The notes below the pieces were generated by a model. It was not told the origin of the DNA and did not search any database. It saw nothing but the letters and a program-made list of their open reading frames with translations. Shown here piece after piece: positions 1-64,000 of a DNA stretch of 64,000 nt. This DNA comes from Carcharhinus longimanus (Eukaryota): NCBI GenBank assembly GCA_030264375.1, contig JASCQW010000175.1, forward strand, positions 4,058,333 through 4,122,332. The letters run 5' to 3'. A program made the translations under genes and the position numbers. The number at the start of each line of letters is the position of its first letter. Position 1 is the stretch's first letter.

Positions 1-120
1 CTACCCTCCAAACCAGGCAGCATCCTGGTAAATCTCCTCTGCATTCTCTCCAATGCTTCCACATCCTTCTTATAATGTGACCAGAACTGAATACAATATT
101 CCAAATGTGTTCTCACCAAC
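1..120 (-). mobile_element. CR1 LINE ORF2 3' fragment
   Basis: ccaggcagcatcctggtaaatct...gtgaccagaactgaatacaatattccaa is the reverse complement of the CR1 LEYCIQFWS...[10 protein letters not shown] coding segment. Confidence 0.75.
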
Positions 121-124
121 TCCT

Positions 125-680
125 CTAGTGGGGAGACCAAACAGATTAAATGATTGTTTTGCTAATACCTCTAGTCAGTCTTTCCATCATTTGCCATTTT
201 AATTCTTTGCCCCATGCCAAACTTTGGTCTACTACACTGTTCCAATGAAACTCAATAGAAGTTTGAGGAACAGCAACTGATTTTCAATTAGGAATCTTGC
301 AAACCCTTCATCTCAACATCAAAAATCTCATTTTAAAATTTCAAATCATAAACACCACTCTCAATTTTCAGACAGTGGATGCTGATAATAATTCTGCTGT
401 TGCCACAGACGCATTGCGTTTCTTTACTTGTCCCATTACTATACCTTTTGTCGTCACCATTCACCTGTTTCGTCATTTAATCAATCTTGCTTTTTGCCCC
501 ATCAGAAGCCTACTCTTTTTCTTCTTTCCTCCCCATCTACTTTCTCTGCCCCTGTACCTGCCTAAAAATTGTTAATTCTCTACATTTCTCAAATGTTATC
601 AACCTGAAATATTAATGTTGCTTTTCTCCAGATACAGCCACACTTGCAAATATTTCCAGTATTTTCTGTATATCTTTGAA
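125..680 (+). mobile_element. Decayed Penelope-like element 3' end (GIY-YIG C-terminus plus terminal repeat)
   Basis: ggggagaccaaa (GETK) and aagtttgaggaacagcaactgattttcaattagga (KFEEQQLIFQLG) resemble the PLE endonuclease end; tail ...ctccagatac...tttccagtattttctgt is shared with other copies in the window. Confidence 0.6.
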
Positions 681-734
681 TACCTGCTGATTGAGAAAAA
701 GTTGCAAGCTCCTTTTAAGACACAAGTTTTTCTA

Positions 735-881
<147 letters not shown>

Positions 882-1439
882 TTAGAATACTGTTCCCATC
901 AGAGTAGCACACCACAGATCCTAAACTCTTAGAAGATACAGTTGTAGGACACGAGTCTAGAAGCATGATTAAATTTAAACCAGGAGGAAACACCATTAAA
1001 GATGATCAATGCACAATGTATGCATTAAAATGGGGAAACTGAAGGCAATCATGAAATGGGAGGGACCAGACATAGCAGGAATTAATGAAACTTTGCAGGG
1101 CAAGATACATTTAGAAAATAGAGGGGGAAAATGGGAAGGTGGAGCAGTTGTACTTATTCAGGATAAAATAATGGCAGTAGAAAAAAATGTAGCAAGACAA
1201 AAACAGAATCCATTTGGATAGGGATTAAAATATAATAATGGATCAATCATGTTGATAGATGTAGTTTATAGACCATTGCAGTGGTAAGGAGGCAGAGAAG
1301 GATTTTGCCAACAAGTTTGTGAATTGATTGAAAAGAATCATCATGGGGAATTTCAACTACCCTGACGTTAATTAGACAGGAGGGGTAGGTAAAACGGATA
1401 AGGGAATGGATTTCCTAGAACGTGTACGAGGATCTTCTA

Positions 1440-1731
1440 TATGACGAATTCACCTGACGAAGGGACTAACCCGAAAGCTTGTGAGTTTACTATCAAATAA
1501 ATCGGTTGGACTAAAACCTGGTGTNNNNNNNNNNNNNNNNNNNNNNNNNNNNNNNNNNNNNNNNNNNNNNNNNNNNNNNNNNNNNNNNNNNNNNNNNNNN
1601 NNNNNNNNNNNNNNNNNNNNNNNNNNNNNNNNNNTTGTGAGTTTACTATCAAATAAATCGGTTGGACTAAAACCTGGTGTTGTCAGACTTCTTACTGTGT
1701 TTACCCCAGTCAAACGCCAGCATATCCACAA
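1440..1731 (+). mobile_element. Penelope-like terminal repeat inserted in CR1, spanning an N gap
   Basis: cacctgacgaagg...ccgaaagcttgtg...aaataaatcggttggactaaaacctggtgttgtcagacttcttactgtg; homologous to 25985-26275 and 55777-55875. Confidence 0.7.
1446..1488 (+). ncRNA. Minimal type I hammerhead ribozyme motif (PLE-associated)
   Basis: Stem I gaattcac/gtgagttt, core CTGACGA (1454-1460), stem II ggg-actaa-ccc, GAAA (1473-1476), palindromic AGCT mini stem III, CUU cleavage triplet (1478-1480). Confidence 0.65.
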
Positions 1732-3017
1732 AGTGTATAGAACCAGAGGAGTACATGAGAATAGAGATTAAAAAAAGAGGTAGAAAACAATTAGGAAGGC
1801 AAAGAGGTACTATAGATTATCAAAGAATGTGAAGGAGAATTATAAAGTATTTTAGAATGACATCAACAAAAATTTTTTAAAAATGTGATGGAACTAGGAC
1901 TAGTAAGAGATAGTTAGGATATTATCACAGGTAATGATAGAAAGATGGCAGAAATGTTAAATGATTATTTTGCTTTGGTATTAACAAGGGAGATACAACA
2001 GGTAGACATGCATTAAATGATGAGATGAGATTAAGTGTTTTTTTTAAAATTACACAGGACAAAAAACCTGGCCCACATGAATTGTATCCAAGTATTTTAA
2101 ATAAGCGAGGGAAGAGATAGAGGCATTACTACTTATTTAATAATCAGTCCATAAAAGATGCAGTGCCAGAGGATTGCCAAATAGCTAATGTGATTCCTAT
2201 CTTTAAGGAGGGGAAAACACAGAACATTTCCAGGGAAGCATAAACCAATAAGCTCAACACAGGGATAGGAAAAGTAATGCAATCCTCACTAAAAGGAAGA
2301 ATACAAGAACATCTAGAAATGAGAAATACAATAATGAGAAGTCGGCAAGGATTGCAAAAGGGGAAATTTTTCCCTGACCAACTTTATTGAATGAGGTAAC
2401 AGAGAAAGTTGACATTGGTAATGCAGCAGGTATGATTTAACTTGACTTTCAAGAAGTCTTTGAAAAAGTGCCCTATAATAGGCTAATGAATAATAGAAGC
2501 CAGTGGACAAGTCACAGATTGAATTACTAGCTGGTTTCAAGACAAAACAGACTAGGAGTTAAGGATGGTTAATCAGAATGGTAGGAGGTGGGAAGAGATG
2601 TTCCACAAGGATTAACATTGAAGCCCACAATGCTGGATTCACAACTTTGAGTATTTAAACTTCAAAACAAAAATCACAATTTCTAATAGTAAATGATAAC
2701 AAATTGAGGGGGACAACCGAAATGGAGGAGGACTGCAACAAATTGCAAGAAGATATAAATAATCTTGGAGAATGGGCAAATAATTAGCATGAGATTCAAC
2801 ATCAATAAATGAGTAGTAGTACATTTTGGTATAAAGAACAGAAAAGTCATTTATTACTTAGAAGGTTCAAGCCTAGGTGGGATAGAGGAATCAAGGGATC
2901 TCACATAAGTTGCGCCAAAGGTTAGTTAAACTATTAAAAAAGCAAGTCAAACACTTTTATTTCTCATTCATACATTTTGTGTTCCATCTGGAGGTAGGTC
3001 CTTGGCTTATGGCCTGA

Positions 3018-3089
3018 TAAGAACATAAGAAATAGGAGCAGGAGTAGGCCATCTAGCCCTTCGAGCCTGCCCCGCCATTCAATAAGATC
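3018..3089 (-). mobile_element. Young CR1 3' terminus running into an assembly gap
   Basis: ataagaacataagaaataggagcaggagtaggccatct, essentially identical to 50418-50463, also abutting a gap of about 0.8 kb. Confidence 0.7.
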
Positions 3090-4651
3090 NNNNNNNNNNN
3101 NNNNNNNNNNNNNNNNNNNNNNNNNNNNNNNNNNNNNNNNNNNNNNNNNNNNNNNNNNNNNNNNNNNNNNNNNNNNNNNNNNNNNNNNNNNNNNNNNNNN
3201 NNNNNNNNNNNNNNNNNNNNNNNNNNNNNNNNNNNNNNNNNNNNNNNNNNNNNNNNNNNNNNNNNNNNNNNNNNNNNNNNNNNNNNNNNNNNNNNNNNNN
3301 NNNNNNNNNNNNNNNNNNNNNNNNNNNNNNNNNNNNNNNNNNNNNNNNNNNNNNNNNNNNNNNNNNNNNNNNNNNNNNNNNNNNNNNNNNNNNNNNNNNN
3401 NNNNNNNNNNNNNNNNNNNNNNNNNNNNNNNNNNNNNNNNNNNNNNNNNNNNNNNNNNNNNNNNNNNNNNNNNNNNNNNNNNNNNNNNNNNNNNNNNNNN
3501 NNNNNNNNNNNNNNNNNNNNNNNNNNNNNNNNNNNNNNNNNNNNNNNNNNNNNNNNNNNNNNNNNNNNNNNNNNNNNNNNNNNNNNNNNNNNNNNNNNNN
3601 NNNNNNNNNNNNNNNNNNNNNNNNNNNNNNNNNNNNNNNNNNNNNNNNNNNNNNNNNNNNNNNNNNNNNNNNNNNNNNNNNNNNNNNNNNNNNNNNNNNN
3701 NNNNNNNNNNNNNNNNNNNNNNNNNNNNNNNNNNNNNNNNNNNNNNNNNNNNNNNNNNNNNNNNNNNNNNNNNNNNNNNNNNNNNNNNNNNNNNNNNNNN
3801 NNNNNNNNNNNNNNNNNNNNNNNNNNNNNNNNNNNNNNNNNNNNNNNNNNNNNNNNNNNNNNNNNNNNNNNNNNNNNNNNNNNNNNNNNNNNNNNNNNNN
3901 NNNNNNNNNNNTTTGTGCCATATCGTCTGTGTAATCTTATGTGCTCTCAGCAAGGACTGGCTTCAAGTATTACAGTAACTTTTTAGGTAATTTTGAAGAT
4001 GATTTGTTCTCAAATTTAAGTTTAAAAACAAAACCATGAAATAATTTACAGGCTGGGTGTCTTCTCTCCTAAAAGGAAGGCTGAGGGATGACCTAATAGG
4101 TCTTTCAAATTATGAAAGGGCTTGGATCAAATACTTTAGTGGATACGTGGCTTCTATTCCCACGATCCTAATCCTATAAAGAGTTTGAGAGATCCGACAT
4201 GATAGTCATCAGTTGATAAATGTTTAGGAACGTAGCATCAATATTTGGAAGTGTTCATCCATCAGCATGTTCAACCTACTTTACAATTCAGCATTACGGC
4301 TGTAATTACCAACAGAAGTGCCTAACTTTAGCATCTCATTAACTGATGGTCCATAGAGAGAGAAAACAAAGATATGCAAGACAAACTGTAAATCCAGACT
4401 GCTAGACAATTGAGTACAGGTAGTTTGCCTCCACTTGGTCAGCAAATTACAACCTAAGCCAGGGGAACAAAGTAAGATTTTGAAACTCATCGCAATTTCT
4501 ATTTAAAAATAACTAAATATGGAGCTTGGCTTGGATACTGGTCTCAGGTCACAAATCGAATTTCATCGAAACTATGCAATGCAATCTGAAACGAGTGTAC
4601 AAATGCATTGAAAAATCTGCCTCAATTCCACCCCCACCTCCCAATTTCTTA

Positions 4652-4864
<213 letters not shown>

Positions 4865-5359
4865 TCAAGGAATAGCTATAACAAGTCTCATCTGATGGGT
4901 TCATGATTCGAAACTCAAATTCTAGTATGGGTTGAGGTATCTAATATAATTTGGGATAGCCACAGGGCATTGTCAAAATTCTTAGTCCTGGTCGTTAGCC
5001 AAATGACCCCTAAAGGGATGTATAGCCATCATTTGGTGACAAAAATGCACTCTGCTGTGAAGCAGTCATTGCCTTGGCTTACAAACTAAGCCCTCTTAGT
5101 AAAGGTAGGTGCTGACACCTGTGAAACTATACTCCAAGCATCAGATTATACCAACAGAAAACCATAGTTAAATTGAGCAATAGTAGTTATATTTTGCTTT
5201 ACATCTAGAACGTTGCATGCAGATCAAAATAAGCATCAGTTTAGAGTTCTAAATGATGGATCCTCTAGGGTGTGCAGCAGGAGGCAAGTCCATGGCGCCA
5301 TATGTGACTCAGCTATACAAGGGTCAGAAGAAGAATTTGGAAATCAATTGCAATTGGAG

Positions 5360-6150
5360 ATTTCTAGTTTGAACAAGACATGCTTTGTGCTGCAGACTTA
5401 AATCCAGACCGGAATGTGTTGCCTCTCATGTGCCAGGTTCAAGGAGGTCATTGAGTAGCTGCAGAGTAATTGAGGTAGATGAATAGATCAGCCAGCAGTC
5501 ATGATACATATCAGTACCACTGACATAGAAAGGGGAAAGCAGCGCTACAGGCAGATTTGAGGAAGGAAAGAGATTAGAAAGGTAGCACCAAAAGTCATCT
5601 GAAGATTGCTATGTGCGAAAGAGCAGAGTCACTTGGACAAATGTGGATTAAAGAAAGTCAGCACATATTTGTTAAAAACAAATCATGCTTCACTAACTTG
5701 CCAGAAATGTTTTGAAGAGGTAACAAAGAGGATTGATGAGGTTAATGGAGTGAACATGGTACATGTGGGTTTCCAAAAGTTGTTTGACACATATCAGGCC
5801 AGCCAGCAACAATGAAGCCCATGGTACAAAAGATTCAGCGGCAGCACGGATATAAAATTTCGGTATATAGCAAATTCCAAGGGTCAGTGTTAGGAACACT
5901 GCTTTTCTATATCTAATTTATATTAATGACCAGACATGCAAGTGCAGGGCACAATTTAAAAATCAGCAAACAATACAAAGCTTGGAAGTATTGTGAGCAG
6001 GATAGTTATAGACTTTAAGGCAGCCAGGCCGATGGAATGGCAGGGTTATCAGGGGAAGACAGGGGAGCAAGACTAGTTGCAGTGTTCCTGCAGAGCTAGT
6101 AGGAACAAGATCAACCAAGTGGCCTGCTCCTGTTGTGCAACCATTCTGAG
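5360..6150 (+). mobile_element. Degenerate, internally deleted CR1 LINE
   Basis: LIKESQH.FVKNKSCFTNL, DFQK.FD, PRVSVRN-like RT remnants; tail ggcctgctcctgttgtgcaaccattct. Confidence 0.65.
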
Positions 6151-6407
6151 TGAACAGAAATGGCATTTGTCAAGATTCAATCAGCCAGCATTATAAGCAG
6201 TGAAGGAAATTAGACTATACACCAATCTCTTAACTGCATTAAAAAAGCCATGCTTCATATTAAAACAGATCGGTGCGACTAAATCTGATCACGTCATGCA
6301 TTAATTGCTGGCTTTAATGGTATCCACATATTTTCTGAACGAATTATAATATTACAGACAAGTTAGAAAATGCCCTGAAATTCAAGAACAGCTTTGGAAG
6401 TACTTAC

Positions 6408-6477
6408 CATGAGCACACAGGCCTGCTTTCCATCCATGAAACCTTTAGGGATCGAATTAGGAGTAAGGATTTCATAT
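6408..6477 (-). CDS. MYH9: MYH9 70-nt exon (exon 18 equivalent), [23 protein letters not shown]
   Basis: ttgcag acceptor, gtaagt donor. Confidence 0.97.
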
Positions 6478-6758
6478 CTGCAAGAGAATTACAACAGAAG
6501 TAAAAACAACTGAATCCCATTGATGCAGAGCTTACTTTTAAAGCCTAAAAGAGAAAAACTGACTAGGTACTGGCTATCTACATAAACCGTAAGTAGTAAC
6601 ATAACAGACTGAATGACTTGAGACCTTCTACAAAATACTGCTGCCACCATTCTGTTACTGGGTTAGCACATGCAATCAAAATAATCTCCATGCATTTGTC
6701 CACATTTTATGGTCTTGTTAGCCAGCGTTAATTAGAAATGAGTTTTCTTGCTCTATTA

Positions 6759-7088
6759 GGGGAGGCAATGGCCTAGTGGCATTATCACTAGACTATCAAA
6801 CCAGAAACTCAGCTAATGCTCTGGAAGCTTGGGTTCAAATCTTGTCATACAAGATGGTGGAATTTGAATTCAATAAAAAAAAATCTGGAATTAAGAATCT
6901 ACTGATGACCATGAAACCATTGTCAATTGTCAGAAAAACCTATCTGGTTCACTGATGTCCTTTCAGGAAAAAAAATCTGCTGTACTTACCTGGCCTGGCC
7001 TACATGCAACTCGAGTCACAGCAATTGAGTGACTCAACTGGCCTCCAAGGGTAACTAGGGATAGGCAATAAATGCTGATTAGCCAGCA
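6759..7088 (+). mobile_element. tRNA-derived SINE (shark family with gggataggcaataaatgctg tail)
   Basis: Box A tggcctagtgg, box B ggttcaaatc; homologous copies at 39430-39725, 45255-45623, 58420-58712. Confidence 0.75.
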
Positions 7089-7089
7089 G

Positions 7090-8500
7090 TTTTTCCTCAT
7101 CTTACCTTTGGTTTTTTGGCCATTCACTTTAAAATCACTGTCCTCTGGTTCTTGAGGCTTCTACCAATGGGAGATTCCTCCCCATTTACACTGTACAGAT
7201 CCCTCATGACTTTGAAAACTCCCTTTAACTCTTTTGCCAAGCTTCTCAAAGCAGAACAGTCTCAGCTTCTCCAATCTATCCACACAACTGCAGTCCATCA
7301 TGCCTAAAGTTATTCCCAATTTTTTTGTGCCCTTTCCAATGCTTTCACATCTTTCATAATGGATGATGCCCAGAATTGGATATGTTGTTTCAATTGAGAC
7401 CAATGCAATGTTGTATGAATGTTCACCATAATGAACTTGCTTTTGCACTCAATGTCTCAACTTATAAAACCATTATGCCATATGAACTTTCTCAGTCTGC
7501 CAGTCACCTAAGCCTCTGCTCCTGCACCCCCTTTATCATTGTATCCTTTGTTTTGCTATTTGGAAGAACAAGGACAGCTAAAATGCATCACTTCACACTT
7601 CTTTGCATTAAATTTAATTTGCGCTGTGCCTGTCCAGCACACCAGCCTATATACTCTATCACCACAGTTCACTATTTCCACATTTTGTGCCACCCACAAA
7701 TTTTTAGAGATTGTGCTCTGCACACCCAAGTCTAAGTGATAGATCTGGTGAAAAATTGTGGTCCTGATACCCAACACCTGGCAAACCCTTCCACATTGCT
7801 TCCTCCAGTCCAAACAAAATTTCGCGAATACTCCATTTCAGATCAGCCAACTTCGTATCAATGCTGCCATTATCCCTTTTATTCAATAAACTTTTAGCTT
7901 TTCTAACAAGCCTGTTATGTGAATATAATCTTTATAATATTAAAAATCATCCTTCACTTTGAAAAAATCTAAACTGAGTAAAGACTGGCTCTGGCTTTGT
8001 CCTTTAGGTTATCTGGACTTTAACAATATANNNNNNNNNNNNNNNNNNNNNNNNNNNNNNNNNNNNNNNNNNNNNNNNNNNNNNNNNNNNNNNNNNNNNN
8101 NNNNNNNNNNNNNNNNNNNNNNNNNNNNNNCTCCCCATGATGGGGCCAGAATGAAGCATCTTCTTGCCAGCTGCACCCAACATACCTTCTAATTCTTTTA
8201 CTCTCATTCCATTCTAACTCAAACTCTAAGAGACTTTCTCTACACCTTATGACTGTAATACTGCATTCTGCACTCTCATTTCTTTCTTAATGAACGATGT
8301 GCTTTGTGTAGCATGCAAGAAACAATACTTTTCACTGACAATAATAAATCAAATCAAAGTCAGCTTTATTACCACACTCAATCCTCCATTACCTCATCAA
8401 AAAACCTAATCCAAATAAGTACAATTTTCCTTTAACAAATCAGTGGCTTTCCTTAATTAATCCACACGTTTATGCTTTTCCTGCCCAAAGAACTGGCCAG
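7090..8500 (-). mobile_element. Degenerate CR1 LINE RT and 3' region with a nested insertion
   Basis: Minus-strand ORFs read DRLEKLRLFCFEK and QIKFNAKKCEVMHF. Confidence 0.7.
8130..8360 (+). mobile_element. Rex1/Babar-like LINE 3' tail
   Basis: attctgcactctcatttc...gcaagaaacaatacttttcactgacaataataaatcaaatcaaa; homologous to 61955-62150. Confidence 0.55.
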
Positions 8501-8785
8501 GCATTGGGAAAAAAAAAAATCAGTAACTTGATAGTTCTTTACCAGTCAATCCTGAGTAGCTTTTCCACATGATTTAGTGGCCAGTTAGAGCAGTACAAGA
8601 TCGGAAGGTTACCAGCCCTCTCACCCAAGACCAGAAAGAAAAGAACAAAGTATTTTCTTCTTGACAAACTGTTTCACTTCATGAACTGAGAGACGCAAAC
8701 CCATCTCAAGGAACCTAACCCAGATATAGGCACATTGTGCAACAAATCAACAAATAACCAAGACCAAAAAGGTGAAGGAAGATTA

Positions 8786-8908
<123 letters not shown>

Positions 8909-9089
8909 CTATTAAATCAGGGAAGGACAGACATTATACATTTATACCAACAATTTATACTGAATTTGTGGCATCATGGTGATGGGCACATATCTCAGAT
9001 CAGGCTAAAGTATCTAGCCTAAAATACACAAATCCAACTTTCGTAGGTTGTTTCCTCAGTTCCATTTATAAAAAGGTTTTATTTAAAAC

Positions 9090-9500
9090 TATGTAGAACA
9101 TAGAACATAACAGCGCAGAACAGGCCCTTCGGCCCACGATGTTGCGCCGACCAGTTTTTTTTTTAAAAAAAACACTGACCCACTAANNNNNNNNNNNNNN
9201 NNNNNNNNNNNNNNNNNNNNNNNNNNNNNNNNNNNNNNNNNNNNNNNNNNNNNNNNNNNNNNNNNNNNNNNNNNNNNNNNNNNNNNAAGGATAACCAAAA
9301 ACACATTTTCATAGAATCCCTACACTGCAAAAGGAGGCCATTTGGCCCATCAAGTCTGCACCGGCCACATTCCCACCAACGTCCTATCCTCCTAACCCCA
9401 TGTATTTACCCTGATATTCCCCCTGACACCATGGGGCAATTTATTATGGCTAATCAACCTAACCCACACATTTGGACTGTGGATAGGAAAACTCACACAT
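9090..9500 (-). mobile_element. CR1-type 3' end plus 5'-truncated HE1-like SINE around a gap
   Basis: tagaacatagaacataacagcgcagaacaggcccttcggccc; catagaatccctacactgcaaaaggaggccatttggccc...ttggactgtgg. Confidence 0.6.
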
Positions 9501-9789
9501 TGTTGGCAATGATTTTGATTTACCAGTTAAAAGGGGCATTTTTTCCCCCCACTATTTTGTTCCTAGATTATCCCAAGCAGTAGAAGTTGGGGAATTGGGT
9601 AGAGTCATCAATCCATCTTTTTTACCCATCAATAAAAGTTTACAATTGCTCCCCTCAATATCCAACAGCCTCTTGAGATTACAGCTCCACTATTCCACCC
9701 AATTATTCTAGTTATTAATGTGACACTTCCTAACATCAATCCTGAATTTGACTTTATCATGGCTCACTGTCCTGAGGTTAGGGTTTAAC

Positions 9790-10270
9790 AAAGAACAACC
9801 CAGCACGGGAAACAGGCCCTTCGGCCCAACGAGCCCACGCTGCCATCTTAAAGCATTTTCCTACACCTATCTAGACCCGTGTGTCTAGATGGTACCCCCA
9901 TTGGAAACCAGATTCAGGGGAGAATAGTTCACGGACAATTTGTTACACCAATCAGCCTAAGAGCACATCTTTGGGGTGTGGGNNNNNNNNNNNNNNNNNN
10001 NNNNNNNNNNNNNNNNNNNNNNNNNNNNNNNNNNNNNNNNNNNNNNNNNNNNNNNNNNNNNNNNNNNNNNNNNNNNNNNNNNATTATTCCTTCCAAAATG
10101 CATCACCTCGCATTTGTCAGGATTAAATTCCATCTGCCATCTATCTGCCCAGTATACCAGCCTATCTATATCCTGCTGTGTCACCTGACAATCCTCCTCA
10201 CTATCCACCAATCCTGCCATCTTGGTGTCATCTGCAAACTTGCTGATCACACCACGTATGCCCTCTTCCA
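9790..10270 (-). mobile_element. CR1 RT fragment and SINE-like tail
   Basis: ORF 9957..10271: GVISKFADDTKMAGLVDSEEDCQVTQQDIDRLVYWADRWQMEFNPDKCEVMHFGR (FADD catalytic motif). Confidence 0.85.
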
Positions 10271-10404
10271 AATTAAACTACAGTCCAGGATCAACATTTT
10301 CTACATTTCTTGGAACCTATGTACCTCTATAAAGGTTTCCTGTCTTTTCACACATACAAGTTTTTATGATGTTTAAGGCATAGATCAGTTTCACTATATT
10401 TCTC

Positions 10405-12300
10405 TCAGAATCACAGAAATTTATACTATGGAAAGAGGCCATTTGGCTCATCAAATCTTTAACAGTCAACAAGTAGTGATCTTGCCTAATCCCACTCTCC
10501 AGTTCTTGGTCCACAAGCATGTCAGTTATGGCACCTTCAAGTGCATAACGAAGTACTTTTTAAATATCCTGAGGGTTTCTGCTCCCATTGCTTTCAGGCA
10601 GCAAGTTCCATACCCCCATTACCCTCTGGATGAAAAAAAACCTTTCCTTGAATCTTCTCCAAACCTACCTCAAAATTAAAATTTATGCCCTCTGGCAGTG
10701 GACCAATTAAAGGGTATCAGGATTTGTTTCAATTAGGTCTCCCATCAATCTCCTCAGTTACAAAGAAAACAACCCAAGCTAAACCAACCTTCCTTGTGTC
10801 TAAAATTCTCCAGTTCAGACAACCTCCTTGTAAATCTTCTCTATACCCTCTTCAGTACAATCATAATTTTATTATAATGTGGTAACAGGAACTGTATATT
10901 GTACTCCAGCTGTAGACAAACCAGTATTTTAAACAGTTCCAATATAACCCTCCCAGCTCTTGTATTCTATGTCTTAGCTAATAAGCACAAGTATCCCGTA
11001 TGCCTTGTTGAACACCTTATCTATCTGTTCGGCCACTTTCAGGAATCTGTGAATTATACACTCAAATATCTTGTTCCACTACATTTCTAATTATCCTAAC
11101 ATTTATGTACTTCCATACCTTGTTAGCATTTTAAATCTTCTCCAGATTGAACTCCAGCTGCCTTTGTTCTGCCTACCTGACTATATGATCAATATCTTTG
11201 TGCAGTCTACAGCTTTCTTCCTCACCTTTATTTACATAATTAAATTCTATTTAAGGTAGTTCTCAAGGTGAAAATCTAATTTACTAAGTTGGTGAGATTT
11301 TGTTTAAAGCTGTTGGGAGATGGCCCCTTAATAGGTTAAATCAGGCCAAGTTTTGTATTACCTGCAAATTTCTTAATCACGTCCCCTACATTGAAGTTCA
11401 CTACGTAAAGCAAGGAATCTAGTCCTGAACCTGCAGAATCCCACTGAAAACTATTTTCTACTCACAAAAACTACCCTTTGACCATACTCATTGCTTCCTG
11501 CCTCAGAACCAATTTTGGATCCAACTTGCCACTTTGCCTTGGATCCAATGAGCTTTTATTTCCATGACTAGTCTATCATGTGGCATATTACCAAATCCAC
11601 ACTGACCAAAAAAAAAAACACTACCCTTATCGACCCTCCTTGTTATTGCTCTTTCAAGGCTCTCAACATTCAGGACGTTCTACATTTGTTGGCCCCATCC
11701 TTTAAGGGAACTTACTTGCTTTGAACCCACCACTTTCTTGAATGCCTTCTGTTGACCTGACACTAGTTTAACATTCAAGAAGCTGTCTCCTGGCCATTTT
11801 AAATAAAATCACCTTCAACTTAGTAAATACGTTTTTCACTGAGAACTACCCTTAATCTAACTGAATGATGATCACTTGCACCATAATGCTTCCCCAACTG
11901 ATACTCCTTCAACCTGCCCAGCTTCATTCCCAAAAACAAGTCGAGAACCACTCCCTCTCATTGAGCGCAGAGACTAAAAAAATTCTTCCTGAATAGATTT
12001 TAAGGATTCTGCTCCCTCTGTGCCACAGTAATTCTATTCCAGTTAATATTATAGCTGAATTTCCTTCTTTATTACTGCCATATTGTTTTTGCACTTCTCA
12101 GAAAATCAGATCTTTATTCTATGCCCCTTTGACTGCTCGGGAACCAAAGTACACAAACAGTAGTGATATTCCCCTCTTGTTTCTCCAGTTGAATCCACAT
12201 GGCCTCATTTGATGATTCTTCTGCCACATCATCCCTCTTCATAGCTGTAATTGTTTCTTTAATCAACATTGCGAATCTCCTCCTTGTCTTATCTTAAAAT
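10405..12300 (-). mobile_element. Degenerate CR1 LINE
   Basis: 3' tail gaatcacagaaatttatactatggaaagaggccatttggc followed by decayed RT and endonuclease-like sequence. Confidence 0.7.
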
Positions 12301-12321
12301 TGCTTCGGATCATGCACTCAC

Positions 12322-12515
12322 CTTCTTCTCATGATTAGGAATAATGCAGCGCACAAAGTTAGGATTGGTGTTCCTGAGCGTTGCCATCAATTTCGAGAGC
12401 TGCTCCTTGTAAAGTTGACTAACTGTGCGGAACATGCCCCTTTTGGTTTTGAATGCACCAGGCAATGCTGTGTGGGACATCTCTACAACTTGATCCAGTC
12501 CAACGATGCGGTCCA
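12322..12515 (-). CDS. MYH9: MYH9 194-nt exon (exon 16 equivalent), [65 protein letters not shown]
   Basis: ttctcag acceptor, gtgagt donor; contained in ORF 12310..12585. Confidence 0.97.
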
Positions 12516-14934
12516 CTGAGAAAGCAATTGATGCAAGCTGATTAACTGTGCTAGGGATGTAGAAAACTGTGAAGAGGAGTGCCAATTATGGTGAAAAGTA
12601 GGGTCATGGTGAGAAGTGACAGCAAGCGGTAATAAACACTGAAAAGCTGGAGCAATTTTGATTAACCCACACAGGTGCCACTTCAAAATCTTCAAATTTC
12701 TCTTCAATAGTTGAGTGAATATTGAAACAAGCTCAAAAATTAAATGGTGCAATATTCAGTAGAAATTAAAAATATAATAGAAGTGAAAAAAGTGTACACT
12801 GATTAATGCCTTCTAAATCTACTTAATTTTAAAAAAATACCACATAAATACTGAGAAACAGACAACATTCAAGGGTGTTGAATGCCTTTAACTAAAAGGA
12901 TGAATTTTATATGGGCAAATACAGCAATGCACACCAGCAAAAACAAACAAGTCCACAACAGATAGAATTATTGGAAATGCACCAAAAGACTTGATGACCA
13001 TCAAAAATTGAAAAATTTTACCCAAACTAAAAATTAAAATAAATGATTTCTACCAGTAACAGGCTGTTTTATTGTAATTTGCCAACTGGTAACTGCATAA
13101 CTTCCAAAGTTACTAAATTTGAGAGTTCAAAGATAAAGCAGGGTGTTCGAAAGTGTGATGGAATTAGAGACTTGAGGAACTCAGCAAATGCATTACAATA
13201 TCAATAGGCATTATTAATGTAAGGTTAGTGAATCATATTGTTATTTAATTTAGAACAATCATAGGATAGAAACAAAAATCAACATGGTCAAGTCCCAAAT
13301 GAGACTAAGTTAAAGTTGTGTGGAACATCAATAGATAGATGGAATAAAATGCCAACTACCACCTTTCCAGCAAGTGTTGGATAAAGATCTAAAAATAAAA
13401 ACAAGTGTGAACATACTTGAGGATTGACTGGCTGTGGGTTAGCAAACTCAGTCTAGCCCAGAATGGAATCAACCCTTTAGCTGGTTCTACACAAAATGAG
13501 TTGGCACAATCTTAACTTTCAGCACATGCTTTGCAAAGGGCAAAAGTGCCTTTAATTTTCTTTTTGTAATCAGATAATGAAAATAACTTGTGTGGGTGTG
13601 GAAATTGGACATCGATATGGTGTGCGCTTTTGTTCTGCAGTTAGATCAGGGTAGAAACTTAATTCAACATACAGATTTTGGGGTTTTTGATGTAGACAGT
13701 AGTGTCCAAAATGGCAGCAAGCCATTCCCCAATATCCCTCACACATCAATAACCACACAAATAAGATCCAAATTGAGCAAAAAATATTCCCTTTGCATAT
13801 CCACATATTGGCCAAGACTGTGGAACTGCAGAAGTTCTTTCTGCTTTGTTACCATGACCTGCAAAAGCTCCTCGTGGGATCCAATACATATCCTACATTA
13901 TGCTGCCTTTAAATATTTTTCTTCTTTGCGAGTTTGGCTGGGAACGTGGGAAAGTCTAGGTCACAGATGCATCACGTTAAGTAACAAAGCACCGACAGCC
14001 AGAGATGACGTAATCATAGCTGGGCAAGATGACAAAGGGAGATTTTCTTTCCAATAGGAGTCAGCAGCAACGGCTCCAAATGGTGACCAGAGCAAAACAC
14101 CACGTGCCTAAGCTAAAAAAAGAATTTTCTGCAACAGATAGCCTAAAGGCATTTCTACTGGCTATAGCACTACAGTATCCACACCAGTAAAAACAGATAT
14201 GGATTTTAACTGAAATGCAGGAAATCAATTTTTAACACCTATGTAGGATAAACAAATTACACTACAATTTTAAACTTCAGCTGTAATTTCTACACAATAC
14301 ATCCAGTGCAACTTTAGACTGAACATCCTCAGGACATGCAACTTAATTAACTAAATACTCAGCAATGAGCAAGGCTATAAATGCAAACCAAGATTAATGA
14401 GGCTAAGGAACATTACTTTTCCCAATTATTGCCACTATTGGTGATAGCGACAATGAAGGACTTTGGAGCAGCAAGTCACAATGTTAAGATGGTTTTAATC
14501 TAAAGGGGGCTATGCAGTTACTTTCATGTTTTCTTCAGTCATAGAAATTACAGTACTAAAACCAACACCCACCCCATCTTCAATTTCCTTGAAACATCTA
14601 TCCCAATTTCAAAACATTCCACTTTTACAATCTTTACCCAAGTGTTCAACTGCAGCCATCAAAAAAAATTCTTGTATCTTTTTACAATATCTTTTCAAAT
14701 TAGATTGTTCCTAGCTTTGTGGGGAAGTGTTCCTTGTGTGTCAAAACATTTTGTTCAACTTCCCCTCTTCTTTATACTACCAACTCAATCTATGCCTTCA
14801 GTAAACAAGTTACTTGTGGAAATAATGTTATACTACTTAGCCCCCAAAACCTTTTATTTTTAAAAGTTTGTTTCTAGAGAGAGAAGCAGAAGAATTAGTT
14901 TTTAGCAATAACTTTCTATTCATGGTCTAATTCT

Positions 14935-15510
14935 TTTGTATTACCCAGGAAGGTCAGGGTGAAAGGAGGCCATTCAGCCATAGTGCCTCTGAAAGAGCAG
15001 TTCGCTTCTGTCATATCCACACTTTTTGTCTGCAACCCTACCAAGATGCTCATTCTCAAGTACCTGTCCAACTCCCTTTTACACATAGGATTAGCTTCCA
15101 CCACTTTTTCTAGTCTTCCAGATCCCGACAATGCTGAATTTAAAATCGCCAGAGTTTGAACCTATGATTTCTGCTTACTATACCACAGGAAAATGTTTTT
15201 ATCTATTTGATCCAAGGACAACTTTTCCAACATCTCCCCATAACTAAAGACCTTCATTGTTGATGACATCCTAGTAAGTTCACTTTGTCTTTATGTGTGG
15301 TGCCCAGAATTGTCTACAATACACCAGCTGAGGTCTAATAAGTGATTTAAGAAGTTCTAGTATGATGTATTTGTTTTTATATTCATCTATTTATAACCCC
15401 AAGTAACCCACTTGCTTCTTTTTTTGAAACCTTATCAACTTGCTCTAAATCTTTAAAAAAGCTGTGTATATGGGCACAGACTTCTGACTGTTTATCTGCA
15501 GCACTTCTCA
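14935..15510 (-). mobile_element. CR1 3' fragment
   Basis: gaaaggaggccattcagcc tail; KVVEAN...KRELDRYL on the minus strand. Confidence 0.65.
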
Positions 15511-16244
15511 AAATATAATTTTCTATTGTGGCAATCATAGTTATGCATTAATCAAGATGACAGATGAATACACTTATAATCGTTCTTGTTTAAGAAAACG
15601 GTGGCCTGAAGTTCCAAAACAATGGTCAAAGTTGAAGAGATCAAATCTGGTAAATAATAAACTCCTGACAAACCAACTCAATGTGAAGTTCTATTACCCT
15701 TCCTCTTATAAGCTTTAATTAATAACTGCAATCTTCTGACAGATCAGCCAATGAGCTACATCCCAGATTAATGACAATGTGCTAACTTCTCAAACCCTCG
15801 AGGTGTTTTTGTATTATATTCTGTTGCATGGGCATACAGTATGAAGAAATAATGATGTATACTGTGCCATGGATATTCATCCAAAATTGCTTAATTTGAT
15901 ATGTCCAGCATTCCAAGAAAGACACAGGGGTTTATCTTTGGGAGTTACATTGATGTGTTAAGGAAAATCTTTTCAAACCAATGTCTTTAAGGAAATCTGG
16001 GGTGGAGTGGGATTCCTAACTAGGACCATAAAAATTACAGCTGAAGTCTTTTGCAATCAGGTTAAACTAACTAAGTTCGGCTGTTGTAATGCAGACAAAT
16101 GCTGAAGTAACACAAATGCAAGTGTGGAAAACTGAAAAGGTTATATAGAAAAGGAACTAATTTTATATATTTGTTTAAAAGTACCAAAAAAAATCAATAT
16201 TTACACACTTCAAGGAATCCTAAATTGCTCCACGACATTACAAA

Positions 16245-17350
16245 AATCATAGATCGATTACAGCAGAGGAAGCCATTCAGCCCACCTCATCTCTGCAGTC
16301 CTCTGAAGAAACCACCTAGTGCCATTCCTGTCTTCTCCACAAACCTGCAAACTTTTCCTTTTCCAATAATGATCAATTGAATATTGGATGCCTCAATTGC
16401 ATCTTCTGCCCCCACACATAGGCAGTGAATTCCATATCCTAACCACTCACTCATGTTGCCATTGCTTCTTAATTACCAATTACTTTAAATCAGTGGCCTC
16501 TGGCTCTCAAACATTCCATCAACTGGAGCAGAAACTCTGTCCAGGAACATGATTGTGACTACTGCCATCAAATTTCCTCTAAATCATCTCTTTTCCAAAG
16601 GACCAAAATGCTAACTTCTCCTATCTTACCAATTAACTGAAGTTCCTCATCCTTGAAATTATTTGTGAATCTTTTCAAACCAATTTTGTATCCATATCAC
16701 TACAGTGCCCTTTATCGCATGAGCTCTAACTTTGCTCATTTTATCAAGTCTATGTATGCTTAAAACCCTCACTGTTTTCTCATCAAAAAACTCAAACAAG
16801 TTGGTTAAACACAATTTGCCCTAACAAATTGTTCTAGCTTTCCTTAATTAACTTGTATTTGCCCAAGTGGCTATGAATTTTGTTCTAAATTATTGTTTTT
16901 AAAAGCTTCCTCATCACATTGGTTAAACCAACTGGTCTGAATTACTCAGCTTATCTTTACACCATTTCTTTGAATTTTTTTTCACAATTCCCCAGTCCTC
17001 TGGCACCATCCAAGTCCAAAGAAGATTGGAAAATTATGACAAGTGCCCCGGCAATTACCTCACTTCCCTCAGAATTTTTGGATCTCATCTAGTCCTGGTA
17101 TCTAATTTTAAATACAGCTAGCCACAGCAATACCTCATTTATCAATTTTAAACCATTCAACTATCTGAATTATCATATCTTCTCTTTCACCATGACCAGC
17201 ACTGCTGGTCCTTCCTTGGTAAAAGGCACTTGCAATGTAACATAATACCTCAGCTATGACCTCTGCCTCGATACACAAATCTCCTGTTTGATCCCAAATT
17301 GGCCTCACTCCTCCCATACCACCCCTTTTAATTATTTGTTTTTTCAATTC
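16245..17350 (-). mobile_element. Degenerate CR1 LINE
   Basis: aggaagccattcagccc tail; VRPIWDQTGDLCIEAEVIAEVL on the minus strand. Confidence 0.7.
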
Positions 17351-18782
17351 CCCTTTGAACCTTTAATAGATTTGTTCTGATAAAAACAGAAGGCAAGTTT
17401 AGAGGAAGCTATTTTCCCTCTTCCCCTCTCTCAGTCATCACCTATTATCCATAAAACAATGGAGGCTAGCTTGGTAGTCTCCAGCTTCCTCTTCTGCTAA
17501 CATCAATTCCACTGCATTTACTTGCCAAGTTCACAGCTTTAAACTAACTGGCAAACATATAAATATATATATTGTCCACCTGAAAGGGCACTGTAGAATA
17601 GATTCCTAAGCTTTTTTTTTGGTCGCTCTTGCACTTTTGTCAATGTAGTTAATCCAATGCAATACTTAAAATTCAAACATTTATAGCATAATAGTATTCA
17701 CAGTGCTGGAACTATACAGTGGGTAGATACAGAAAGTGAACCTTTTAGAGTATTTGTGACAGGCCTGTAAACCTTAAAATGAGAATGAATCCAAGTTAGT
17801 ATATTGGTGCCGATATACCACTGCAGGCTTCAGTATTAATTGTGAGAATCAACATGACATGCTCTTGGAGACTCATTTCATGCAATATTCTTACTGCAAA
17901 TAAGGAAACACACCTGTACCTTTCAAAAAACCTTCTACATTCTTAAATGACAAATCAGAACCTCAATTTCATAAAACATAACCTGTGGAATACAGTAGAG
18001 GCGGTTGACAAGAAGTGAACTTGAAGTGCACATATAATTTCACAGAGAAAAGTGGTTAGTTCAAGTGTCTGAATAGGTTAAGTTGCAAAGATTGCAAAAG
18101 CCCAGGCTGCCTGATATTCCACACAGGGAAGCATGGAATAAGGGGGAAGGAATAGTAGGAATGTTACTCTGGGCTGTTTACATGTCGTGCCAGCCCATTC
18201 AAGCCTGGCACTATAAATACCTGACTTGATGCCAGTTTTCCTCCTTTCTCAGTAAAAGGATAGTATGTGAGGAGATAAGGTGGAGCTCAGAAGACGGAAT
18301 TGTGGAAATGGATTTTTTTAAAAACATAGAATGCCTAATTGAGAATTAGTTTGCAATGACCCACCCTTATCTTAAAGAAACTAGAAGGACACAAGGCCCT
18401 TGGGATAAAACTTGTACATCTAAATTTAGGTCCAACAAAAACTAAATGGTTATATTTATGAAATTACAGTCTCATCATTGAATGCAGAAGAAAATTCCTC
18501 ATACAGGAAAGAGGCAAATAAAAATAAGTCAATATTATAGATAAAGCTAATTTCAACTTTTCCACACAAGTGCATTTTGCTTACGAGTTGGTGGAACATG
18601 TTTCACCACTGCAGCTCAGGATGAGGCACTGTTGAAATGGTTGGGCCGCATTAACCTGAAGCGAAGGGAAAACAGAAAAGAACACTGCACAAGCAGGAAT
18701 GGAGAGGAAAGATGAGCATTCAAAGCAGGCGATTCTCAGAAGCATCGATCTACAGCACTATCACAGACTCCTCTCACGTCAC

Positions 18783-18845
18783 CTGGTTCTAGATGTAGAA
18801 TAGGAAAGCGTGTATAGAAATAGGCTCTCTGAAAGCTTTTTATCT
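18783..18845 (-). CDS. MYH9: Putative 63-nt alternative loop-2 exon, EIKSFQRAYFYTRFPILHLEP
   Basis: tctgtgtctgttgcag|AGATA...GAACCAG|gtgacg; phase 1-1, no stop, 21 aa; aligns with the MYH10 B2 insert EIQNIQRASFYDSVSGLHEPP (shared EI..QRA.FY.....LH..P). Confidence 0.85.
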
Positions 18846-19319
18846 CTGCAACAGACACAGAGACATCAAGACAAAAATAAGAAAAATGAATCCTTAAAAA
18901 AAATCCCATTAACAATGAGAACTACAGGATACACAAGATTTGGTCTCTTTAGATAGTTATTCAATTGTTGAATGAATCATTTAGCAATTGCAGCATAATC
19001 TCCACCTTCAGGAGTTGGTGCTGTGCACAGACCAGGAATTCCTCTAAGGATGGGACATATCAAAAACTTTTATCACTTAAATGTCAAATTATTGAACAGT
19101 AATAGCACTAACAGAGCAATGCGAGCAGATCACACCTGCCTATCTTTTGCTACTGGGGATTTGGAAATGGGAACGTGGAGCTAAAGATAGAACATCCTAT
19201 GGTAGAAAGTAGTAACAGTGAAATTAAACAGATTGAATCCTACAAAGAAATGCAATAACGTGATTTTAACACTTGCTTGAATTCAAATGCAAGGAAAATC
19301 TCTGTGCTCTCTGCTAGCC

Positions 19320-20635
19320 TGACATCAGTCATTGTGAAAGTCAGTTTATATTAAGGAAGCATTAAGAATTTGCTTAGAAAATCAATGCGATCAGACAAAG
19401 TCAGTTGGCTTTAAATAAATGAAAATTACGTTTGACAAATCTGTTTTTTTTTGAGGATTTAACCAGTGATCCAAAAGTCATCCAACAAGTTGCCACATTA
19501 AAGATTAATACACAAAGGCTCATGGATAGAGGATTGGTTTACAGACAGGAAATAAAGTGTAGGGATAAACAGTACATTTTGGTAGGCTGTAACTAGTGGA
19601 GTGCCACAAGAATGAGTGCTGGGGCCTCAACTATTTACAATCTATATTAATGACTTAGACAAAACAGAGAGCAATGCATCTAAGTTTACTGGCGACACAG
19701 TGGGAATGCAAGCCATGAGAAGAACACACAAAGAGGCTGCAGAGNNNNNNNNNNNNNNNNNNNNNNNNNNNNNNNNNNNNNNNNNNNNNNNNNNNNNNNN
19801 NNNNNNNNNNNNNNNNNNNNNNNNNNNNNNNNNNNNNNNNNNNNCACAAAGAGGCTGCAGAGAGATATAGGCAAGTTAAATGAGTGGGAAACAAGATGGT
19901 ACATGGAGTATAATATGGGGAAATGTGAGGTTATTCATTTTAGTAGCAAGAATATGAAAGCTTTTTTTAAAAAGATGCAAAAAAACTTGTAAGTGCTGAA
20001 ATTCAGAGTGTGTGATTGTACAAGAAACGCAAAATGTAAGCATGCAGGTATAGCAAGCAATTAGGAAGACAAATGGCACACTGGCCTTTAGTGCAAGGGG
20101 ACTAGAGTACAGTTTAAGGAAGACCCCTACAATTGTACAGGACTGTGGTTGAGAACACACCAAGAATACTGTGCGCAGTTTTGATCTCCACCTTTAAATG
20201 AAGGATAGCAAAGGTTCACTAGATTGGTCCACGGATTCAGAATGTTAGCCTACAAAGATAGATTGAGTAAATGGGTTTGTATTCTCCATTGAAACATCTC
20301 GTTAAAGCATACTAAATTATGAAGGAGCTTGATATGCTAGACACAAGTTGTTCCCCCTGGCTAGGGAATCTAGAAAACGAAAGTACAGTCTCAGGATAGT
20401 GGGCCAATCATTTAGGACTGACATGAGGAAAAGTTTCATTACTCAAAAATGGCATGAATCTTTGGAATTCCCTACCCTAGAGGGCTTTTGAAGTTCTATC
20501 ACAGAATATATCTAAGGCAGAAATACACAGATATGGAGTGGGTAGGAAAGTGGGAGTTGAAGCCAAAGATCAGACATAATATTGAATGGCAAAGCAGGCT
20601 CAAATTGTCTACTCTTGCCCCTATTTCTTACGTGC
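19320..20635 (+). mobile_element. CR1 LINE RT and 3' end
   Basis: VTSGVPQ.VLGPQLFTIYINDLD...SKFTGDT, EYCAQF; tail ctactcttgcccctatttcttacgtgctt. Confidence 0.8.
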
Positions 20636-21212
20636 TTACTGAAAGTCTCCAAATCAAAGAAATCACATCAAATCATAAATCGATATATTCCACATAGCAG
20701 GAAAATGATCCTTCCTACATTCTACCAAACCTCTATTTTTCCATGTTGTTTGTCGGAAATACTTGATCAGCAATTGGGATTTTGGGGTGAAAACACTCCA
20801 CTATTCAATTCACCAACGCTGCTTAGAATGGAGTTGCTGAAAATAATTTTTAATTTTTTTCTAAACAAGTAAAATTCATCTGAAGCAAAGCAAATTGGAT
20901 TGTCCCTTTTCCAAGGGAAGATGGGGTCTCTTGGCTACCACATTGCCACTAGATTTATTAAGCTATCCTTGCAAATATGTGTCTGTGCTGGACTCTTGCA
21001 ATCATAGCATTATAATCAGGTACATGCTGCAAACATTTTCAGAATTCAGAGTTTAGCAAGCGACTGGAACACTGAACTTATTTTATGATTTCCCTAAATC
21101 TAGACAGCATAAGCAGCAGATTATGGTATTACCAAAAAAAACTGTTCATGTCAAAAGCTACAATAAGCAATAGAAGCATTTTAAGCAGCTGAAGTTTCTA
21201 ATTTTAACATAC

Positions 21213-21327
21213 CATCCCTCCAGAGATCAGCTATAAACTTATCAGATGATTGGTGCAGTAAAGTGGCGATGTTGTCATTCAGGGGATCCATGTTCTTCAT
21301 CAGCCATTCATTCGCTTTGTAGTCCAC
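21213..21327 (-). CDS. MYH9: MYH9 115-nt exon (exon 15 equivalent), [38 protein letters not shown]
   Basis: atag acceptor, gtatgt donor, ends phase 1 at the loop-2 insertion point. Confidence 0.97.
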
Positions 21328-21578
21328 CTATATTGCAAACCAGAGATACCTTATAATAAATACCTTGATCAACAATCAATTATTTAATCTGTTGAGTCCT
21401 GGTTACAAAGTCTGATATACATATTTCACTTTCATGTTCTTTGTAGAGTGCACATGTTCAGGCAAGGAGAACAAAACAGGTCAACAAGGTGGCAGTTGAA
21501 TGACTAGATTATTTCACACATTTATGGCTATTCTTTCAATAAATTATGTAAATGATAACTGCATCAAGCTTTAGATCA

Positions 21579-21776
<198 letters not shown>

Positions 21777-21840
21777 TTAAAAATTAATCTCAATATACTT
21801 CTGGGGAGCTAGTTAGCCAAAACTGAGAAACATTACTCAC

Positions 21841-22014
21841 AGATTTTTCAATTAGGTCAATGCAAGGCTGCAAGTCAAGACCAAAATCAATGAAGTTCCA
21901 TTCAATTCCTTCTCGCTGGTACTCTTCTTGCTCCAGAATGAACATTGTGTGATTAAAGAGCTGTTGAAGCTTTTCATTTGTGTAGTTAATGCACAACTGT
22001 TCAAAGGAATTCAG
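21841..22014 (-). CDS. MYH9: MYH9 174-nt exon (exon 13 equivalent), [58 protein letters not shown] (relay helix)
   Basis: ttgcag acceptor, gtgagt donor; contained in ORF 21790..22101. Confidence 0.97.
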
Positions 22015-22414
22015 CTGCAAAAGGACAAAAAATAAAAAGTCACCAGGAAGGAGGAAGATAGCATCACATGACAACCTAAATTCCTCAGCCAGATGAAACA
22101 AATAGTCTTAGTATTTATCCTGTCAAGCCCTTTCGTAATGTTCCAATGAAATCACTTCTCATTCTTCTAAACTCCAGAAAATATAGACCTGATTTACTCA
22201 ACCGCTTAGCAAACCTTCATTCTACTGCCTTCAGTGTAATCAGATCCTTCTTTAAGACCACCAAAATTACGCACATTCCAAGTGTGCTCTCACTGAAGAC
22301 CTGTACAATTGCAGCAAGACTTCTTTATTCTTGTACTCCAATCCCTTTGCAATAAAGGCCAACACGCCAATTCTGTTCCCAGTTGCTTGCTGTGCCTGCA
22401 TGCTAATTTCTTAT

Positions 22415-22735
22415 ACAACAAAATCAAAAAGCTGGAAAATCCCAGCCAGTCTATCAGCATCTATATGGAGAGAAAACAGATGTTTCAAGTCCACATGACC
22501 CTTATTCAGAACTGAAGGGAAAATATGATGTATACAAGGGGATGGGAACAGTGGTTAGTGGGGGATGGAAGAGATGGCAATAAAGATGTGGTAAAACTAT
22601 GGCCCAGTGGGGGAGGTAAGGTTTATGCATCAGAATAAGAAAATATTTGCGTCAAAAAAAGGTAAATTTGAGGAGAAAGGTCACAATCTAAAGTTGTTGA
22701 ACTCAATATTCAGTTCAGAGGGCTATAACGTATCT
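22415..22735 (-). mobile_element. Penelope-like 3' end
   Basis: Reverse complement reads ...PSELNIEFNNFR; terminal repeat ttctgaataagggtcatgtggacttgaaacatctgttttctctcc with a mutated hammerhead core. Confidence 0.65.
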
Positions 22736-22738
22736 AGT

Positions 22739-22990
22739 GGGTGACACGGTGGTCAGCACTGCTGCCTCAGCACCAGGGACTCTGGATCAATTCCAACCTT
22801 GGATAACTGTGTGGAGTTTGCATGTTCTCCCCTGTCTGCTTGGGCTTGCTCTGGTTTCCTCCCACAGTCCAAAGGTGGTTAGGTGGGTTTGCCATGCTAA
22901 GCTGCCCCTTCGTGTCCCAAGATGTGTAGGCTAGATGGATTGGCCACAGTAAATGGAGTTACAACGGGGTTACGGGAGTTTCCCTACGCT
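22739..22990 (+). mobile_element. HE1-like V-SINE
   Basis: acacggtggtcagcactgctgcctcag...gtgtggagtttgcatgttctcccc...ggtttcctcccacagtccaaag (V-domain). Confidence 0.85.
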
Positions 22991-23653
22991 GTTTCATGTC
23001 CATTAACTAATCTTCCATCCATGCTAATACATTATCCCCAACTCCATAAGCCCTTTGCGTGAATTAACTTTTTGCATGGCACCTTACTGAATGCCATTTG
23101 GTGATCCAAGTATACTTCACCTACTGGTTCTCCTTATCTATCCTACTTGTTACATCATCAAAAAACTAAAATTTGACTAACTGGGATTTCTTTTTTGTCG
23201 AACCACGTTGACTGTCTGCTCATACTATGCTGTTCTAAGTCAAGTTTTCCATACATTCCAGCACTTCCTGAATTGCTCACTTAGGGTTAACTGGCCAGTA
23301 AGTTCTTCATTTCACACTCTCTCTCTCTCCCCTTTGAATAGCAATGTTACAATTGCTAACTTACATTCTGCTGGAACCATTCCAGATTCTTGGTAATTCT
23401 GGAAAATCACAGCCAGGACATCCACTACCTCTTTTCGAAAACTAGGATGTAGACTATTGGGCCCTAGGGATTTGTCAGATTAGTCCTTGAATTTCTTCAG
23501 TATTTTTCTCCACTGATGCCTTTAATTTTCTCATTCTTATTTGCCCCTAGGTTACCCTCTATTTCTGGTATGTAACTTGCAACTCCTACTGTGAAGGCAA
23601 ATAAAATATTTGTTCAATGTCTGCCTTTGCCTCAACCTTATGATAAGTTATCC

Positions 23654-23992
23654 CTAAAGTTTAAGATTATTAGTGTCACAAGTAGGCTTACATTTCATTA
23701 ACACTGCAAAGAAGTTACTGTGAAAATCCCTTAGTTGCCACACTCTGGTGCCTGGAGGAGAATTTAGCACAGTCAAAATACCTAACCCACACATCCTTGG
23801 ACTGTGGGAGGAAAGCAGAGCACCCGGAGGAGAATGTGCAAACTCTGCACAAAGTGACCCAAGCCGGGAATTGAATCCAGGTCGGTGCCAACTGCGAGGC
23901 AGTGGTGCCAACTGCGAGGCAGTGGTGCCAACTGCGAGGCAGTGGTGCCAACTGCGAGGCAGTGGTGCCAACTGCTGTATCATCGTGCCTCC
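23654..23992 (-). mobile_element. HE1-like V-SINE with internal minisatellite
   Basis: ttggactgtgggaggaaagcagagcacccggagg...gtgcaaactc V-domain; tail shared with 28890-29175. Confidence 0.85.
23884..23975. repeat. Perfect 20-bp tandem repeat, about 4.6 copies (ggtgccaactgcgaggcagt)
   Basis: Read directly from the sequence. Confidence 0.97.
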
Positions 23993-24980
23993 CACATCCT
24001 GTCTCCTTCTAAAGGCAGATTTACTAAGCTATTAATTTCCTGTTGCAAAATGGTAAAAATGTTGTGATCTGTTTTTATATTTCTGGCTAGTTTACAATTA
24101 TATTTATTTCCTTTCTTTCAACTACTGAGGTGATCCTTTGCTGTTTCTAAAATACTACCAATCCTCAATTACTATTGATCTTTGTAACATTATAGTCTCT
24201 GTGGTCAGTCTAGAGTTAATGTTTATTTACAGCACATCACTACTTGTATGCTAACTAGATTCCATTTGTTTGAATGTGGGTTAGAAACAAGTCCACATGG
24301 ATTAGATGTCAATTTGCCAATTTCAATGTCACTCAGACTAACAGTGATGCTTAGTGTGGGGGAAAAAGGGAAAAAAATCTGTCACACTGGTATAGAATTG
24401 AGACTTAGATAATACGAGACCTGGGTGTGGTTGATCAGCATTCTTGGTGTACTTTTACTGTGAAAAAAATTAATCACTTGGGCAAGCAGGGAAAGAAAAC
24501 TCACATCATTACACACTTATTCACAATTTCAGCACTTTCCAAATGTAAAGAGTTTTGAAGTTTGAACATGAAATTCAATCACACAAATTCAAGTACTGCA
24601 GGTCTAAATGCACCAAAAAAAGTGTGTTGCTCATTGACAAATGGTGCATCATATTGAGTTTAACAGACTATAGAGTGGAACACAGTTCTGAAATCAATCC
24701 ATGGTACAAGCAAAGCTCAGGTATTTAGCATCCTAATGTCAAGTCCTTGAAGCACATCCCAACCAGTCTAAAGCTACTTTAGATTCAGTATTCCCCCACT
24801 TTCAATTTAGACTGAACAGAAAATGGCTTTTGTTACTCTGTACAGGGAACAGAACACTGCAAATATCCCAAAAATATCAGTGGAGATGTAATTCCAGGAT
24901 TGCCACAAAAGGCTTACTGCTCTTGGTCTTCGTGCCAGAAATCTACTCTCAACTTGAAACGTCCCCAATCAAACAACCCA

Positions 24981-25251
<271 letters not shown>

Positions 25252-25983
25252 CTAAATGTAGAAAAAATAAATCCAAGTCAGCTAAAAATCAAAATGTACA
25301 AACATTAGTCATCACAGGATATTTATTAGGAAAACTATGTATTATATGGAAAATCATTTTAAGCAGTAGATCTCACATGAAGCCAGAGCAGTGAATTGTG
25401 CAATCGTGATTTTCCAAAATAGGACGTACTCTGAATAAGGAATATGCCGGATTACGAGGTTTGCAAATATCTATCAAAGCATTATAGATGTGTTAATAGT
25501 ACAAAATTCAATATGTTACTAATATATGTCTATTTGGATCAACGTCAAACTGCTGACTTCAACCAGGTTTTTCTTCTCATTAGATCTATTCCAAAACGAT
25601 GTTAAAATATTCCTCACTCCTGGGAGATTCGCTGAGAATCTGGCACAGGGAAACCACTTGGAACAATGGCAATGGTTATTTCACAATATAGATGTTCATG
25701 CTGGTTCTATGCCAACAATTTCCAAGATCTGTGGAGAATCTGAGTGACCTTAACAATTGGTTATTTAGTCAACAGTCCACGATATTCTTGGCACATCCTC
25801 TGATTAAGTACAGCAAAGCAGATTCACTGGCCACACAATTATTCCAAACAAATATCGGTACTAACTAAGCAGTAGTAAAAGGCAGCAAGAGGTAATCTTT
25901 GTCAGTCATTGTGAATTAATTTGGTTGAGAAAACAGAACCCCAGGAGCAGGTTTCTACTCGGTCAGTGCTACTCTATTGGTAG

Positions 25984-26275
25984 CCATGATGTGGCGACAC
26001 CGGCATTGGACTGGGATGGGCAATGTAAGAAGTCTCACAGCACCAGAGTAAAGTCCAACAGGTTTATTTGGAGTCACGAGCTTTTGACCACTGCTGGATC
26101 AGGTGAGTGGAGGGTTAGGTTCACAAACTGTAAAGACCGGCATTATCTTGCAACTGTGTCTCTGTCTATAGATGCCGTGTTTGTGTAGCTATCTCTCCAC
26201 TCACCTAGAGAAGTAGTGCTCCAAAAGGTTGCGATTCCAAATAAACCTGTTAGTGTTGAGACACTTCTTACTGTG
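25984..26275. mobile_element. Penelope-like insertion made of two inverted terminal-repeat arms, with 12-bp target-site duplication
   Basis: Left arm gtaagaagtctcac...aacaggtttatttgga...caggtgagtggag is the reverse complement of right arm ctccactcacct...tccaaataaacctgtt...cttcttac; flanks ctctattggtag at 25972-25983 and 26276-26287. Confidence 0.8.
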
Positions 26276-26479
26276 CTCTATTGGTAGGAGCTAAATGTAC
26301 CTTGGGCTTCACAACATGTACAATTTCAAAACACAACATACTTTTTCAAAAAAGAGAAATCCCTTCTTAGCCCCTCATTGGGGGCGAATGCTTCTGTGCC
26401 TCTGTGATGGCTTTCTTCACACTGGCAACACACATTAAAACCTAAGCCCACATAACTATCCAATGCAGTTGAAGCTTTC

Positions 26480-26591
26480 AGCTATCATGGCGACCTTGGA
26501 TCCAGAAGCACCACAATATGAAAATTTGCAATTACTTTCAAATGTCTGTAGCAACTGTAATTATTTTTAAGAACGTTTGACAAGGGTTGCA
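26480..26591. repeat. 112-bp direct repeat, copy 2
   Basis: Matches 24981-25092, offset 1499 bp. Confidence 0.95.
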
Positions 26592-27802
26592 TCAATCATG
26601 AAAGGGCGAATTGTGTTTGTTAAAAAATAGAAATACTGATCTGTGTGCCTCAGTGGTTCTTGACATGGAAGCAGTATTAAAAGGAAGACAATTATGACAG
26701 AAACTGTGTGGTTGACGGACACTAGGGAGAGTTGGAGACCAAAGGTAATCAGCACACAAATGCTGACACAAAAATGCTCCAGCAGGACACAGGTATCAAC
26801 CTCATGGTGTGTTTAGCAGCAGCCAAGTTCTGTACAAAGAGGCAAGTTTTCTAGATAGGGAACTTGCCACCAGGATTGATGTAACCTGCAGAAGTGAGAA
26901 TTTGTAGACGTCAGTATTAACTATATCCAGGGTCTCAGGTAGACTCCATCTACCAGTGAATGCAATTTAAAGGCAGAACTGATTTAAGTGGGAAAATGAG
27001 AGCTCGTGCATACCAGGCACACGAAGCCACACTTGTGTTGGGAGTAATACGGCTANNNNNNNNNNNNNNNNNNNNNNNNNNNNNNNNNNNNNNNNNNNNN
27101 NNNNNNNNNNNNNNCATTTAGTTTGTATTGATTCCTATTCATATTAAAAGTTACACAGTGTAACAATGTTAGCAATTTCTTCTCTTTGGGCGTCATTCAG
27201 CAAATTAGGTTATCTTGGTTTATGTCTCCCCCATGGGTTCAAAAGTATGAAAGCTCTTGCTTTGTAACAGAAATCTGTTTATTAAATGTATCAACGGGAC
27301 TGAGGTGATCAGTATAAATTGCCTTTGAGCACAAATAGAAACCCCGTTTATCTGAATTTTTTTTCAATGAACATACGAACAGAGATAGCTGGAACACTGG
27401 ATTGAGTGGGAAGCGAGTTGAGTACAAACAAATCAAACTAAAGAAAAGGTTTGTGGCTTGATTTTGGCTTCAACCACCAGTTTGGATCCTATCAATTCCA
27501 TTCCCTTATAAAACTTTGCACACCCAATTTTAAATATTGTGCATGAATTCTACCAGTTAAGATTCCAGAAACGAAGTAGTACTGTTCCAAATAAATGCAA
27601 ATTACGTTTAAGTACTGTTATTCCAACTGTTTTACTTTGATACACAGTCTGAAAGAAATATTGATTCAGTTTGGCTCAAGTGCATTAATTACTGGCTGTT
27701 AATGGTTTTAACAAATTTTAAAATTCCAAAATTTTAAAGGACTTATCAACTTCAGAGTTAGCTTTTACAATTATTTTTTAAGGAAACTAAGCCAATACTC
27801 AC

Positions 27803-27921
27803 TTGTTCTTTGGTCTGAGCTTTCTGAACATAGTCCCTCCCAACTTTAATACGAGGAGTGAGGATCGCCCTGCTGAAGTCAGTTACATTGATTCCCAGCA
27901 GATGGCAGACTTTTTGGGCAG
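27803..27921 (-). CDS. MYH9: MYH9 119-nt exon (exon 11 equivalent), [40 protein letters not shown]
   Basis: cacag acceptor, gtgagt donor; contained in ORF 27758..27940. Confidence 0.97.
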
Positions 27922-28059
27922 CTGTGAAGCAAAAACACATTGAAGACTGCCATTAAGAATCTAATGTTTTGCTACCGAACAACAAAATATTAGCTGCACC
28001 TTCAACAAGCAGAAATACAATATAGTATAGCAATATTTGTGTACATGGATCAAATTATA

Positions 28060-28860
28060 GCAACATATGGAGTTAACAGCACAGAAACTGGTGATTTGGT
28101 CCAATACCTATGTTTCACATGAGTCTTTTTCCACACCTCTTCATTTCAGCCCATCAGCATATCCTTCTATTCCCAAAACTTTCACCAACATGATCAAGCT
28201 TGCCCTCAATTGCATCTACAGCTTCAACAGTTACTCCATGTGGAGTAGGTATTATGTTTTAACCACACTCTCGAGCAAGAGTATTTTTCAGAATTATTAC
28301 TAAATTTATTAGTGACTAGATTTATGACAAATAATTCTGGACTTCCCCTAACAAATGGGAGCATATCTACATCTACTCAGTCAAATATCCCATCAGGTCA
28401 TCTTTTATCCATCTCTTTTCTAGGGCGGGTGGGTGCTTATAAAGCTTCAGTTCTGGCATCTTTGGAAATCTTTAGGTAATACAATTTATTTTTATTAATA
28501 TAGTACTTTGCTCTGGTCTGGTCTCCAAGTGTGATCTAACAAAGGTCTGTACATATTTAACAACTTCTATGCTTTTAATTTGTAGATGAATAAAATTAAG
28601 TCCAATGCTTTGTTTGCACATTTATTGGTTTTGTTAGCCTGGGTTGCTGGTTTTCATGCTTTGTGAAACTGGAACCCTTGATCCCTTTCTTCTTCTACCC
28701 CATTTAGACACGAGTGGTGGCTTCCTCAGCCCTCATACCAAACTAGACCACTTTGCACTTACCAATATCAAAACAAAATTTACATCCCCATTCTGCAAGT
28801 TTGTTAGTATCTTTTCGTATTTTGTTGCGCTCTTCCTCCATATCAATCAATTAATGTGTA
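28060..28860 (-). mobile_element. Old CR1 3' fragment
   Basis: acagcacagaaactgg tail, ccatgtggagtaggtattatgttttaaccacactc, decayed RT 3' region. Confidence 0.55.
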
Positions 28861-28889
28861 ATATTCTACTTATGATTCACGATTCTAAA

Positions 28890-29175
28890 TTATTTAAGTT
28901 CATTTATTTGTCACATATAAGGCTTACAGTAACACTGCAATGAAATTACTGGTGATATTCCCTTAGTCGCCACACTCCAACATGTGTGTGTTCAGCACCA
29001 TGCACCTAACTAGCATGTCTTTCAAATTGTGGCAGGATACCAGAGCACCCGGAGGAACCCATGCAGACATGGGAAGAATGTGCAAAGTCTACACAGACAG
29101 CGACCCAAGCCAGGATTTGAACCTGGGTTCCTGGCTCTGTGAAGCAGCAGTGCTAATCACTGTGCCACCATGGGG
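28890..29175 (-). mobile_element. HE1-like V-SINE
   Basis: cagagcacccggaggaacccatgcagacatgggaagaatgtgcaaagtctacacagacag...gcagcagtgctaatcactgtgccacc. Confidence 0.85.
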
Positions 29176-29559
29176 CGAATGGATCTGATCCGCAATGGTT
29201 GACTTGCCATCACTTGTACTTTTAGCAACATGGCACCATAATAAAGTTGAAATAACTTCCAAAAAAATAAATACCAATTGTGCAAAATTTTACACACCAT
29301 TTTCTTTTTGACCCAACCAGTATGGGTCCTAACCTAGTGTAGTGTTTTCTCTTAGCAGACAAGATGAACAGGCTATTGATATTTGTTTTGTGTTTGCTCA
29401 TTCACCTTTTGTTTCCCCGCCCTCTGTTTTTGTATTTCCAGCTGAATTATTTGGTGCCAGCGACATGCTGTATCATCATACTCTTCGTGTTTGATCTGCC
29501 AGCCTACACATCACCCACCAACTTCCCAGCAGTCCTCTCCCTCTTCCTGCTCTATGGGT

Positions 29560-29826
29560 AAGTCAAGTGACACAGACATAACTACTGAAGCTTTATATGA
29601 CCCTTGTCAGACCCCACTTGGAGTACTGTGCGCAGTTCTGGTCACCTCAATTCAGGAAGGACATGGAAGCCATTGAAAGGGTACAGAGGAGATTTACAAG
29701 GATGTTGCCTGGATTGGGAGGCATGCCTTATGAGGAGAGGTTGAAGGAGCTCTGTCTTTTCTCCCTGGAGAGACGAAGGATGAGAGGTGACCTGATAGAG
29801 GTTTATTAGATGTTGAGAGGTATAGA
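29560..29826 (+). mobile_element. Relatively young CR1 ORF2 C-terminal fragment
   Basis: [68 protein letters not shown]. Confidence 0.9.
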
Positions 29827-29926
29827 NNNNNNNNNNNNNNNNNNNNNNNNNNNNNNNNNNNNNNNNNNNNNNNNNNNNNNNNNNNNNNNNNNNNNNNNNN
29901 NNNNNNNNNNNNNNNNNNNNNNNNNN

Positions 29927-30200
29927 GCACAAGGACCCCCAGGTCCCTCTGCACCGTAGCATGCTGCAGCTTTTCGCCTTTTAAATAATAATCCCTCCTA
30001 CTACTATTTCTGCCAAAGTGGATAACCTCACACTTGCTAACATTATACTCCATCTGCCACGTCCTCACCCACTCGCTCAGCCTATCCAGATCTCTCTGCA
30101 GACCTTCCACACCCTCCACGCGATATGCTTTTCCACTCATCTTCGTCAGCAACTTTCGTCACCCTACACTCAGCACCCCCCTCCAGATCATCTATATACC
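29927..30200 (-). mobile_element. Relatively young CR1 RT fragment
   Basis: LQRDLDRLSEWVRTWQMEYNVSKCEVIHFGRNSSRRDYYLKGEKLQHATVQRDLGVLV. Confidence 0.9.
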
Positions 30201-31029
30201 AGATGTTACATTTGTCTTTTGCTCAAGGACACCTCAAATAGAGTAACAGCGTATTTATTAAGTATTCGCTATTCAAAAGCAGCAGTTGCAATTTTAATTG
30301 TTCGTGTGACCTACTTCATGAATACTCTTCTAGAGATATGAAATCTTCTATTTTTCTTTCCCCTTCCATCCTTACCTTCCTTTGTGGCTCAGTTTGGCCA
30401 GTCTTCCCAACTGCAGGTTTGGAGAGATGTATATAAAATGACTTGCATAATGATACTGGACAAATTTCACCACTTTGTGTTCAAACACATTCTGCCTACC
30501 TCATGTAATAGGGCATGACTGTAACTTGTAAATCCTCATCTATTATTTTAGTCTGTGAATGCTCTGCCAGTCTCTCAACAAAGAAAGAAGTAATTTAAAG
30601 CTAGTAATTAAGATACCCAATTGGAGTGTGGAGCAACCACCCAATTTATGTTTGTCAACGTTAAGACATAATTGCAATTTAAAGACAGATGGAATCAAAC
30701 ATTGTAAATTGCCTGCTGAAATAGTCAATTGCGCCACTAGAATTTAAAATTAAGTCACATTTATATAAGATCCTTAACATATTACATCAAGACATTTCAT
30801 AGGAGTCATAGATAAAATGCAACTTTGAGCCATACAGGGAGGTGTTTATTTTGACAGGAGCACCTTCAGATTTATGCAGTATCCTAACAGGGAACAACTT
30901 GTGAGCAGCTTGCACGATACCTTCAAGATTATTATGCAGGTGTGCAAGCGTACAGCTTAGCAGGGGACATTACTTACCACCTTTCGAAAACATGAGATCA
31001 TCCAAAACGCCTATGTCCTAACTCATAGC

Positions 31030-31500
31030 TCGTCTCATCCACCCATCTAGCCTGTGCTCATCCTTTTTTCCCCTCCATGAAGCCACTCCTTAAAAGCTAC
31101 ATCTTTGACTAAGCTTCTGGTCATCAGCCCTAATATCTCTATCTGGCTTGATATCAGATTTTGCTTGATAACACTGTGGTTTACTGCATTAAAGGCACTG
31201 CATAAATCTAATTGCTGTAGATTGCTGAAGGCACAGCTACCGATGGAGGAGGCAAACAAAATAGGTATACAGGAGAGCCGCGATTTAAAAAGGAGAGTTC
31301 TTCAAGGGTTGAAGGGCTGGAGAAGTTCCAGAGATAGGAAATGGAGAGTGTCTTTAGGAAGAAAATGCAAATTTGAGAAATTGGTGAACTAGAAGTCAAG
31401 GTCAATGAGCCAAGCACAGAGGTGTTGGGTGAATAGGGCTTGGTTTGACTCAGTTTTGGATGAGCTCTGGTTTACGAACAGTGGATGAGGAGGCGAGTTC
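31030..31500. mobile_element. Old L2/CR1-group LINE remnants (plus-strand tail then antisense fragment)
   Basis: ccttaaaagctacatctttgactaagcttctggtca...taaaggcactgcataaatctaattgctg resembles an L2-group 3' end. Confidence 0.45.
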
Positions 31501-32354
31501 CACACTAACTTGAAAAGAAATTTGCTCTATTAGGAGTAACCTGGCAAATAAGCCACTTCCAAAACGTCCTATTTCTCAAATCTGCCATCCTGCTTATGGA
31601 ACTTTCACATTCTTTACACCTACCAAGTATTGTTACATTTGAGCCTAATTATATTTGTAAAACAGGAAACTAGGAGAAAGGTCTAAACACAAAAGAATAC
31701 ATTATTTCAAATTCAGCTTTTATTTCACATATTGACTTCGACAAAATATACCCTACTCTCAATAGTTAAATACAAAACTTCGAAGCTAGTTTAGAATAGT
31801 TAGAGACTAGCTCGCTGTCTGAATAATCACAATGTGATAATGTAAGAAAATGACAGCACCCTGTCTATACACTGTAGATCACTATTGCAGAAACCAAACA
31901 TGACTGTATGCAATGCAACTAACTTAAACTGTACAATCTGTAAATCCACACCACTCAAGGATTAGAAAGATGCAAGTGTAGAAGTGATAATTAGACCTTA
32001 GAGATGCCATTTACTGATTACTGTTTTTGCATTTGGTACACCTTAGAGCACCTTAAATAGTTGATTCTGCCAGAAGAAAAAGTCTCTTGTTAACTCGCTA
32101 TACACAGCGACTTTGAAATTGATAATACAAGTGATTAATTGACTGCTTTGCCTTTTGGTTGTCTTCAACAACTGTTTGTTTAAAACATAGGACATTCTAA
32201 ATGGTGGAGAATAGACCAATTTTAAAAGAAAATACATTTCAACCAAACAAATGCTTTGAAATTTGAAATACACAGTGCAATAAGATTATTCATCGAGAAC
32301 AAGACGACATGAAGTTGAATTCTCATACAATTCTCCAAGTTTCAGTCTGTTTAC

Positions 32355-32450
32355 CTGTATTATCAGGCATGGAGGCCTGGTCGGTGTTGCGCTCCTTCTT
32401 GAAGATTATATTGCCAAATTGAAGTACAGCAGAAACAACCTTTAGCATGG
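32355..32450 (-). CDS. MYH9: MYH9 96-nt exon (exon 10 equivalent), [32 protein letters not shown]
   Basis: ctctctccag acceptor, gtaaac donor, phase 1-1. Confidence 0.96.
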
Positions 32451-32559
32451 CTGGAGAGAGGCAAAATTAAATGCATAACTTTATCAAACATATGTAAATG
32501 ACAAATGCACTAGCACACATTGGGTTGATGCATTGCATCCTAGAACAAGACACTGCTAA

Positions 32560-32872
32560 ATCACTACAATGCAGCAGGAGGCCATTCAACCAAATTGGGT
32601 CTGCAACAGCTGTCAACACAGCATCTTACCAAGGCCCTATTCTTGTAACCCCATGTTTTTACCCTGTTAATCAGCCAAAAACACACACCTTGGGGTACTA
32701 ATTTACCAAGGCCAATCCACGTAACCTGCATATCTTTGGACTGTGGGAGGAAACCACAGTGCCCAGAGGAAAAACAGAATCATGGGAAGAACATGCAAAC
32801 TCCACACAGTGACACAAGGCTGGAATTCAATCTGGGTATCTGAGGCAACAGTGCTAACTACTGTGCCACCAG
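32560..32872 (-). mobile_element. HE1-like V-SINE
   Basis: ctttggactgtgggaggaaaccacagtgcccagagg...catgcaaactccacacagtgac...agtgctaactactgtgccacc. Confidence 0.85.
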
Positions 32873-33149
32873 TTGGGCCATTTAGTTGAGTGTGCAAATC
32901 AGGAGGGCAGGAAGAATCACCTAGTTCCTGCTGGATATTTCCACTTAATGCTTGCCAAAATGTAGCAATGGAAGAGATTCAAATAGGTTGCATGTTTGTT
33001 CTTGGTTGAGGAATGTCACAGAGACACAGGAAGAGTGTGAATGATAAATTTATTGGGGTGATTCATCTTTTATCTTTGCTAGTAGGTGCATTTGCTAATT
33101 ATGCTAACCAATATGTAGTAATCTAAAGGAAGGACTGCAGGGATTATAG

Positions 33150-33990
33150 ATTGGAACGTAGGAGTCTGATTGGCCTTTTCAGTTAGATCATAGCTGATCA
33201 TCTACATCAGCACCACTTTCCTGTACTGTATTTTTTCATGGCATGAGTATCCAGAAATCTATCAATTTCTGTCTTGAGCGTGCTCAATGATTGAGTTTAA
33301 CACCCTCTGAGGTAGAGAATTCCAAAGGTTCATAGCCATCTGACTATAGTCCTACCATCCTTGGATGCAGCACAACAGATAAAAATCTCAACATTCAGCA
33401 AATGAAACAAGGGTGTGGTTTCTTTGTCAGATTGTAAAGGGCTTGCAATAACAGATTTGAGGGTTTTGGTGGCTGAGAAGTTGGAATTTCAATAGCAAAA
33501 ATGAAAAAAAGTGCTGACTACATATAAAAGGCAGCAAAGTCGAAACGGCACAGCTCTTGATGAGGCCACAACTGGGGTCCAGTACTTTGTTTTGGTTTCC
33601 ATATTCTGGGTAAAACATTTTGATTATTGGTGAGAATCCAGAAGAGTGTTATACGGCCAAATTCATGAACTTAAAACTGAATTATTCACCCTGGGAGTTT
33701 ACCCTCTGAAATGGGAGGTGAGAAGTGGGAAAATATAAACTGCCTTAAAACTTTCTTGGGCATGAAGAATTTGGATCCAGGAAAGTCTGCCAGAGATGGT
33801 ACTCAATGACTTGGGGGGCATAGCTTGAAGTCTAGTACACTAGAGCAAAATAACTTTAGACAACTGTAAAATGGAAAGCACGACTGAATTGTGGAATATA
33901 CTGCCAAAACAAGGGGGTAAATGGAATCACAAACCAAAAGATTTTTTATTATGGGCTACTACAGTTCCAAGAATCAAAACAGAGAACATA
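33150..33990. mobile_element. Two old CR1 3' fragments (minus about 33150-33360; plus about 33430-33990)
   Basis: ggtagagaattccaaagg CR1 tail signature; gaggccacaactgg...gtttggtttcc (RPQL...FWFP). Confidence 0.5.
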
Positions 33991-34923
33991 AGAGGTTTGT
34001 GCAATGTTTTAATTATCTTCTATCTGAATAATAACACTACTAAGAGACAATTAATAAATGTAATAACTATTGCTTCAGCATAAGCTTACTCAGCATATTT
34101 CCACTGAAAGTTTCAACTCTCATCTACATTCTGATGTAGGGTAATAAGCCTCTCAGCCATAGCAACGAGGATTTTTATTTTAAATACCAACATCGCTATG
34201 TTGCCCGCGACCCAAGAAGAATTTGTTTTAAAACTATTATTGCACTTGAATACAACAATGTAATATCCACCCCACCACCAACAGGGCTGTACTAATGCTT
34301 AAAAACATTTTATAGATTAACAGATCTAACCATTTCAAACAAAGTAACAGATCTGTTTGCTTTGTAAAGACTGTTCCTCAGTTTGGTCCGCTCACCCCAC
34401 AATTTTATCAGCGGAATAAAATTTTTGTGCCAATACTGGTGATAGATATTATTTAAACTCAATATGTGCCCAGTGGTAACGTGACAATAAATATTCTATT
34501 GCATGAACTTATTTTGCTATTTCAAATATTTTAGCATATATTCGAAAGCGAAGTTAGCAGTTTAAGCTTAAACTGACCATCTGTTTCCGAAAATGTTTCA
34601 ACATTCTACATTAACAACTACAGGTACTGGAGCCATTTCCCGCCGAAGTAATCACAATTTTTAGATTTATCACAGAAACCTCAGTATGAAACAGATACAA
34701 GCCACAGGTCAACTAATACATACACTTGATTTTAAATAAACTGTATTAACTTCAAGCCTTAGTTAACAAAAAAAACTGGTAAATTAGGGAACTGGGGAGA
34801 AGGTTGCTTAATGTTGTTTAAATGGTTTGCCATTATCAATATGAATCTCAAGTGTATATATATCACACACACGCACACACACATGCAATATTCAACCATT
34901 TGTTATTACTCAGCAAAGCGTAC

Positions 34924-35067
34924 CAATTATTTCGTCATCAGAAATTCCCATGATTCGAAAAGCCTCCATTGTTTCCTGAAACAAATCCTTGTCTTGTTGT
35001 CCAGGAATGGTAACGTGACCGTTAGAGACAAATCTGTAGTTATTGTAACCCTCTAACAACAGATCAG
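34924..35067 (-). CDS. MYH9: MYH9 144-nt exon (exon 9 equivalent), [48 protein letters not shown]
   Basis: ttacag acceptor, gtacgc donor, phase 1-1, open frame. Confidence 0.96.
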
Positions 35068-35469
35068 CTGTAAATCAAAGACATTCCATACATTAGCATT
35101 AGAAAAAGTAGGCAAACTTGTATATAGAATCTTTCATGAGCTCAGGATATCAAATAATGCTCCACAGTTAATGCAATACTGAGGCACTGTCAGTAAACCA
35201 AGAGTGAAACCAGTCAACAGTACAAAGGTTGAGAATCTCTAGAGGCTCAAAGGAAACTGGTCAATTTTGCAAACACTGAACTAGCAGAATCTAAGAAAGC
35301 AACTCAATCTCAAATGATTTAGACAAAATGCTTAAGATGACAAATCAAATTTAATACACTTTTTAAACTGACATGGAGCTGGAAGGAGTAGAAGTATGTT
35401 CCTTCAAGTTTCAAAGTACTTTTCTGGTTGCAACCTAAATCCAAATTAATAATAGAGATGAGAATTAAG

Positions 35470-37450
35470 AAAGTTCAGAGCAGAGTAGAAGCAATACAGA
35501 TAGAGAAGCTAAAAAAGAAAAAGAGACTGGCAGCTAACAATAGGAATTCCAAAGGTTTTCTACAGGCATACAAGTATGAAAAGGAAGAATGGGGCTCATT
35601 AAGCAAGACGTGACGTGGCTGAGATATTAATTTGGGTATTTTTCATTGGCATTATCTCCTTTCTAAGTGAGGACCAAAGTCATGGCAAAAGAGAAGGGAG
35701 TTGAGATACTGGTTGGACTAAGTACTGACTTAGAGGAAGGTTTATAAAGGTTGACTGTACTTAAAATAAATCAGGACTAGATCAGTTGCATTCTTGGGTA
35801 TTGTGGGAAGTAAGGGTGGAGATTGCAGAGGCACTGGCTGTAATCTTCTAACATTTCTGAGGTAGTGTGGTGCTGTCAAAGGACTAGAGAATTGCAAATG
35901 ATACAGCTTGTTCAAAAAGGGTGAAAATATAAGCCTAGCAATTACAGATCTATCAGTTTAACCTCTGTGGTGGAAATGCTTTTAGAAATGGTAATCCAAG
36001 AACAAAAGCATTCACTTGAACCAACGTGGATTAGTTAAGGAAAGCCAGCACGGATTTCCTAAAGGAAACTGATGTTTAACTAACTGGTTGATTTTTCTGA
36101 TGGGGTAACAGAAGACTGGTATGATAATTATCCTCACAGTCCCCACATTTCCGTGGTTTCTCTCCAGTGTGACTGCTTTTTATCTTGAAAGGCCAGGTGA
36201 TTGGCTGAAGCCTCGTCCACACTCAACACATATACAGTTTCTCTCCAGCATGAGCAGTGCTTTTTCCTTCCAGATATATTCAGGTTTTGATAAACTGCTA
36301 ACTCCGTTAGGCTGTGATGTGAAATTCAGTTGGAGTTTTCCCGACAAATCCTAAAACCCCACTAGATGACGGTGCACGTGGATTTCCAAAAGATGTTTGA
36401 TAAAGTGCCACGTAACAGGCTTGTCAGCAAAGTTGAAGGCCATTGACTAAAAAAGTGTCAGCATGGACACAAAATTGGATAAGTGGCCTGAAACAGTAGT
36501 GCTGAATGACTATTTATCAAGCTAGGTGAAGGAATATAGTGGGGTTAGCCAGTGGTCAGTATTAGGATCTCTGTTTTTTTGATCTACATTGACAATCCAG
36601 ACTTGGGTTGCAGGACTAATTCCAACATTTGTGTATGACAAAATAGGAAGCAGCGTGAACCGTGGTCTCCAAACTTCAGGAAAGACTTAAAACAATTGGA
36701 GAGAGTCCAGAATAGAGTTGCGAGGTCAAATTCTTGAACTTAAAACTGAATTATGAGAAAAGATCACCCACTGTGATTTTATCCTCTTAAAGGTGGGAAA
36801 TCTTAAAGGGTTTAAAAACTCTCTTAGGCACAGAGAATTTTAATCCAGGAAAGTCTTGCTAGAGATGGTACTCCAAGGCTTGGAATAATTTGAAGTTTAT
36901 AATGCAGACCAAACTAAATTTAGGCAACTCTATAGAAGAGACAATGGACTTGAAACATTAACTGTGTTTCTCTTTCCACAGAAGTTGCCAGACATGCTGA
37001 GTTAATACAACATTTTCTGTTTTTATAATCTATAGAGAAGATTTAATTGAATGGTTACAGGATTAGGGATTTCAGTTACATGAATAGATTGAAGAACAAA
37101 TTTAGAGATTTGACAGAGGCTTGAGGGATCTGGACAGAATAGATAACAGAAACTCTTCCCATTGGCATAAGGGCTGAGAGAACCAGAGGACAAAAGAAGC
37201 AACTGTGACACGAGAAAAAATTATTTTTCTTAAACCAAGTGATTAGGATCCTGAACACACTGCCTGTGAGAGTGGCAGATTCAATCGTAGCTTTCAAAAA
37301 GGAATTCAATAACGATCTGAAAAGTAAAAGATTTGCAGGGCTATGGGGAAAATGTGGGCAGTTGGACCAGCTGATTTGCTCTTGCAGAGAGCCAGGCCAG
37401 ACACAATGGGTCAACTGGCTTTCACCTGTATTATAACCATTCTATGGTTC
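35470..37450 (+). mobile_element. Composite of degenerate CR1 fragments with a short Penelope-like tail at about 36945-37025
   Basis: PSNYRSISLTSVVEMLLE, KESQHGFPKG, DFQKMFDKVP, QWSVLGSL; IRILNTLPVRVADSIVAFKKEF. Confidence 0.7.
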
Positions 37451-37806
37451 TACACTCAAAATTATATAGTGCTCTGGTGAGAGACTGCAAAGAGATTAAG
37501 CTTGAAAGAAAATGAACTTGAGATATGCAAGGAAGCAGTATCGAAAACACAGATCTGGAACATTACAGAAGGAAATTGATTTAAATTCAAGAATGGTTGT
37601 AAACATTAAGATTGCAAATGAGGAAACTTTTGTTCATTCTAAAAATTATAAATACTTGGAATCAATTTATGGGCGAGATAGTAAATAATTAAATGGCTTT
37701 TGCATTTAAGAAATATTTTGACATGATGCAAGTACTTCAAACTGATTTAAACAAAGATTGGCAGACACCCTCCTTGTCATCTGCATCTTTCCTTTGAAAT
37801 TATTCA

Positions 37807-39248
<1,442 letters not shown>

Positions 39249-39429
39249 TTAAACACTCGTAAGAAAATAGACACATTGAATAGAAATTATTTTGTTCTTC
39301 TAAACTTCAAGGAGCAACAGTAGTTCTGTTTTCATTCAACACATTTGTAACAAAGGGTGTTTTGAAACCAAAATAATAAAATTATACAACCAGTTATAAA
39401 TTAATTATTTAGCAGCTCAACGTAAGGAA

Positions 39430-39725
39430 GCTGGTGACTTAATAATCATGTCACTGGACTAGCAATCCGAAGCCTCGCTGCTCTGGGGAACTTGAAAGTT
39501 AGTCCCTTTATTGGTGATCATGATAATAGTTGTAAAAACCCATCTGATTCACTAATGTTCTTTAGGGAAGAAAAATCTGCCATCTACCCAGTCTGTGATT
39601 CCAGACCAATGTCAGTAACTTCTAACAGCTCTCTGAAATGCTTAGCAAGACTGTTCATGGACAATTAAGGATGGGCAGCAAATGCTGACCTTGCCAGTAT
39701 CACCCATATCCCAGAAAATCATTTT
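39430..39725 (+). mobile_element. tRNA-derived SINE, same family as 6759-7088
   Basis: gtaaaaacccatctgattcactaatgttctttagggaag...aaggatgggcagcaaatgctgaccttgccag. Confidence 0.7.
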
Positions 39726-39772
39726 CAAAAATCCAGGGACATGTTGCAGTTCACCAGTTTTAACAGGCATTA

Positions 39773-39886
<114 letters not shown>

Positions 39887-40274
39887 TCACAGCAGTACTT
39901 CGATTAGTTATTGGAATATGTGCTTTGCAAACAGAACTGGATAGAGAATTGAGAGGACTTTGAAGTATTGTTTACAGATTAGCAGAAGACTTTGATGCAA
40001 CATCAAAAACTTTACAAGTAACAGCTGGTTGCCATGAGGGTACAAATATATGCTTTTGGTCACCCTGAAATGTAACGCAAACATATTTATCTGGTAATAG
40101 AGTATTTTCCCAGACAGACCATCTGGAAAAAGTCAAGAATTTTTCTTATTCATAAACAACAACAACAACTGAACTGTAGGTGGCACAAGCACCATTTAAT
40201 CTAAAAACAACAAGCCGATAATTTCTTCAAGGCAAATTTTCCAAAGTGGCTTGCTATCGGGGAATGGAGGGATG

Positions 40275-40314
40275 TGGTGGTGGTGGTGGGGAGGGAGGGA
40301 GGGAGGGAGGGAGG
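40275..40314. repeat. (TGG)n(GGGA)n microsatellite
   Basis: gtggtggtggtggtggggagggagggagggagggagggagg. Confidence 0.9.
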
Positions 40315-43300
40315 AAGAAAATAAAGACTAAATGGTCATAATTAGACATTAGTCAATTTCCTGCCATGAGAACTATCCTTAAAAATCTCCTCCCTTCCAC
40401 TAGATGGATCTGCAACAGCAAATGTCCAAGATTAAAGCAGGTTGATCAGGGGCCTAAAAAGTAAGCGACAGAACAAAATGTGAACAGACTTAATTGTTGA
40501 ACAGCAAGGTTCTGCCTTGTACCATGCTACAGGCATGTACCAAGACATTTTCTATATCAAAACAAAATGGAAGAGTTACTTTGCATTGTTTAATGAGTTC
40601 AAAAAGTTCCGTCCTTCATGACAAATCTACACAATTTTTTGAAGATATTTGTAACATCAAGGTCCAAAGCTCTGTCCAATTACTTGAAAGGCCTATAGGA
40701 CTTCCACTTACCATCACCCTTCGACAATTCATGCATACATATACCATTTTACACTTAGTCACAACCAGAAACAATGGCACCTAACACAATATCACATTTA
40801 AAGACGCCACGTGTTCACTAAGCACACTGTTACTTATTATTCCTCATCTTAGCAAGGGAAACAAGTAACCACAGATTTTTGCAACTGGCAAAATGTTGAT
40901 ACAAGTTTAATTTGGCTCCAGAGAATATTTGTTCTCAATAATCCAGCATATTCGCAAGAATATCCACAGATTGAGTGATGAGATCAGGTGCATACAAGTT
41001 TTTCAACTCCCATTTAAAATGGGGTAAATTGAGATATACATAAAAGCTTCTTCAATTGGAGCACTAATGTACTTGCTTGATGGATATTAAAAGGGCTTCC
41101 TTGATCCATGCCAAGAAATATTCTTAATGAAAAAATTGGCAGCCTCCTCACAACAGGGAAGCACTGGGATTCAGATGCTTGTCTTCACTCGGTTTCCTTA
41201 AATACAGCACCAATTGCCATTTAAGACTGTTAGTGGGTAAATGGAAAATTATGAATATGACCTAGGGTTTCAACATGGGTTACCACACTAAGAAACCAAC
41301 ATAGCTGCTTAATTTGAACCATGCCATTTTCACATAATTCTGATATGCGCACTGAAGAACACTGACTAATGATCAATTTCACCTTTTATAACACTGTTAG
41401 AATAGGTCAGTAGCTTTCTTTAGCATTAGTGCCAAGTTAGGCAAGTGACAAGCAAGACATGGAAACTAATAGAGCTGAAAAGTATCCTTGTTTAAATAAG
41501 CCCAAAAACTAATTTTTTTTCTCTAGTGGAATAAATTTGCACAAATGAAATTTTGACATTTGGAAGCAAATAATGCCATATAATTAGAAGCATTACGGTT
41601 CAGATGCAAAATCATTTTCCACAACAAAATTACTTCATCTGAATTGGTAATTATATCAATTGAGGTTCCAAGTACCTTTCCAGCTCTACAATGCTGAATG
41701 AGACTTGAGTTTTACATAAAGATGTGCACATGACTAACAGCACATGGTTAGAAGTGCCACAAAGTTGTATTTTGGACAAATCGTTGCACATATTTGTAGC
41801 AAGACTGGTATTCACTATATGACAAACCTAGCCTGACACAGAGCACTCAAGTTTTAGTTAACACCAAAATTCTTAACTATTTCCATTTCTTTGGAGGAAT
41901 GGATTTAAAAGCTGAAGAGCTAGAAGTTAAAGAATTTTTAAAAATTCACATTTCCACTTTGAAAAGGTCATCAGGAACCAATGAAACCTCTGGAAGAAAC
42001 TAAAATACTATGATCCTATATTGTGTTACACACTACTGGTGCTTAAATAGATCAATTGAGAGCTAATTATTGAACAGACTTTTGTCTTGGAGCAACTGAA
42101 AAGTAGTAGGTCAATATTAATTTGACAACATAAATTTGAACTTAAACAAGCATAATTAGATTATTAAATGGACAGATAAACTCAATAATTTGAAGGATTT
42201 ACACTGGGGATGCCCACAATCTTACTTCCCATTTAAAAAGTGAGGAAAAATAACCCTTTCCTGACCAGAAGGCACCAGTTTTTAAAAATAGACAATTTGA
42301 CTGCAGTTGCACCAAAAGATAAGAAAGCAATATACTGGATTTTTTTTTGAAAGGAAAATGTTTTCAATAGAAAACTTTTTCATTGGGTGCCCACAGTTAT
42401 ATTAATTGACCAACCTAATTTACGTATCTATATAATGGAATTACAATTTAAACAAATAGGTCAATGTTAAAATCACAAGTCACGAAGCTGAGGAATGACA
42501 TTTACATTTGTTAGGAAATGCCTAATTTCTATACAGATACACAATTTCACAATGTGGTACTGGTTTCCATAATTTCAAACTGTGTGGAAGGTTGATGGTT
42601 GAATGATGGTTTTGAAAACTGGGTGCCAGAGAGCTCCCAGTCAGTTTCTAGACTGGAAAGGGTTAGATACTCTCAGAATAAGCTGCTTTCCATTTGAGTT
42701 ATTAAATGCCCTGTTATGAATAATCTCAAATTTTAACAAAAGTTTCAAGATACATTTACACCACCTTTACACCCAAAGCATGCAACATAAACAATATACA
42801 GATCTGAGCTGTAACTTGCTCCCCAAAACCATCTAAAATACCTGGACATTTTGCCAGCAAAATGACTAAGCTTGTAGACATTTATTGTTGCAGTGACGTC
42901 CAGAACCACAGTGCCAATATTAATTAGGACTAGGATTTAAAATTGGACTAAACAAAATTTTACTAATCATTTTTATTTTCTGGTGGCAATAAGATCATTG
43001 TAGGAACTGGATACCAGTTCAGACCAAAATTTATAGCTGGACAATCACTGCAGAATTTAACCTGCATTGAATATCATTTTACCTAGTTCCACTGCTTCAG
43101 CAGAAAATGCACGTTAGCAGGAACAAACTATCACATTTTTCCAATGTCAACAGTTTGCTCAATCAGGGAGCAGTTCACATCCTGGAAAAGAGATCTTGTT
43201 AATCCAGAAATCAATTTCAAAAACCAATTAAAGACCACTCCCCAAACAGCTATCAGATCTGTATATAAACGCATAAAAAGTGCAGAATATGCGAATCAAA

Positions 43301-43318
43301 TTATAATAACCCACTCAC

Positions 43319-43339
43319 GTATGCTAACACCGTAGACTG
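43319..43339 (-). CDS. MYH9: Putative 21-nt alternative loop-1 exon, QSTVLAY (18-nt STVLAY with the distal AG)
   Basis: ctttcccccttcaacatttgcag|CAGTCTACGGTGTTAGCATAC|gtgagt; phase 0-0, no stop; same length, position and Q...AY pattern as the MYH11 SM-B insert QGPSFAY. Confidence 0.8.
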
Positions 43340-43669
43340 CTGCAAATGTTGAAGGGGGAAAGTGTTATCAATGGCATGCAAAAATCTGTAAGAATTCTTC
43401 AAGCATTTACTTTGTTAAAGGGACTTAACAGCCTGAAAGGCAGTACGAAATGTTATGCTACAATAGATTCAAAATTACAATTTAAGTAGGGTAATTTTTT
43501 AAAAGGAAACAGGGCAATTATAATCAATATAGAGACTGATCACAATGTTTAGTATTGTATGTTTCAAATGAATTCCACACAGATTAAAAAGGATTTATTA
43601 TAAATAATGACCAGTGACTCTATTCTTATGAATAATATCGAGTAGCATACTAAGACAAAGGGCACTTAC

Positions 43670-43763
43670 TTGTTCCTTTCTAGATTTATGCGATGAAGCA
43701 ACATGAGCTAAGTACTGAATCACTTTCTTGGTGTTTTCTGTCTTACCAGCACCAGACTCTCCA
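43670..43763 (-). CDS. MYH9: MYH9 94-nt exon (exon 5 equivalent), P-loop [31 protein letters not shown]
   Basis: tttacag acceptor, gtaagt donor, Walker A motif GESGAGKT, ends phase 0 at loop 1. Confidence 0.97.
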
Positions 43764-43979
43764 CTGTAAAGAAATACATTTATATTTTAATAGTTTCAAA
43801 GTGCTTCACCTAGTCTAATGAAAAGATACTATCTCAAAAATAATTAAGTTATCCATAATTTAGACTAACCCCTTAATTAAAAATACATTTTTGGTATGTG
43901 GCAGTAATATCCTTTCATCTTTGAGAAATACAAAATAATTCAAAAGAAATAAACATGTCATGGAATTGAAGACAAAATT

Positions 43980-44820
43980 GCAGAACAAAGGAAAATTAAG
44001 CACAGGAACATGCCCTTTGGCCTTCCAAGCCTGCACCAACCACACTGCCCCTCTGAACTAAAGCCCCTTACCCTTTCAGGGGCCATATTAATTGTCTCCT
44101 TGGAGAGACGAAGATTGAGGGGGGACATGATAGAGGTATACAAGATAATNNNNNNNNNNNNNNNNNNNNNNNNNNNNNNNNNNNNNNNNNNNNNNNNNNN
44201 NNNNNNNNNNNNNNNNNNNNNNNNNNNNNNNNNNNNNNNNNNNNNNNNNTAGGGTGATGTGGCGGCGCGGGCTTGTTGGGCCGAAGGGCCTGTTTCCCGT
44301 GCTGGGTTGTTCTTTGTTCTTTTTTTCTTTATATCCCTCTTCTGTCCAGATGCCCCTTAAAAGTTACCATCACGTCTACTTCTATTACATCCCCCAACAG
44401 CAAGTTCCAGGCACCCACCACATTCTGTGTAAAAAGTGTGCCTCATACAACTACTTTAAACCTTGCCCCTCGCACCTTAAATCTATGCCCCCTAGTAACT
44501 GACTATTCCACCCTGTCCATGCCCCTCAATCTTGTAGAATTTTATCAGGTCACCCCTCAACCTCCATCATTCCAGTGATAACAAGCCAAGTTTTCTTCAT
44601 CCTCGTAGCTGACATCCATTATACCAGGCAGCATCTTGGTAAATCTTTTCTGTATCCTCTCCAAAGCCTCCATATCTTTCTGGTAGCATGGCAACCAGAA
44701 TTGAACTTTATTCCAAGTGCGGCCTAACTAAGGTTCTATAAAGCTGCAACGTGTCTTGCCAATTTTTCAACTCAGTGCCCCAGCCAATGAAGGCGAGCAG
44801 GTCATATGCCTTCTTGATTT
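43980..44820 (-). mobile_element. CR1 3' region, with a plus-strand CR1 end (about 44095-44320) nested across a gap
   Basis: aagcacaggaacatgccctttggcc tail; SLERRRLRGDMIEVYKI on plus; ccaggcagcatcttggtaaatcttttctg on minus. Confidence 0.75.
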
Positions 44821-45254
44821 TAAAAATTAACTTCACATACAGGTTAGCACATTGATTGCAAAATTATATCATTTGTTCAGTGACTGCACAATCAAGACTT
44901 ATAAATTAAGGAACGCAGGAAAAATGTTAAACAGTAGCATGTACATGGAACCAATTACTTACAGATGGTGGAACAAGGAACCTTAATAGGTTCCAAATAT
45001 AAATTCAACTACTATTCTTAATTGTTTATTAATTGGCTGCTTGATTATAATAAGGATGCACACTCACTGAATATTCACTTGTGCCCATATAGTTTGGATG
45101 TATGTGTTTGTAACATGTGTCTCTATAAATAGATGCGTGTGTAAAGATTAGACTCCAATTCTATCCTTCACCACCTGGCTATCTAGTGTGCACACATCAA
45201 TAAAATGTAAATCAGGATAAATTTGAATATTGATAGATGAACCAAAGGCTTGTT

Positions 45255-45623
45255 TTTAATATGCTTTCATGGTATGTGGGTCAGTGACAAAGCATTTGTT
45301 GTCATCCTTATTTCCTTTTGAACCAGGTGATTGCTAGGCCATTTCAGAAGACACAAGAGTCGATCTCACTGCTGTAGTTCTGGAGTCACACGTAGACCAG
45401 ACCTGATAAGGATGGCAAATATCCTACCTAAAAGACATTAGTGAATCAGATGGATTTTAAAGATAATCCAGTTGTTTAACTGATTAGCTTTCCGTTCCAC
45501 ATTTTTATTAATTGAATTTAAATTCCACCAGCTAATATGGAATCTGAACCTGTCCCCAGGAAACCAGCCTGGGTCTCTGGATTACTAGTCAGGGTGATAT
45601 TACCACTATGCCACAATATCCCC
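45255..45623 (-). mobile_element. tRNA-derived SINE, same family as 6759-7088
   Basis: gacattagtgaatcagatgg, gaatttaaattccaccagct, tggattactagtc...taccactatgcca. Confidence 0.75.
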
Positions 45624-45709
45624 AGACCAAAGAGTGTCACTATGTAAATTTACTCAGTAGTTCAAGTCTAATACAGGGTCTGATATGATAGAACTTGTGT
45701 CAGACCTGG

Positions 45710-45815
45710 TAATCCAGACTCGAAACGTTAGTTGTTGTGACACCACAAATACTGTCAAACCTGCTGAGATTTTCCAGCATTTTCTATTTTTATTTCAGAT
45801 TTCAGCATCTGCAGT
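45710..45815 (+). mobile_element. Penelope-like terminal fragment
   Basis: gactcgaaacgttag...cctgctgagattttccagcattttctatttttatttcagatttcagcatctgcagta. Confidence 0.55.
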
Positions 45816-45829
45816 AATTACAGACGGTC

Positions 45830-46304
45830 TTCTGTTTGCTATCTTAGGCTCCATCAGAAACATAACTTACAGAACAAAGATCTTGGGGAACATGTTCATA
45901 ACTCCTTGAAAGTGGAGTCACAGGTGGACAGAGTGATGATGGCAGCATTCAGCATGCTTAGTTTCATTAGTCAGAAAATGAATATAGGAGTTGGGATGTC
46001 TTGTTGAAGTTGTACAAAACATTGGTGAGGCCACACTTGGAATCTGGTCACCCTATTATAGAAAAGATATTAAACTAGAAAGAGTGCAGAAAAGATTTAC
46101 TAGGATGCTACCAGGATTTGATGGTTTGAGTTATAAGGAGAATGGATAGACTGAGCCTTTTTTCTCTGGAGCATAGAGGGCTGAGGGTTGATCTTATAGA
46201 GGTTTATAAAACGAGAAGCATGGATCAGCTAGATAATCATCAAATCATCATCTTCTCCCAAAGGTAGGAGAGTCTAAAAACTAGAGGGCATTGATTTAAG
46301 GTGA
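45830..46304 (+). mobile_element. CR1 ORF2 C-terminal fragment
   Basis: [36 protein letters not shown]. Confidence 0.85.
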
Positions 46305-46844
46305 NNNNNNNNNNNNNNNNNNNNNNNNNNNNNNNNNNNNNNNNNNNNNNNNNNNNNNNNNNNNNNNNNNNNNNNNNNNNNNNNNNNNNNNNNNNNNNNN
46401 NNNNNNNNNNNNNNNNNNNNNNNNNNNNNNNNNNNNNNNNNNNNNNNNNNNNNNNNNNNNNNNNNNNNNNNNNNNNNNNNNNNNNNNNNNNNNNNNNNNN
46501 NNNNNNNNNNNNNNNNNNNNNNNNNNNNNNNNNNNNNNNNNNNNNNNNNNNNNNNNNNNNNNNNNNNNNNNNNNNNNNNNNNNNNNNNNNNNNNNNNNNN
46601 NNNNNNNNNNNNNNNNNNNNNNNNNNNNNNNNNNNNNNNNNNNNNNNNNNNNNNNNNNNNNNNNNNNNNNNNNNNNNNNNNNNNNNNNNNNNNNNNNNNN
46701 NNNNNNNNNNNNNNNNNNNNNNNNNNNNNNNNNNNNNNNNNNNNNNNNNNNNNNNNNNNNNNNNNNNNNNNNNNNNNNNNNNNNNNNNNNNNNNNNNNNN
46801 NNNNNNNNNNNNNNNNNNNNNNNNNNNNNNNNNNNNNNNNNNNN

Positions 46845-47440
46845 ACTGCACTATGGGGCAGTGAGTTCCACAAATTCACCACCCTCAGAAGTAGTTGCTC
46901 CTCACCTCATTGTTAAATCTACTGCCTCACAATCTATACCTGTGACCTTAGTTCTAGATTGCCCCCAAAAGAGGAAACATTTGGTTTACATTTACTTTAT
47001 CAATCCCTTTTAAAATTTTATATATCTCGATCAGATCCGCTCTCATCCTAAACTCCAGGAAGTACAAGACCAAACTGTTTAACCTCTCCTCACTACATCA
47101 ACCCCTTCATCCCCAAAATCAATCTGGTGAACTTCCTCTGAACTGCTTTGATGCCACCAAATCCTTAAATAAGGAGACCAAAACTGGATACAATATTCCA
47201 GATGTCATCTCACTAACACCCCTTACAAGTGCAACAACACTTCTGTGCCTTTATACTCCAGTCCCTTTACAATAAATGCCAACATCTCATTCGCCATTTT
47301 TATTACATGCGGCAGCTGCACTTTGACTTTCTGCAATTCGTGAACATAGATACTCCAATCCCCCTGCCCAGACACATTTTGAATCTGCTTTCCATTTAGG
47401 TAATAATTTGCATTTTTTTTTTCTGCCATGGATAACCTTA
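46845..47440 (-). mobile_element. CR1 ORF2 C-terminal fragment
   Basis: VNLWNSLP; YYLNGKQIQNVSGQGD...KMANEMLAFIVKGLEYKGTEVLLHL. Confidence 0.8.
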
Positions 47441-47779
47441 CCCTTATTATCTCATGACTAAAAATTATACTCCTAAAATGAGCTAAAATCTGCCTGCTAG
47501 GCAAGTCCAAGATAAAGATGATGAAGGTGGCCATAGAAGTCTCAAATACAACTACATAGTTGAAGGCCCTTTGGACAACTGGATTAGATCACAAATATAA
47601 AAATTACGAGGTCTCAGGGGGGAAAATTTATAGGGTACTCCTGGTGATTCCTGCAAGGGGGCAACTGTGGTAATCGCTCAGATGCACAACGTGGGCTTTA
47701 AGAGAGCCATTGTAGAGGAAGTGAGGCTGAATTCGGTTCAGTCAAGAATAATGGGTCCGATGGTTGCGCTCTTCCAGAA

Positions 47780-48425
47780 GCTCCAGCCACTCTGTCCACA
47801 CCTCTCAATCTTGTAGACTTCTATCAGGTCTTCCCTCAACCTCTGTCATTCCAGTGAAAACAAACCAAGTTTCTCCAACCTCTCCTCATAGCTAATGCCN
47901 NNNNNNNNNNNNNNNNNNNNNNNNNNNNNNNNNNNNNNNNNNNNNNNNNNNNNNNNNNNNNNNNNNNNNNNNNNNNNNNNNNNNNNNNNNNNNNNNNNNN
48001 NNNNNNNNNNNNNNNNNNNNNNNNNNNNNNNNNNNNNNNNNNNNNNNNNNNNNNNNNNNNNNNNNNNNNNNNNNNNNNNNNNNNNNNNNNNNNNNNNNNN
48101 NNNNNNNNNNNNNNNNNNNNNNNNNNNNNNNNNNNNNNNNNNNNNNNNNNNNNNNNNNNNNNNNNNNNNNNNNNNNNNNNNNNNNNNNNNNNNNNNNNNN
48201 NNNNNNNNNNNNNNNNNNNNTAATGCCCTCCATACAGGCAACATCCTGGTAAATCTTTTCTGTACCCTCTCCAAAGCCTCCGCATTCTTCTGGTGGTGTA
48301 GTGACCAGGATTGAACACTATATCCCAAGTGCGGCCTCACTAAGATTCTATAAAGTGTCAACATACTTGCCAAATTTTAAACTCAATACCCTGGCCAATG
48401 AAGGCAAGTATGCTGTATGCCTTCA
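47780..48425 (-). mobile_element. CR1 ORF2 C-terminal fragment spanning a gap
   Basis: LYRILVRPHLGYSVQSWS...ALERVQKRFTRMLP...ISYEERLEKLGLFSLE. Confidence 0.85.
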
Positions 48426-48985
48426 TATAACAGTGCCTTTCTGTACATACCTAGAATAAAAAGGCTTCTTAATTCAAGTCTTGTCCTACAATACCAACGA
48501 GTTGCCCAGTGGTGCCTTGAACCATTTTACTGCTTTTTAACTTTCCTGTCAAAAAGCTTTACGAAGCACATATTTGTTACGTTCAGTTTAATCTTCAAGA
48601 CCAGATTATTGCCAAATGTTATAATCCTCAACTTTAAATCTACATTGACGATTCTTCCTCGGATCCAAAAACGACCAAATACGGCAACACTGCATGGCTA
48701 ATATAAGCATATAAAGAATTACTCTTTGGAAGTTACTATTGTTTGGAACAATATGTACAAAAGCAAGTTTAGAATAAGGCATTTATGTGGGAATGTATTA
48801 AGAGGTAATACAGTATAATAAATTGTATTTAGTGTAAATTGCATCTTTAGCTGGCAAGATCTGTAGCCTAACTTCACTCCTTCCAAGATAGAAGACTGGA
48901 AGAGGCTTCTTAGGAAACTTAACGCAATGAAAGTGTCTTATAATGACCATGCATTGAGATAAAAGCTGAACAAAAGATGACTTAC

Positions 48986-49013
48986 GTGCACAGGATTGAC
49001 TGGTCTTCACGAT
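48986..49013 (-). CDS. MYH9: MYH9 28-nt exon (human exon 4 equivalent), (D)REDQSILC(T)
   Basis: tttcag|ATCGTGAAGACCAGTCAATCCTGTGCAC|gtaagt; phase 1 to 2, joins in frame to the P-loop exon. Confidence 0.95.
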
Positions 49014-50417
49014 CTGAAATGAAACAAACCAACATGTTATTACTGTATTATTTCCACATTTTTAATCTGTTCTCCCATTCTACCTTCAGAGGCAACTCAC
49101 CTCAATATTGCTGCCAAAAATTATAGGATTCTTAAAGTGGAATCGTTTAGTGCAACCATGTAGAAAGTTTAAAACTCAACGAGCAGTTCTCAGCTTGGCT
49201 CTTCAAGCAATTGCACANNNNNNNNTTTCAGAAAATAGTATTAGTTTCTCATCTTAAACTGCCATTTGCTACTCAGATTCTTTTCCAAACACAGATGCAT
49301 TAAAAAAGTTACTGTGAAAAGGGTATATATTAAAAAGGTCCAAAACCTGCAGATTTTGCAGTGGTTAAATGTAGCTTTTCTCTGATTATCCAGGTAGAAA
49401 ATAAAAGTTGCAGTATACCCAATTTGCTACAGCATTATTTTTGTCACAGATATTGAGAAACATAATAGGCAAGTAGCACAGTTTAACACAGACCATAGCT
49501 AACCCAGAGGTGAAATTCTGTTTGTTATCAAAGATCCTCTCAATCCATGAGCCTACTGGTCAAAAAAATGCTTTAAAATTGGACAATTGCAATGTGGATT
49601 GAAGGCAAATTGGTGTGGCAAATGGAAAAGGCTATACTGAAACAGAAGTGTGTTCCCACAAAACTGGGAATAAAAAGGTGAGCTTTAACTACATCAAATT
49701 GGACCAAAACAAAGTGCTTGATATCTGAAATTAACCTTGGAGTTCTGAAAAGAAAATGCTCTATTCCCCAGCAGTGGTACACTTTTCACCTTGATCAGAA
49801 TGATGTGCATTTGTGTCAGTGTTCCTTTAAGGTAAATAATTGACATGTATTGCATCTAGATTCTGTCAATTATTAGCAAAAACACAACAGCATCAATTTT
49901 GTGGCAGTTTGAGCATGCGTCAAATGCATTGACATCGTAAAACAACTTCCACAATTCCAACTTCAGCTACTGCAAAAACTACCCCAATTTTCATTATGCA
50001 TTTCCTCAGGTACACATTAAAAATAAAAATTCATAAAGGCACTTCTGAGATTGTGATTTATCCCTTGCCCTTCTCATTGACTGCAAAAAGACAGTGAACC
50101 AGAAGCTTCTTTGCTGTGTTTACAGGATGACATGGGCAAATCAGTTGCTCGTCTTATAATGTCCCCAAAAAATGACAGTCTTGACAATTATGCTGGAGTG
50201 CCAGAGACCACCTTTAATTACTAACGAAGTGCTCATCGCTCCTAAAAGGCTGATATTACCTTTACCAAACTTCTCAATATTTTGAATACTATAACATGCC
50301 TTGATGATTCTCATTAAAAAAAATACAGCAAATGGTTAACAACTATATTGCTCTTAATTTAAACTCATGGAATTTGTATTATTTAATATTCAAAATTTAT
50401 CAGCTCTAAATTCCCAT

Positions 50418-50463
50418 TATAAGAACATAAGAAATAGGAGCAGGAGTAGGCCATCTGGCCCCT
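50418..50463 (-). mobile_element. Young CR1 3' terminus running into an assembly gap
   Basis: ataagaacataagaaataggagcaggagtaggccatctggccc. Confidence 0.65.
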
Positions 50464-53400
50464 NNNNNNNNNNNNNNNNNNNNNNNNNNNNNNNNNNNNN
50501 NNNNNNNNNNNNNNNNNNNNNNNNNNNNNNNNNNNNNNNNNNNNNNNNNNNNNNNNNNNNNNNNNNNNNNNNNNNNNNNNNNNNNNNNNNNNNNNNNNNN
50601 NNNNNNNNNNNNNNNNNNNNNNNNNNNNNNNNNNNNNNNNNNNNNNNNNNNNNNNNNNNNNNNNNNNNNNNNNNNNNNNNNNNNNNNNNNNNNNNNNNNN
50701 NNNNNNNNNNNNNNNNNNNNNNNNNNNNNNNNNNNNNNNNNNNNNNNNNNNNNNNNNNNNNNNNNNNNNNNNNNNNNNNNNNNNNNNNNNNNNNNNNNNN
50801 NNNNNNNNNNNNNNNNNNNNNNNNNNNNNNNNNNNNNNNNNNNNNNNNNNNNNNNNNNNNNNNNNNNNNNNNNNNNNNNNNNNNNNNNNNNNNNNNNNNN
50901 NNNNNNNNNNNNNNNNNNNNNNNNNNNNNNNNNNNNNNNNNNNNNNNNNNNNNNNNNNNNNNNNNNNNNNNNNNNNNNNNNNNNNNNNNNNNNNNNNNNN
51001 NNNNNNNNNNNNNNNNNNNNNNNNNNNNNNNNNNNNNNNNNNNNNNNNNNNNNNNNNNNNNNNNNNNNNNNNNNNNNNNNNNNNNNNNNNNNNNNNNNNN
51101 NNNNNNNNNNNNNNNNNNNNNNNNNNNNNNNNNNNNNNNNNNNNNNNNNNNNNNNNNNNNNNNNNNNNNNNNNNNNNNNNNNNNNNNNNNNNNNNNNNNN
51201 NNNNNNNNNNNNNNNNNNNNNNNNNNNNNNNNNNNNNNNNNNNNNNNNNNNNNNNNNNNNNNNNNNNNNNNNNNNNNNNNNNNNNNNNNNNNNNNNNNNN
51301 NNNNNNNNNNNNNNNNNAGCCAGATACAAAACATGTATAATTCAAAGCTCTGCAGATAGTAACTTAGTATCAGCTTTTTGGTAAAAAGCAAATTCAGATG
51401 CAATGTTTTCAGTTGCAATTAGCTAGAAGTACCAGTATATTTTAAATATCCTAACAGATCAAAGCTTGTTTGCAAACTGGTTATTTTTATTCAATACATC
51501 CCATTCAGTGAGAACATCTGAACCTTTTTTCAATATCTCTGAAATAAATTTAAAATTCTCTATGATTACTACAGTAAAGACAAATTATCAGCATTTCTGA
51601 AGCAGTCTGCACATCTGTATTTAGGCTGATAATTCATTTTGATTGCATCTTCCCCAATAGTAAAACAGTTAAATAAAATTGCAATGTTGCCAATGGAAAT
51701 CATTTGACAGGTTACATGACAAAAAATAAAACAATGGCATAAAAGCTACATTTTAGATGAACCCATATTGCTAGGTGGAGAACACAAATCTGGCCATGTG
51801 AAATACAGAGAACTAAAGTCATCCAAGATCATCTCCAAATCAAAGCAAAAGTCAAAGTCAGATCGGACTTGATACATTTCTCTTTAAAATGCTATCAGAT
51901 CTGCTGCTTTTTTCCAGCACCTGATTTTTATAGCACTTTTTTTTCATCTTCTTCAATTAGAATAGTTTGTTTCAAAGTCATAAATAGCAACAGAAACAAG
52001 GAAGGTAACCTGCTTAACAGGGGATCAAAATAATAATGTGTCGATTGGGAACTTCCACTCAAAGAAATATTTTCAAATGAAAAAACATTTCCCTTTTGTT
52101 CACCTCCAGAAGGGAATATTTCAGCACATGCAGCTTCAGTATACCCACTTCAAATATATCTGTTGCTCAGCTAACAAATCTTTTGCCAGTGCATATTCAA
52201 CTTTGACTGCTAATCCTGAATTCGAACACAAGTTAAAGCTTTCTATCAAGGTCAGAGGCATTACAGTGGAGCATCGTCTTCCCACCCATGTGGAGTTTAA
52301 AAAAAGTGTAACCAAAAATTTTCTTGAAATCAGGAGCTTAAATCAATCTCAAAAGGCAAATTGGAGGCTGAGAGAGGAAAGCATCTATAAAACTGAATGA
52401 AGGGCAGCAACAATTGACCTAAGCCACAAAGTTCCTACTTCCAATTGCTACTTGAAAATCCTTGCTACAAGTGCACACAGGATTGGTTTGGCTGCACCAA
52501 GTAAATTAGTCAGGCAACACACTTTCAGATAAATTATGACCAGTTGGCAAAATATCAATTGTGAGTACTCTGCAAAGAAACATGTCCTAAGACAAGTTCT
52601 TCATGATGTTTGGTGCATCCAGGGTACCTAAGAAAATAAACTGCAAAGCACTTAACAGGAATAACAAACAAAATGCCATAGACTTCGAGGCTAGTTAAAA
52701 AAAACACTTTCACTAGGCTGGGTTACAGTGCAACAAAAAGTGCATCTCACCAAATCAATTGCGATAAGAAAAAGTCATCGCTTGAAACAATGTTATCAAG
52801 CTGTCCACTAACAGCAGTATGAAAAATAGTGAAACTGATCCAAGATTTAGGCAAAGGGGTGCTGCAGTTTTAGTAAGTCTAAAGCAATCATGAAGGGCAT
52901 AGGAAATTAATATTTAATCTGGTTTTACTATAGAACAAAAGAAAACTTAAAGTCCATCTTTTTATTTCCTTAAAAGGGGGACAATGGTAATTAAATCACT
53001 TCTGCGGAAAACTAGTGACATCAGTTGAAAAAATACCAAAAGCAAGCTAAGTCAGGGTTGACTGACTCATTCAGATTCAAGTTCAATTGATCAATGTTAA
53101 TTTAAATGCTAAACATCCATTATAATTAACCAAGTTGCAGATGGTTTCACTTTATACAGAATAAAAGCATAGCAGTATTTTAATCTGACCATCTCAAAGG
53201 AGAGAAAGATCACAAGTTATCTATTCAGACCCTTAAGTATATTCCACCAATTAGATCATGGCTATTCTCTACTTCAACTCAATTTAAAATAGTTTTTGCT
53301 TAATTTCCCTCAATACTCTTATCCAAATATGTCCTTTTTGCCATACACCACAGCTCAAAATAGGCACCATTCGCATTCTGCATTTTATAACAAGAAACTC

Positions 53401-54291
53401 TCACACTCAGGGAACAACAACATTTGATTTTCTGGCCACAAAGTAATTAAAATACAGATTAAACCATCCCTAATCAAACCTGTAAATTTTCCTATTTGTC
53501 ATTTTAGGTAAGTCGAAGAGTTATGACAAGTTTGTTGAAGTGTCCTTGAGCTTTGTGCAAGACAGTAACTTTATTGCAATGTTAATGCAAGCCTATTTGT
53601 GGCACTAATAAATGAAAACTTTAATATTATAATGGATGGAGTGAATAACAGCTCTCAATATGCCATGCACAGTCAGGCCAAATCTAAAAGAAACGTGCTG
53701 GATCCACCAATACAGATCACCAAGACGACTTGGGAAAAAAAAGAGAGTCATCATCTTGGCTTATTGCCCAGTGGCAATCAGCTAGTTAGAATTAATTTAA
53801 GTGCGTTAAGCCCAGTATAAAAGTTGCTTTAAGAGTCAATAATCCACAGGACACATCCAGGAGCTATTTTCAAGCAAAAACAAACTCAACCATTCTTTCA
53901 CCCAACCCAGAAGTTCCAACCACCTCAACGTTCCCAGCTGCTTCTTACGAACATGGATTTGGAATTGTTTCCAGAGCTGAGTGACCAGTCAACATGTTCA
54001 ACAAAAATCACTTTCCACCTGTCTACAACATAAATCAAGAGCTCAAAGTTCCACTCAAGTTTTATAGAAAGTTCTCTCCACTGCAGGAATGGAATCAGTG
54101 CATTGGACAATTATACCCTTACTTTCAAAAGGGAAGCATATGAATGATATAGCATTTTACTAATCAAAAACGTTAAGCTTTCATTGTGGATTTGTAAAAT
54201 TCCAAAACCTGGTCACTTGCTATGAAGATGCAGTTACTTTCTCTTTAGGAGAATAAAGTGTTGCAATCAGATTGATCCATAAGGCAGGTGG

Positions 54292-54611
54292 AATCATAGA
54301 ATCCTACATTCAGGTGGAGGCCATTTGGCCCATCGAGTCTGCACCAACCACAATCCCACCCAGGTCTTATCCCCACAACACAATGCATTTACCCTAGCTA
54401 GTCCTCCTGACACTAAGAGGCAATTTAACATGGCCAATCCACCTAATCCACACATCTTTGGACTGTGGGAGGAAACTGGAGTACCTGGAGAAAACCTACA
54501 CAGATACAGGGAGAATGTGCAAACTCCACACAGTCACCCAAGTCAGAAATCGAACCTGGGTCCCTGGAGCTGTAAGGCAATAGTGCTAACCACTGTGCCA
54601 GCGTGCCACCC
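54292..54611 (-). mobile_element. Full-length HE1-like V-SINE
   Basis: catagaatcctac tail, V-domain ctttggactgtgggaggaaac...gtgcaaactccacacag, head agtgctaaccactgtgcca. Confidence 0.9.
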
Positions 54612-55599
54612 ATAGTAGTTGGCAAAAACTCATTTGCTGCAACTTAATTTCACCCATTGTAGAGCATTGAAATAAAACATTTAACAAAACCCAAATCAAT
54701 TACATTGATTTTCTAACAGATTTATCAACCTTCAAAAAGCCTGACATTTCAAGGCAAGGGTTAGGAGTAGGCTTCAATTGGAGTATTGTTTGTAGAGTGG
54801 GTCAAGATTAAAAAGACTCTACAATTTGAGAGCCATGCAATTATTTTAGGTGTGTATATTTAAATTGTTAATTTATTGAATTACACAACTGAGCGCTTCA
54901 ATAGAGTTCATTTTTTGGTGGGGGGGCCTTACTCCAGTGGTAGCTTTACAAAATCCAAAATTTTGAATGTCATTGGTTCTCTAAGTAAGGACATTAACAC
55001 TGTAAAATGAAGCCAGAGGGTAAACGTGCGTTTGTTGTTAGCTGCACTCTGACACAAACATTACTTAAAATGATCCTCAAATAGTCGAGAAGCTTGTTAA
55101 TAGCTTTTAAAATGATCCTGCATTAGTAAACAAAGCTCACTTAATACAATGCCTGACATACAGACAAACATATTCTTCTTAACGTAGAGTAGACAGGTTT
55201 TAACATGTATTAGGTTCCCTAGCACAGACATTTCCATTCTTTTAAATTGTACCTTAATTGTAAGGTTCTGCCAGCTTGCAACATTGATCATTAATTTTAC
55301 AAATAATGGAAAATAAATATTAAGATCCATAATCCGATTCTTGCTCTATATCTAAGCAGTAAATATTACATCTCATTGCGAGATGAAACATACTTCATTT
55401 ATACACAATCTCAAGTTAACTCCTACAATATTTAATCGCAGAGTACATTTGGTTAGGAGTCCGAAAAATTGGATTAAGAATTTCAAGCTGGTACGCTTTT
55501 CAATTAGCTAACAAGATGAACAAAACAAGATCAGGAAAACGGAGGTGGTTTTAGATTAGCTATATTTGTATTGTTAAATATTAGAAATCAGGTACCATG

Positions 55600-55875
55600 T
55601 TAAATGGGCTTAATTGTGTGTTGTGTAGATTCATGTTGGGCAAAAGTGTTTGCATCTGAAGTTTTTTGATTTCAATGCAAACTGTGTTCCTATTGTGATT
55701 AGAGGGGGTTACAAGGTGAAAAGTAAGCAAGCTGGGAGAAATATATGGGCACTGCATAATGCCCATTAGAACCTTCCACACGCCTGATGAAGGAACAGTT
55801 TCCAAAAGCTTGTGGGATTACTATCAAATAAACTGGTTGGGCTTAAACCCAGTGTGGTGAGACTTCTTACACTAC
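55600..55875 (+). mobile_element. Penelope-like terminal repeat with inactivated hammerhead
   Basis: cctgatgaaggaacagtttccaaaagcttgtgg...tactatcaaataaactggttgg...gagacttcttac, homologous to 1451-1700; the upstream boundary is uncertain. Confidence 0.65.
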
Positions 55876-56745
55876 ATAGTAACCAGGGGCATCTTTAGGA
55901 CTGAAGAGTTCTGAGTGGGGTTTTAGCTGATTGCTTGGCAGTTGGCTTTAGAAGGCAAGAGAGGAAACATCTCTCTCAGCTTTGCTAGAAGAAACACCAT
56001 ACCATGGAGTAATGGCTAAAAAAACAAGTGCAGGAAATTTATAGAACAGCTAGCTAAGGAAACTAGAGAAATGAAGAGAAGTTTCCAAGAAGTCTGAACA
56101 AACAGGAACTGCCTTTGGGAACAGGATATTGTTTATGGGAGTTAAAGTCAGACCTGGGAAGAGAAGAGCTGATGAGGTTGGCTACAGAATAGTCACAATT
56201 CTGAAGCAATTGTATGGTTTGGTGTCCTTATTTTCAGTGTTTGAAGCAATAGTATTCAAGTACCTGAGTTTGTGTAAAAGCATTCAAGATAAAGGAAACC
56301 TAAAAGGAGGTGAAAAACAGCTGAGTTTCTTGTTAAAGATGGCTTTGTTTATAAAGTTGGACGTGGATTTCTTAGTGTAAACAGCTGATGGAAAGCATTA
56401 TTTGAAATAAGATTTAAAGCATGATTTTTTTGAGAATGGAGTTTGGAAACTCTGATCATCTAGGGGGATTGTGAGAAGAAAACCAAGAAAGATTAGCTGA
56501 GTGGCATTGGTCATCTAGTTTCAGAGTGGAGTGTCATCTTTGACAACCGTAGACATTTGTGAAGCTGAGGGAGGAGTAAAGAAGCATTGTATTATGAAAC
56601 TTTTCATGTTTAATAAATGTTTTTTCTTGTTGCTAAAACTAATTAGCAGTCTTGTGACTCTGTTCTTTCACATTTCCTTAAAAAAGTAGAAGTTATGATA
56701 TTTTCAGCCAGGATTCCATTCTGGGATTTCCCCATTCAGTTTTAT

Positions 56746-57005
56746 TATAGAATCCCTATAGTGCAGAAGAAGGCCATTTGGCCCTTCAAGACTGCACCAA
56801 CAATTCCACCAGGCCATATGCCCATAAACCCACTTATTTACCCCACTAATCCCACGACACAAGGCAATTTATCATTACCAATTAATCTACTCTGCACATC
56901 TTTAGAGTGTGGTAGGAAACCAGAGCACAGTCACCCATGGCATGGGGAGAATGTGCAAACTCTACACAGTCACCCAAGACCGGAATTGAACCCAGCTCCT
57001 TTAAC
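56746..57005 (-). mobile_element. HE1-like V-SINE, 5'-truncated
   Basis: atagaatccctatagtgcagaagaaggccatttggccc...ggggagaatgtgcaaactctacacagtcacccaag. Confidence 0.85.
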
Positions 57006-58419
57006 TCCAGAGACCAAAGTGCAGGAACGAGGGGAAAAAAGGCAACTGGTAGAGATATGCTGGCTATATTTGAAGACAGCAGGTGGTAACAAAACTTGCA
57101 GAAACAGGTTCCAGATTCCTTTAATTCCATAACTATACACACTGGAGGTAGAGTCAAAGCTATGGCTAGTCTACTATCAAAGACAATTCATCCCTTTCCC
57201 CAGAAACCTGCTAAAGACTTGCTCAAGGGATATTAAATTCCAAGAAGAACAAGCAATAACACAGAATCCCAGCCTGGTCAACAGGTAGGCCCAAATGCAC
57301 AGAGCAGCATATCTGCAAAGTAAAATATCAAACCCAGGCAAGTTCCAAAACAAGACTGAGCACCATCACAATTTAAGAAAAAAAACAAGCAAAACAGACT
57401 TGCGTAGAGATCTGATCTTAAAGACAGCTTTTAAAACATACTGCAGTAGCCATGGAAAAGGGCTTATTTGTCTTTGAAACATCACTAGCCTGTCAGTATA
57501 ATCAAAACAAAGTTAAAGTTACTTCTACATCAAGAAAGCAGTTTATAAATGCAAAGTTGACAGAAGGGTGTATCTTACATTTAATGACTTTTTTGGTTCA
57601 CAACAGTGCAGTTACTGGGTTTCTGAGCAAAATGAACTTAGACTAACAAAGCAGGTTGATCGTTTTCTTTGCAATTGCTTTAATGGGTCCTTCCTTTAAG
57701 TTAATCATAATCCTCCAAACTGAACGCAAGGATCAACTACAGGTAAACCTAGCAATCACATATTGGCATAATGTCATGATGTACCACTATAGCATTTGAG
57801 ATTGGAGCACACTGTGCATAGTGCAAGAGTGCTCAAGCTTCCAAGCCAAAAGTCTCCCAGATGTTCCAAATAGCAATGCCAAATCTGCTTTAGATACGAG
57901 ATAATCATACCCTGAGTAGATAAATAGAGCCTGTTGGGACAATCCTGGAGACCAACTGTCAATGCATGAATAACTTTCCACTAACAGATTTTGGTTTTGG
58001 ATTATGAGGAGAATATTAAGGTCACAAACCAATTGACATCTGCCATTCTGTACAGGAGGTATTTCAAAAATAGATAGAGCTTTTTGCTGGCAACTGAGGA
58101 ATCATTCAAATAAATAATTTAGCACTTTCACACATCAAGTTGTAGTATTTAGACAAGAGCCAAACTGTATAGAATGTGTTGAATCATAGCTGCCAATTTT
58201 GCATACTATACACTTTGTTTAACATGGACTGTACAAGTACCCCAGCCTACACTACACCACAATTCTTAAATTTCAAAGTCTCATCTTACAGCACAGTATT
58301 TGAAAACCACTGAATTAATTTTTCTTTTGCTTTGTTTTTATAAAAATAATAAATCCATCTTGAAAAGAACTGTTACAATACTATCCCAGTATTGATGATG
58401 GAAGATAAAAATCAACTTG

Positions 58420-58712
58420 TTAAAACTATTGCTCTTTAAGGAACAAAATCTGCATCATTGCCTGGTTTGGCCTAAATATGATTTGGCCAAATGACCCACA
58501 GCCATTGGATGATTCTTACAGCTGCCTTCTGAAATGGCCCAGCAAGACCCTCAGTTCAAGGGAAAATAGGGATGAGCAATAAATGCTGGTCTTACAAGTG
58601 ACATGGAGTACAGTGGTTCAGAGTGGCAACATCACCACCTTCAAGGTTAATTGTGGATGAGCAGTAAATGCTGGCCTAGCCTGTGATGCCCACACCCTAT
58701 GAAGCAATAATA
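58420..58712 (+). mobile_element. Partial tRNA-SINE with doubled 3' tail
   Basis: tcaagggaaaatagggatgagcaataaatgctgg and tcaaggttaattgtggatgagcagtaaatgctggcctagcc. Confidence 0.65.
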
Positions 58713-60789
58713 AGAACTGCTGGAACGGTAAAACTGAGTGTGCCCAAAATTAATACATACATCAATATTCCAGATTGAAATTTTTTTTAAAAAGAGGTTT
58801 ATGAACTGAAATAAACCAGTAGTTACAGAATTCAATTACTCCAGCAATGGTTTAAATTTGACAACATATAGAATGTCCATTCCAAAAGTATTGCTTTACC
58901 AGTGATACCAACCATTTATACTGACAGGATGCAAAACTGTACTAGTGCCATTTGAATTATGATTTAAAGCAATTCACAGAATAATGGTAATTTTCCAGTA
59001 AGAAATATTCACTTAACCAGTAGTTTCCATCTGGTTTACGTAAGCTGCCTTTAGAAACTTCATCCTCAGTTCTTATAAAGCATATCCACAGCCTTGCAAA
59101 GTCCTGACAACTTACCTAAGAATAGCACAACATACTATCCTAAAGCTTTCACCTTCACATGACTCAGTCAGAAATAAAGTAGTAATTCTGCCAAGTTATT
59201 TTAGCGTAATTTTATTCTATTTTGAGATCAGTTCAGATTTTGCTCCAATCTAGTTTCTAAAAGTATAAGCCAACTGAATTGAATAAAGTGTGCAAAAAAC
59301 CTTAGGGTTTATGTAAATAAGTAACAAATCATTGTAGTAATAGATATCACCATCATGGCATCTTCTGCACGGCCAAAACTAGTCTGCAAAGTACGCACGT
59401 GAATGCTATTCATGTACATGGAGGATTCCATTACTCTTACTACGGAGCAATTAATTCTCCCTGGCACACAGCGATATCCACATGCTCATACAAGCTTCTC
59501 AAAATTATCTGTATTTAGAAGGGCAAAATCTGATATGAACCAGCTGAATCAGGGAACATTTTGAAATGATTTCCGAAAACAAAATTTCCTCAATCTGTGC
59601 AAGAAGGTAACTTGGTAAAATAAAAATAAAGCTGAAAATCAGGTTACCACAAAAAACACTAAATTACTGTCAATCCACCATCTGAGAGTAATCCAATTTT
59701 AAATGACTGAAAATGATTTAAATATACAGAAATATTTTCTAGTTAGATTGCAGTAGTAAGCTTAGTGATTTTTTTTAAAAAACCATTAAAACCCTTAAAA
59801 GCAAGCCTATTTGCATCCATGTATCAAAAAGCTCCAGCTTAATTTTATAGTTTATTTGAAGTCTACAAACATCTAAAAGTTCACAATAGTGATTAATTCA
59901 TCATGGGTGTGTGGGGCCAGCTTTGTGGATGCAAGCTTGTATCTAGCTCAGTATCTTTAAAACCAACATAAAAGGAGATGGAAACACAAGTTTGCTAACA
60001 CAACTAGATCTTAAAATTCTTCCTTTTTTTGCTCTGATTACTCCACTATAGAGGGACTTGTGTCAAAAATCCACAGTACAACTGAAGNNNNNNNNNNNNN
60101 NNNNNNNCATTACCTAACAAGTGTGAGAGTACATAAGCATGGAGGCTTGCTTAAATACTGAATCTTGGGAAAAGAAGCCAAGTGCAAATTCTAAGGCTGT
60201 CCAATCTGCTCACGTGGATATACCCAAGATAAATATTTTTGCTCGGGTTTACTTTGAAGGGACTAGAAGCATGTGTAGAGAAAGGAGTCCGTGTACTGCT
60301 GTTCAACTAAGTGAAATTAGGTATCTATATCAAAATCCAACTTGTCTTTCCTGATCATGGCTCTCCAATTACTGCTGGCAGACTTGGCATCTGCACAGCA
60401 TTTGATGTTTCTAGAGTTCTTTGTCAGAAATAGAACAAAACTTTTCCAAAGTATGAGTGCAGCATACAAGTTTGTGCGCCATTAGATCTCAACTTGGGAT
60501 GGGACATATTTGCCAACACAAATATCTCGATAGAAAGTCAGCCACAATGCTCGAGTTAATGGACGCTAAAACCTTTGCTGATGAATGCCTTGATACATAG
60601 TCAGACTCCATTCAAGGCTTTGAACCCATGATAAAAATGCTTACTCCTAAGAATTTCATGAATATTGGAATTTCATTGTGTTCAGTTTACCCATACATTG
60701 ATATTGTCCCCTTACAAAAGGGGCAATGAAAGGATTGTAGCAACACTAAATGTGGTATCACTTAGCACATGCCCAGTTTTTTTTAAAAT

Positions 60790-61190
60790 TGTACTTTGTG
60801 TCATCAGGACGTCCCAAAGTGCTGCATAGCCAACAAACTAAAATTAATCTGAAGTTCTTCTGAAGGCAAAACCACCAGCCAATTTGCACACAGCATCACT
60901 GACAAACTACAAGCGCGTTTATAACCATCTAGTCTACTTTGGTAATATTCGTTGAGGGAGGAATGTTGGCCAAAACATCAGGGAAACTGCCATGATCTTC
61001 AAAATAGTGTCACAGAATCTTGCCTCTCTGAACAGGTAGACTGGGCCTCAGCTTAACACCTCATCCAAAAAATGCACCACTGAAAATGCAGCATACTTCC
61101 ACAGTTCAGTGAAGCATTTACATTATGTGCTTAAACAGAGTTTGAATCTGTAGCCTCCAAACTGAAGGTGCTACCACTAAGCCAAGTTCT
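60790..61190 (-). mobile_element. Deu-domain SINE (SacSINE1/AmnSINE-like)
   Basis: gtcccaaagtgct...gccaatttgcacacagca...gttgagggaggaatgttggcc...cttcaaaatagtg...gggcctcagcttaacacctcatccaaaa...gtgctaccactaagcca. Confidence 0.65.
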
Positions 61191-61954
61191 CAGTATTATG
61201 TAATTCTTCAGTAGATCATTCATTTACTATGATGCAATACAAAAACACTGCAACATCCCTTGCAATTTGTAGTCTTGTCTTACCCAAACTGTGGAATAAG
61301 ATATGAAATATTCATTCACGGCCTCACTCTGTTACAATTGCAGTACTGGAGAATGAAATTTCAGGTATTATCACCTCATTTATCGTTGTGTGTTGAAACT
61401 CTTGGAAACAAGGATTGTAGAAGCATCTCCAGTTTGATAAATCTCCCTCTGACTGATTGACAGCAGTCAGACAGCAAATTGACCTGACAGGATCTCAAAA
61501 TACATAAAGTTAGGCAAAAGGCTAGCCAATCATCTATGCACTTTTGGTTTTTACATGATCAAACCACCACACGTTAATCCTTCTGAACTGCTTCTGGGCG
61601 CCTAACTTGAAACACTGCGACTAAGCAATTCATTATAATCTTTTACACTTTCATTTTGCCATATTCCCCAAATGTCTTTCATTACCATGATTACTGTCAT
61701 GTAAAGTTTCTGCTGAATTTCTTGTACTTTTTTTCCTGTATGTTTCAAGCTTTAAGAATCTCACTTCCCAATTGCCTATAAGGGTTTTGAGAACAGGGGG
61801 ACGGACAGCCCATTCCACCTAGATATTTTTGCTCTGCGCAAGTGATTTACTAATAACTTGAAAGCAGTTTGTTATTTAGACCAACAATACTCTGTTGAAC
61901 AATTGTCAATATTTTCATCCCTTCACCCAATTCCTACCATCTTGATGTGGATGA

Positions 61955-62152
61955 TCTGATTTATTATTGTTACATGTATTAACATAGTGGAAACATTGTC
62001 TGTATAGAGTGCAAGAAAAAAAGCATACCATTCATAGAGAAGGAAATGAGAGAGTGCAGAATGTAGTGTTACAGTCATAGCTAGGGCATAGAGAAAGATT
62101 AGCTTAATGCAAGCTGAGTCCATTCAAAAGTCTGATGACAGTAGGAAGAAGT
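61955..62152 (-). mobile_element. Rex1/Babar-like LINE 3' end
   Basis: Reverse complement ttcttcctactgtcatcagacttttgaatgg (F.PTVIRLLNG) followed by the tail shared with 8230-8360. Confidence 0.6.
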
Positions 62153-63709
62153 AGGCCCGTTGGTTGCAGCAGGTCAGTTTGTCACGCTATTGATAACAGT
62201 ATGGTTTCATTGATCTTGTCACGACATTAACAAACCGNNNNNNNNNNTGTGGTCTGTAACTCTACACCATGCTACTTAACAGGGCAAGATTTGCCTGCTC
62301 CCTCAACTTTCTTACCGAAGTTACATTCCACCATTCTAGATGGGAACCGGTGATCTGGTCTTCAGTGGCAAACAAGATTTCTGAAACTAAGACTTTTCTT
62401 TATAACATTACAGACAGGCTTCCATTACCAACTTGAATAAGAACAGATGAAGCATCATGCTTTCATTAATTGAATGCACCAAGCTTTAATATTCTTCAAT
62501 TCAGCACTGTCCATCAGAAGCTTTTATAGTTATGGGAAACAAAACAAGCTGTATGTGCAGTGATCTATCATATGTATCCCTCACTCCCAAACCGAAAAAG
62601 ATGGGACAGCACCAACAAAAAAGGGGCAATTATCAACAGCAGACTAGCAGTACAAAGAGTATTGCTTGTACTTTCCATATAGTGAAGTCTAGCTTCCACT
62701 GAACCCTTGCAACCAAATTAGCATCAATCATTTCCCTCTTGAAGGGCATCTCAAGACCATGATTGGCAGTTTGGAAATAGTGGGGCATGGGAACCATTGT
62801 TAGATAGTGAACATGAGGTCAAAAGGAAGTGTCTTGGTTTTTCCCAAACCCAAAATAATCACATTGTCAGTACTTCAAATAGAAAGGATAAATTAGATAG
62901 AAACAAGGGAGGCCCAGGTCAGTTCACTCAGCCAAAAAACTTTTAGCCCTCTCTTCCACCAAGCCCACATTTCATTTGTATTGATGCATTCAAGTACTGA
63001 ATGATTTCAGGATTTTGCCTCCACTGCTGGGCCAATATTTTAGGAATCTGGAGTAAGTACAGAGTGTTAAGAGTGCACTACAGATTAAGTGGCATTTGAA
63101 AAAATATTCTAATGTCCTCGTATTATCATTTCCTGCACAGAATTTTAGCCCGGGGGGGACAACTCCAAAAGAAACACAGATTTACAAGTGCCACAAACCC
63201 AGAAATCCAGTAAAAAAAGCTTTTATTGGTTGCCAACGTGAATGAAACGGATTACTTCAGACAAAACTCTGGCAGCATTACAATGTAAAAGACGTGCACG
63301 TGGTTTGAGCACAGTCTTTCATCTGCTAGCTCCATTACTAGATTTTGTAATTTCCTTTCTTTTTGATTCATATGCCAATGCCTTTCCTTCTCAAAAGTAG
63401 CTACTCAGACTTTACAAAGCAAATTGTACGCTCACAAGTCACTTACTTTTCAACAGCCACTTAAGCAACCTGCCAATAAAAGACCAAATTACAAGCTGAG
63501 CAAAGCAAATATCTCAGTTGTAGTAAACACATTTGCACAAAAGATAGAAGAAAAGATCTATAAAGTTGCAACTTACAAGCATTAGCTGTCTCTCAAAGTG
63601 ACAACAGCAAAAAGGACACTTAAGAACTGTATTAGGAGAGTGTTTTGGGAATTGTCTTGGGCAGCTAATTATTAACCTCATTTTTGAGGAAAAACAAAGA
63701 TAAAGGAAA

Positions 63710-64000
63710 GAATTGGTATTTAAGTAACTCCTTTTATGACCTCAAGATGTCTCAAAGCACTTGATAGCCAAGGAAATATTTTTGAAGTGCAGTCATTGTT
63801 TTAATGGCTGTCATTTAATACACAGCAAGGTCATGCATATAGCAAAATACATGAACAGATAATATATTTGTTATGTTGATTCAAAGAATTAATATTGGCC
63901 AGGACAAAGAACGCCTCTACGCTTCTTCAAATAGAGCCGAGAAATCTTTTAAGTACATCTGACAGAGGAGATGGTGTATAATGTGATTTGTAAGATGGCA
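63710..64000 (-). mobile_element. Deu-domain SINE, truncated by the window end
   Basis: gtctcaaagcact...tttttgaagtgcagtcattgtt...cacagcaagg...aatattggccaggac...cttcttcaaatagagcc; homologous to 60790-61190. Confidence 0.65.

Follow-up and report, generated by a model that had tools for sequence, protein, structure and literature searches.

Within the motor domain of a cartilaginous-fish MYH9 gene, on the minus strand of the 64,000-nt stretch of DNA analysed here (the window), lies a 63-nt cassette that sequence comparison confirms as a real exon and the orthologue of the known mammalian MYH9 A2 exon. It is probably handled as in mammals, being skipped by default owing to a weak donor and retained in only some brain transcripts, where it would yield a low-ATPase, actin-tethering myosin IIA. 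The frame, the splice sites, the host gene, the homology to A2 and B2 and the conserved weak donor on which this reading is built come from sequence; the tissue, the RbFox dependence and the motor behaviour are carried over from papers on mouse and human.

Das et al. 2023 (PMC10480317) and, in the available text, Mallick et al. 2026 (PMC13158602) have described A2 (the exon of NM IIA2) in mouse and human, where the isoform occurs in brain at low abundance. The exon was known before and already appears in the public catshark annotation; the value of the shark locus lies in the age of the exon, the conservation of its weak donor and the reciprocal distribution of inserts among the paralogues of shark and mammals. 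That length, phase, peptide and weak donor are all shared by shark argues that the exon has been selected for since jawed vertebrates arose and is not splicing noise. The literature searched contains the two JBC papers on mammalian A2 and nothing on an A2 or loop-1 insert in MYH9 of cartilaginous fishes. Mallick et al. align 10 species in a figure; the words ‘shark’ and ‘zebrafish’ are absent from the main text and two supplementary text files of that paper (PMC13158602).

The cassette exon and its host gene

The features of the loop-2 region, all on the minus strand, are as follows.
752..43771, minus: 16 constitutive motor-domain exons of MYH9 (approximately residues 171–833); the gene extends past the window
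21213..21327, minus: upstream constitutive MYH9 exon, ending ...DLWRD plus one base, donor GTATGT
18846..18885, minus: pyrimidine tract and 3′ splice site, ending TTGCAG
18783..18845, minus: A2 cassette exon of 63 nt (phase 1/1), which adds 21 residues at the base of loop 2
18777..18782, minus: 5′ splice site GTGACG, with a non-consensus C at +5
12322..12515, minus: downstream constitutive MYH9 exon carrying loop 2 (VDRIV...HEKK), starting TG GAC CGC after the acceptor AG

The host is the MYH9 gene of a cartilaginous fish. Its 16 exons in the window map at 89–91% identity to four shark and ray myosin-9-like proteins, and the downstream exon has human myosin-9 as its top PDB match and shark and ray myosin-9-like proteins as its best sequence matches (94–100%, one repeat-inflated teleost model aside). 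Identity over 247 shared columns is 97.2% with catshark MYH9 versus 87.9% with catshark MYH10, and in an unrooted tree built on 418 columns the gene falls among shark MYH9 genes (support of 0.99 for the group and 0.88 for MYH9 versus the other paralogues). EIF3D, which is linked to MYH9 in human, is located 8.4 Mb from the gene on its contig and lends weak support to this identity.

Three further paralogues are found elsewhere in the genome. The one on contig C137 is MYH10 (99% identical to catshark MYH10), at a locus distinct from that of the window gene; those on C128 and C27, labelled from motifs and their place in the tree with no reference sequences, are likely to be MYH11 and MYH14, respectively. 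The C27 gene (G000:C27:122.85 Mb) is a non-muscle-type myosin II that the tree joins to the MYH10 group as its sister; a 220-N assembly gap hides the exon upstream of its loop-2 intron and some of that intron. The MYH10 contig (G000:C137) also has three weak matches, at 33.6 Mb and 41.2–41.4 Mb, which are probably sarcomeric myosin genes; human MYH10 likewise shares its chromosome with genes of this type. High-copy repeats occupy the introns of the window gene at approximately 19476–20670, 16190–17380 and 9957–10277, with a contig depth in the thousands near 19.5–20.6 kb, and some ORFs within them resemble LINE reverse-transcriptase fragments.

Translated in the frame of the flanking exons, the cassette at 18845–18783 adds the peptide EIKSFQRAYFYTRFPILHLEP. 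It sits between an exon ending in WxD and the VDRI exon and starts at the second base of a Glu codon, and the preliminary description of a frame-preserving loop-2 cassette in cartilaginous-fish MYH9 is borne out in its length of 63 nt, phase 1/1, lack of stops, AG/GT ends and host gene. Such geometry alone is not rare and proves little, as the 8,697-nt loop-2 intron contains nine stop-free 63-nt stretches running from AG to GT. Only the one at 18845–18783, however, combines a CAG/GTGA donor with the best pyrimidine tract of the nine (13/20). A profile of 12 non-shark A2 inserts scores the exon at 87.8, with the runner-up among 8,635 intron windows at 15.8, and none of 5,000 shuffles attains the score of the exon, the region of which is single-copy in the shark genome. 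Read-through ORFs of relatives (17, of which 16 were obtained from a representative protein search and one from a word-based search) share the upstream flank SVAE in 15/17 cases and end in P/S-G-D in 17/17, the latter corresponding to a donor G/GTGAY with a non-G base at +5; acceptor and donor bases are thus conserved too.

The published A2 exon is 63 nt long, and its first base is position 2 of a GAG (Glu) codon (PMC10480317). The shark exon shares with it the gene, the junction, the length, the split Glu codon and the donor core GTGAC, and differs from it at residues 2, 3, 5, 12 and (versus mouse) 21, at donor position +6 (G in shark, T in mouse), in lying within an 8.7-kb intron and in its cartilaginous-fish host. 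Identity amounts to 16/21 residues with the mouse peptide (PMC10480317), to 17/21 residues and 53/63 bases with human A2, as counted by eye from two cloning primers (PMC10480317), and to 15–17/21 residues across the 12 non-shark inserts. The same codon is used at 14/16 of the fully contained residues shared by shark and human (by eye), versus 40–47% of the identical residues in constitutive exons of shark MYH9 and its paralogues (180/382, 124/277 and 108/267). This high codon identity points to constraint at the nucleotide level, a comparison that is suggestive only, the paralogue splits used for contrast being older.

A near-identical counterpart is found in the RefSeq isoforms X1 and X2 of the myosin-9-like protein of Scyliorhinus canicula (XP_038639471.1 and XP_038639472.1), automated gene models in which the insert occurs at the same junction and is identical at 20/21 residues, with I where the window has T. 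Among 185 proteins collected for the survey, 146 span the loop-2 junction and eight of these carry the 21-aa insert, namely the two catshark isoforms and six models from turtles, birds and a marsupial; the distinct insert sequences available for comparison number about a dozen. The preliminary view of MYH9 as mostly non-inserted does not hold, given the descriptions of A2 in mouse and human (PMC10480317, PMC13158602) and its presence in these RefSeq models.

Relation to B2 and C2 and the age of the cassette

The name first given to the exon, ‘B2-like’, captures a true homology, in that bony-fish MYH10 B2 inserts have the same length of 21 residues, occupy the same position and are identical to the shark exon at 8–10/21 residues. 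The host gene is MYH9, however, and the closest insert is A2 (16/21 with mouse), and A2 is the better name. B2 differs further in being acidic (net charge −2 to −3 in three inserts), in having fewer aromatic residues and in its donor, which the available text of PMC13158602 reports as strong, unlike that of A2. The MYH14 C2 insert, compared here by description and not by sequence, shares the position (PMC10480317) and differs in its length of 99 nt (33 aa) and its phosphorylation-independent activity (PMC10480317 and the available text of PMC13158602). As identities of the window exon, the MYH10 B2 exon was rejected because MYH10 is a different locus, and the MYH14 C2 exon because of its length and host gene.

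A profile of nine bony-fish B2 inserts (from sturgeon, bichir, eel and other teleosts) ranks the A2 exon first among the 8,635 windows of the MYH9 intron (33.4 versus 12.0 for the next; 0/5,000 shuffles). That a B2 profile picks out the A2 exon supports a common origin of the two inserts, a relationship already noted for human by Das et al. (PMC10480317). By comparison of the shark and tetrapod sequences, A2 is likely to be at least as old as jawed vertebrates.

No B2-like exon is present in the gap-free 1,430-nt loop-2 intron of MYH10 in this genome (G000:C137), where the best B2-profile score is 11.0, and neither the A2 nor the B2 profile finds anything in the MYH11-like loop-2 intron, which contains 62 N. 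Among the matches listed, B2 occurs in 0/44 scorable cartilaginous-fish MYH10 models (of 46), 43 being without an insert and one having an unrelated 9-aa stretch, versus 17/98 other scorable proteins of the MYH10 set, in which the named carriers are all bony fishes. These gene models are not independent and the search was limited to 2,000 residues; the shark MYH10 clusters of 23 and 47 models are represented by 15 listed members each, the other 40 lying outside the counts. The pattern suggests that B2 was lost from shark MYH10.

The simplest account of these sequences, and a probable one, is that the A2/B2 cassette is older than the MYH9/MYH10 duplication and that B2 was then lost in sharks, a pre-duplication origin requiring such a loss (or a later transfer from paralogue to paralogue) in view of the missing MYH10 exon. 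Alternatively, the cassette could have arisen after the duplication in one paralogue and been copied to the other, for example from A2 to B2 by conversion. The low score of the shark MYH10 intron against that of the A2 exon, the 0/44 count against the 17/98 carriers elsewhere and the empty MYH11-like intron would all fit such a copy, but we consider it unlikely: A2 and B2 are identical at only 7–10/21 residues, as befits a very old split, mammalian MYH14 bears an insert at this site too (PMC10480317), a single loss in sharks accounts for the pattern, and the 0/44 count rests on the partial membership of the two large shark clusters.

Predicted splicing and motor behaviour

The shark donor CAG/GTGACG and the mouse donor GTGACT have the non-consensus C at +5 in common. 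According to the available text of PMC13158602, mouse A2 is skipped owing to this weak donor (MaxEnt score of 6.60), and mutating it toward the consensus raises the score above 10 and increases inclusion; RbFox3 promotes inclusion without a canonical UGCAUG, and the motif proposed for its binding is GUGACU, from which shark differs at the last base. By a crude consensus count the shark donor scores 6/9, a measure on which it cannot be told apart from constitutive donors. The shark A2 exon has no canonical TGCATG in the 255 nt before it or the 300 nt after it, and the available text of PMC13158602 likewise reports none for mouse. Inclusion of A2 amounts to 15% in mouse brain (PMC10480317). In the human protein, NM IIA2 has a Vmax of 0.017 versus 0.38 per s, does not support gliding and slows mixed filaments, and HMM IIA2 shows a >10-fold drop in ATPase (PMC10480317).

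By analogy, the weak 5′ splice site of the shark exon would cause default skipping in most tissues, and inclusion would be neuronal and confined to a minority of brain transcripts. The product would be a myosin IIA with 21 extra residues in loop 2, predicted to retain actin binding and filament co-assembly but to show little actin-activated ATPase, and it may act as a brake or cross-linker that damps mixed filaments.

Loop 2 is mostly disordered. The shark insert differs from tetrapod inserts at 4–6 positions, mostly within the first five residues, and its kinetics may therefore differ. An insert that is included but acts like MYH14 C2, independently of phosphorylation, or is kinetically neutral in sharks, with no switching off of the motor, would be in keeping with the net charge of +1 and five aromatic residues of the shark insert (0 to −1 and four in three tetrapod-type inserts), and with the variation of loop-2 insert effects between paralogues (PMC10480317). 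Such behaviour is improbable, however, as 16–17/21 residues match a mammalian A2 that was assayed as nearly inactive, and B2, the next closest insert, is also of low activity (PMC10480317).

Still less probable is that the exon is a relic in the shark lineage, kept in sequence through slow evolution or regulatory overlap without being meaningfully spliced in, as the absence of the insert from 49/51 cartilaginous-fish MYH9 models (including six full-length proteins from Logan assemblies that were checked) and the unusually high codon conservation with human might indicate; frame, length, both splice sites and 15–17/21 residues are kept relative to the 12 non-shark inserts, several of the residue changes are conservative, the catshark gene models include the insert, and nucleotide constraint is equally expected of regulated alternative exons. 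The occurrence of the insert in only two of the 51 models (1/21 named species) is as expected for an exon with low, tissue-restricted inclusion like that in mouse brain. No RNA data set is listed for 12300–21800. Among contigs of four sequencing runs compared with most of the intron, those of the single presumed RNA run leave the exon uncovered and show no exon–exon junction among the 15 joints listed, and the 40 rows listed for related DNA runs include no change inside the exon; these observations weigh neither for nor against inclusion.

The loop-1 microexon and reciprocal inserts

The same gene contains a second alternative insert, at loop 1.
43319..43339, minus: loop-1 microexon QSTVLAY, 21 nt, phase 0, flanked by CAG and GTGAGT

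This 7-aa insert accounts for most of the differences between isoform pairs of shark and ray MYH9 models. It is present in MYH9 models of 21/21 named cartilaginous fishes and in 28/51 cartilaginous-fish models overall, three of which are full-length proteins with Logan assemblies as their only source, and it is found in 0/90 tetrapod MYH9 models, of which 87 are without an insert, two have unrelated inserts and one is unscored. A TGCATG is located at 43380, approximately 40 nt upstream of the microexon.

QSTVLAY can be aligned with the SM-B insert (7 aa) of smooth-muscle myosin from birds and is also similar to the second of the MYH10 loop-1 cassettes in sharks and bony fishes. It has in common with the MYH11 SM-B insert its length of seven residues, the junction, the first Q and the last Y, and differs from it in being part of MYH9 and in most of the middle five residues. 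The SM-B insert speeds ADP release (available text of PMC13102872). Loop-1 splicing was not detected in mouse MYH9 by Das et al. (PMC10480317); the available text of PMC7566000 mentions, without detail, that MYH9 and MYH10 have variants at both loops.

Shark MYH10 apparently lacks B2 and shark MYH9 has the loop-1 microexon; together these give a comparative handle on how regulatory inserts are split among myosin II paralogues. Tentatively, and with the chances slightly against it, one may picture a pre-duplication vertebrate non-muscle/smooth myosin with both a loop-1 microexon and a 21-residue loop-2 cassette, which lineages then kept reciprocally, cartilaginous fishes retaining both in MYH9 and losing B2 from MYH10. 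If so, A2 would be the only B2-type motor-off brake of cartilaginous fishes, the MYH9 loop-1 insert would be an SM-B-like speed switch of a kind not detected in mouse MYH9, and the four isoforms of shark myosin IIA would serve as a natural experiment on the tuning of a single motor by its loops 1 and 2.

A myosin-9 model of Emys orbicularis (P0051) carries A2 together with a different, 6-aa insert at loop 1, perhaps the remnant of a cassette, perhaps an artefact of annotation.

Follow-up and report, generated by a model that had tools for sequence, protein, structure and literature searches.

A likely alternative loop-1 microexon in the MYH9 gene of Carcharhinus longimanus, with counterparts in ray-finned fish and probable relatives in other myosin II genes

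Inserts in loop 1 of the myosin II motor are known for MYH11, MYH10 and MYH14. MYH11 encodes the 7-aa SM-B insert (QGPSFAY in human, PMC13102872; QGPSFSY in the chicken structures PDB 6xe9 and 7mf3), MYH10 the B1 inserts, which come from a 10-aa N30 exon and a distal exon of 6-7 aa (Xenopus TESPKAIKHQSGSLLY, PMC2139948), and MYH14 the 8-aa C1 insert (PMC10480317, PMC2982113). MYH9, which encodes the heavy chain of non-muscle myosin IIA (NM IIA or NM2A), has a 21-aa A2 exon in loop 2 that inactivates the motor and is regulated by Rbfox in mouse (PMC10480317, PMC13158602), and the accessible text of these 2023 and 2026 papers gives loop-1 splicing for NM IIB and IIC only. A 64,000-nt stretch of the Carcharhinus longimanus genome (assembly GCA_030264375.1, contig JASCQW010000175.1, forward-strand positions 4,058,333-4,122,332; hereafter the window) raises the question of whether MYH9 also has an exon of this kind, as an earlier examination of the letters (the sequence-only reading) had proposed an SM-B-like microexon there.

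The proposed exon, here termed A1, was found in the window as described, namely as a phase 0-0 exon of 21 nt with a pyrimidine tract, a NAGNAG acceptor (tttgcag/CAG, where the slash marks the exon boundary; C/T fraction 0.83 over the 18 nt before the exon) and a gtgagt donor, which is weak at exon positions -3 and -1 (TAC/GTGAGT). The loop-1 position claimed for it also holds, as it lies between the end of the exon encoding SHKSRKEQ and the start of the exon encoding GELERQ (Table 1). An in-frame, phase-0 exon of this small size, placed between the exons for the P-loop and for GELE, has the layout of a loop-1 insert, and QSTVLAY is placed in loop 1, beside the ATP pocket of the motor. A crude exon scan of the 3,789-nt intron, with approximate donor weights, returned three candidates, of which the microexon ranked first, an unrelated 75-nt stretch second and the 18-nt NAGNAG twin of the microexon third. 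The loop-2 exon A2 in the window is clearly homologous to A2 of turtle, bird and marsupial, and thus A2 dates back to cartilaginous fish.

Table 1. Features of the MYH9 gene in the window (position 1 is the first nucleotide of the 64,000-nt window)
Feature	Position	Strand	Remarks
Loop-1 cassette microexon A1, 21 nt, phase 0-0	43319..43339	minus	reads QSTVLAY in frame
Upstream constitutive MYH9 exon, P-loop GESGAGKT and first half of loop 1 (...SHKSRKEQ)	43670..43763	minus	phase-0 donor gtaagt
Polypyrimidine tract and acceptor AG	43340..43362	minus	tandem CAG; possible second start 43336
Donor GTGAGT after Tyr codon	43313..43318	minus	same Tyr/GTGAGT ends the 21-nt exons of contigs C128 and C137
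Downstream constitutive exon, begins GELERQ, ends ...SSRF	39788..39880	minus	phase 0
Rbfox-type UGCAUG hexamer, 41 nt upstream of microexon	43375..43380	minus	adjoins branch-point-like site 43371; candidate silencer
Loop-2 cassette exon A2, 63 nt, in frame, intact	18783..18845	minus	1 residue off the Scyliorhinus canicula A2 insert

The identity of the gene was examined using tblastn, and residues 171-861 of a catshark myosin-9 model mapped from 43771 down to 756, placing head and neck exons in the window. For residues 1-170, no match of >70% identity was obtained within the upstream 20 kb (43800-64000); these residues are outside the window or within N gaps. Residues ~749-769 were likewise without a tblastn match in the window. 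The window exons share 98% identity with a myosin-9-like protein of Hemiscyllium, and in two trees they formed one clade with elasmobranch MYH9 (support 100/99). In the PDB, the shark orthologue P0002 matched human myosin-9 best (3421 bits, followed by myosin-10 with 3195 and smooth muscle myosin with 3154). These findings support the MYH9 identity given in the sequence-only reading, and on sequence grounds the gene is shark MYH9. In the tree that kept the loop-1 columns, which included one long cod row in which the loop-1 region is doubled, the MYH9 group was separated from MYH10 at 98/100. However, support for the MYH9 group including tetrapods was just 63/83 once named MYH11 and outgroups were added, a comparison made only in the head-region tree with an alignment starting after loop 1.

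Three further copies were found in the genome, on contigs C137, C128 and C27 (the window contig being C175). The C137 copy is MYH10, with a 100% match to a named shark myosin-10 over the one exon tested, and the C128 copy is of MYH11 type as it bears the smooth-muscle motif LAVVASSHK. The C27 copy is assigned to MYH14 by elimination only, and neither tree resolved the placement of C27 and MYH14. EIF3D and an RBFOX gene are also located on C175, 7.5-8.4 Mb from the window gene, and in human EIF3D is likewise linked to MYH9. A copy of RBFOX is present on each of the four myosin contigs, four of each in all, which is the pattern expected of duplicated blocks (a paralogon). C137 also carries a cluster of sarcomeric myosin genes near 41.2-41.4 Mb.

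If the window gene were a copy of MYH11, or if A1 were a silent pseudo-exon in C. longimanus, there would be no MYH9 loop-1 insert to explain, and the weak 63/83 node is the point in favour of a copy of MYH11. However, the identity to and grouping with elasmobranch myosin-9, the order of the PDB scores, the separate MYH11-type gene on C128 and the presence of EIF3D on the window contig all oppose it, and intact splice sites with an unchanged peptide oppose a pseudo-exon. We regard both versions as very improbable.

Evidence for use of the exon comes from related species. Among 51 listed elasmobranch myosin-9 proteins, to which one cluster contributes 15 of its 19 members, QSTVLAY is identical in 28 and exactly these seven residues are absent from the other 23, indicating that the exon is not a product of chance. 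The insert is present in 21 named elasmobranch species, and both forms were found among the listed proteins of 17 of them. The RefSeq isoforms are models. However, full-length proteins known only from Logan, including P0142, P0154 and P0155 with the insert and P0151-P0153 without it, are encoded by contigs of 6.3-8.0 kb, which are too short for the intron-bearing gene (>43 kb here) and must therefore stem from spliced RNA. A search of sequencing runs returned only Logan contigs that bear no tissue labels, with those labelled as RNA containing at most half of the query words. The alternative use claimed in the sequence-only reading thus holds in related sharks and rays, and conservation makes it likely that the exon is spliced in or out in C. 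longimanus too. The reading had further predicted up to four motor variants, and the RefSeq models X1-X4 of Scyliorhinus canicula match this, with both inserts, A2 only, A1 only and neither. A 6-aa form made by the NAGNAG acceptor, also proposed there, is possible by sequence, yet it was seen in 0 of the 28 inserted elasmobranch proteins and was rejected as a main form.

The weak donor would favour skipping of A1, and the UGCAUG hexamer upstream may add to this. Fox sites located upstream generally lead to skipping (PMC3082911, accessible text), and Rbfox proteins act on N30 of MYH10 and on A2 of MYH9 (PMC13158602, PMC3082911). However, UGCAUG occurs 24 times on the minus strand of the window (~0.4 sites per kb), and at this background the hexamer is a candidate silencer in the sense of a lead only.

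Loop 1 including the insert was also used as a query, and the best 120 of 4,693 matches comprised 5 elasmobranch and 115 new rows. The 7-aa insert was present in 113 of these 115, all from ray-finned fish except for one unnamed row, and the remaining two were MYH10-like and MYH11-like. The myh9 insert peptide is QSSVLSY in bichir, QTAVLSH in gar and bowfin and SSSVLSH in zebrafish, for which both myosin-9 rows retrieved have the insert. Across the 113 inserted rows in this set, position 5 is always Leu and position 7 is His in 111 and Tyr in 2, while positions 1-4 are variable among the ray-finned fish. As an inserted loop used as a query favours inserted forms, the ray-finned fish rows speak to the presence of the exon and not to its skipping. 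The insert ends in Tyr in sharks and bichirs and in His in gar, bowfin and teleosts, which amounts to one change on the neopterygian stem.

No tetrapod was among the best 120 of the 4,693 matches, and of the tetrapod-type myosin-9 rows, 69 of which were readable at loop 1, none had the homologous 7-mer, as 67 lacked any insert and two had unrelated inserts. The latter, from Emys orbicularis (P0051, 6 aa) and Coturnix (P0097, 13 aa), are located at the same junction, but bear no likeness to the fish exon and were set aside; they are probably annotation noise or new exons. RT-PCR in mouse did not detect a loop-1 splice of NM IIA (PMC10480317, accessible text), in line with the statement in the sequence-only reading that canonical mammalian MYH9 lacks the insert, whereas its picture of the exon has to be widened to include the homologous exon of ray-finned fish and the forms already in RefSeq for the 21 elasmobranch species. 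These comparisons make it likely that the loop-1 exon was lost from MYH9 on the tetrapod side. The rows retrieved are representatives of 90%-identity clusters, with no MYH9 of coelacanth, lungfish or chimaera among them, and the absence from tetrapods is thus that of a sample and not proof.

A1 resembles the MYH11 SM-B insert in its junction before GELE, its seven residues, a Gln in the first and a Tyr in the last position and its use as a cassette, but it is found in MYH9 and differs in the middle, with 3 of 7 residues matching the human peptide. The loop-1 introns of the C128 and C137 copies were each found to contain, at the same junction, one 21-nt phase-0 exon ending in Tyr/GTGAGT. The C128 exon, which is known from the genome sequence alone as no database isoform was among the retrieved proteins, encodes QDPGFAY, matches human SM-B (PMC13102872) at 5 of 7 residues and is identical to the window exon at 13 of 21 nt (naive binomial P 0.0012). 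The likeness of A1 to SM-B first noted from the letters is therefore borne out by the junction, length and terminal residues, and by the nucleotide matches and donor of the C128 copy.

The C137 exon encodes SGTSLLY, and 24 of 39 elasmobranch MYH10 rows contain this peptide, including 6 that lack the 10-aa exon. It also matches the last residues of the 16-aa MYH10 insert of Xenopus (PMC2139948; P0378). Like this distal B1 exon, which is spliced independently of the 10-aa exon, A1 is a 21-nt exon with a terminal Tyr/GTGAGT in the same place. However, nucleotide identity is at chance level both for the window and C137 exons (6/21) and for the C128 and C137 exons (7/21), and in mammals B1 is confined to neural tissue. 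MYH9 showed no counterpart of the 10-aa exon. In the C137 intron, the 10-aa B1 peptide PISPKPVKHQ is encoded upstream of the 7-aa exon (L024:1552-1584), and among the 39 elasmobranch MYH10 models 18 have both exons, 7 and 6 a single one and 8 neither. The same intron includes a well-scored 45-nt candidate exon (L024:7487-7531) that resembles an extra segment in the model of Mustelus myosin-10 (P0289); it may be a third loop-1 exon of younger age or an artefact of modelling.

The MYH14 insert C1 occupies the same loop as A1 and is one residue longer. No candidate exon was found in the loop-1 intron of the C27 copy, in a stretch where 1,709 of 4,101 bases (42%) are N. A frog and a turtle protein, taken here as MYH14 though their sources name neither so, have a loop ending in VSY before GELE. 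A2 of MYH9 itself is located in a different loop and has been kept in mammals, whereas a loop-1 splice was not detected in mouse.

The shared junction, length of 21 nt and Tyr/GTGAGT ending in the MYH11-like and MYH10 paralogues suggest that these exons likely derive from one that existed before the genes were duplicated. The pattern YAG-18 nt-TAY/GTGAGT, which was set post hoc from the MYH9 exon after the paralogues had been seen, is expected 0.001-0.003 times per intron. Its five matches on both strands of 299,296 bases were the window exon and the duplicate of its locus, both paralogues and an unrelated site (L006). Alternatively, the exon may be real and alternative while the inserts of MYH9, MYH10, MYH11 and MYH14 had separate origins at a junction tolerant of insertions. 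The chance-level identity of the MYH9 and MYH10 exons would fit such origins, as would the further exons in the same intron of MYH10 and the finding that loop-1 length varies freely among distant myosin II proteins. However, length, phase, terminal Tyr and donor are identical in three paralogues, the C128 exon has 13 of 21 nt in common with A1, the shared pattern is rarely expected in an intron, and only one of the 21 distant representatives in which loop 1 was readable, a turtle protein, ends in Tyr or His before GxLE. Independent origins are thus considered unlikely. No pre-duplication outgroup was found, as 21 of 150 distant representatives were readable at loop 1 and the ten looked up included no cyclostome.

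Descent from a single exon that predates the vertebrate genome duplications is the simplest reading of these sequences and a probable one. In its fullest form, on balance favoured but held with less assurance, one Tyr-terminal microexon predates the duplications and gave rise to SM-B in MYH11, distal B1 in MYH10, C1 in MYH14 and A1 in MYH9, only the MYH9 of land vertebrates has lost it, and fish NM2A has a speed switch of the smooth-muscle type. If this is true, sharks and bony fishes, including zebrafish, kept the ancestral exon in MYH9 and would have an NM2A speed switch that mammals lack.

The predicted effect on the motor follows from the known inserts. Inclusion of A1 would lengthen loop 1 at the nucleotide pocket, and a longer loop may loosen the pocket as in SM-B, so that ADP would be released faster and one gene could provide faster and slower NM2A in fish. 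An increase in loop-1 length has been linked to an increase in ADP release (PMC13102872, a review), and both the chicken SM-B insert (PMC3938199) and the C1 insert (PMC10480317, PMC2982113) raise ATPase activity and motility. The B1a insert has a small effect only (PMC10480317), and the human SMA/SMB pair was reported to be unresponsive to the insert, with no effect identified (PMC3938199). Faster ADP release in NM2A is therefore a prediction by analogy with smooth-muscle myosin, and the chance that NM2A is modestly faster with the exon included is put at about even or somewhat better.

The exon may instead be conserved for a role other than speed, as a binding site, as a phosphorylation site at Ser, Thr or Tyr, or in folding of the inactive state, and its effect on kinetics would then be small. 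In all 28 inserted elasmobranch rows the peptide is the same, which is more than a role in length alone would need, and little or no effect has been measured for the human SM-B and B1a inserts (PMC3938199, PMC10480317). However, chicken SM-B and C1 do raise ATPase activity and motility, positions 1-4 vary in the ray-finned fish rows among the best 120 of 4,693 matches, and the replacement of the terminal Tyr by His in 111 of the 113 inserted rows of that set argues against a Tyr phosphosite. A role of this kind is rather improbable. The explanation we prefer, and hold with good though not full confidence, is that A1 is an in-frame loop-1 exon of MYH9, alternative in related sharks and rays and likely so in C. 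longimanus, and likely of common ancestry with those of MYH11 and MYH10; inclusion of A1 is predicted to speed ADP release and actin sliding.

The isoforms are already present in RefSeq and UniRef as plain myosin-9. A literature search, with most subscription journals and all supplements outside its reach, found no description of a loop-1 exon in fish or shark MYH9 or of a common origin of the inserts, and A1 is not mentioned in the accessible portions of papers on zebrafish myh9 (PMC11708221) and dogfish myosin (PMC6558913) or of a review from 2026 (PMC13031461). Another review, in its accessible text, lists MYH9 loosely beside MYH10 as having loop-1 and loop-2 insertions and cites a 1992 paper on B isoforms (PMC7566000). 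The name 'NMIIA1' (PMC12996664) was rejected as an isoform name, being a table label only in the part of that source available.

As the isoforms were already in automated annotation and this type of insert is well studied, the impact of the finding is limited. A1 is nevertheless the missing MYH9 member of the known family of loop-1 inserts, SM-B, B1 and C1, where it fills the empty NM IIA slot, and its presence in MYH9 suggests that these inserts are copies of one old exon. The two forms offer a natural pair, with and without the insert, for studying how loop 1 tunes ADP release in NM2A. As the zebrafish rows have the insert, MYH9 disease may be modelled in fish with a motor that differs from that of human.
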